Source: a virus (taxonomy: Duplodnaviria; Caudoviricetes). From it: DNA of 24,786 nucleotides. Within the stretch, counting starts at the first letter, position 1, and each line of letters begins with the position of its first letter. Location: positions 1 to 24,786 of IMG/VR virus record IMGVR_UViG_3300016484_000582; one strand, written 5' to 3'. Below the pieces are notes generated by a model. It was not told where the DNA came from, ran no database searches, and worked only from the letters and a program-made list of their open reading frames with translations. Of this stretch, positions 1-24,786 are shown one piece after another. A program made the position numbers and the translations under genes.

Positions 1-84
1 GGTTAAGTCTGCTTGTGTGCCAAGACCATTCCAAAATTTAGGCTCACCACCGCAAAACGGACATGGTTTTAATTTATCTTTCAT
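1..84 (-). CDS. Lar-family (restriction alleviation-like) zinc-finger protein, truncated by the window edge
   Basis: Not in the ORF track. Manual translation from ATG at 84 gives MKDKLKPCPFCGGEPKFWNGLGTQADLT. The LKPCPFCG start is typical of Lar-like phage proteins. SD GAGGGGAG lies upstream. Confidence 0.7.
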   Translation of the reverse strand, partial: MKDKLKPCPFCGGEPKFWNGLGTQADLT

Positions 85-85
85 T

Positions 86-391
86 TCAAATTCTCCCCTC
101 GTCATTGGTTGCCGCTTGTGCAATAAACCGCCGTAATTGGTCAGCGGAAAAAGGGCTAAGCCCTGCTTTCTCCAAAGCGTGCTTGGCTGTCTCCCCACCG
201 CTCATAGCTAGCCCTGCGATGTACCGTGTACTCATCTCGTCTATGCCTAATTTATCGTGGTAATACACACACAACTCTGAATACAAAGCTTGCACAGCTT
301 CGCCTTCGTCGCCAAAGAGTTCATTGCACAAGATTTTTGTTTTGCTATCATGTTTTAAAGCCTCAGCCCATGTTTTTGATTTATCGCTCAT
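86..391 (-). CDS. hypothetical phage protein (101 aa)
   Basis: ORF packed tightly in the leftward operon; ends ...NDEGRI. Confidence 0.7.
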   Translation of the reverse strand: MSDKSKTWAEALKHDSKTKILCNELFGDEGEAVQALYSELCVYYHDKLGIDEMSTRYIAGLAMSGGETAKHALEKAGLSPFSADQLRRFIAQAATNDEGRI

Positions 392-397
392 CTCAAA

Positions 398-709
398 TCA
401 CCACCATGCAGGCTCGAGGGAATTCTTGGCTTGCCGCCATTTTTTAGTGTCTTTCTTCAAAACCTTGCCGTTAGAAACCACGGGAACAATCTTAACAATC
501 GTGAGACTTTTAAGGAACTCCACGGGTTTTTTTTCCTCGTCCAGCCATACGCCAGCATTCATGCACTCAGTGTAAAACAATATACCTCTTTCATCTTTGT
601 AAATATGAACCTTATTCCCATACTCATTCCACAATTCATATTCCTCTGAATTATCAATATACGACTCATAAAGTTCGACAAGTTTCAAGCATGTTTTATT
701 GTTCCGCAT
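398..709 (-). CDS. hypothetical phage protein (103 aa)
   Basis: ORF with a GGGAGG SD inside the 3' end of the upstream gene. Confidence 0.7.
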   Translation of the reverse strand: MRNNKTCLKLVELYESYIDNSEEYELWNEYGNKVHIYKDERGILFYTECMNAGVWLDEEKKPVEFLKSLTIVKIVPVVSNGKVLKKDTKKWRQAKNSLEPAWW

Positions 710-710
710 C

Positions 711-929
711 TTAAATCCTCCCTTCGTCGTCGTTAGCGTATGGAAACTTTACCACTGGCGGGTAGATATAATCATGCGCGGCAAGCCAAGCATCGCCACT
801 ATCGCAAGTGCTCCGTGATGCCTGCACTAGACGGCCAAGCAAGGCTTTTGCTCGTTCAAGTTCCGTTCTCAATTTTGCCTGTTCGCGTAAAGCAAATTCC
901 AGTTTAATTTCTGCATTTTGATGGTTCAT
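711..929 (-). CDS. hypothetical phage protein with a coiled-coil N-terminus (72 aa)
   Basis: ORF with AAGGAG SD; ends ...NDDEGRI. Confidence 0.7.
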   Translation of the reverse strand: MNHQNAEIKLEFALREQAKLRTELERAKALLGRLVQASRSTCDSGDAWLAAHDYIYPPVVKFPYANDDEGRI

Positions 930-941
930 AATTGTCTCCTT

Positions 942-1484
942 TTAACCAAAAATTTCCCGAAACAGGTTTTCTTGGAATTTTTTTTCAGCATCAACCCAAG
1001 AAGCATCCCAAGCAGCTTGAAGAACTGTACCAAGTGCAGCATCCCACCAATAAATAGCATGAGCAGCAGCATAAGTAGCATAAACAACAACCCAAGCAGC
1101 ATTCTCACCTTGCTTAGCATAAGTAGCCTTATTAGCAGCATCAGCAGCAGCCTCTAAATCTGCCTTGGTGATTTTACCCGCTAGATAATCTTTTGCGGCT
1201 TGTATTGCTAATCGTGGACGTTTCTCATTAGGAAATTCCTTTTCAAAGATAAGCAGCGCGTTCTCCGCATATAGGATAGCAAACTGAATTATTTTTTCAC
1301 GGTGCTGGTCGAAAACAGTGCGAATGCACCACAGCGCATCACGCAAGCCGTTACTCTCTAGTATAGATACTAACGCTAAAGGTTCATCGTCGGCCTGTGC
1401 TTTGCCTAGGCTTGACAACAGTTTATCCAAACTTTTGTGTGTTACAAAAGCACTGATTTTATTAAGGGTTGTGTAAACGGTCAT
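942..1484 (-). CDS. Imm5-like / Ala-rich helical phage protein
   Basis: Motifs LESNGLRDALWC and FEKEFPNEKRPRLAIQAAKDYLAGKIT, then an Ala/Trp-rich tail, recalled as a common phage family. GAGGT SD. Confidence 0.65.
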   Translation of the reverse strand: MTVYTTLNKISAFVTHKSLDKLLSSLGKAQADDEPLALVSILESNGLRDALWCIRTVFDQHREKIIQFAILYAENALLIFEKEFPNEKRPRLAIQAAKDYLAGKITKADLEAAADAANKATYAKQGENAAWVVVYATYAAAHAIYWWDAALGTVLQAAWDASWVDAEKKFQENLFREIFG

Positions 1485-1493
1485 GGTTGTACC

Positions 1494-1772
1494 TCAAAAT
1501 GGGATTTCGTTATCAGCAAATGGTGCTGGCTCTACTTGTGTTTTTATTTGCTTTTTCAAGTACTCGCTACCACCGACAGGTTCAATTTTAAGGGTACATT
1601 CCACTTGCCCATTGTAGAGATTAGGCAACGGCAATGCGTTGAGTTTAATCAAAATACTGCCGTCGTTGTTTTCAAAAGCTACACCTATTGTAGTATATTT
1701 GGTTCCTTGCTTCCCGTTTTTGGCTGTGTAACTGTTCAGTGCTTTAACTTCTCTGGATGCTATTCCTGACAT
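1494..1772 (-). CDS. single-stranded DNA-binding protein-like
   Basis: Short beta-rich protein (YTTIGVAFENNDGSILIKLNALP) with an SSB-type acidic tail (DNEIPF), directly downstream of erf. Confidence 0.6.
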   Translation of the reverse strand: MSGIASREVKALNSYTAKNGKQGTKYTTIGVAFENNDGSILIKLNALPLPNLYNGQVECTLKIEPVGGSEYLKKQIKTQVEPAPFADNEIPF

Positions 1773-1776
1773 GATA

Positions 1777-2655
1777 TTACTCCTCTGGTTGATTGATGGG
1801 TTGAACTTGATTGTCTTGTAATTTTTGCAATGATGTAAAAAATTTTGTATCTGGTATGGTGATTAACTTGTAAAATGTATCAGCTGTTACGTCGGAGACT
1901 TCGATACCCTCTTTTGTTTTGAATTTATCAAAAAATGCTTTTTGAATTTCCGGCGTTGCGCCAGTAAAGGCCGCATACAATTTCAACTTATCATGAGATG
2001 TTATCTCCACAGGTTTCTGGACTGGCTTAGGGGCTTCATGATTTACTTTATTGCCGTCAATATCATCACCAGTACTGATATTAAGCAGGGCACACAAGGC
2101 AACACGGCGTAAATACGATACGGTACTCGATATAGCTTGTATATCAGTTTTATTAGAATTCCCCTTAGTACCTGCACCGTCCAATGGCATTGTTAAGTCG
2201 CTATATTCAGAGTGACCGCGGCTGTGTAAAAGCTCCACCCTAACCGTAACCGATGTTTCAGTCTGATTAATAATTTTATGCTTCGTTGCAAAATTATATC
2301 TACCAAGTACTGGGTCTATCTCTTTGTTAATATCCTCTAGCTTTGCATAATTAGATTTTGTGTGCGGGTTTTTGTGATTTTTAATCACAACCGGAAGGTG
2401 TGGCTTCATTTTTACAAAGTCTTTTGTAAATTCCAACTTTGCAATCCGATCTTTTTCAGCATTACGCATCCGGATAAGCCCTTCGAGGACAGCTACATTC
2501 CCCCTTTCCGCTGCTTGCAGAATTGCATTTGTAATAACATTATTACTGACAGCAACGGCTTTTGTCTCATGCTCGTGAGCCAATACTTGATAATGATGCG
2601 CGTCTTGATCGGCGTTGTTGCGATCAATCTCATCCTGTTCATCTTCGTAAGACAT
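1777..2655 (-). CDS. erf: ERF-family single-strand annealing recombinase
   Basis: KSNYAKLEDI, LLHSRGHSE and QAISSTVSYLRRVALCALLNISTGDDIDG match the ERF signature (GSxxTYxRRYxL...DDxDG). Confidence 0.85.
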   Translation of the reverse strand: MSYEDEQDEIDRNNADQDAHHYQVLAHEHETKAVAVSNNVITNAILQAAERGNVAVLEGLIRMRNAEKDRIAKLEFTKDFVKMKPHLPVVIKNHKNPHTKSNYAKLEDINKEIDPVLGRYNFATKHKIINQTETSVTVRVELLHSRGHSEYSDLTMPLDGAGTKGNSNKTDIQAISSTVSYLRRVALCALLNISTGDDIDGNKVNHEAPKPVQKPVEITSHDKLKLYAAFTGATPEIQKAFFDKFKTKEGIEVSDVTADTFYKLITIPDTKFFTSLQKLQDNQVQPINQPEE

Positions 2656-2685
2656 TTTGTTTATCCTTTCTACGTGGTTTAAAAT

Positions 2686-3030
2686 TTACAGTGGTCCCCC
2701 GCCCAGAAAAGTGGGCAGGATTTGGGGCAGGTATCCTTTAATCTCAAGAATCGCAATGATACTCCCCATAATCATTGCTACAGCAGCAGCAAAATATAAG
2801 CCAAGATTGCTACGCTTGCGCTCCAACGCTTTGTTGTCGGCCATAAGATAATCCGAATATCCACTATGTTTATTTGGGAGTATTGTATCGACCCAGTTTT
2901 GCAAGTTGTTTGCAGCTTCTTGCGCACTTTTTTCTGCCTCGATCATCTCAAAACCAGCTTGTATCAGTGTTGGTTTTGTTCCAGAGGCTTCGGCATCCCA
3001 GCCGAAACGCTTAGGATTGTTGGTGTTCAT
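2686..3030 (-). CDS. hypothetical protein with one C-terminal transmembrane segment
   Basis: Start moved to ATG 3030 (MNTNNPKRFG), which overlaps the upstream stop (ATGA) and has a GGAG SD. Hydrophobic stretch LGLYFAAAVAMIMGSIIAIL. Confidence 0.65.
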   Translation of the reverse strand: MNTNNPKRFGWDAEASGTKPTLIQAGFEMIEAEKSAQEAANNLQNWVDTILPNKHSGYSDYLMADNKALERKRSNLGLYFAAAVAMIMGSIIAILEIKGYLPQILPTFLGGGPL

Positions 3031-3224
3031 GACTCTACTCCTAATTTGCAGGCTATTTTTGACAGTTTCCAATTAATATTTATTAATTTTAACTCAGTAT
3101 CCATTCTCATATTATGAGAAAGGTCTTTATCAAGTAAAGACTGCAAAAATTCACGAACGCAGTAAAGACCGTGAATATAATATCCAAATTTTTTATACCC
3201 AGCGATCATCTCTTGAGTGGTCAT
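3027..3224 (-). CDS. hypothetical protein, first gene of the leftward operon (65 aa)
   Basis: ORF with a strong AGAAAGGAG SD; no HTH or peptidase S24 motif visible. Confidence 0.65.
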   Translation of the reverse strand: MTTQEMIAGYKKFGYYIHGLYCVREFLQSLLDKDLSHNMRMDTELKLININWKLSKIACKLGVES

Positions 3225-3248
3225 ATTGTGGTCTCCTTTCTGAAAATA

Positions 3249-3276
3249 AATATAGCATACTTTTTTAGCTGTGCAA
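3249..3276 (-). promoter_or_regulatory. possible leftward sigma70 promoter
   Basis: TTGCAC (3276-3271) N16 TATATT (3254-3249), with an upstream A-tract. Confidence 0.4.
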
Positions 3277-3290
3277 CAGTTTTTTTTATT

Positions 3291-3319
3291 TTGACGAAAA
3301 AAAAGTTTTGCTGTACTAT
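3291..3319 (+). promoter_or_regulatory. rightward sigma70 promoter
   Basis: TTGACG (3291-3296) N17 TACTAT (3314-3319), followed by AGGAGG SD and ATG 3340. Confidence 0.65.
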
Positions 3320-3339
3320 AACAAATAGGAGGCTATTTT

Positions 3340-3522
3340 ATGAAACTTGAGGCATATCTCAAAAAAGAAAGGATGACGCAAAGGGAATTTGCAAAATTAA
3401 TCAATGTTGACGAGTCAACATTAAGCCACTGGCTAACAGGTTTACATCGTCCCTCTTGGCCTGCGATGTTTAAAATTGTTGATATTACCAATGGTCAAGT
3501 TAAACCCAACGATTTTTTTTGA
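3340..3522 (+). CDS. Cro-like XRE-family HTH regulator
   Basis: MKLEAYLKKERMTQREFAKLINVDESTLSHWLTGLHRPS...TNGQVKPNDF is a typical phage Cro/XRE sequence. Confidence 0.85.
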   Translation: MKLEAYLKKERMTQREFAKLINVDESTLSHWLTGLHRPSWPAMFKIVDITNGQVKPNDFF

Positions 3523-3534
3523 AAAGGAATCAAC

Positions 3535-3801
3535 ATGACACAGTGGCAACCTATTGAGACTGCACCGAAAGATGGATCAAAAATAATCCTATTTTATATA
3601 GATCGCAAAGGTAACAAGCGGACGGTTTTTGGACGGTGGATGACTGATGAACAAGCGGAAGATTGCGACCGCGATGGCGTAGGCCTTAAAGCTGGCTGGT
3701 ACGAAACCATCGAAAACTGGGGAGATTACTCCTTCGTAGCAATCTCTGGAGGTGAGCCAACCCAGTGGATGCCCCTTTTTTGGAAGGAGGAAGGAGAGTA
3801 A
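3535..3801 (+). CDS. DUF551-like phage protein, copy 1
   Basis: N-terminal WQPIETAPKDG and C-terminal PTQWMPL motifs. Confidence 0.8.
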   Translation: MTQWQPIETAPKDGSKIILFYIDRKGNKRTVFGRWMTDEQAEDCDRDGVGLKAGWYETIENWGDYSFVAISGGEPTQWMPLFWKEEGE

Positions 3802-3803
3802 CC

Positions 3804-4046
3804 ATGACACAGTGGCAACCTATTGAGACCCTCCCCAAGGACTGGAAACGAATTTTAGTTTTTGGGGTCAAAACTGGCGAACTTAGCGGAGAAGCTGAGC
3901 ACCCTGATATTTGGCTATGTGAAAACGAAATTGGTAACGGAACTTTTTGCATTGTTGGGTGCGAATATTATGGAGCGTGGGTCTATAACCCCACTCGCTG
4001 GATGCCCCTGCTACCACCACCAGCAATAATCGAAAAAGGAGAGTAA
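3804..4046 (+). CDS. DUF551-like phage protein, copy 2
   Basis: Start moved to ATG 3804 (MTQWQPIETLPKD...PTRWMPLLPPP), AAGGAG SD. Confidence 0.8.
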   Translation: MTQWQPIETLPKDWKRILVFGVKTGELSGEAEHPDIWLCENEIGNGTFCIVGCEYYGAWVYNPTRWMPLLPPPAIIEKGE

Positions 4047-4047
4047 T

Positions 4048-4302
4048 ATGACCATCCCCAACACCAGCCTAACCAGCATCATCGAGCGCATCGAACGCCT
4101 CAATGAGGACGTTAAATACCTAAAGCAAGACCTGAAAGAGGTTTTTGCAGAGGCTAAGGCGACAGGCTTTGACGTGAAAGTGTTAAAGCGGCTTGTCAAG
4201 CTTCGTGCCGCCGATCCTGTTGAAGCCGCAGAGCTAGCCGCCGTCCTTGAAGCCTACGCCGCCAACATAGGGCAACCAGAATTGCCGGATTTGTTTGTAT
4301 GA
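4048..4302 (+). CDS. gapR: GapR / DUF2312 (UPF0335) nucleoid-associated DNA-binding protein
   Basis: LTSIIERIERLNEDVKYLKQDLKEVFAEAKATGFDVKVLKRLVKLR matches the family pattern IERIERLEEEK...IKEVYAEAKxxGFDxK. Confidence 0.85.
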   Translation: MTIPNTSLTSIIERIERLNEDVKYLKQDLKEVFAEAKATGFDVKVLKRLVKLRAADPVEAAELAAVLEAYAANIGQPELPDLFV

Positions 4303-4490
4303 AATTCTTTTTTAAAAGAAAAAAAGTAACCAGATATAGGATAAAACAAACCGAACCAGAGCTTTTTTTTGTACAGGTAAATATTAGTGACAATGACTGG
4401 TGGGCTATAGATGTCGCCTATTCTTTGGAAGAGGCTGAAGAAATCTTAAATAGATTAATGTCGTTTCCAAAAATTGTGAAAGAAATATAA
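4299..4490 (+). CDS. hypothetical protein (63 aa)
   Basis: ATGA overlap with the gapR stop; fills the operon gap. Confidence 0.65.
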   Translation: MKFFFKRKKVTRYRIKQTEPELFFVQVNISDNDWWAIDVAYSLEEAEEILNRLMSFPKIVKEI

Positions 4491-4521
4491 GTTGAGAAAT
4501 AACGCGAGAAGGAGAATAGCT

Positions 4522-4866
4522 ATGAATTACTACCCCATTACGCCAGTTCCTAAACCAAGCATGACCCACGCCGATAGATGGAAAAACCGCCCCTGCGTGC
4601 TGCGGTATTTTGCCTTCAAGGACGAAGTAAGACTTCGCAAGGTTACTTTTGATTCCGGGAGTATTATTACATTTCATCTTCCCATGCCTAATTCGTGGAG
4701 CGCAAAGAAAAAAGCAACCATGAATGGCAAGCCGCATAAGCAAACACCTGATTTTGACAATCTCATGAAGGCTTTATCCGACAGCGTTTATAAGGATGAT
4801 TCACACATCAGCAGCATCAGCATTAGAAAGATATGGGCGTATGAGGGTGGTATAACAATAGAGTAG
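4522..4866 (+). CDS. rusA: RusA-family Holliday junction resolvase
   Basis: PDFDNLMKALSD...DDSHI catalytic motifs. Start moved to ATG 4522 after the AAGGAG SD. Confidence 0.85.
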   Translation: MNYYPITPVPKPSMTHADRWKNRPCVLRYFAFKDEVRLRKVTFDSGSIITFHLPMPNSWSAKKKATMNGKPHKQTPDFDNLMKALSDSVYKDDSHISSISIRKIWAYEGGITIE

Positions 4867-4873
4867 AATTAAC

Positions 4874-4902
4874 TTGATTTTAACGATAGATTAAAATAGT
4901 AT
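4874..4902 (+). promoter_or_regulatory. putative promoter of small RNA 1
   Basis: TTGATT N17 TAGTAT; the predicted +1 falls near the first G of the RNA closing stem. Confidence 0.55.
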
Positions 4903-4909
4903 GAACATT

Positions 4910-4978
4910 GGGGCTAGGGAGTGGTTGCCCGAAAGCCGTCAGAATTATCCTTTCACTGACCAGCACGCCCCTTTTTTT
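4910..4978 (+). ncRNA. putative C4/CI-like antisense small RNA 1 (three-way junction)
   Basis: P1 GGGGC/GCCCC, TA linker, P2 GGG/CCC with loop AGTGGTTG, GAAA linker, P3 GTCAG/CTGAC with loop AATTATCCTTTCA, then T7. Both loops are complementary to the repeated leaders at 2660-2680 and 8066-9339. Confidence 0.7.
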
Positions 4979-4991
4979 ATCCATAATTAAC

Positions 4992-5020
4992 TTGATTTTA
5001 ACCCACGCTTGGTATAGGGT
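4992..5020 (+). promoter_or_regulatory. putative promoter of small RNA 2 / replication gene
   Basis: TTGATT N17 TAGGGT, with the same geometry as unit 1. Confidence 0.5.
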
Positions 5021-5026
5021 TTAACC

Positions 5027-5094
5027 GTGGCTAGGTATTGCAAGACCGAAAGCCCGATCTTTCCCTCGTCGGATGGGTTGCCACATATTTTTTT
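5027..5094 (+). ncRNA. putative small RNA 2, structural paralogue of RNA 1
   Basis: P1 GTGGC/GCCAC, TA, P2 GGT/ACC with loop ATTGCAAG, GAAA, P3 CCGA/TCGG with loop TCTTTCCCTCG, then ATA-T7. Compensatory changes against RNA 1 occur in P1 and P2. Confidence 0.65.
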
Positions 5095-5116
5095 GACGAG
5101 GAACGACGGGGTTATT

Positions 5117-6010
5117 ATGTCTATTGAAATCATGTCGCTTGTTTTCAAGGCGGCAATTCCCACAACACAAAAATTTGTGCTGATTGCCATTGCCGACCAT
5201 TGTAATCAAGACGGCAAAGGTTGGCCGTCTATTCAGCGGATCGCATCCCACACCTCTTTACAAACACGGACAGTGTACCGAGCCATTCATGACCTAGAGA
5301 CATGGGGCTTTTTGTCCAAAAGTCACAATCCACACTCCAAATCAACTTTATACACTATAAACAAAGCTGTATTGCTAAAACATCTGACTAATGGTCAGAT
5401 GACACACGATCACCTGACTGACGATCACCCTGACACACGATCACCCTCACCCCTGACTGACGATCACCCTACCCCTGACACACGATCAGGGGTACCCCTG
5501 ACTGACGATCACCCTAACCATAATATTAACCATAAAGAACCACCAAAAGAACCGTCATTAGCAAAATTGCCTTTTGACGATCCGGTTATCGAAAAGCCTC
5601 CCAAGGTGAAAAAGCCTAGGGCAATGCAAATGCCCAAAGGGTGGAAGCCGCACGATGCTCACCGGGCTAAGTGTGCTTCCTACGGGCTTGATCCGGAAGA
5701 CCTAGCCGAAAAGTTTGAAAACTATCACGCATCAAAGGGAAGTTTGTTTGTTGATTGGGACAGGGCTTTTTTCACTTGGATAGGAAACGCTAAAGAATTC
5801 AACCAAAACCACAGAGGATCGAACAATGAAAACTATCGGAAACCTAGCAACAAAGCTCCTACAATCGACGGAGAAACAGGAGAAATCATCAATGACCAGC
5901 TTTCCGGCAACTCTTTTGGAAACAATCCCAAACGAGACCAAGGAATGGATAAAGCGCAACGAATCTACGCTGGTGCAATGCACCTCTATGAAAGCAAGAT
6001 ACGGCAGTAA
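5117..6010 (+). CDS. phage replication initiator with N-terminal winged HTH (HTH_36-like)
   Basis: MSIEIMSLVF...KFVLIAIADHCNQDGKGWPSIQRIA...RTVYRAIHDLE, internal iterons, and C-terminal EKFENYH...VDWDRAFFTWI. Start moved to ATG 5117. Confidence 0.85.
   Translation: MSIEIMSLVFKAAIPTTQKFVLIAIADHCNQDGKGWPSIQRIASHTSLQTRTVYRAIHDLETWGFLSKSHNPHSKSTLYTINKAVLLKHLTNGQMTHDHLTDDHPDTRSPSPLTDDHPTPDTRSGVPLTDDHPNHNINHKEPPKEPSLAKLPFDDPVIEKPPKVKKPRAMQMPKGWKPHDAHRAKCASYGLDPEDLAEKFENYHASKGSLFVDWDRAFFTWIGNAKEFNQNHRGSNNENYRKPSNKAPTIDGETGEIINDQLSGNSFGNNPKRDQGMDKAQRIYAGAMHLYESKIRQ
5400..5513 (+). repeat. six 15-bp iterons, probable replication origin inside the initiator gene
   Basis: TGAC(AC/TG)ACGATCA(CC/GG) starting at 5400, 5415, 5431, 5454, 5476 and 5499, followed by an A-rich tract. 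Same layout as lambda ori within O. Confidence 0.85.
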
Positions 6011-6392
6011 ATTCAATGAGAATCGCGGCGCATGGGAGTTTGATGTAGTCGGTGAAGAGTTGCCTAGCATTGTGATTGAAAATCTTCCCGAAGGCACAAA
6101 AAGCGAGATCATGAAATCGGCAGGTCCGGCAATCATCATAGGGTTGCTTACATCGCTAACTATTATCAAAAAAAGCACAAGGCCAGAATCAGAAATGATT
6201 TTTATCATGCAAGAGTTAGCATCTGATTTCACAGGGATTCCGGTGATCGCTGCACAGTTGGCTTTTGAAAGCCTTAAGCGCGATCCGTCCCCTTGGTTCC
6301 CGGATTATCACGTTATCGTAGAGCGGTTTAACGACTTCACGAAACGGGTTGGTCTTATCAAAGACGCTTATTTGATTGAAGAAAGGAAATAG
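5826..6392 (+). CDS. hypothetical protein in the helicase-loader (lambda P) position
   Basis: 188-aa ORF with AGAGGA SD, overlapping the initiator 3' end. Function inferred from position only. Confidence 0.6.
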   Translation: MKTIGNLATKLLQSTEKQEKSSMTSFPATLLETIPNETKEWIKRNESTLVQCTSMKARYGSKFNENRGAWEFDVVGEELPSIVIENLPEGTKSEIMKSAGPAIIIGLLTSLTIIKKSTRPESEMIFIMQELASDFTGIPVIAAQLAFESLKRDPSPWFPDYHVIVERFNDFTKRVGLIKDAYLIEERK

Positions 6393-6394
6393 TT

Positions 6395-6955
6395 ATGTTT
6401 AACGGTAAATCTTACGAAACCAACATTTTGCTTAACCGTCTGAACGGTTGGAAACGTCAAGTCGCGGAAAACTCCAGCGAAAAGCCGCTGATCCGGTTGG
6501 TGCTCGCTCTTGAAGGCAGCCAATACATGGAAAAATACAGCGCGGTGGTGGCAAGAATGCACTTTGATGCGAAAATATTATACAATAACAGGAAGATAAT
6601 CAAGTCTGTGCTTGGCGAAAAAGTCATGATATACAGCCCTGATAGTCTTGCCAAAAAACTTGCTAAAGAATATCTTGATTATGCCCATTTAGAGGAAAAA
6701 GCCACAGCAAAACAAGAGGGCTGGTATCCTGCGTTAGAGGAATATTTAGCCAGTGCCGCGCTTACCCAGGCACAATACCTAGTTAACGCAAAGGTAACAT
6801 ATTCCGTGCCACCGCACAGAGAACCTACAGAACAACACATTGACACATACCTGAGCCATTGCCAGATTCAGGCTGAAACAGGTAAAATCGAAGTGCTATT
6901 GAATCAAAAAATTATTAACGCAGCAAAAGAACAGCGCGTTCGGCTTTACGAATAA
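6395..6955 (+). CDS. hypothetical protein (186 aa)
   Basis: Long ORF, GAAAGGA SD, 2-bp gap from the previous gene. Confidence 0.75.
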   Translation: MFNGKSYETNILLNRLNGWKRQVAENSSEKPLIRLVLALEGSQYMEKYSAVVARMHFDAKILYNNRKIIKSVLGEKVMIYSPDSLAKKLAKEYLDYAHLEEKATAKQEGWYPALEEYLASAALTQAQYLVNAKVTYSVPPHREPTEQHIDTYLSHCQIQAETGKIEVLLNQKIINAAKEQRVRLYE

Positions 6956-6988
6956 CCAAGTTTTTTAACTAAGAGAAAGGATTTAACC

Positions 6989-7399
6989 ATGTTTGAGCCA
7001 CAAATGACAGAACCAACAGACGAGTTTACTCTCTTGAAAGTTATCGCAGAAATCCGCCAGAAAACTGGTATAGGCGATAAAGTAATGCTGGCTGATTTAG
7101 CCGGTGTTCTGGCTGGGCTTATCCAAAACGGAGAATCGGCGATCGAGACCAATAAACAGCTTGTGAAGAAATTGAAAAAAGCAGAAGAATCCCTAGAAGA
7201 GGGTGTTGATTTGGTTTTTTATTTAGGAGAAAAGCTTCCAAGTTGGTCAGATGACACACCACTCGGCGGCATTGAGGAACGGTTTGAGAATTTATCAGAT
7301 TGGGCTTTAAACTGGATGGGCTTTCAAGGTGAAGGATTAAAACCGTCGCTAAGGCCGTTTTTATTGACACCAGACCACCCTAACCATATGCTCGGCTAG
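6989..7399 (+). CDS. hypothetical protein (136 aa)
   Basis: AGAAAGGA SD; contains IAEIRQKTGIGDKVMLADL. Confidence 0.75.
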   Translation: MFEPQMTEPTDEFTLLKVIAEIRQKTGIGDKVMLADLAGVLAGLIQNGESAIETNKQLVKKLKKAEESLEEGVDLVFYLGEKLPSWSDDTPLGGIEERFENLSDWALNWMGFQGEGLKPSLRPFLLTPDHPNHMLG

Positions 7400-7423
7400 G
7401 GTAGTAGCCAAAAGGATAGAAAG

Positions 7424-7642
7424 ATGCTCACAGAGGCTTTAAAACGTGAAATCGAGGTATTAAACAAGATGGCCAATGCAAGGGCTACACCCTATCACAT
7501 ATTACAGCGCAGAAATATTTACGTTTTCTGGTATCAAGCACCAGACGATGACAACACAGATGTTGAATTTTTTGATGAGAACTTGACCACAGGCCTAAAC
7601 CGCCTTATGCGGGAGATTTATGCCTATCCGGTGGTGTGGTAG
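7424..7642 (+). CDS. hypothetical protein (72 aa)
   Basis: AAAGGA SD; last gene of the rightward run. Confidence 0.65.
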   Translation: MLTEALKREIEVLNKMANARATPYHILQRRNIYVFWYQAPDDDNTDVEFFDENLTTGLNRLMREIYAYPVVW

Positions 7643-8068
7643 TTAAATCTGTTTGGTGCAGATTTCATGGCTGTGAGCTTGTCGTTGTTTTCGAGCCTTG
7701 TTTTCAGCTTCTGCACTGCCCCATGCAAAAATAGCTATCATTGTAAAAATTGAAAAAACTACAAAATTTATAAAAACAAATGTCGATAGTTCTTTGTGAA
7801 AATTACTAATTTTGTATTTATTATCATCCGCCCATAGACAGTACGGTAAAATTGGTATGCTTAAGCCAATAAAAAGAATGGACAGTAGATTTATTTGTTC
7901 CGTAACCAATAAATAAATCGGGAAAGCAGCAGATAAAAACAAAGATATTCCAATTAAAGTATCTGCGTGCCACAAATAATCTTTAACAAAGAAAACAATG
8001 TTTTTTAATGTCCATAAAAATATAATGGAAAGCACTGTTATTGTTACAATTGTAATTGCTGTTTGCAT
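7643..8068 (-). CDS. membrane protein with about four TM segments, last gene of the inverted island
   Basis: Four hydrophobic stretches; preceded by the repeated leader AAAGGATTAACATCATG. Confidence 0.75.
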   Translation of the reverse strand: MQTAITIVTITVLSIIFLWTLKNIVFFVKDYLWHADTLIGISLFLSAAFPIYLLVTEQINLLSILFIGLSIPILPYCLWADDNKYKISNFHKELSTFVFINFVVFSIFTMIAIFAWGSAEAENKARKQRQAHSHEICTKQI

Positions 8069-8072
8069 GATG

Positions 8073-8228
8073 TTAATCCTTTAATTTGTGGGTTAATTTA
8101 TACTCGGCCATGCAAACTGCAACGTATGAGGCTACCTTTGCCGCTACGCATGGAGGCAGGATATAGTCCATGCGTTTATAGCCTAGCTTTTTCAGTTTTG
8201 CTTTATACCGCTGTTGTTTAGTTTGCAT
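8073..8228 (-). CDS. small basic protein (51 aa), possible ribbon-helix-type DNA-binding protein
   Basis: Not in the ORF track. MQTKQQRYKAKLKKLGYKRMDYILPPCVAAKVASYVAVCMAEYKLTHKLKD; start overlaps the upstream ORF end and the stop lies in the next leader. Confidence 0.55.
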   Translation of the reverse strand: MQTKQQRYKAKLKKLGYKRMDYILPPCVAAKVASYVAVCMAEYKLTHKLKD

Positions 8229-8298
8229 AAAGCACCGTTGCTGTTAAGATGAGCGTAAAATTAAGAATTGAGGCCATGATGTGAATTGCGAGGCGCAT
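8218..8298 (-). CDS. 26-aa hydrophobic peptide
   Basis: Not in the ORF track. MRLAIHIMASILNFTLILTATVLYAN, preceded by the leader CAACCACAGAAAGGATTACTACTATG. Confidence 0.55.
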   Translation of the reverse strand: MRLAIHIMASILNFTLILTATVLYAN

Positions 8299-8358
8299 AG
8301 TAGTAATCCTTTCTGTGGTTGTGAAATGATAGAGTACAGAGTGAAGGTTAAGATGGTG

Positions 8359-8604
8359 TTATCCGATACAGATTTCTTTTCCATCAATTTCAAGGTCGAT
8401 TGTTAAATCGTCTCCCCAGTTGGAAAACTGTTTAATTATTTCGGCTTTGTCCTTTTCGGATAGGGTAACATAATAATGATAGTGGCCTAACGTTCTTTTA
8501 GTGTTTGTTTTTTTAAAAGATATTTTGCCTAAAACATTAACGATTTCCGCGTTCTGTATGATTTCTAGGGCTTCTTTGATAGGGTAAGATTTGAATACGG
8601 TCAT
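8359..8604 (-). CDS. hypothetical protein (81 aa), inverted island
   Basis: ORF preceded by ACCACGAAAGGATTAACATCATG. Confidence 0.8.
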   Translation of the reverse strand: MTVFKSYPIKEALEIIQNAEIVNVLGKISFKKTNTKRTLGHYHYYVTLSEKDKAEIIKQFSNWGDDLTIDLEIDGKEICIG

Positions 8605-8634
8605 GATGTTAATCCTTTCGTGGTATGAGGCATA

Positions 8635-8680
8635 ATTGCACCATGCTACACCCCCCGGGGGAGGTGTAGGGTGCTACAAT
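8635..8680. other. GC-rich bulged intergenic hairpin
   Basis: GCACC-atg-CTACACC-CCCC/GGGG-ga-GGTGTAG-GGTGC; no adjacent U-tract on either strand. Confidence 0.75.
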
Positions 8681-8789
8681 CTAAGCTAGCCAAGAATACC
8701 GTTGATATATATTCGTGCGATCGAAACCCATAACGATAGCTAAATAACCGGGGCGATTATCCAAATAGGCTAATCTGTGCTTTTAACAT
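8681..8789 (-). pseudogene. island slot with a full leader but only a 10-codon ORF; possible frameshifted 35-aa gene
   Basis: ATG 8789 reads MLKAQISLFG*. Removing one A from TTAAAAG gives MLKHRLAYLDNRPGYLAIVMGFDRTNIYQRYSWLA*, ending at 8681. Confidence 0.4.
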
Positions 8790-8825
8790 GATGTTAATCC
8801 TTTCGTGGTTGGTTGCGTTATTTAA

Positions 8826-9053
8826 TTAATCTTTTATGGCTTCGTATGCGTATTCATCACTGCCGTTGCAGACACAAATTTTAAAGCGATTTACCCTTTC
8901 ATTTTTGCCTTTTTGACCGCGCGCCGCGTCATCGCGATAGCTTTTTAAAATGTCTTTTAATCCGTACATGGCTTTAAAATAAGAAACATTTGTGTACCCG
9001 GTTTTGCTGTATTTGCCGTGAACCCCGATTTTATAAATCGTGTACGTTGTCAT
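8826..9053 (-). CDS. hypothetical basic protein (75 aa), inverted island
   Basis: Start moved to ATG 9053 (MTTYTIYKIG), after the leader CAACCACACGAAAGGATAAACACCATG. Confidence 0.8.
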   Translation of the reverse strand: MTTYTIYKIGVHGKYSKTGYTNVSYFKAMYGLKDILKSYRDDAARGQKGKNERVNRFKICVCNGSDEYAYEAIKD

Positions 9054-9094
9054 GGTGTTTATCCTTTCGTGTGGTTGCTTATGAGTGTAATTCT

Positions 9095-9125
9095 GAGGCC
9101 AGCTTATTCGCTGGCCTCGCTTTTT
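9095..9125 (+). terminator. hairpin GAGGCCAGC/GCTGGCCTC followed by GC-T5 on the + strand
   Basis: Perfect 9-bp stem with a 6-nt loop; the T-tract is on the strand opposite the island genes. Confidence 0.55.
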
Positions 9126-9312
9126 AACTTGCCAACACATGCCACTGATTTAACTCCTGCTTTGTTAGGAGTAAAATGCCCATAGGGTGTTTGATATTGT
9201 AAGCTTTGATTTTTTTCACGATTTTCTGTGTCTCTTCCCAGATCATATCCCCTGTGTTTGTTGGGTGAAAAAAAGCTGCGTTGTAAGCGTTGAGTAATTT
9301 CTTTGCGGTCAT
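9124..9312 (-). CDS. hypothetical protein (62 aa), first gene of the inverted island
   Basis: ORF preceded by CAACCGCACGAAAGGATTAACATCATG and a strong promoter. Confidence 0.8.
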   Translation of the reverse strand: MTAKKLLNAYNAAFFHPTNTGDMIWEETQKIVKKIKAYNIKHPMGILLLTKQELNQWHVLAS

Positions 9313-9347
9313 GATGTTAATCCTTTCGTGCGGTTGGTTATGAAAGC

Positions 9348-9376
9348 AGTATATTGGTATCCGGGATACTTGTCAA
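9348..9376 (-). promoter_or_regulatory. near-consensus sigma70 promoter with a palindromic operator in the spacer
   Basis: TTGACA (9376-9371) N17 TATACT (9353-9348). Inverted repeat GTATCC-G-GGATAC at 9357-9369. Upstream A-tract. Confidence 0.85.
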
Positions 9377-9523
9377 CGGTTTTTTTAAAAAAATATTTTG
9401 CTGTATAATCAGTGTGATGTAATCATGCAGAAGGCCTTACTGCAATTTTGTGGTGAAAATTATTTGAAGAGAATTGCAAGGCGTTGTAAAATAATGCAGT
9501 TGGAAAAATATCGGAGTTATAAA

Positions 9524-9898
9524 ATGACACACGAAAAAAATAAAGAAACCAGTTATGTTGCGAGAAGGCTTGCCTCTCTTGGATGCCCCTTTGAAGATAT
9601 TGCCAAAAAATTAAATATTTGCAGCGATACACTGGTTAAAAAATATAAGCAAGAATTGGACGCTGGACGCATAGACGCTAATTCTGCCGTGGCTGGTTCG
9701 CTTTATAAAAAAGCCATTAATGGTGACACGGCGGCGGCGATTTTTTGGCTCAAAACAAGGGGTGGAAAGGGTGTCTGGAAAGAAACCGATCGCCTTGAGG
9801 TAACAGGTGCAGACGGTGGCGCGGTGGCTGTTGCTGCAATTGACGCAAGCAAGCTGGACAGCGAAACGCTGTCCAAAATTCTTGCCGCTAAGCAGTGA
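9524..9898 (+). CDS. terS: terminase small subunit
   Basis: HTH (IAKKLNICSDTLVKKY), LYKKAINGDTAAAIFWLKTR and EVTGADGGAV motifs; overlaps the terL start. Start moved to ATG 9524 (GGAG SD). Confidence 0.8.
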   Translation: MTHEKNKETSYVARRLASLGCPFEDIAKKLNICSDTLVKKYKQELDAGRIDANSAVAGSLYKKAINGDTAAAIFWLKTRGGKGVWKETDRLEVTGADGGAVAVAAIDASKLDSETLSKILAAKQ

Positions 9899-11370
9899 CT
9901 GTTACAATAACGACTGCCGATCTGTTAAACATCGATCGGGAATATTGCCGTCGATCGTTAGCCAATTTTGCCAAGCGCGCATGGTTGCAGCTTGAGCCTA
10001 CCACGCCGCTTAAATGGGGATGGGCACTTGATGCCATTTGTGAGCATTTGGAGGCCGTAACTGACGGAAAAATAAACAGGTTATTGATGAACGTACCGCC
10101 GGGCAGCATGAAGTCGCTGCTAACTGGCGTCATATGGCCGGCTTGGGAGTGGGGCGCAAAAGGTATGCCGTCCATGCGGTACGTTGGCACAGCGCATGAG
10201 GAACAGCTAGCCATCCGTGACAGCCGTCGTTGCCGCGATCTCATCAAGTCTCAGTGGTATCAGGAGCTTTGGCCACTGGAGCTACTGGCCGATTTAGACG
10301 GCAAAAGAGAATTTGGGAATGTGCACAAAGGTGTAAGACAGGCAAGGGCTTTCACGAGCATGACAGGTGTTCGCGGTGATAGGGTGATTATTGACGATCC
10401 CATTAGTGCCGATGCTGCTAACAGCGATGCTAAGCTTGAGGCTGCTAAGATCGCGTTCACTGAGTCGATCCCTACGCGCGTCAACAATGACAAGTCCGCT
10501 ATCGTCATCATTATGCAGCGACTTAATGAACGTGATATAAGCGGCGTCATCCAAGACATGGGCTTACCTTATGTGCACTTGTGCATCCCCATGCGCTATG
10601 AGCGAGCGAGGCACTGCACCACGTCCATAGGGTGGAGTGACCCCCGCACTGTTGAGGGCGAACTAATGTTCCCCGATAGGTTTTCGGATGAACAAGTGCG
10701 CGAGCTTGAAAAATCGCTTGGCACATACGGTTCAGCCGGGCAGTTACAGCAAAGGCCTGCACCGCGCGGCGGCGGCATTATCAGCACGGCATGGTTTAAA
10801 TTCTGGACGATGCTACCTCAACTCGAGTATCGCTTTATCACAATCGACACGGCGCAAAAGACAGGCCAGCAAAACGATTACAGCGTCATGCAGTGTTGGG
10901 CGCGTTCAATTGTTGGGCAAGCGGTCATGATTGACCAGGTGCGTGGCAAGTGGGAAGCCCCCGAATTGCTGGTGCAAGCCCGCGCCCTTTGGCTCAAGCA
11001 TCAAGGGGACATGCGAGCGCCTGCCCTTAAAGCACCATTGCGTGGTATGTACGTTGAGGACAAGGTGAGCGGTACGGGGCTCATCCAGACACTGCGGCGT
11101 GAGGGCTTGCCCGTCTTGGCTGTCCAGCGCAACAAGGACAAGATAAGCCGCGCTTATGATGCCGCACCGTTTATCGAGTCTGGCAACGTCATACTACCGC
11201 AGGATGCGCCGTGGCTGTCGGATTTCTTGGGCGAAACGTCATCATTCCCGGCCGGGGCACACGATGACCAGCTTGACCCAATGTTTGATGCTATAGGCCT
11301 TGTACAAAGGACTCAATCGCAGACAAGGCCGCAAACATTTATACCCTTGCCAATTAAAAACAAATGGTGA
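9895..11370 (+). CDS. terL: terminase large subunit
   Basis: Walker A NVPPGSMKS, Walker B VIIDDP, nuclease IDTAQK and HDDQLD. Confidence 0.95.
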   Translation: MTVTITTADLLNIDREYCRRSLANFAKRAWLQLEPTTPLKWGWALDAICEHLEAVTDGKINRLLMNVPPGSMKSLLTGVIWPAWEWGAKGMPSMRYVGTAHEEQLAIRDSRRCRDLIKSQWYQELWPLELLADLDGKREFGNVHKGVRQARAFTSMTGVRGDRVIIDDPISADAANSDAKLEAAKIAFTESIPTRVNNDKSAIVIIMQRLNERDISGVIQDMGLPYVHLCIPMRYERARHCTTSIGWSDPRTVEGELMFPDRFSDEQVRELEKSLGTYGSAGQLQQRPAPRGGGIISTAWFKFWTMLPQLEYRFITIDTAQKTGQQNDYSVMQCWARSIVGQAVMIDQVRGKWEAPELLVQARALWLKHQGDMRAPALKAPLRGMYVEDKVSGTGLIQTLRREGLPVLAVQRNKDKISRAYDAAPFIESGNVILPQDAPWLSDFLGETSSFPAGAHDDQLDPMFDAIGLVQRTQSQTRPQTFIPLPIKNKW

Positions 11371-11381
11371 TATGAGACATT

Positions 11382-13421
11382 ATGGATGACTATAAAAAGC
11401 CATTAAAATACGATGATGATAGCAGCGCAGAACGCGAACTGCATGAGACTGCGTTAAAGCAGTATGATGATATTTACTCTATTTATCAGCGGGAAAGAGA
11501 GACTTCCCTAGAAGATAGGCGGTTTTATTCTATCGCCGGTGCACAGTGGGAAGGCAATCTTGCCGATATTTTTGAAAACAAGCCTAAATTTGAAGTAAAC
11601 AAAACACATCTTGCGGTGATGAGAATCATCAACGAGTACCGCAATAATCGCATCACAGTTAATTTTGTGAGCAAGGACGGCGGCGCACAGCAAGACAAGT
11701 TGGCCGATGTGCTGCAAGGCTTATATCGCGCTGATGAGCAAGACAGCGTTGCTGATGAGGCATACGATAACGCCTTTGAAGAGGCAGTGGCAGGGGGATT
11801 TGGGGCATGGCGGTTGACCCATAAACTGGAAAATGAGGAAGACGAGGACGACGATCGGCAACGGATTTTCATCGAACCAATCTTTGATGCAGATCAGACC
11901 GTTTTTTTCGATCCAGACGCTGAGCGGCAAGACAAGAGCGATGCTAAATATTGCTTTTTGTTGCGCTCGATGAGTCCAGACAAATACAAGGAAATGTTTG
12001 ATGATGAGCCAGCCTCATGGCCTAAAATCGAAAACATGAAAACTACTTTCGACTGGAACACAAAAGATAATGTTTACGTTGCCGAATATTACAAGGTTGA
12101 AGAAACAACAAAAACTTTCCAAATTTGGAAAGATATTAACAATGAAGAAATGAAATTTGATGTTCAGGAATTAAAAGATGATCCTGAAATTGTTAGAGAA
12201 TTGAGAGCAACAGGGGCAAGTTTTGTATCCAAGAAAAAGATTAAAACAACCAAGGTAAGAAAGTATATTCTGTCCGGCGGCGGCCTCCTTGAGGATTGCG
12301 GTTATATTGCGGGCAAGCATATTCCTATTGTGCCTGTTTATGGGAAACGTATTATCGTTGATGCCATCGAGCGTTGCATTGGTGCAGTCCGCTACCTAAA
12401 AGACCCGCAGCGCATCAAGAATATGCAGTTAAGCAAACTTGCTGAAATAAGTGCTATATCATCAGTCGAAAAGCCGATTGTTACCCCTGAACAGATAAGC
12501 GGTCATCAGAATCTCTGGGCAGAAGACAACATCAAAAACTATCCTTATTTGCTTTTAAACCCTATTACCGATGCAACCGGGCAGCAAGTACCTAGTGGCC
12601 CCGTTGGATACACTAAAAGCCCACAAATACCGCCTGCGCTTGCTGGTTTGCTGGCCGTAACTGAGCAAGACATTCAAGAGATTATTGGTAGCCCGCAGCA
12701 AGCAGAAAAGATGGTGTCTAACATCTCTGGTAAGGCTGTGGACATGATCCAGCAGCGCATCGATATGTTGTCTTATGTTTACATGAGCAATCTTGCCAAG
12801 GCCATGAAGCGTTGCGGTCAAATTTGGCTTTCTATGGCAAAAGACTTGTATGTCGAAGATGAGCGCATCATGCGTTATGTAGCGGACGATAAAAAAATCA
12901 AACCCATTCAGTTAATGAAACCAATAATTGATAAAGATACAGGCGTATTAACGCACGAAAACAACGTAAAAGATGCCAATCTTGACGTTAGCGTTGATGT
13001 GGGACCATCTTCCAGCTCTAAAAAGTCCGCCACTGTAAGAGCATTAACGGGCATGGTAGCCATTGCCGATGATCCAGAAACAAAGCAGGTTTTACTGTCG
13101 ATGGCGATGTTAAACATGGAAGGCGAGGGCATTCAGGACATCAGGGACTACTTCCGCAAGCGGTTAGTGCGTGCTGGCGTTATCAAACCAACGGAAGAGG
13201 AAATGCAAGCCTTGCAAGCGGAAATGCAAAATCAACCGCCTGATAGTCAAGCAATGCTGTTGAATGCTATGGCTGAAGAGGCTAACGCAAAAGCTAGCAA
13301 AGCTCGCGCCGACACGATGGAAACGATGGCGTCTGCCGATCTAAAGAGAGCGCAGACCGTAAAGACTTTGCAAGAGACAGGCTTGCGAAGACAGGCGGCA
13401 ACCGTCCAGCCGTCATTTTGA
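11382..13421 (+). CDS. P22-like portal protein
   Basis: 679 aa after terL; DRRFYSIAGAQW, PKFEVNK, GGFGAWR, IPIVPVYG and NISGKAV motifs. Confidence 0.92.
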   Translation: MDDYKKPLKYDDDSSAERELHETALKQYDDIYSIYQRERETSLEDRRFYSIAGAQWEGNLADIFENKPKFEVNKTHLAVMRIINEYRNNRITVNFVSKDGGAQQDKLADVLQGLYRADEQDSVADEAYDNAFEEAVAGGFGAWRLTHKLENEEDEDDDRQRIFIEPIFDADQTVFFDPDAERQDKSDAKYCFLLRSMSPDKYKEMFDDEPASWPKIENMKTTFDWNTKDNVYVAEYYKVEETTKTFQIWKDINNEEMKFDVQELKDDPEIVRELRATGASFVSKKKIKTTKVRKYILSGGGLLEDCGYIAGKHIPIVPVYGKRIIVDAIERCIGAVRYLKDPQRIKNMQLSKLAEISAISSVEKPIVTPEQISGHQNLWAEDNIKNYPYLLLNPITDATGQQVPSGPVGYTKSPQIPPALAGLLAVTEQDIQEIIGSPQQAEKMVSNISGKAVDMIQQRIDMLSYVYMSNLAKAMKRCGQIWLSMAKDLYVEDERIMRYVADDKKIKPIQLMKPIIDKDTGVLTHENNVKDANLDVSVDVGPSSSSKKSATVRALTGMVAIADDPETKQVLLSMAMLNMEGEGIQDIRDYFRKRLVRAGVIKPTEEEMQALQAEMQNQPPDSQAMLLNAMAEEANAKASKARADTMETMASADLKRAQTVKTLQETGLRRQAATVQPSF

Positions 13422-13445
13422 TGGACGAGATAAAAGGCAATTTTT

Positions 13446-14348
13446 ATGACCGAAAATGAAAAAGATGATTTAAATCAAGATGAAATCAATATCGAACAGG
13501 AAGAAGAGACTGTTGTTCCTGATGACGAAAACGAGCAAGAAGCTGCAGACGAAAACGAAGACACTAATCAAGAAGAAGAGCCAAAGGAAAGGGATATAGA
13601 GGAAGAAGAGCCTGACGAGCTTGTGATTACCGTCGGTGACGAGAAGATCGAAACAACGGAAAAAGAAAAAGCCCCTGAATTTATTAAGGAGCTTAGAAAA
13701 GCAAACAGAGAAAAAGCAAAAAGAATCAAAGAATTAGAAGCTAAACTCCAGGCATCTTTACCCACTGAGCAAAAAGAAGAAGTTCTTGAAACCAAGCCAA
13801 AACTTGAAGATTTTGACTACGACACAGAAAGGTTTGAAGAAAAACTCTCGCAATGGGTGCTTAAAAAGCAGCGCATAGAGAAAGAGCAAGAAAACAAAAG
13901 GCAAGAGGAAAAGCGTCAAATGGACGCATGGAATGCTCGGTTGCTTGACTATGAGAAGAAAAAAAATGCAATGCGCGTTGATAATTTTGACGAAGCAGAA
14001 GAAAATGTGAGGCAATCATTAACCCAAACTCAATTAGGCATTCTTGTGCAAGGAGCCGACGACCCTGCTCTTATGGTCTATGTACTTGGCAAAAATAAAA
14101 AGAAGGCTGAGGAAATTTCTCAAATTTCCGATCCGGTAAAATTCGCTTTCGCAATCGCTAAACTTCAAGGAGAAATCAAAGTGAACAACGTGAAAAAACC
14201 ACCAATGCCGCAACCCGAACGTACACTGAAAGGTCAAGGTGGCGGCGCATCAAAGCATGACAAAGTTCTTGCTGCCTTAGAGGCAAAGGCAGAACGAACA
14301 GGAGACAGGACGGAAATTTTTGAATATAAAAGAAAATTAAGAAGTTAA
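13446..14348 (+). CDS. capsid scaffolding protein
   Basis: Acidic N-terminus, coiled coil, KPKLEDFDYD; lies between portal and coat. Confidence 0.8.
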   Translation: MTENEKDDLNQDEINIEQEEETVVPDDENEQEAADENEDTNQEEEPKERDIEEEEPDELVITVGDEKIETTEKEKAPEFIKELRKANREKAKRIKELEAKLQASLPTEQKEEVLETKPKLEDFDYDTERFEEKLSQWVLKKQRIEKEQENKRQEEKRQMDAWNARLLDYEKKKNAMRVDNFDEAEENVRQSLTQTQLGILVQGADDPALMVYVLGKNKKKAEEISQISDPVKFAFAIAKLQGEIKVNNVKKPPMPQPERTLKGQGGGASKHDKVLAALEAKAERTGDRTEIFEYKRKLRS

Positions 14349-14379
14349 AATATTTATTGCTATTTTTGTTTTTTTCTTT

Positions 14380-14418
14380 AAACTGCCTTTTGGTTCGCCA
14401 CCTTAAGGCAGTTTTTTT
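14380..14418 (+). terminator. terminator-like hairpin in the coat gene leader
   Basis: AAACTGCCTT/AAGGCAGTTT stem enclosing TGG-TTCG-CCA, ending in a T7 run. Confidence 0.55.
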
Positions 14419-14498
14419 AGCAGCCGCCACCAGCTCCGATGGTGAGATTTTAAGATAGTTTTTTTTCTTTCACTCTCACACATTTCTGGAGATTTTAT

Positions 14499-15791
14499 AT
14501 GGCTAATGGCTTTTCTAAAGAGGAGCGAGTTGCGCTCGAAGATATGGGCGCAAAATTTGAAGACGCTCTTTTAATGCTTGCTAACACGTCGGTTTTTCGC
14601 ACCGACCAAACGATGATGGCTCGCGCTAATGACACTATTTGGCGTCCTATGCCGTATATTATGCCTTCCTTTGATGGTACTGATCAGACAAACAATTTTA
14701 CCGATGCGGTGCAGCTTTCTGTTCCAGCTTCGATTAATATTCACAAATCTTCCCCTTGGATGATGTCTGCTCGTGATTTGAGCGACGCCTTACAAGAAGG
14801 CAGACTTGGCGAAGCTTCCGTGCAACGTATTGGCTCAGACGTTAATGTTGCGCTCCTCAATATTTCATGTAGTCAAGGTTCTGTTTTTGTAAAAAGAACT
14901 GGCGCAGCATCTGGTTTTGACGATGTGGCTGCAATCGACGCTGTTTTTAACGAGCAGGGCATACCGCAAGACAACCGTGTTCTTGCTTTATCAAGCCGCG
15001 ATTATAACTCCATGGCCTCTAACTTAGCCGCCACGACGCGCTCGTTTGGGGATAAAATCTCCAATGAAGCATTTCGTCGTGCGTATGTTGGCAACGTAGC
15101 TAGTTTTGACACTTTCAAACTGGATTACGGTATCCGTAAAGCAGCCGCAGCGGGCGGTGGTGGTTTGACCATTAGCACTTTGGCTGCTGGCGGGAACATC
15201 TATGTGCCATTGGCTACGTCAACTTCGACTAGTGGTCAATCAAGCAACGTAGATAATCGCTTTCAGCGCGTAACCGTTAGCAGCACAACTAACGTGGCTG
15301 CTGGTGATGCTTTCACGATTGCCAACGTCAACGCAGTGCATCACATCACCAAAGGTGACACGGGGCAACTAAAGACTTTCAGGGTTATTTCCGTTGATTC
15401 TGGCACCACCATGACAATCTGCCCGCCTATCATTTCCAACCAAGGTGGTTCACCTGCGGAGCGGCAATATCAAAACGTGGTTGTGACCACTCCGTCAGCA
15501 ACTGCTGCCATTGTTTTTCTTAACACGGCTGCAGGAGTCATGAATCCTTTCTGGCAAGCTGATGCTATTGAGGTATTGCCCGGACGCTACGAATTGCCTT
15601 CCGACGGTGGCGTAGCCGTCCAACGCCTGACCGTTAATGTTCCCGGGAAGAATATTAAGGGGATTGAATTAGTAATGAGTAAAGCCGTGAATATCAATAA
15701 TTATAAAATCCAATACAGATTAGATGTTCTATTTGGGGTTGTAAACAAGCAGCCGCAGATGTCCGGCATCATCATGTTCTCTCAACCTTAA
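14499..15791 (+). CDS. major capsid protein (P22 gp5 coat family)
   Basis: 430 aa; MANGFSKEERV, DTIWRPMPY and RLDVLFGVVNKQPQMSG motifs. Confidence 0.92.
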   Translation: MANGFSKEERVALEDMGAKFEDALLMLANTSVFRTDQTMMARANDTIWRPMPYIMPSFDGTDQTNNFTDAVQLSVPASINIHKSSPWMMSARDLSDALQEGRLGEASVQRIGSDVNVALLNISCSQGSVFVKRTGAASGFDDVAAIDAVFNEQGIPQDNRVLALSSRDYNSMASNLAATTRSFGDKISNEAFRRAYVGNVASFDTFKLDYGIRKAAAAGGGGLTISTLAAGGNIYVPLATSTSTSGQSSNVDNRFQRVTVSSTTNVAAGDAFTIANVNAVHHITKGDTGQLKTFRVISVDSGTTMTICPPIISNQGGSPAERQYQNVVVTTPSATAAIVFLNTAAGVMNPFWQADAIEVLPGRYELPSDGGVAVQRLTVNVPGKNIKGIELVMSKAVNINNYKIQYRLDVLFGVVNKQPQMSGIIMFSQP

Positions 15792-15811
15792 TAGCAAAAG
15801 GATTATTTATT

Positions 15812-16420
15812 ATGTCAAACGTATTAACTTCCTCCGGCTACGTTACCTTAACAATCCCCGGTGGCTCTTCTCTTGCTGTGTACACGCAAGGGCAAGCTCA
15901 AGTGTTACAGGTCAACGTTGCGCCTAATTTCCCAAATACTACGACATCTTTAGGTTATGTTACCAACACGCAAACTGTCTTTGGTCCGTTCACAACGGCT
16001 ACGCAGGTGGCGATTGATAACAAAACAGACCTTCGGGTGTTTTATGAAATTGGGACTGCGCCTCGTGTCCAGCAAGAACGGCTGCCTACGCTGTTTGGTT
16101 TGTCGCCAGGTGCGTTGAACGCAACAGGTACACTTACCGCTGAACTATGTCTGAGTGGTATCGTTACATCAACAACGGCTGCTGCTGTGACGGCAACATT
16201 GGACACTGGGGCGCTTTTTGATGCAAAATCGTCGTTTAATGTCGGCGACGCTTTCCAGTGGTCAGTCATTAATACTGGGGGTACAAACACCTTTACGGTG
16301 ACGGCATCAACAGGCCACACTATTGTGGGTAGCGGAGCAGTAACGGCAAACAACTCAGGTTATTTTACTACGACGAAAACTGCTGCAAACACGTTTGTTA
16401 CCTATCGTATTGCTAGCTAA
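15812..16420 (+). CDS. probable capsid-associated / decoration protein
   Basis: Thr/Gly/Ala-rich beta protein immediately after the coat gene. Confidence 0.65.
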   Translation: MSNVLTSSGYVTLTIPGGSSLAVYTQGQAQVLQVNVAPNFPNTTTSLGYVTNTQTVFGPFTTATQVAIDNKTDLRVFYEIGTAPRVQQERLPTLFGLSPGALNATGTLTAELCLSGIVTSTTAAAVTATLDTGALFDAKSSFNVGDAFQWSVINTGGTNTFTVTASTGHTIVGSGAVTANNSGYFTTTKTAANTFVTYRIAS

Positions 16421-16434
16421 AGTAATGTATAATA

Positions 16435-16469
16435 TGCAGGGGCACACTATACAAAAGTGTGTCCCTACA
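16435..16469. other. intergenic hairpin after the capsid genes
   Basis: AGGGGCACACT-atacaaa-AGTGTGTCCCT, with one G-U pair. Confidence 0.55.
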
Positions 16470-16490
16470 TAACCTTAGAAAGGATTTTTT

Positions 16491-16622
16491 ATGCCATTGA
16501 AAAAAGGCAGTAGTAAAAAAACCATCTCCGAAAACATCAAAAAAGAAATGAAAGCAGGAAAGCCGCAAAAACAGGCGGTTGCTATTGCTTTAAGTTCTGC
16601 AAAGAAATCAAAAAAGAAATAG
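16491..16622 (+). CDS. small Lys-rich phage protein (43 aa)
   Basis: Not in the ORF track. [53 protein letters not shown]; recalled as a common phage family. Confidence 0.8.
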
Positions 16623-16624
16623 CC

Positions 16625-16960
16625 ATGACGGATTTTCCCACCATCGTGTATCGTTGCCCAGGTGTAAATGCTGGTTCTGAAGGCACGACTTATTCTAGCG
16701 TAGGTGTTTTAACCACTGAGCAGCTTGAAGAACGCATGAGGGAAGGCTATCACCGCACCATGCCCGAGGCAGTGGCGGCTTATAAGGCAAGAAAAACTGC
16801 GACTCCTTTTATTGTCCAAGAAGTTAAAGATGAAGACGATCTTGACGCGCCTGCAACCCGTGAAGAATTGCTTCAACAAGCAGAAGAAATTGGTTTAAAG
16901 GTTGATGGCCGTTGGTCTGATAAGAAATTATTGCAAAAAATTCAAGAGCGCATGGGATAG
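16625..16960 (+). CDS. hypothetical protein (111 aa)
   Basis: ORF in the late operon; C-terminal PATREELLQQAEEIGLKVDGRWSDKKL helical motif. Confidence 0.8.
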   Translation: MTDFPTIVYRCPGVNAGSEGTTYSSVGVLTTEQLEERMREGYHRTMPEAVAAYKARKTATPFIVQEVKDEDDLDAPATREELLQQAEEIGLKVDGRWSDKKLLQKIQERMG

Positions 16961-16966
16961 GTTCAA

Positions 16967-17440
16967 ATGGCTTACACCTGCCGTCAATTTATTGAGGACG
17001 CTTTCATTGAAGCAGGACTAGCCTCTTACATTTTCGACCTGCAACCTGAACAATGGCAAGCCGCGCAACGTAGATTAGATGCAATGATGGCTGATTGGAA
17101 CGGGAAGGGGATACGCCTTGGTTATCCCATAGCCTCTGAACCCGGTTCTGGTGATTTGAACGCCGTCACTAACGTACCTGATAGCGCAAATGAGGCAGTT
17201 ATCACAAATCTTGCCATTCGCATTGCGCCCATGTTTGGAAAACAGGTTTCTATTGAAACCAAAGCGACAGCAAGAAATAGTTATAATACAATTCTTGCAC
17301 GAGCAGCCATGCCGCGTGAAATGCAAATGCCAGCAAATATGCCTGCCGGTGCGGGCAATAGAAGTTTCAGCGATAACAATTTCTTAGTGCCGCCCTCTGA
17401 ACCGCTATTAGCCGGTAAAGACGGCCAAATAGAATTTTAA
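16967..17440 (+). CDS. head-to-tail adaptor (P22 gp4-like packaged DNA stabilization protein)
   Basis: RRLDAMMADW..GIRLGY, AVITNLAIRIAPMFGK and MPAGAGN motifs. Confidence 0.85.
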   Translation: MAYTCRQFIEDAFIEAGLASYIFDLQPEQWQAAQRRLDAMMADWNGKGIRLGYPIASEPGSGDLNAVTNVPDSANEAVITNLAIRIAPMFGKQVSIETKATARNSYNTILARAAMPREMQMPANMPAGAGNRSFSDNNFLVPPSEPLLAGKDGQIEF

Positions 17441-17451
17441 GGGTGGAATTT

Positions 17452-18447
17452 ATGCCAGAAATTAATCAATTATCGCTTTTAAGTTCGGCATCAGGTGGCG
17501 ATCAAATCCCTGTTTATAGCGTCAGCAATGGTGATGCGCGGCGGTTGCCAATTAGTGCGCTGTTAAGTTATTTCCAACAAACCTTTGCTTCCCCTACTGT
17601 GGCTACAAATCTTTATGTGCCAAGCACTGGATTTAATATTGCCGTGCCGACGCCAGTTAGCCAGCAGCAGTGGATTATTTTGCAACCTGCCGGGACGCTT
17701 GCCACTGGTACGGTGACATTGCCCCTCAATACTGGCGTTGCGGATGGGACAACAATCTTTATTACAGCTACGCAACAAATTACGGCATTAACTATTGCCG
17801 CTAACGGGGCGACGGCTGTCTATGGTGCGGTCACGTCATTGCCTGCTGGGACATCAACGGTATTGCGGTTTTACGCAGCGACAAATAGCTGGTATCAAAT
17901 CAACACAGATGCTGTTTATGGCACTGGCGTAGCTGCATTTCTAGCCACGCCTAGCAGTGCTAACTTAGCGGCGGCGGTAACAGGTGAAACTGGCAGCGGT
18001 TCTCTTGTTTTTGCGACTTCACCCACTCTTGTCACTCCAGTTTTAGGGGTTGCCACGGCGACCAGTTTAGTTACTACCGGGGATCAACTTATCAGCGGAA
18101 CTGGGAAGTATGGATATGCTATTGGTTCAGGCGGGACGGTTACGCAAGGTAGCGGCTCAGGAAAAGCAACAGCGGTCACATTAAGTAAAACCAACGGTTC
18201 CATTACAATGGATGCCGCAAGCCTTGCCGCTGGTACTGTTGTGTCATTCGTTTTGACAAACACCACCATTGAATCCGGTGACGTGTTAATTTTAAATCAT
18301 ATTAGTGGAGGCACAGCAGGGGCGTACACTCTAAACGCGCAAACCGCCGCTGGGTCAGCAACTATTAATGTTCGTAATGCTACGGCTGGTGCTTTGGCAG
18401 AAGCCATTGTGTTGCGGTTCGCAGTCATCAAGGCAGTATCCGCATAA
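17452..18447 (+). CDS. virion structural / fibre-like protein
   Basis: Thr/Ala/Gly-rich; contains the FLATPSSANLAAAVTGETGSGSLVFATSPTLVTP segment seen in phage fibres. ATG 17452 preferred over GTG 17443. Confidence 0.65.
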   Translation: MPEINQLSLLSSASGGDQIPVYSVSNGDARRLPISALLSYFQQTFASPTVATNLYVPSTGFNIAVPTPVSQQQWIILQPAGTLATGTVTLPLNTGVADGTTIFITATQQITALTIAANGATAVYGAVTSLPAGTSTVLRFYAATNSWYQINTDAVYGTGVAAFLATPSSANLAAAVTGETGSGSLVFATSPTLVTPVLGVATATSLVTTGDQLISGTGKYGYAIGSGGTVTQGSGSGKATAVTLSKTNGSITMDAASLAAGTVVSFVLTNTTIESGDVLILNHISGGTAGAYTLNAQTAAGSATINVRNATAGALAEAIVLRFAVIKAVSA

Positions 18448-18449
18448 TT

Positions 18450-18743
18450 ATGGCAACGAAAAAAACCACCGATAGTAAATTAAAAAAAGCTGGCGTTACT
18501 GGCTATAACAAGCCTAAGCGCACACCTTCGCATCCTACTAAGTCGCACATTGTCGTTGCAAAAGAAGGTGATAAGACAAAAACCATTCGCTTTGGACAGC
18601 AAGGCGTTTCAGGAAGCCCAAAGAAAAAAGGTGAATCAGAAAAAGAAAAAAACAGACGTGAATCTTTTAAGGCTCGTCATGCTAAAAGTATTGCCAAAGG
18701 CAAAATGAGTGCGGCATGGTGGGCAGATAAAGTTAAATGGTAA
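18450..18743 (+). CDS. conserved basic phage protein (97 aa)
   Basis: KTIRFGQQG...RRESFKARH...SAAWWADKVKW motif. Confidence 0.75.
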   Translation: MATKKTTDSKLKKAGVTGYNKPKRTPSHPTKSHIVVAKEGDKTKTIRFGQQGVSGSPKKKGESEKEKNRRESFKARHAKSIAKGKMSAAWWADKVKW

Positions 18744-18762
18744 TTATTTTAGGAGATGAAAA

Positions 18763-20010
18763 ATGCCAAATGTAATCAAAACTGAAAGTGATCAGTTACC
18801 GCATCTTTATATTGAGTCTTTCGACACCACAACAGGTGGGCCAACGCGACCAACTCCAGTTTATGCAGAACGTATTGCATCATCAATTGTTGGGTCAAAC
18901 GGCCTTGAAGCTATGGTTAATCCAGATACTACCTTGCGCGTTCAGGTAGAATCTCATTCGCTTTTTAATGATTCATTGGATGCATTGGATACAACTGCAC
19001 GTTGGACAACCAGGACAGGTTCCGGGGGAACGGCGGCTACGTCTGGTGGAGCATTAAATTTATCAAGTAGCACGACAGCCTCTGCTTTTGGTGGTGTCTT
19101 TACAAAGGCTTCTTTTTCGCCTCCTGGCGTTAATAATTTGATTTGGGGTGCAATGATAAGGGTTCCGGTTGTACTCATTGCTAACACTTATAGATTTTGG
19201 GGATTGGGAACAATCCCTGCTACACCTACTGTGGCAACACCTGTAACAGATGGATATGGATGGGAATTAGATGGAACAGGAACATTAAATGCAGTAATTT
19301 ATCGTGGTGGTGCAAGAACACTCGTTTCCCCCATTTCCCCAGCGTTCGGGTTTACACAGAATGTTTATTCTCGTTTTGCTATTCGTTTCAGAGCTGATGC
19401 AATATTCTTTTATGTCAATGATTTAAATAATCCAGCGGCGGCGTTAGCTGGTATTGGAGGCGTGTTCCCTGAGTTAAACACAACCGCACTACCTATTTCG
19501 GCATTATGCGTCAATGCTGCTTCAGCACCAGCGCAAGCAGCTACACTTAACTTTACTGCTATAGGCATTGGCGACACTGGAGCTAATAACAATACATTAA
19601 GCGATAGTACTAATCCTTGGATTCAGGCCAACGTAAAAGATTCCACTGTCGAAGTTACACCAAGCGATAGAGCACTGGTTGTTGCCCAACGGCTTCCGGT
19701 CGATCCGATCCAATTCACGGGCGTTTTAACCACCAACACTCCCGTTGCTGTTGCCGCCGCTGGTGCTGCTGGAATTCGCAACTATTGCGAGTCATTATCT
19801 TTCCAAAACACTAGTGCCACAGCTACCACTATTCTCTTGCAGGATGGCGGCACGACGATTGCACAGTGGAACGCACCAGCATCTATGGCTATTCCCTACT
19901 ACCATAATTTTGTTCCTCCCATCAGGACGACGGCAGCCACTGCTTTAAATATTAACTGCGGTACTACTGGCGCAAACGTCCTGACGAACATTTCAGGATT
20001 CAGAGCATAA
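18763..20010 (+). CDS. beta-sandwich-rich protein, possible receptor-binding or accessory tail protein
   Basis: 415 aa, AGGAG SD; lectin/ConA-like strand pattern (YSRFAIRFRADAIFFYVND). Function inferred. Confidence 0.6.
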   Translation: MPNVIKTESDQLPHLYIESFDTTTGGPTRPTPVYAERIASSIVGSNGLEAMVNPDTTLRVQVESHSLFNDSLDALDTTARWTTRTGSGGTAATSGGALNLSSSTTASAFGGVFTKASFSPPGVNNLIWGAMIRVPVVLIANTYRFWGLGTIPATPTVATPVTDGYGWELDGTGTLNAVIYRGGARTLVSPISPAFGFTQNVYSRFAIRFRADAIFFYVNDLNNPAAALAGIGGVFPELNTTALPISALCVNAASAPAQAATLNFTAIGIGDTGANNNTLSDSTNPWIQANVKDSTVEVTPSDRALVVAQRLPVDPIQFTGVLTTNTPVAVAAAGAAGIRNYCESLSFQNTSATATTILLQDGGTTIAQWNAPASMAIPYYHNFVPPIRTTAATALNINCGTTGANVLTNISGFRA

Positions 20011-20014
20011 TAGT

Positions 20015-21436
20015 GTGGTGCAGATACCCATCCTAAGTGGCAATTACACGGATACGGCGGGTAACGTCCGCACAAGCTATCCTATTAACATGATACCAGT
20101 ACCCAAAAAATCTGGCATTTCCTTAGGGTATCTTCGCCCAGCCGATGGAATTGTCCCTTTTGGAACATTAGGGGCTGCACCCGGCATTGACCGTGGCGGC
20201 ATCGAGTGGAAAGGTGTTTGCTATCGCGTTATGGGGAGTAAGTTAGTGTCAGTTGATCCTAATGGTGCAATCACCATTTTAGGTGACGTTGAGAATAATA
20301 ATGACCGCTATGTCACTTTTGACTATTCTTTTGATCGACTTGCCATCGCGTCTAACGGTAAATTATTTTACTGGAACGGTTCAGTATTGACACAGGTTAT
20401 TGACCCCGATCTTGGCAATGTGGTTGATGTGGTGTGGGTTGATGGTTATTTTATGACTACAGACGGTACAAGCCTTGTGGTTACGGAGCTTACCGACCCA
20501 ACACAAGTTAATCCTTTAAAATATGGCTCTTCAGAGCTTGATCCTGATAATGTTCTTGGATTAATAAAAATCAGAAACGAAGTCTATGCGTTGAATAGAC
20601 ATACCATTGAACTTTTTGACAATGTAGGCGGTGAGTTTTTCCCTTTTGCGCGTATTGACGGTGCTCAAATCATGAAAGGCGTTATTGGAACTAATGCGTG
20701 TTGTGTTTTCAATGATATTCTAGCGTTTTTAGGCAGTGGCAGGAATGAAGCGCCGGGCGTTTATTTTGGCTCCAATGCCAAAGCGCAAAAAATCAGTACG
20801 CAAGAGATTGATCAAATTCTCTTAACCTACACTGAACAGCAATTATCTGAAGTAAAGATGGAGGCAAAAAATGATAAGAGCCATCAACATTTATACATTC
20901 ATCTTCCTGACCGTACCATTGTTTTTGATGCGGTTGCTACCGCGCTTCTCGAAGAGCCTGTCTGGTTTACGCTAACCAGCACTTTAACTGATGATTTTGC
21001 AGAATACCGCGCCCGCTCTATGGTTTGGGTTTATGACAAATGGATTGTTGGTGATACGCAAACAAATTCATTGGGGTATCTCACAGAAACAGTAAGCTCC
21101 CATTGGGGTGACAAGATTAAATGGGAATTTGGCACGCTTATTATTTATAATGAGAGCAAAGGTGCAATTTTCCATGAAATGGAACTTGTCGCCTTGACGG
21201 GGCGAGGCGTTCAGGGAAGCGATCCACAAATAAGCACTTGCTATTCTGTTGACGGACGTTCATGGAGCCAAGAGAAATTTATCTCGGCAGGGAAAACAGG
21301 GCACATTAACAAACGTCTTATCTGGTTCCAGCAAGGAACTATGAGAAATTGGCGGATACAAAAGTTTAAAGGCACAAGTGATGCCAAATTGTCTTTTTTA
21401 AGACTGGAAGCCTCAATAGAGGGGTTGACGGTTTGA
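20015..21436 (+). CDS. tail hub (P22 gp10-like packaged DNA stabilization protein)
   Basis: 473 aa; SYPINMIPVPK...GYLRPADGI, DRGGIEWKGVCYRVMGSKL and LKYGSSELDPD motifs. Confidence 0.88.
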   Translation: MVQIPILSGNYTDTAGNVRTSYPINMIPVPKKSGISLGYLRPADGIVPFGTLGAAPGIDRGGIEWKGVCYRVMGSKLVSVDPNGAITILGDVENNNDRYVTFDYSFDRLAIASNGKLFYWNGSVLTQVIDPDLGNVVDVVWVDGYFMTTDGTSLVVTELTDPTQVNPLKYGSSELDPDNVLGLIKIRNEVYALNRHTIELFDNVGGEFFPFARIDGAQIMKGVIGTNACCVFNDILAFLGSGRNEAPGVYFGSNAKAQKISTQEIDQILLTYTEQQLSEVKMEAKNDKSHQHLYIHLPDRTIVFDAVATALLEEPVWFTLTSTLTDDFAEYRARSMVWVYDKWIVGDTQTNSLGYLTETVSSHWGDKIKWEFGTLIIYNESKGAIFHEMELVALTGRGVQGSDPQISTCYSVDGRSWSQEKFISAGKTGHINKRLIWFQQGTMRNWRIQKFKGTSDAKLSFLRLEASIEGLTV

Positions 21437-21439
21437 TTT

Positions 21440-22153
21440 ATGGCAAGGCTTAATTTAACCCGCGATCAGTTAGCGACGTTTTTAAAAGACCCAGAGCAAA
21501 TAAAACAGTTTGAAAAATTGTTCCTAACTGTAGAAACTGTTTCCGCTGCGTCCGATACGCAAGGAATCAGTGCAAGTTCTGACAGCGCGGGCAACACAGG
21601 AAACCAAGTACTAGGACAGGTTCTTGCCTTGGAGCAAGACTTAAACACCAACCTTGCCGTTGTAGAAGCAAAAATTAACAGCATTCTTGCTTTGATCAAG
21701 CGTCCTAGGGTTGGTCAATTTTATGACACAACAACACAGACTGCGGCAATTATTAACACTGCTTATGCTATGACTTTTAACACCACTGATATTAGTAGCG
21801 GTGTTTATTTAGGCTCTCCAACATCACGCATATATGTTGACACAGAGGGTGTATATGATATTCAATTTTCTGCACAATTAGATAATACTTCAGGTGGAAA
21901 TCATCTATCTTATATATGGCTTCGTGTTAATGGAGCTGATGTAAGTCAAACGGCATCGCAGGTACGGTTAAAAGGTACAGACGGTGAGCTTGTGGCGGCG
22001 TGGAATTTCTATTATAAGTTTAAAGCAGGTGATTATTTCGAGTTGATGTGGTCAGTTAGCGATGTTTCTGTACAATTAGTAGCACAGGCAGCCGCTGCCC
22101 CTGTTCCGGCCATACCATCTATAATTTTGACTTGTGCAAGAATAGGAGATTAG
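21440..22153 (+). CDS. tail protein in the needle (gp26) position, coiled coil plus C-terminal beta-sandwich
   Basis: Follows the gp10-like gene; heptad segment, then a C1q/TNF-like strand pattern (GVYDIQFSAQL...GDYFELMW). Confidence 0.6.
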   Translation: MARLNLTRDQLATFLKDPEQIKQFEKLFLTVETVSAASDTQGISASSDSAGNTGNQVLGQVLALEQDLNTNLAVVEAKINSILALIKRPRVGQFYDTTTQTAAIINTAYAMTFNTTDISSGVYLGSPTSRIYVDTEGVYDIQFSAQLDNTSGGNHLSYIWLRVNGADVSQTASQVRLKGTDGELVAAWNFYYKFKAGDYFELMWSVSDVSVQLVAQAAAAPVPAIPSIILTCARIGD

Positions 22154-22154
22154 A

Positions 22155-22493
22155 ATGGCAACTATTGTAAAAACATTGATCTCAGCAAAGTCCCTTGAGA
22201 GCACGAACGTGACGCAGTACACTGTATCAGCGGGAACTAAAGCTGTTATTGATAAAGCCACGGTCACTAATACCGACACCGTCAATAGAAGTTTTTCTGT
22301 TTGGCTTATTCCCCAAGGAGGAACAGCCGTAAACGGAACTTTAATCATCGACGATAAGACGGTTGTTCCCGGCGAAACGTACCTTTGCCCAGAGATTGTC
22401 GGGCATGAACTAGATAGCGGGGCATTCATCAACACTATTGCCAGTGCGGCCAGTGCGTTAACTATGCGCGTTTCTGGTCGTGAAATAACATAG
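22155..22493 (+). CDS. small beta-rich structural protein (112 aa)
   Basis: AGGAG SD; GETYLCPEIVGHELDSG. Confidence 0.75.
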   Translation: MATIVKTLISAKSLESTNVTQYTVSAGTKAVIDKATVTNTDTVNRSFSVWLIPQGGTAVNGTLIIDDKTVVPGETYLCPEIVGHELDSGAFINTIASAASALTMRVSGREIT

Positions 22494-22507
22494 AAGGAAT
22501 TAAAACC

Positions 22508-22906
22508 ATGAAGCAACCGTCACTTTTAAAGATTTTTAGTTGTTCCTTACCTGAGTCAACACCGTTTGTTAATGCAGCAGAAAATAAAAAGAATACGGAG
22601 ACAGTTTTAAAAAACTGGCTTCTTGGTCCCGAAAAACCATCTAATGCCCCTGTTGCAAATAAACCTTACTGGCAAAGCCTAGCAAAGGCAATGCAAGTGG
22701 ACGAAAAAGAAGCGCGTCGCCGTCGGTGTTCCAACTGCGAATATTATGATAATAGCACGTTGACGCAAACAAAAATGGAACGCATCCCATTTAATGACTT
22801 TGACGTAAACGCAGGATTCAGGGGATTCTGCAAAAAGTTTGAATTTATTTGTCATGACTTGCGTTCCTGCCAAGCGTGGGAAGAACGGGAAAACGAAGAA
22901 GATTGA
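22508..22906 (+). CDS. Cys-rich hypothetical protein (132 aa)
   Basis: CSNC...FCKKFEFICHDLRSCQAW metal-binding pattern. Confidence 0.75.
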   Translation: MKQPSLLKIFSCSLPESTPFVNAAENKKNTETVLKNWLLGPEKPSNAPVANKPYWQSLAKAMQVDEKEARRRRCSNCEYYDNSTLTQTKMERIPFNDFDVNAGFRGFCKKFEFICHDLRSCQAWEERENEED

Positions 22907-22989
22907 CAGGATTATAAAAAAAATATAAGACTATTTTTGCTGAGATAAGCGCAGCCAGCAGCGTATCATTATCACAATGACTGGACGTT

Positions 22990-23421
22990 ATGTGCTTCTT
23001 AGAAAGAAACTTTGAAGAATTTAAATTGCCACGCGCCGCAATTGATTGGTTAATGCAGCTATGGCACGTCATACAGGTATTTGATGATTTTGCCGATGGC
23101 GATCCAGTAGAACGAGATGACCTAGACAAGGCAATTTTTCATTCTCTTGTGTCTATGAACATTAATCCATTCTACCGCGCCAATATTGATATTTTAGCCC
23201 CAGTAGTAGCCAATTTCATTTTGAAGTGGAAAGCCTCCGATGTCATGGAACGCGACGGGAAGGCTGATGAGCGTTCTTTTGTGTGGCGTTCCGGGTATTA
23301 TGACGTTGTAAACATGGTTGTTCTTATTGTTCATGGTGCTGAAGGCGCATTTAAACTAACGCATTTTGTCCTGCAACTTTATGGGGAAACATACGAAGAG
23401 TATAAAAAGGAGTTCCCATAA
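22990..23421 (+). CDS. helical protein with a DDxxD motif (143 aa)
   Basis: LWHVIQVFDDFADGD; stop overlaps the next start. Confidence 0.75.
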   Translation: MCFLERNFEEFKLPRAAIDWLMQLWHVIQVFDDFADGDPVERDDLDKAIFHSLVSMNINPFYRANIDILAPVVANFILKWKASDVMERDGKADERSFVWRSGYYDVVNMVVLIVHGAEGAFKLTHFVLQLYGETYEEYKKEFP

Positions 23422-24074
23422 TGTCCGCAGGTGTAGGTTCTGTTTTGAGTGCAGTTGGGAGTATCGCTAGCGGTATTATGAATCGCAATGCCGCTAAGAA
23501 AGCAGCTTCGCAACAAGTACAATATTCAGAACAAGCGATTGCAGAACAACAACGTCAATTTGACTATACAAGAGATTTAATGCAGCCTTTTGTTGATGTT
23601 GGTGCCCCGGCTTTAGAGCAACAAAAAGGACTGCTTGGACTTAGTGGGCCTGATGCACAGCAACAGCAGATAACGGCTTTAGAGCAATCGCCTTTGTTTC
23701 AAGCATTAGTCCGCCAACAAGAGCAAGGTATTCTCCAAAACGCATCAGCTACAGGTGGACTTCGTGGCGGAAATGTTCAGGCGGCATTAGCGCAATTCCG
23801 GCCAGCAAAGTTGCGCGGTGAGATTGAAAACCAATATTCAAAACTTGCTGGATTAACAGCACTGGGACAACAGTCCGCCGCTGGAGTAGGCGCAAACGCA
23901 ATGGATATGGCCGGCAATGTAGGTAGTCTATTAACAAATATAGGCGCAGCGCGTGCGGGTGGGACTATTGCTGGGGCAAAAGCTATGTCACAAGGTATAA
24001 GTGGTGCTTTGGGTTCGTTTGGAGGAACAAGCCCTAGCGATTTCGGCAATTATACAACATTCAATCCATTCTGA
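23421..24074 (+). CDS. DNA ejection / transfer protein (P22 gp7-like)
   Basis: Gly/Ala/Gln-rich; QNASATGGLRGGN motif. Confidence 0.8.
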   Translation: MSAGVGSVLSAVGSIASGIMNRNAAKKAASQQVQYSEQAIAEQQRQFDYTRDLMQPFVDVGAPALEQQKGLLGLSGPDAQQQQITALEQSPLFQALVRQQEQGILQNASATGGLRGGNVQAALAQFRPAKLRGEIENQYSKLAGLTALGQQSAAGVGANAMDMAGNVGSLLTNIGAARAGGTIAGAKAMSQGISGALGSFGGTSPSDFGNYTTFNPF

Positions 24075-24085
24075 CGGAGAAAAAA

Positions 24086-24786
24086 ATGCAAATAGTTAGC
24101 CAGCCTATTGATTACTCGATTGATGTCATTAATCCGCAAAAAGCAATGCTTGAAGGGTTACAGTATCGTGCAATGCAAGAAAAGTATGCAGCAGAACAAA
24201 AAGAACAAGAAGATTTTGCCACCGCTTACAGTAATTTCATGAGCCTTGAAAAACCGACAACTAAGGACGCTGCTTTATTCATGACGAAAGTTCCTGCGAG
24301 TATGCAGGAGCGGTTTAAGCCTTTGATGCAGAATATTAGTGAGGAGGAATCTAAGGCATCGCTGAATTTTGGGCTCAAAGTGATGAATGCTTTAGAAAGC
24401 GATCCAGCGGTGGCGATTAATTTATTAAGAGAGCGAGCTACAGCGGAAACAAATTCTGGGAATCAAGAAAATGCCAGCTTTTTTGAACAGTTAGCAAAAA
24501 CAGCAGAGAAAGACCCCGGCGGAGCAATGAAAGTAAGCTCATTGGTTTTGGCAAGTATTCCTGGCGCAAAAGAAGCGTTGGAGAACATCGCGAAAGCAAG
24601 GGGTGAGCAGCGGGCGGCGGAAATGGCACCGCTTGACAAACAGTTAAAGCAAGCCGAAATTTATTTAAAACGTGAGCAGACAATAGCAGAACGTGCAAGT
24701 CAGGTTCCAGCTTCTATTCGTGAAGCGGTCGGATTTGGTAAATTATCAAAAGAAGATCAGGAAGCATTCATTAGCTTGCAGCGTCT
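24086..24786 (+). CDS. second ejection protein, truncated by the window edge
   Basis: Not in the ORF track. GGAG SD; MQIVSQPIDYSIDVINPQKAMLEGLQY..., apparently open to the end; follows the gp7-like gene. Confidence 0.7.
   Translation, partial: MQIVSQPIDYSIDVINPQKAMLEGLQYRAMQEKYAAEQKEQEDFATAYSNFMSLEKPTTKDAALFMTKVPASMQERFKPLMQNISEEESKASLNFGLKVMNALESDPAVAINLLRERATAETNSGNQENASFFEQLAKTAEKDPGGAMKVSSLVLASIPGAKEALENIAKARGEQRAAEMAPLDKQLKQAEIYLKREQTIAERASQVPASIREAVGFGKLSKEDQEAFISLQR

Follow-up and report, generated by a model that had tools for sequence, protein, structure and literature searches.

Side-by-side int-alpA-like RNAs in a freshwater phage: a probable leader of the replication initiator and a candidate two-loop trans-acting copy

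Two copies of an int-alpA-like three-way-junction RNA stand side by side in a fragment of a freshwater phage genome (the window, meaning the whole 24,786-nt stretch of DNA that was analysed). The downstream copy, unit 2, is of the ordinary family type, and the upstream copy, unit 1, is the new part. On the best reading of the sequence, unit 1 would be a duplicated leader turned trans-acting two-loop translational repressor. Because both of its loops match the starts of six distant genes, unit 1 is likely a free RNA that silences them together. We favor, with somewhat better than even confidence, a scheme in which unit 2 would damp translation of the replication initiator while free unit 1 would pair with six leftward leaders and shut off their translation.

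The fragment, which is 68% complete, encodes P22-like portal and coat proteins, an ERF recombinase, a GapR-like protein, RusA and an HTH_36 initiator. Both units are placed between the RusA gene (end, 4866) and the initiator gene (start, 5117). No antirepressor was found among the 41 window proteins scanned, the gene 3´ of unit 2 being the HTH_36 initiator. A leftward cluster of small ORFs without known function lies behind repeated leaders (7643-9376, minus strand), and neither the proteins of this cluster nor ORF 6989 gave a significant family or fold match. Other local features are exact 18-mer repeats within the initiator gene (5413/5452/5497; window 5412-5517), likely origin iterons; a 34-nt start common to two adjacent ORFs (3527-3560 and 3796-3829, 91% alike), which is a duplicated N-terminus; and an Imm5-like protein with an Ala-rich low-complexity tail (942-1484, minus strand). 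The features of the two units, assigned from sequence except where another basis is given, are as follows.

4910..4978, plus strand: unit 1, int-alpA-like three-way-junction RNA with a T7 tail, predicted to stand alone (fold, model match)
4920..4927, plus strand: loop 1 of unit 1, not a palindrome; its complement forms the 5´ half of the leftward leaders
4943..4955, plus strand: unit-1 loop 2, anti-Shine-Dalgarno, complementary to GAAAGGAT
5027..5084, plus strand: unit 2, canonical member, with palindromic loop 1 (5037-5044) and loop 2 (5058-5072)
5094..5101, plus strand: first cis site complementary to unit-2 loop 2
5104..5111, plus strand: second unit-2 cis site, at the initiator ribosome-binding site
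5117..6010, plus strand: gene of the HTH_36 replication initiator, which unit 2 is predicted to target in cis

The sequence-only reading had described compensatory stem changes between the copies (GGGGC/GCCCC versus GTGGC/GCCAC; GGG/CCC versus GGT/ACC), and these are present as described. The folds of the units alone are unremarkable in stability (z -0.36 and -0.43), so structural support comes from homologues. We collected 82 viral loci with a scaffold pattern and at least 119 with a looser one, and a stricter pattern matched 105 loci across bacterial genomes of several phyla; 164 distinct pattern hits gave 140 members that passed a pairing filter, with 24 dropped. In an alignment of 89 rows, pre-filtered for pairing and with the core fixed by the search pattern, the stems show 276 two-sided changes versus 88.9 ± 8.0, and slid controls give at most 49, which bears out the expectation that homologues would have covarying stems. 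A model built from these 89 rows, which exclude the window copies, recovers both (38.4 bits, E 1.6e-7; unit 1, 19.2 bits, E 0.008). The two copies had been taken for a small array; there is only a pair, a third candidate being a weak 22-nt match (E 0.77). Among 15 matches in a tandem-copy scan of viral contigs there was one true tandem pair, an int-alpA-type pair in another phage (L180:7956-8114, minus strand) in which each copy has its own cis sites. The suggested link to HTH_36 initiators did not survive, as the family is not tied to them. A promoter-like site with TTGACA also precedes ORF 7424 (7364-7424, plus strand) and is followed by GGCTAGGGTAG, which is the start of the scaffold only; both are retained in relatives.

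The closest catalogued motif is int-alpA (RF02996; Rfam type 'Gene; sRNA'), which reportedly originates from Weinberg et al. (2017) and of which the window copies are divergent relatives. Under its model unit 2 reaches 18.5 bits, short of the gathering threshold of 35.8, unit 1 gives no match, and the whole window has no Rfam match at gathering score. The int-alpA three-way junction with its CUAG and CGAAA strands is nonetheless present in the window copies, and among 18 hand-picked homologues 12 match the RF02996 model, five of them above gathering score; below the cut-off, yet with the junction and these bridging homologues, the copies are filed as int-alpA-like relatives rather than formal members. 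They differ from int-alpA in a longer loop-2 arm and in other 3´-side junction bases, and unit 1 differs further in having neither a cis target nor a palindrome. The open-access literature yielded no functional study of int-alpA, no mention of RF02996 and no paper on control of translation by a dimeric phage RNA with a palindromic loop; one table listing of int-alpA was found in the accessible text of PMC12370729. A search of the cultured-phage collection found no relative.

What the loops do can be read from the family. In 85 of 117 distinct cases the 54 nt that follow an element include a complement of at least 6 nt to its loop 2 (8.3% for non-cognate pairs), and in 76 of 117 they include twin sites (6.3%); 11 of the 117 have no good cis site. 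Twin-site spacing is 11-16 nt in 65 of 81 cases, and an ATG lies 15-60 nt downstream in 128 of 140 members. Thus the proposal of a constant scaffold with variable, specificity-carrying loops is upheld, in that the stems covary and loop 2 matches its own downstream sites. Loop 1 gives no family-wide signal against the cis downstream region (3.26 versus 3.24) and is instead often self-complementary: a 6-nt palindrome occurs in 22 of 60 distinct sequences versus 2.2 ± 1.4 in shuffles, and a 4-nt palindrome in 39 of 60. The common loop-1 palindrome and the loop-2 twin sites together suggest that ordinary members may form a kissing-loop homodimer that would offer two loop-2 copies to one leader. 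Four loci (L005, L010, L030 and L045) have their downstream twin sites replaced, and their close kin L007, L040 and L049 retain them.

Unit 2 follows this type, its loop 2 having two downstream sites. The computed loop-1 self-duplex is -5.9 kcal/mol for unit 2 versus +3.0 for unit 1; a heterodimer through the two loop 1s was tried and rejected (-1.1 kcal/mol). In related populations a different palindrome occupies unit-2 loop 1, a stem pair shows a compensated change, and neither the twin sites nor the gene behind them is the same as here. A serious competitor, which we rate below an even chance, is that unit 2 and the family work as a purely intramolecular two-site switch between decoy and ribosome-binding site, with no dimer. 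Indeed, in the cis fold of the read-through unit-2 leader (-29.5 kcal/mol) loop 2 occupies the ribosome-binding site, and twin sites persist in 18 of 37 non-palindromic members; such a switch would leave unexplained the excess of loop-1 palindromes, the swap of palindrome for palindrome and the weak association of twin sites with palindromes (58 of 80 palindromic members; p 0.02, uncorrected for kinship).

Unit-2 loop 2 by itself also has two possible trans sites.

93..104, minus strand: possible site for unit-2 loop 2 only, at a leftward gene start, -19.4 kcal/mol
718..729, minus strand: possible site for unit-2 loop 2 only, at the start of ORF 709-398, -19.4 kcal/mol

Loop-2-only matches are shuffled among relatives, so we give these little weight as evidence. 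Two leftward ORFs (86-130 and 711-760, minus strand) end in a nearly identical peptide, and these ORF ends form ribosome-binding sites that match unit-2 loop 2. In G006, G007, L440, L442 and L443 the first leftward-cluster leader has, in place of the unit-1 site, GACGAAG, which the common allele of the unit-2 loop matches; in the complete G006 the GACGAAG leader matches that phage's own element over 9 nt, and L442 has no element.

Unit 1 is built differently. A T7 tail had been ascribed to both units; that of unit 1 abuts the stem (4972-4978), but that of unit 2 starts 3 nt later (5088-5094). With this offset, and with such a T run in only 14 of 140 family members, unit 2 is probably a leader rather than a free RNA. 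No gene lies between unit 1 and the next promoter and unit 1 has no downstream target; the terminator scan flagged nothing at its T7. A scan for T-run-ended members returned 15 loci, 14 of which match the model, mostly with cis targets, and no convincing target set emerged for the orphan-like members among them (L446, L454 and L458). L446 and L448, two contigs that share a dataset number, carry near-identical elements (~10007-10069, minus strand), one of which has twin cis sites while the other is followed by a T run and has no cis sites.

The candidate targets of unit 1 are minus-strand leaders in which a loop-1 complement is followed, after 0-3 nt, by GAAAGGAT and then by the start codon. 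With a two-part rule whose thresholds were set post hoc (at least 8 nt to loop 2 and at least 5 nt to loop 1 within 0-4 nt), the window contains exactly six sites, all at leftward translation starts, five in the cluster and one at the ERF gene. These sites and the predicted promoter of the cluster are the following.

9348..9376, minus strand: near-consensus promoter of the leftward cluster, TTGACA-17-TATACT (activity inferred)
9320..9336, minus strand: two-part site in the first leftward-cluster leader (gene 9312-9124), one G-U pair
9061..9077, minus strand: two-part site, leader of the ORF starting at 9053
8797..8811, minus strand: two-part site, leader of the 10-codon ORF starting at 8789
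8612..8624, minus strand: two-part site with a 5-nt loop-1 half, leader of ORF 8604-8359
8306..8321, minus strand: two-part site, leader of the 26-codon ORF starting at 8298
2663..2679, minus strand: two-part site, leader of the ERF recombinase gene (2655-1777)

Across 3.36 Mb of partly redundant loci the same rule found 13 contexts, comprising six leaders of close relatives, three that had been fetched by the leader pattern and four background matches; within the window, the loop-1 half is present at six of the 12 other TCCTTTC sites. Only 23 of 65,536 8-mers match the leader flanks as well as loop 1, in a test that used a hand-made start list (row 83 is one base off and row 9497 has no start codon) and that, since leaders in this group are C/A-rich anyway, is weakened to about 2%. 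Equally good matches came from five of 280 same-letter permutations and from none of 60 family loops. The two halves run in opposite order in the RNA and in the target, so one inverted copy cannot explain them. The exact unit-1 loop-1 pattern occurs in none of 444 fetched loci, a leader-motif scan returned four unrelated loci with no RNA, and a metagenome scan for promoter plus scaffold returned four loci, three with a single element and none with unit 1. Nor did a search for two-loop targets in 15 other records, orphans included, give a clean set.

The two copies had been read as re-targetable RNAs, of which the second might address other phage genes or a competing element. One copy does appear to address other phage genes, but the copies differ in kind and are not equivalent guides, and the strongest evidence for an address elsewhere belongs to the first copy, unit 1. 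The suggestion of a competing element stands insofar as unit 1 could address related phages.

Comparison with relatives, which carry one element or none and no detected unit 1, shows that gain of the site at leftward leaders and its loss at a rightward leader both accompany unit 1. Five of six leftward-cluster leaders pass the two-part rule here versus none of 10 distinct leaders in relatives; all are within one lineage, so these counts are not independent, and five of the 10 comparison leaders are from L443, whose contig ends before the unit-1 position. That position is covered in G006 (complete), G007, L439, L441 and L442 and not in L436, L440 or L443. The opposite change is seen in the rightward leader that comes first beyond the replication module.

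6966..6982, plus strand: leader of rightward ORF 6989, loop-2 half (6975-6982) kept, loop-1 half (6966-6973) changed

This leader carries the full 8-nt loop-1 complement in seven of nine relatives. The window's copy has four substitutions relative to them, all inside those eight of 42 aligned positions (by a hand calculation, 70 in 111,930 by chance), and one gap just upstream of the loop-1 site. The predicted loop-1 duplex is -3.1 kcal/mol here versus -11.1 in relatives, and the best two-loop match (8/8 and 11 nt, summed -25.5 kcal/mol) sits in the relatives and not in the window.

Freshwater populations add a second comparison, in which run X19 gave nothing at the locus and no RNA run is among those listed as containing it. 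Contigs of the public runs X7, X16 and X8 span the tandem pair, and no change is listed at 4910-4943 or 4948-4961 in X2, X7 and X16, where changes near contig ends (7 of 23 in X7 and 4 of 21 in X16) are unlisted. Unit-1 loop 1 and the loop-2 core are thus constant in three runs from three studies, and unit-2 loop 1 varies there. In three runs 9331 C>T turns the first leftward leader into a perfect match. The common unit-1 variant 4947 A>C (X2, X3 and X7) loses one pair with GAAAGGAT, and no leader change matching this variant is among the changes listed; as no compensatory change between unit 1 and target was seen, the support consists of conservation and of presence and absence. The leftward cluster itself is a recombining cassette array, with joints in related populations from 8313 to 9356, 8313 to 8624 and 9073 to 9356, and the reshuffled cassettes retain TGGTTG after the loop-2 half at the new joints.

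These data bear on an alternative origin, in which unit 1 would be what remains of a duplication, or else additional 5´ sequence on the initiator transcript, and its matches would reflect C/A-rich AAAGGA-type leaders and homogenization of cassettes. Relatives without unit 1 also have C/A-rich leaders; the two-part site is present in phages without unit 1 and hence is independent of the RNA; the cassettes do recombine at repeated leaders; and neither covariation of unit 1 with its targets nor a second two-loop orphan among the 15 records was seen. Against such an origin, the loop order is opposite to that of a copied antisense strand and a single inversion would not suffice, loop 1 of unit 1 stays constant across three studies while the neighboring loop 1 changes, and both the gain in leftward leaders and the loss in the rightward leader track unit 1. 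We therefore consider it unlikely.

A main target outside the window is less likely still. Unit 1 might be aimed mainly at the first gene after the replication module in co-infecting relatives, the phage's own copy having escaped, as the position of the best two-loop match and the loss of the loop-1 half from the window's orthologous leader would suggest. However, six of the phage's own genes carry the site, which pure competition would not need; moreover, the scheme presupposes shared hosts, and the target proteins have no known function. We also give little credence to the view that pairing is real and leads to termination, processing or activation rather than to blocked initiation. Precedents exist in phage RNAs that act on leaders, termination by P4 CI RNA and activation by IsrK (both in the accessible part of PMC4825925), but unit-1 loop 2 covers the Shine-Dalgarno sequence itself, and the target leaders are unstructured (0 to -1.6 kcal/mol) and so offer no inhibitory fold to open. 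Finally, that the units guide a nuclease or recombinase bound at the TA/GAAA junction is very improbable: the junction is invariant in the alignment, partly since the search pattern fixed it, but no partner protein was found for what had been proposed as a protein-binding motif, the annotated neighbors of the units include no candidate effector and vary between relatives, and the matches lie at ribosome-binding sites rather than at DNA breaks or joints.

The reading of unit 1 as a translational repressor acting in trans would require its transcription. Each unit is headed by an identical 18-mer, as originally noted, and an exact 18-mer repeat occurred in none of 100 block shuffles of the window. 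The predicted promoter elements are as follows.

4867..4884, plus strand: 18-mer copy 1, with a TTAA-N7-TTAA box (4869-4883) that encloses the predicted -35 (4874-4879)
4880..4894, plus strand: overlapping second TTAA-N7-TTAA box, unit-1 promoter only
4897..4902, plus strand: predicted -10 of unit 1
4985..5002, plus strand: 18-mer copy 2, with a TTAA-N7-TTAA box (4987-5001) and predicted -35 (4992-4997)
5015..5020, plus strand: predicted weak -10 of unit 2

A -10 at 17 nt had been claimed for both promoters, and the spacing is right in each case (TTGATT-17-TAGTAT and TTGATT-17-TAGGGT), but TAGGGT is a weak hexamer. A consensus promoter scan did not list the unit-2 promoter and listed that of unit 1 in a different register; promoter-like sites in the window are not in excess (7 versus 5.3 ± 2.4).

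TTAA-N7-TTAA is the CtrA consensus as stated in the accessible text of PMC9437464, which describes both repression and activation of CtrA-controlled phage promoters. The unit-1 and unit-2 promoters hold three of the four exact boxes in the window, and boxes are not in overall excess, with four in 24.8 kb and at least four in 11 of 100 shuffles. The box is retained at the unit promoter in eight of 10 relatives examined, three of these without the RNA, and occurs in only three of 137 upstream regions family-wide, which ties it to this lineage and to the promoter of the replication module. The box spacer, identical everywhere, contains the -35, so common descent alone could preserve the box. L439, L441 and L442 have the TTAA-N7-TTAA promoter at 4081 and lack an int-alpA-like RNA downstream of it, and a second box with a different spacer is common to six relatives. 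The GapR-like protein has its named homologues in Alphaproteobacteria, and its gene points to that class as the probable host group; host CtrA control of both promoters is plausible. As at the CtrA-controlled promoters in that source, clustered TTAA-N7-TTAA boxes occur in a phage with an alphaproteobacterial GapR-like gene; here, by contrast, the boxes precede RNA elements and number only four in 24.8 kb.

Taking the fold, the family, the complementarities and their loss and gain between related phages as observed, we infer transcription from both promoters, release of unit 1 at its T7, loop–mRNA pairing and repression. A promoter-plus-leader block was most likely duplicated, after which the upstream copy would have lost its gene and its palindrome. 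Termination or processing at the T7 would free the unit-1 RNA, whose loops would read a split address on the early leftward leaders and pair side by side over the ribosome-binding sites, hindering ribosome loading at six leftward genes. In this way a second, direct contact with mRNA would have replaced the dimer contact in unit 1, and the rightward gene with the same address would escape. Unit 2 would damp translation of the replication gene directly 3´ of it, and host CtrA may time both promoters. The geometry of the three-way junction would place the two loops side by side in space. The accessible part of PMC3258123, on junction families, gives no rule for loop geometry. A more elaborate version, which we regard as rather improbable, is that a CtrA-switched monomeric two-loop RNA would silence both the phage's own early cluster and a gene of co-infecting relatives, its own copy of that gene having escaped through mutation of the loop-1 half alone. 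If true, this would be RNA-based discrimination between self and non-self among phages, on a scaffold whose two loops can be programmed independently, and a dimer-forming translational brake would have been duplicated and reprogrammed to a split address of 15-19 nt.

At this locus an ordinary int-alpA-like form naturally adjoins a retargeted one, an escape allele is at hand, and the mechanism (dimer versus cis switch, one versus two loops) is therefore testable by simple reporters. If our reading is right, it shows a route from a cis leader to a multi-target trans regulator and provides a scaffold of 65 nt in which both loops can be programmed; it may further tie host cell-cycle control to phage early-gene shut-off via RNA.

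Among known phage RNAs, C4 recognizes its target through two loops and is cut from a precursor by RNase P, and we know of no palindromic loop in C4 or in CI. According to the accessible parts of the respective sources, C4 of P1/P7 controls ant expression (PMC8201110) and P4 CI RNA pairs with two sequences, seqA and seqC (PMC4825925). Like these, the present elements are small phage RNAs with proposed pairing control of the phage's own genes, but the window has no match to the Rfam C4 model, and the complementarity is to several distant opposite-strand leaders and to the initiator gene rather than to an icd/ant operon. IsrK of Gifsy-1 produces, from one locus, a short terminated RNA and a read-through leader and activates its own mRNA, as given in the accessible part of PMC4825925. 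A short terminated RNA and a read-through leader from one locus are likewise predicted here; in contrast to IsrK, which has no Rfam match in the window, unit 1 is predicted to repress other mRNAs.

Follow-up and report, generated by a model that had tools for sequence, protein, structure and literature searches.

RNA1, a small structured element of a P22-like podophage, is by its sequence a divergent copy of the int-alpA-type scaffold, though it falls below Rfam detection and lacks both traits of the family. The best single explanation for it is trans-acting two-loop pairing, with trans repression itself about evenly balanced. RNA1 would be an orphaned free small RNA, both of whose loops pair with leaders carrying CAACCAC plus an SD site, blocking translation of a distant gene island and of erf. 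We give this full reading an even chance of being right.

The window is the whole stretch of DNA analyzed, 24,786 nt of a virus record that is 68% complete. Sequencing runs containing it are mostly freshwater metagenomes. The phage carries erf, a Cro-like HTH gene, a GapR-like gene, RusA, an O-like initiator, terminase, portal and coat genes; the GapR-like gene points to a host among the alphaproteobacteria. At 3027-3522, and in the complete relatives G001 and G005, gene order is lambdoid and a Cro-like gene is present, with the opposite CI-type repressor absent. Neither a tyrosine integrase nor an S24 repressor was found in these two complete relatives, and no antirepressor among the 41 source-phage proteins scanned. 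The left arm (942-1484, -) encodes a putative Imm5-like immunity protein (PF21805, E 6e-11). RNA1 lies among the following features:

4522-4866 (+): RusA-like resolvase, immediately 5' of RNA1
4867-4902 (+): promoter-like stretch of RNA1, putatively active (9/12 consensus match at 4869-4897)
4910-4978 (+): RNA1, divergent int-alpA-type three-way junction plus T7 (fold; alignment with 44 relatives)
4920-4927 (+): RNA1 P2 loop, unable to self-pair; complementary to CAACCAC(U) 5' of the SD
4943-4955 (+): RNA1 P3 loop, 7-nt anti-SD core plus AU extension; naturally variable
5027-5084 (+): RNA2, canonical copy whose P2 loop is palindromic; leader of the replication initiator (T7 at 5088-5094)
5095-5101 and 5105-5111 (+): two cis targets of the RNA2 P3 loop, the second at the initiator RBS
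5117-6010 (+): O-like replication initiator (PHROG 1032, E 5e-29)

RNA1 has the architecture of int-alpA: a three-way junction joined by UA and GAAA linkers, in which P1 (4910-4914/4967-4971), P2 and P3 are paired. A first, sequence-only reading of this DNA had proposed the fold, the two loop words and seven target sites, and all nine of the strings it located are in place as quoted. Both loops are open in the predicted fold, at opening costs of 0.2 and 0.3 kcal/mol. Stability is no greater than that of shuffles (z -0.42; 64/200), so we rejected it as proof of the three-way junction, and it is the relatives that back the fold instead. RNA1 scores 28.2 bits with its own covariance model, the training set of which includes RNA1 itself. 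Rfam gives no match. The C4 and c4-2 models, suggested earlier as a cmscan check, match nothing in the window or in 10 relatives; we therefore rejected membership of RNA1 in C4 (RF01695) or c4-2, and the scaffold is of int-alpA type. The promoter claimed for RNA1 is promoter-like at best. The first 18 nt of that stretch (4867-4884) recur at 4985-5002, and the same 18-mer lies 5' of the RNA in the relatives L001 and L185. On the 3' side come T7 and then the next promoter, with neither a downstream target nor a gene. We also rejected a minus-strand decoy reading of RNA1: the linkers, the T run and the promoter-like stretch all indicate the plus strand.

The int-alpA motif reportedly originates from a survey of 224 motifs, and we know of no tested function for it. 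Its scaffold runs P1, UA, short P2, GAAA, P3, P1'. Pattern scans of IMG/VR yielded 74 distinct candidates, of which 58 were kept (46 clusters); the other 16 had non-canonical junctions or long loops and were set aside. When 10 relatives were compared with Rfam, five passed the int-alpA (RF02996) cut-off and eight matched at E 0.1 or better. The family alignment is 94.2% paired, with 130 two-sided changes against 41.6 in shuffled alignments, figures inflated by the choice of members by pattern and by P1/P3 pairing. The third P2 pair, which was not used as a filter, is paired in 42/45. Two traits come from this sample of 46 and not from the curated int-alpA definition. The P3 loop has a best downstream site of at least 6 nt in 29/46 members (6.5% of cross pairs) and two downstream sites of at least 5 nt in 25/46 (5.5% of cross pairs). 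The P2 loop contains a palindrome of at least 4 in 39/46, compared to a shuffle mean of 14.0 and a maximum of 25 in 5000. On the simplest reading of these traits, we infer that an int-alpA-type leader would dimerize via P2, its two P3 loops covering the two sites. Separately, in one clade (L001, L088, L092, L102, L183, L184, L185, L239, L326, L334 and L342), three palindromic P2 loop types are reassorted independently of the P3 loop and the initiator gene, like specificity groups.

RNA2, absent from the sequence-only reading, is the downstream one of two tandem scaffold copies and is preceded by the repeat of the 18-nt promoter-like stretch. It scores 18.5 bits with Rfam int-alpA (E 0.14; cut-off 35.8) and 50.1 bits with its own model. 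It has the P3-complementary downstream sites of the family, and the RNA2-type P3 loop and its cis sites change together in L001, L183, L184 and L185. The loops of RNA1 and RNA2 do not pair with each other (-0.2). The RNA2 P3 loop also pairs with leftward leaders at 88-103 and 714-737 (-) at -17.9 and -14.5, compared to -12.2 for its own cis leader; these leaders belong to minus-strand genes starting near 83 and at 709, and lie inside ORF ends reading N(D)DEGRI-stop, a repeated module junction. The initiator gene contains iteron-like direct repeats (5412-5517), and its ORF overlaps ORF 5826-6392 by 185 nt in a different frame.

RNA1 departs from its family in both traits: it has neither a P3-complementary downstream site nor a self-complementary P2 loop. 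Self-pairing of its P2 loop costs +3.0 kcal/mol against a family median of -7.9; none of the 46 relatives is as weak, and RNA1 is the sole one of 47 whose P2 loop cannot self-pair. Four of the last five letters differ from the nearest P2 type. In its P3 arm and junction, RNA1 is similar to the RNA of L185; there, a P3 loop sharing the RNA1 core has a different initiator leader as its cis partner. The close relatives L001, L134, L183, L184 and L185 have a single RNA at the RNA1/RNA2 position. An orphan upstream RNA with a new downstream RNA occurs in four records of another lineage (L088, L102, L222/L307 and L239/L332), which makes module swapping a route to orphan RNAs. In the L088 tandem, the orphan and a divergent second RNA lie at 8563-8627 and about 8433-8497 (-); the second RNA of such tandems has two downstream sites of its own and no Rfam match. 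Against initiator leaders from six other loci, L088-type orphans pair at about -16 kcal/mol, compared to -7.6 for their own downstream sequence, and to judge from this pairing may be an exclusion device against other phages. A relaxed scaffold scan of 381 loci, not exhaustive since it missed the divergent second RNA of L088, found two copies in the source window alone.

Such orphans are the starting point for an alternative that we judge unlikely, though a real contender: RNA1 could be a relic of a replication-module swap, at most a terminator behind rusA, and its loop match could be chance. The P3 loop would then be an inherited anti-SD loop, and the P2 word a drifted, G/U-rich one that fits A/C-rich leaders. 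Module-swap orphans do exist in other records, but those retain palindromic P2 loops. The stems of RNA1 are also intact, and the P2 loop stands four changes away from the nearest type, with an exact match of 7-8 nt beside an SD site as the outcome, neither of which a relic leads one to expect.

The preferred reading, trans-acting pairing, rests on the following sites:

1777-2655 (-): erf (ERF, PF04404)
2661-2679 (-): bipartite site of 6+10 nt in the erf leader
8073-8094 (-): degenerate site of 4+7 nt, rank 19/44 and indistinguishable from other leaders
8304-8321 (-): bipartite site of 7+8 nt, leader of the conserved 26-aa ORF 8218-8298
8609-8624 (-): partial site of 5+8 nt, leader of ORF 8359-8604 (string and duplex energy)
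8794-8811 (-): bipartite site of 7+8 nt before the 10-codon ORF 8757-8789, probably a cassette remnant
9059-9077 (-): best bipartite site, 7+10 nt, leader of the 75-aa ORF 8826-9053 (string and duplex energy)
9317-9336 (-): bipartite site with one mismatch, promoter-proximal leader, ORF 9124-9312
9348-9376 (-): strong leftward island promoter (11/12 consensus, best of 27 matches)

The sites lie 2-4 kb from RNA1 on the opposite strand, with 0 to 4 nt between their two parts. Five are strong, one is partial and one is weak. All are where the sequence-only reading had put them, but its count of at least seven genes is overstated, as it takes in ORFs of 10 and 26 codons. GTGGTTG occurs six times on the plus strand, three of them at claimed leaders, and never on the minus strand. 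As far as sequence can tell, RNA1 would set two loops against a bipartite target (RBS plus upstream part) in the manner of C4. The order of the two words is swapped between RNA and target; this rules out simple copying, as had been argued, but the pairing would consist of two separate short helices and no continuous duplex.

The repeated leader is the 5' untranslated region belonging to the leftward promoter at 9348-9376. The island (7643-9376) is a cassette array whose genes are skipped or joined, in natural contigs, at the repeated leader (joints 8313-8624, 8313-9356 and 9073-9356). Cassette copying explains the repetition, and since the leaders were copied from one cassette-junction leader, the island sites are not independent and amount to about one site. 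This copying counts in favor of the relic alternative. Pfam gave no match for six island proteins scanned, and homolog searches of ORFs 8826-9053 and 6989-7399 found no function.

To assess the loop-leader match, we compared GUGGUUG with other 7-mers. Over the 14-nt stretches that precede the seven SD sites, 3 of 16,384 7-mers complement as well; for a single leader, 8 of 16,384 do. When 7-mers are restricted to G and U, 2/128 are as good (single leader 5/128), and among permutations of the RNA1 P2 word 1/35 is as good (single leader 3/35). The match noticed earlier is thus beyond chance over all 7-mers but much weaker at equal base bias, and the composition-matched result (2-5 in 128) again favors a relic. 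Ordering 44 leaders by summed duplex energy puts six of the seven sites in places 1-6. With opening costs included, the top five of 32 are the leaders of 9053, 9312, 8789, erf and 8298, and that of 8604 falls to ninth. None of 37 family loci has at least two bipartite trans leaders for its own RNA, compared to 8/56 leaders for RNA1 at the same lenient rule. In L088, which lacks RNA1, 9/52 leaders match at this rule; A/C-rich leaders with AAAGGA are general in the phage group, as a relic would allow. The motif also occurs without RNA1, preceding a gene with up to 8+10 nt in relatives that have no RNA1 in the record (including the complete G001), which points the same way.

The P3 loop shares 7 nt with the 16S 3' tail, which bears out the caveat, raised with the first reading, that this word is also the anti-SD. 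A 16S origin of the P2 word was rejected (3 nt in common with the one 16S tail compared). Taken alone, the P3 loop matches 16/56 leaders over at least 6 nt. RNA1 might therefore act through P3 alone, as a broad SD mask or a mimic of the 16S tail, with the P2 loop idle; we consider this very improbable. The identity of the core with the 16S tail and the number of matching leaders speak for it. It leaves the P2 match and the erosion of a site at 6966-6973 (below) unexplained, however, and a 7-bp SD mask would strike host and late genes too.

Natural variation bears on both loops. RNA1 is covered in 4/4 sequencing runs from four studies. The allele in 2/4 runs has 4944 A>C, 4947 A>C and 4965 A>G plus a C inserted after 4946; by inspection, it has lost the P3 AU extension and is identical to the 16S 3' tail over 9 nt, up from 7. 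The variant P3 loop pairs best with other leaders (3804 and 709). Both the longer identity and this change of partners would fit action through P3 alone. Neither a compensating leader change nor a P2-loop difference is found among the 40 of 411 differences listed, and a P3 loop that varies with no compensation among them is what a relic would show. The P2 loop of RNA1 appears conserved in natural populations and the P3 extension does not, so the UUA extension, offered earlier as a specificity element, does not hold up in natural variants. At 9331, C>T in X2, X3 and X4 (3/4 runs) turns the first island leader (9317-9336) into an exact P2 match. As a side observation, the variant P3 loop pairs at -22.1 with the purine-rich leader 3769-3803 of the rightward ORF 3804.

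Orthologous island leaders were compared between the source phage and relatives without RNA1. One leader pairs at -21.2 in the source phage and at -15.7 and -12.6 in the relatives; a second gives -17.6 against -9.4 to -11.3, and a third -12.6 against -11.9 (marginal). A further site lies in a rightward leader:

6966-6973 (+): P2 target in eroded form, leader of rightward ORF 6989-7399; site kept in RNA1-less relatives

This site is present in L001, L134, L183 and L184, and in L185 before an inserted gene. Compared to three relatives, 4/8 site positions differ and 1-2/27 flanking positions do (Fisher p 0.006-0.016); compared to a fourth, p is 0.095. The erosion is a single event, noticed post hoc. 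Selective loss of the site in the rightward ortholog is unexpected for a relic. Further along, a small hairpin at 7394-7409, the start of which resembles the 5' end of the int-alpA-type family, precedes the MLTEA gene and is kept in five relatives.

The eroded site suggests a different use of RNA1, mainly as a weapon against the rightward gene of co-infecting relatives, with the home-island match secondary. The best P2 matches (8/8) are indeed in the relatives L185, L184 and L001 and not in the source window, the home ortholog is eroded, and the L088-type orphan pairs better with other loci than with its own downstream sequence. But the phage's own island and erf leaders match equally well and better than orthologs elsewhere, no function was found for the target gene, and complete relatives lack an integrase and an S24 repressor, which leaves a resident immune state unsupported. 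We rate this possibility as improbable.

Under the preferred reading, in which RNA1 pairs in trans with the island and erf leaders, a new promoter-RNA-initiator module would have landed behind an older one, whose RNA thereby lost its gene. The P3 loop of the old RNA would by then have had an anti-SD core, as that of L185 does; afterwards the P2 loop would have switched from self-pairing to target-pairing. The P3 loop would mask the SD and the P2 loop give specificity just upstream, as described for C4. The linkers have lengths that suit a family C junction; there P2 would tilt toward P3, setting the loops side by side, and the rule behind this placement is taken from the part of PMC3575829 that treats such junctions. 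RNA1 would accumulate after the strong leftward promoter fires, as its promoter stretch is common with that of the initiator. The predicted outcome is a delayed shut-off of the island genes and erf, and of like leaders in co-infecting relatives. The sequence-only reading had already cast RNA1 as a switch acting in trans. That proposal gains from the loss of the self-pairing loop, the loss of the cis target and the eroded rightward site; it loses the repetition of the leader, which is cassette copying, and the C4 affiliation, the scaffold being that of int-alpA.

A broader version goes further and is correspondingly doubtful, if still worth stating: a self-dimerizing cis leader was duplicated and became a single-molecule trans regulator of early genes and of competing relatives. 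The dimerizing loop would have become a second target-binding loop within one 65-nt RNA. Genes slotted into the cassette array would inherit the site and hence the shut-off, and RNA1 would also strike competing relatives, the home ortholog having escaped. Pattern scans found no RNA1 homolog with different loops matching different leaders, which counts against the preferred reading. The promoter-plus-scaffold pattern gave 9 stretches in IMG/VR and 9 in metagenomes, the tandem pattern 85 and the leader pattern 0; the T-tailed pattern gave 0 in IMG/VR and 11 in genomes, none scored by the RNA's own model. Records of the window itself, or ones very near it, may be missing from these scans.

The locus offers a natural pair, a canonical cis copy and an orphan with altered loops. 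If trans repression is real, a few changes in its loops would have turned a cis leader into a small RNA serving a whole regulon, and early genes would be shut off by RNA in a phage group whose complete members have no integrase or classical repressor. The two-loop scaffold would then be a compact, programmable means of blocking translation. In the literature searched, which left most subscription papers outside, we came across no int-alpA copy described as acting in trans and no paper matching palindromic-loop phage leaders.

The portion of PMC4825925 on Gifsy-1 IsrK describes a phage leader RNA that acts in trans in its short, terminated form. By analogy, RNA1 or RNA2 as free copies may have a precedent in IsrK. 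IsrK differs in acting on its own long isoform and in activating translation, and it has no Rfam match in the source phage. With int-alpA (RF02996), RNA1 has the scaffold in common and RNA2 shows the cis arrangement of the family, whereas RNA1 has no Rfam match, no downstream target or gene and no self-pairing P2, and its loops match distant leaders on the opposite strand. The closest functional likeness may be to P1/P7 C4 and P4 CI RNA, short structured RNAs with one loop over the RBS and a specificity loop upstream. The C4 section of PMC5320573 places loop b' over the RBS and lets loop a' give upstream specificity, and the lines on P4 CI RNA in PMC4825925 have it pair with two sequences. RNase P releases C4, which represses an antirepressor operon, from a precursor, whereas RNA1 carries a promoter-like start of its own together with a T run; the targets of CI flank CI, whereas those proposed for RNA1 are 2-4 kb away on the opposite strand.

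Follow-up and report, generated by a model that had tools for sequence, protein, structure and literature searches.

The int-alpA RNA motif (RF02996) reportedly comes from a 2017 motif survey, the main text of which does not name it. Start-associated repeats in phages have been known since 2011, and the available text of that report leaves open whether their partner is an RNA or a protein (PMC3203893). The cluster K SAS described there is an asymmetric repeat, in one orientation, at the ribosome-binding site of non-structural genes, with conserved positions beyond the 16S-pairing part. In the PeSL cassettes of T4-type phages, according to the accessible portion of one study, non-essential genes are gained, lost and replaced at repeated regulatory elements (PMC2839356). 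Phage RNAs that act by pairing include c4 RNA, whose loop-displayed sequences pair near the ribosome-binding site and block translation (PMC12197685, available part), and the P4 CI RNA, which pairs with two sites (PMC4825925, available part).

We analyzed a 24,786-nucleotide stretch of DNA (the window) from a freshwater phage, in which an island of small genes runs leftward (7643..9376). The initial annotation had proposed that TTGACA-N17-TATACT drives this minus-strand island. In agreement, a promoter scan of positions 1-12000 placed the sigma70-type island promoter (TTGACA-17-TATACT; 9348..9376, minus strand) first among 35 promoter-like sites, with a score of 11/12. Of 15 relative islands, 13 have a similar promoter, and the search gave none in the other 2. 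Behind it lie seven minus-strand ORFs of 62, 75, 10, 81, 26, 51 and 141 aa. The seven short ORFs described earlier are thus all present, but the third (8757..8789, ORF list) is a 10-codon mini-ORF, likely the remnant of an emptied slot, and the last, hydrophobic and 141 aa long (7643..8068), is not tiny. The slot 1 ORF (62 aa; 9124..9312) has no family assignment, the slot 2 product (75 aa; 8826..9053) is 51% identical to that of the first island gene of the relative L043, and the slot 4 product (81 aa; 8359..8604) has homologs at 67-80% identity. A 26-aa hydrophobic ORF (8218..8298), kept in most relatives, overlaps at its 3′ end the start of the 51-aa ORF (8073..8228), an arrangement suggesting that the two are translationally coupled. 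Comparison of relatives identified the latter, which encodes a basic protein, as the stable core of the island. As for the hairpins said to separate slots, two intergenic ones were significant (z -4.1 at 9070-9135 and z -3.2 at 8620-8700), but a third fold, at 8100-8215 within the 51-aa ORF, was not (z -1.0). The hairpin at 9094..9119 is no terminator of the island mRNA, because its T-run sits on the plus strand; that at 8640..8682 has no U-tail on the island strand, and the terminator scan found no terminator-like site on the minus strand of the island.

The promoter spacer contains a palindrome that the initial annotation had overlooked, GTATCC-C-GGATAC (9357..9369), a likely operator that occurs once in the window and co-varies with the 51-aa protein. 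Eleven relatives in which this protein has the strand RRSYI or RRNYI carry the promoter palindrome GGTGACT-W-AGTCACC, and two relatives with RIDRI, together with the window (RMDYI), carry GT(A/G)TCC-N-GGATAC; these operator-protein pairs are few, and they are linked alleles. The 51-aa protein is likely a ribbon-helix-helix-like autorepressor. It gave an Atlas lead to PF11455 (0.89, 16% of members) and no Pfam match, and its structure model (pLDDT 82, pTM 0.43) had no fold match (best Z 3.9). Searches of PHROGs, Pfam, NCBIfam and folds gave no family or fold assignment for the island proteins, and no anti-CRISPR or anti-defence match rose above noise in PHROGs, Pfam and NCBIfam, which are general libraries; PADLOC matches (E 0.005-0.01) were rejected as noise. 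The model of the 81-aa protein (pLDDT 71) gave no assignment (best E 0.04, best Z 5.8), and the structural look-alikes of the 75-aa protein are unnamed viral proteins only. By analogy, the cargo most likely consists of early accessory genes, either counter-defence or host-modifying.

Two adjoining RNAs on the plus strand were delimited by folding and a covariance model. RNA 1 (about 4910..4978) forms a three-way junction with loop 1 at 4920-4927, loop 2 at 4943-4955 and a U-tail. RNA 2 (5027..5101), canonical in form, is an int-alpA-like leader that precedes the gene for the replication initiator (5117-6010). RNA 1 is a tandem paralog of RNA 2 and would have arisen by tandem duplication of this leader. 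The family model comprises 32 relatives, four rows of which exceed the Rfam cut-off; ahead of alignment, 10 near-duplicates or likely chance matches were removed from 42 scaffold matches. The family stems co-vary, and a model built without the window scored RNA 2 at 58.4 bits and RNA 1 at 25.8 bits (E 1e-4). Against Rfam RF02996 (gathering cut-off 35.8 bits), RNA 2 reached 18.5 bits and RNA 1 had no match, and Rfam models run on the whole window returned nothing useful. Membership in the C4 antisense RNAs was rejected for lack of a covariance-model match: RF01695 gave 0 matches at E 10, and seven other loci gave no C4 alignment.

The two paralogs differ in their loops. RNA 2 has a palindromic loop 1 and its own downstream site at 5095-5101. 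A loop-1 palindrome of at least 4 nt occurs in 29 of 33 family members, and RNA 1 alone among the 33 has none of any length. Loop 2 is complementary to downstream DNA in the int-alpA consensus and in 28 of 34 rows, where the member's own downstream DNA pairs better. RNA 2 shares this property (rank 7, with a 7-nt site), and RNA 1, which ranks last of the 34, has no downstream target. RNA 1 was present in runs from all four of four studies, with no change listed in loop 1 or at 4948-4955, and in the same four runs RNA 2 switched among three loop-1 types. Three further studies also cover RNA 1; no RNA data set was listed among the carriers, a result that does not bear on expression. Among the matches listed, runs X2, X3, X9 and X12 have variants of RNA 1, with changes at 4944 and 4947 and 1 nt inserted; these loop-2-region variants shorten the match to the leaders of this window, and no contig joins them to leaders from their own genomes. 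Where the region is covered in relatives, no RNA 1 was found, and the complete G001 has none. Patterns bearing loop 1 gave 16 viral and 88 genome matches, which we set aside as chance-like (4 passed the structure scan and no viral one scored), and a promoter-plus-scaffold pattern matched 5 viral, 5 metagenome and 1 genome sequences, none of them RNA 1-like. The possibility that the single RNA of L018 acts on its own island as well was considered and dropped, as L043 has a similar leader but a different loop. The literature searched contained no retargeted int-alpA-like paralog, although the survey (PMC5737381) and bioRxiv supplements may describe int-alpA variants.

RNA 1 is complementary to a leader repeated at the island gene starts, its loop 1 to an ACCAC part and its loop 2 to GAAAGGAT. 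That six island ORFs open with near-identical leaders, as first annotated, was confirmed by an 18-nt core common to all six, GAAAGGATTAACATCATG, which is exact at 9327, 8804 and 8619 and inexact at 8083 (1 mismatch), 9068 (2) and 8313 (4). On the minus strand, core search and pairing scan together located leader 1 (9310..9340, containing the loop-1 site, the Shine-Dalgarno and the ATG), leader 3 (8787..8812), leader 4 (8602..8626) and leader 5 (8296..8322). The pairing scan also located leader 2 (9051..9080), the best RNA 1 match in the window at 7 + 10 nt, and leader 6 (8066..8100), which lies within the end of the 51-aa ORF, corresponds to the core copy at 8083 and is a poor target without the upstream ACCAC part. 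Outside the island, a core copy at 2670 (3 mismatches) marks a minus-strand leader (2653..2680) before the gene for an ERF-family annealing protein (1777-2655); this is the second-best match. The two-part site (ACCAC plus GAAAGGAT) occurs 7 times in the window, 6 of them at leaders, compared with a mean of 0.38 and a maximum of 2 in 100 shuffles. The exact leader pattern had 0 matches in viral contigs.

When the 45 gene starts of the window were ranked by two-loop pairing, the ERF leader and four of those in the island took the first five places; slot 4 came 7th and leader 6 came 19th. The leader sites run in the same 5′-3′ order as the RNA 1 loops, so pairing requires each loop to make a contact of its own. 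The predicted fold leaves both loops open, and the leaders are mostly unpaired. The annotated role of the leaders as RNA 1 targets can be narrowed to a complementarity specific for five of the leaders in the island and for the ERF copy. Its extension to every captured gene fails at the 141-aa gene, whose leader has the rank of 19 of 45 and no loop-1 site. Judged by this complementarity, RNA 1 is likely a trans-acting translational repressor of the island, and it likely silences the whole block at once, since its two loops match the common leader. Loop 1 would dock on ACCAC, a stretch rich in A and C, while loop 2 would cover the Shine-Dalgarno; in this way five of the island starts would be shut, as would the ERF gene and, by coupling, the repressor gene. 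The reading we favor, to which we give somewhat better than even chances, is of a variable cassette with one promoter and two controls: autorepression by the 51-aa protein at the palindrome, and a block of translation by RNA 1 through the leaders.

The leader could instead be no more than a strong translation start that has been duplicated and also serves as a recombination joint. RNA 1 would then not regulate the island, and its match would be a by-product of anti-Shine-Dalgarno bias, of a common start motif from which the loops were copied or of a host target. Loop 2 is indeed generally anti-Shine-Dalgarno in the family, but in a post hoc control for this bias RNA 1 scored -21.1 on the six leaders, with the runner-up among the 33 family loop pairs at -16.1. 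Moreover, loop 1, invariant in 4/4 runs, matches a part of the leader that is not Shine-Dalgarno, and only 19 of 65,536 8-mers matched as well; for loop 2 the figure was 430 of 200,000 13-mers with the CCTT core fixed (both post hoc). The two-part motif is single-copy in 10 of 15 relative loci, which would suit a by-product. These include the complete G001, which has the motif and no RNA 1, so the motif can occur without this RNA. G005 and G010 also have similar derived copies, and neither shows a two-part site in its own record. Against this, both sites recur on the unlinked ERF leader, and the leaders of relatives, including those of the same slot, match RNA 1 less well (mean -13.1 for 15 distinct island leaders) than those of the window (mean -19.4, n 6). 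We therefore consider a by-product unlikely.

Comparison across relatives supported the proposal that genes are gained and lost at leader boundaries. Island gene content differs among the 15 relatives and in metagenomes, and the switches often coincide exactly with a leader or its ATG. Run X3 has another gene at the slot 1 ATG. Slot 4 is bypassed between leaders in run X2, among the matches listed, and some of its homologs, those of a sister clade, begin their homology at the ATG. In relatives a 98-aa gene replaces the slot 7 ORF exactly at the ATG. Among the breakpoints listed, 6 of 11 fall in leaders, which make up 13% of the island, a proportion to be read with the caveat that repeats draw alignment breaks. 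The phage collection held no match for the RNA region or the island, and a 136-aa gene had no relative among the genomes. The leaders would act as short homology joints in gene exchange. The dual role first assigned to them, recombination joint and RNA 1 target, finds support in the switches and in the complementarity to five leaders, but the two functions are separable: the joint role is independent of RNA 1, because relatives without it also have repeated leaders and variable slots, as a mere start and joint would predict.

The best single match to RNA 1 (8 + 11 nt, -25.5) is in L043 and not in the window genome, and loop 1 matches at 8/8 positions only the site of relatives. At the matching place, a rightward leader of the window (6960..6991, plus strand) keeps GAAAGGAT and has lost the loop-1 site. 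RNA 1 might accordingly be aimed mainly at competitor phages, silencing the relatives' rightward leader while the phage's own matching site has escaped. P1/P7 heteroimmunity, in the available part of one account, comes from c4 RNA (PMC12197685). However, six leaders of the phage itself hold both sites, which is unexpected for a purely outward weapon; three relatives also have no site before that gene, and the escape is a single case. A mainly outward role is, in our view, quite improbable.

Repression by RNA 1 also has to be weighed against other outcomes of the same pairing, which we consider very unlikely: RNA 1 might activate, stabilize or process the island mRNA, or else serve the RNA 2 circuit as a decoy. 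An example of activation is IsrK, an sRNA that derives from a phage leader and promotes translation in trans (PMC4825925, available part), and the island hairpins could serve as processing or stability signals. But loop 2 faces the Shine-Dalgarno itself, and activation would find little to open because the leaders are mostly unpaired. A decoy fits poorly with the weak match between the RNA 1 loops and the rep leader.

TTAA-N7-TTAA is a CtrA motif in phage promoters (PMC9437464). Two overlapping boxes of this type lie in the RNA 1 promoter region (4869..4902, plus strand), with no difference listed at 4860-4902 in 4/4 runs, and a motif scan found one in the RNA 2 promoter (4987..5001, plus strand) that is kept in relatives. 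Only this placement, three of the four boxes of the window within the two RNA promoters, stands out, as the total of four is not above chance (11/100 shuffles). A GapR-like gene is present in the window. CtrA-type boxes would tie RNA 1 to the state of an alphaproteobacterial host.

A more far-reaching account, which we offer tentatively as a possibility on the doubtful side, is that a duplicated 60-nt replication-leader scaffold was reprogrammed at both loops. The product would be a CtrA-timed, stand-alone guide RNA that shuts a swappable anti-defence cassette through its exchange-joint leader and silences leader-bearing competitors, with cis-to-trans evolution under way. A concrete candidate partner for start-associated repeats is visible here, parent RNA 2 and derived RNA 1 adjoining one another. 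If borne out, the locus would show how a leader acting in cis turns into a repressor of several genes in trans, connect host CtrA with a phage sRNA and offer a compact scaffold with two loops on which regulators could be designed. The 51-aa protein is a marker for mining uncharacterized early genes in these phages.

Of the described systems, int-alpA shares with both window RNAs the three-way junction with CUAG and CGAAA linkers, and six of 12 loci, mostly found with the window's scaffold pattern, gave matches above its cut-off. RNA 2 aligns with it weakly, precedes a gene and has a downstream site that fits loop 2. Both window RNAs nevertheless fall below the Rfam cut-off, and RNA 1 differs in having no loop-1 palindrome, downstream site or gene and in matching six distant leaders. 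Like the cluster K SAS, the window leader is an asymmetric repeat a few nucleotides before the ATG of non-structural genes, in one orientation. As far as the available text of that report goes, it differs in that the core does not match the consensus GGGATAGGAGCCC, the host is another, the leaders lie mostly within one island and a candidate phage RNA partner is visible. PeSL cassettes also gain, lose and replace genes at repeats, but in the accessible account each has its own promoter and terminator, whereas in the window a single promoter serves the repeats, which are translation leaders of 20-30 nt. Acr-aca loci with the RHH-type Aca14 (bioRxiv 10.64898/2026.07.27.740549, available part) similarly combine a strong promoter overlapped by an inverted repeat, variable small genes and a small co-encoded candidate regulator. 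The window differs in that the general libraries searched gave no known anti-CRISPR or anti-defence gene there and an RNA-based second layer is proposed. With the c4 antisense RNA of P1/P7 (RF01695), RNA 1 shares, as a feature of how it would work only, loops complementary to ribosome-binding-site targets. However, c4 and CI each control one operon (ant and the P4 replication genes, respectively), whereas RNA 1 would hit six starts in two transcription units.

The promoter, seven ORFs, and leader copies that the initial annotation had claimed for the minus-strand island at 7643..9376 are all present in the sequence. The ORFs encode 62, 75, 10, 81, 26, 51, and 141 aa, and two of the hairpins between ORFs reach significance. 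Six copies of the leader core lie in the island, with a seventh (2653..2680) 5′ of the annealing-protein gene ERF (1777-2655, minus strand). Leaders consist of an A/C-rich ACCAC stretch, a 0-3 nt gap, GAAAGGAT, a spacer, and the ATG; leader 6 is the second part alone, lacking the ACCAC part.

The leader sequence CAACCAC is the complement of loop 1 (4920-4927) of RNA 1 (4910-4971), a candidate trans-acting small RNA, and GAAAGGATAA is the complement of loop 2 (4943-4955). Ranking two-loop pairing over 45 gene starts that we selected placed slot 2, ERF, slot 5, slot 3, and slot 1 as the top five, slot 4 seventh, and leader 6 nineteenth. Since leader 6 ranks so low and has the second part only, the proposal that any captured gene falls under RNA 1 control is not supported as stated. 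The window contains 7 two-part sites, compared to 0.38 in shuffled sequences. Loops of other family members pair with the leaders at -16.1 or weaker, compared to -21.1 for RNA 1; thus, a general anti-Shine-Dalgarno bias does not explain the match. Island leaders of relatives match RNA 1 less well (mean -13.1, n = 15, versus -19.4, n = 6, in the window, the leaders not being independent).

RNA 1 is more than a one-genome accident. In four runs from four studies, its promoter and loop 1 were unchanged, as was the TCCTTTCA stretch within loop 2, and RNA 2 of the same runs had three loop-1 types; three further studies also cover RNA 1, with part of their differences listed. Loop 2 does vary toward its 5′ end (at 4944, at 4947, and by a 1-nt insertion), and we found no contigs joining these variants to their own leaders. 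IMG/VR relatives whose records cover the region carried the RNA 2 type only, and RNA 1 was not found in them.

Ten of 15 relative loci also have a single copy of the two-part motif, which lies ahead of a rightward gene; one of them, G001, is a complete genome and lacks RNA 1. The best RNA 1 match overall is the rightward-gene site of relative locus L043 (8 + 11 nt), while the loop-1 part is absent from the corresponding window leader, as in three relatives. These findings would fit escape of a co-expressed window gene from RNA 1, an RNA 1 directed at competitor phages, or convergence of RNA 1 on a common start motif. We prefer an RNA 1 that acts on the island's own leaders. Its effect would be repression rather than activation, given that most of the leader sequence is free of pairing in the fold and that the Shine-Dalgarno falls within the stretch covered by loop 2.

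RNA 1 and its tandem paralog RNA 2 (5027-5084) are predicted to fold as three-way junctions, although neither exceeds shuffled sequences in stability. A motif common to both matched 75 viral stretches, many sharing the fold; six matches among 12 loci passed the cut-off for the Rfam RNA motif int-alpA (RF02996), and RNA 1 and RNA 2 both fell below it. In 34 aligned rows the stems co-vary, with 8 of 12 pairs changed on both sides, and a covariance model built without the window recovered both RNAs. In the rows inspected, members lie at gene heads, often that of a replication initiator. Loop 1 is palindromic in 29 of 33 members, and loop 2 fits its own downstream DNA in 28 of 34 rows. RNA 2, which precedes the replication initiator (5117-6010), is canonical in both respects. 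RNA 1 lacks the palindrome, ranks last (34 of 34) for pairing with its own downstream DNA, and has a U-tail with no gene behind it. This apparently retargeted paralog next to its probable parent is the notable part of the locus.

Canonical elements in alignment A1 (e.g., L018:9963-10031 plus the downstream 60 nt) have many types of palindromic loop 1 and often two tandem loop-2 sites downstream. Such a layout would be compatible with a kissing dimer that extends two loop-2 arms, and with incompatibility specific to each type. A second, derived copy precedes the canonical element by ~290 nt in L041 (~9705-9770; G005:17093) and L047 (1639-1694; G010), with non-palindromic loop 1, conserved loop 2, and differing stems. 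We found no two-part target for these in their own records; they are possibly further retargeted copies. In L341, L342, L345, and L346, both junction linkers of the canonical element are altered (CUCG and CCGCAUA), a possible compensating pair.

With the 51-aa ORF (8073..8228, minus strand) as query, we retrieved 15 relative islands, in which 0-5 further genes lie 5′ of this ORF; most of these genes have a leader of their own. Window positions 8066-8321 are common to L018 and L043, and the gene behind leader 6 diverges from the ATG onward; the first slots of these two loci hold different genes behind a near-identical leader. Homology of the 81-aa gene with the sister clade likewise starts at the ATG. 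Metagenome contig joints omit 8313-8624, 8313-9356, and 9073-9356. A single foreign gene starts at leader 1 in run X3 and at leader 2 in run X4. Six of the 11 breakpoints listed (positions transcribed manually; repeats draw alignment breaks) fall inside leaders, which make up 13% of the island. These data support slot-wise gene exchange at leaders, in line with the predicted gain and loss at leader boundaries. The leader would act as a joint, and since relatives lacking RNA 1 show such exchange too, this role does not require RNA 1. We regard the cassette itself as ordinary phage mosaicism.

An inverted island equivalent to this one lies 3.4-7 kb downstream of the RNA in the sister clade (L005, L027, L041, L045, and L052); its leaders are repeats of an AAAGGA type, and a gene of 61-63 aa (HTH-like by eye) takes the place of the 51-aa protein. 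In L344 and L347-L349, which lack the 26-aa ORF, the 51-aa coding stretch appears to be fused to, or directly behind, differing upstream starts.

The island promoter spacer contains a palindrome that is single-copy in the window. Eleven relatives whose 51-aa homolog carries RRSYI or RRNYI have GGTGACT-W-AGTCACC, and two with RIDRI, together with the window (RMDYI), have GT(A/G)TCC-N-GGATAC; the promoter was not found in two loci of this comparison. The varying residues directly precede a proline and helix, where the DNA-reading strand of ribbon-helix-helix (Arc-type) proteins sits. An Atlas match of the 51-aa protein to a MazE-like family is a lead only, and fold searches gave no match.

The phage record is 68% complete, and the same proteins are also present on a 37,270-nt contig. 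Profile searches identified P22-like portal and coat proteins, ERF, a Cro-like HTH, a GapR-like gene, RusA, and an O-like replication initiator; the coat protein is 53% identical to that of Ralstonia phages Firinga and RSK1. The sequence occurs mostly in freshwater metagenomes. The island lies between replication genes and terminase, on the strand opposite to both. The early leftward block includes an Imm5-like protein (942-1484, minus strand). Divergent promoters and the Cro-like HTH gene occupy 3027-3522; the leftward 65-aa ORF there had no repressor family match in profile searches, and its leader ranks sixth for RNA 1 pairing. Two neighboring genes open with a common 34 nt (3527-3560 and 3796-3829; 91% identical) coding MTQWQPIET. 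A short plus-strand hairpin with a scaffold-like start, GGCTAGGG, lies at 7394-7423, directly 5′ of the leader of ORF 7424, and five relatives show ~85% conservation over 7325-7445.

The window has four TTAA-N7-TTAA boxes, three of which are at the RNA 1 and RNA 2 promoters. PMC9437464 describes binding of this sequence by CtrA in phages of Alphaproteobacteria. The boxes and the GapR-like gene point to an alphaproteobacterial host. A 16-nt promoter box identical to that of the RNA scaffold recurs in L160 and L163:10001 (alphaproteobacterial MAG contig), where the leader behind it is a different one that looks structured and has no Rfam match.

Most likely, the island would be strongly transcribed on phage entry, its own repressor (the 51-aa candidate) would dampen transcription, and RNA 1, from the rightward region once its own promoter fires, would then block island translation; all of this timing is our supposition. 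Because family, profile, and fold searches assigned no name to the island proteins, an anti-defence role would be by analogy.

The island is real and its elements are of known kinds, with the apparently retargeted RNA paralog as the notable variant; we consider the overall explanation, a variable cassette under a candidate autorepressor and RNA 1, somewhat more probable than not. RNA 1 would work like c4 of P1/P7 (PMC12197685); membership of the C4 family was rejected, as there was no C4 model match. Its scaffold resembles int-alpA, a motif that our literature searches found named in two papers. The island layout would work like acr-aca operons with the ribbon-helix-helix repressor Aca14 (bioRxiv 10.64898/2026.07.27.740549), and its repeats and exchange resemble SAS (PMC3203893) and PeSL (PMC2839356), respectively.
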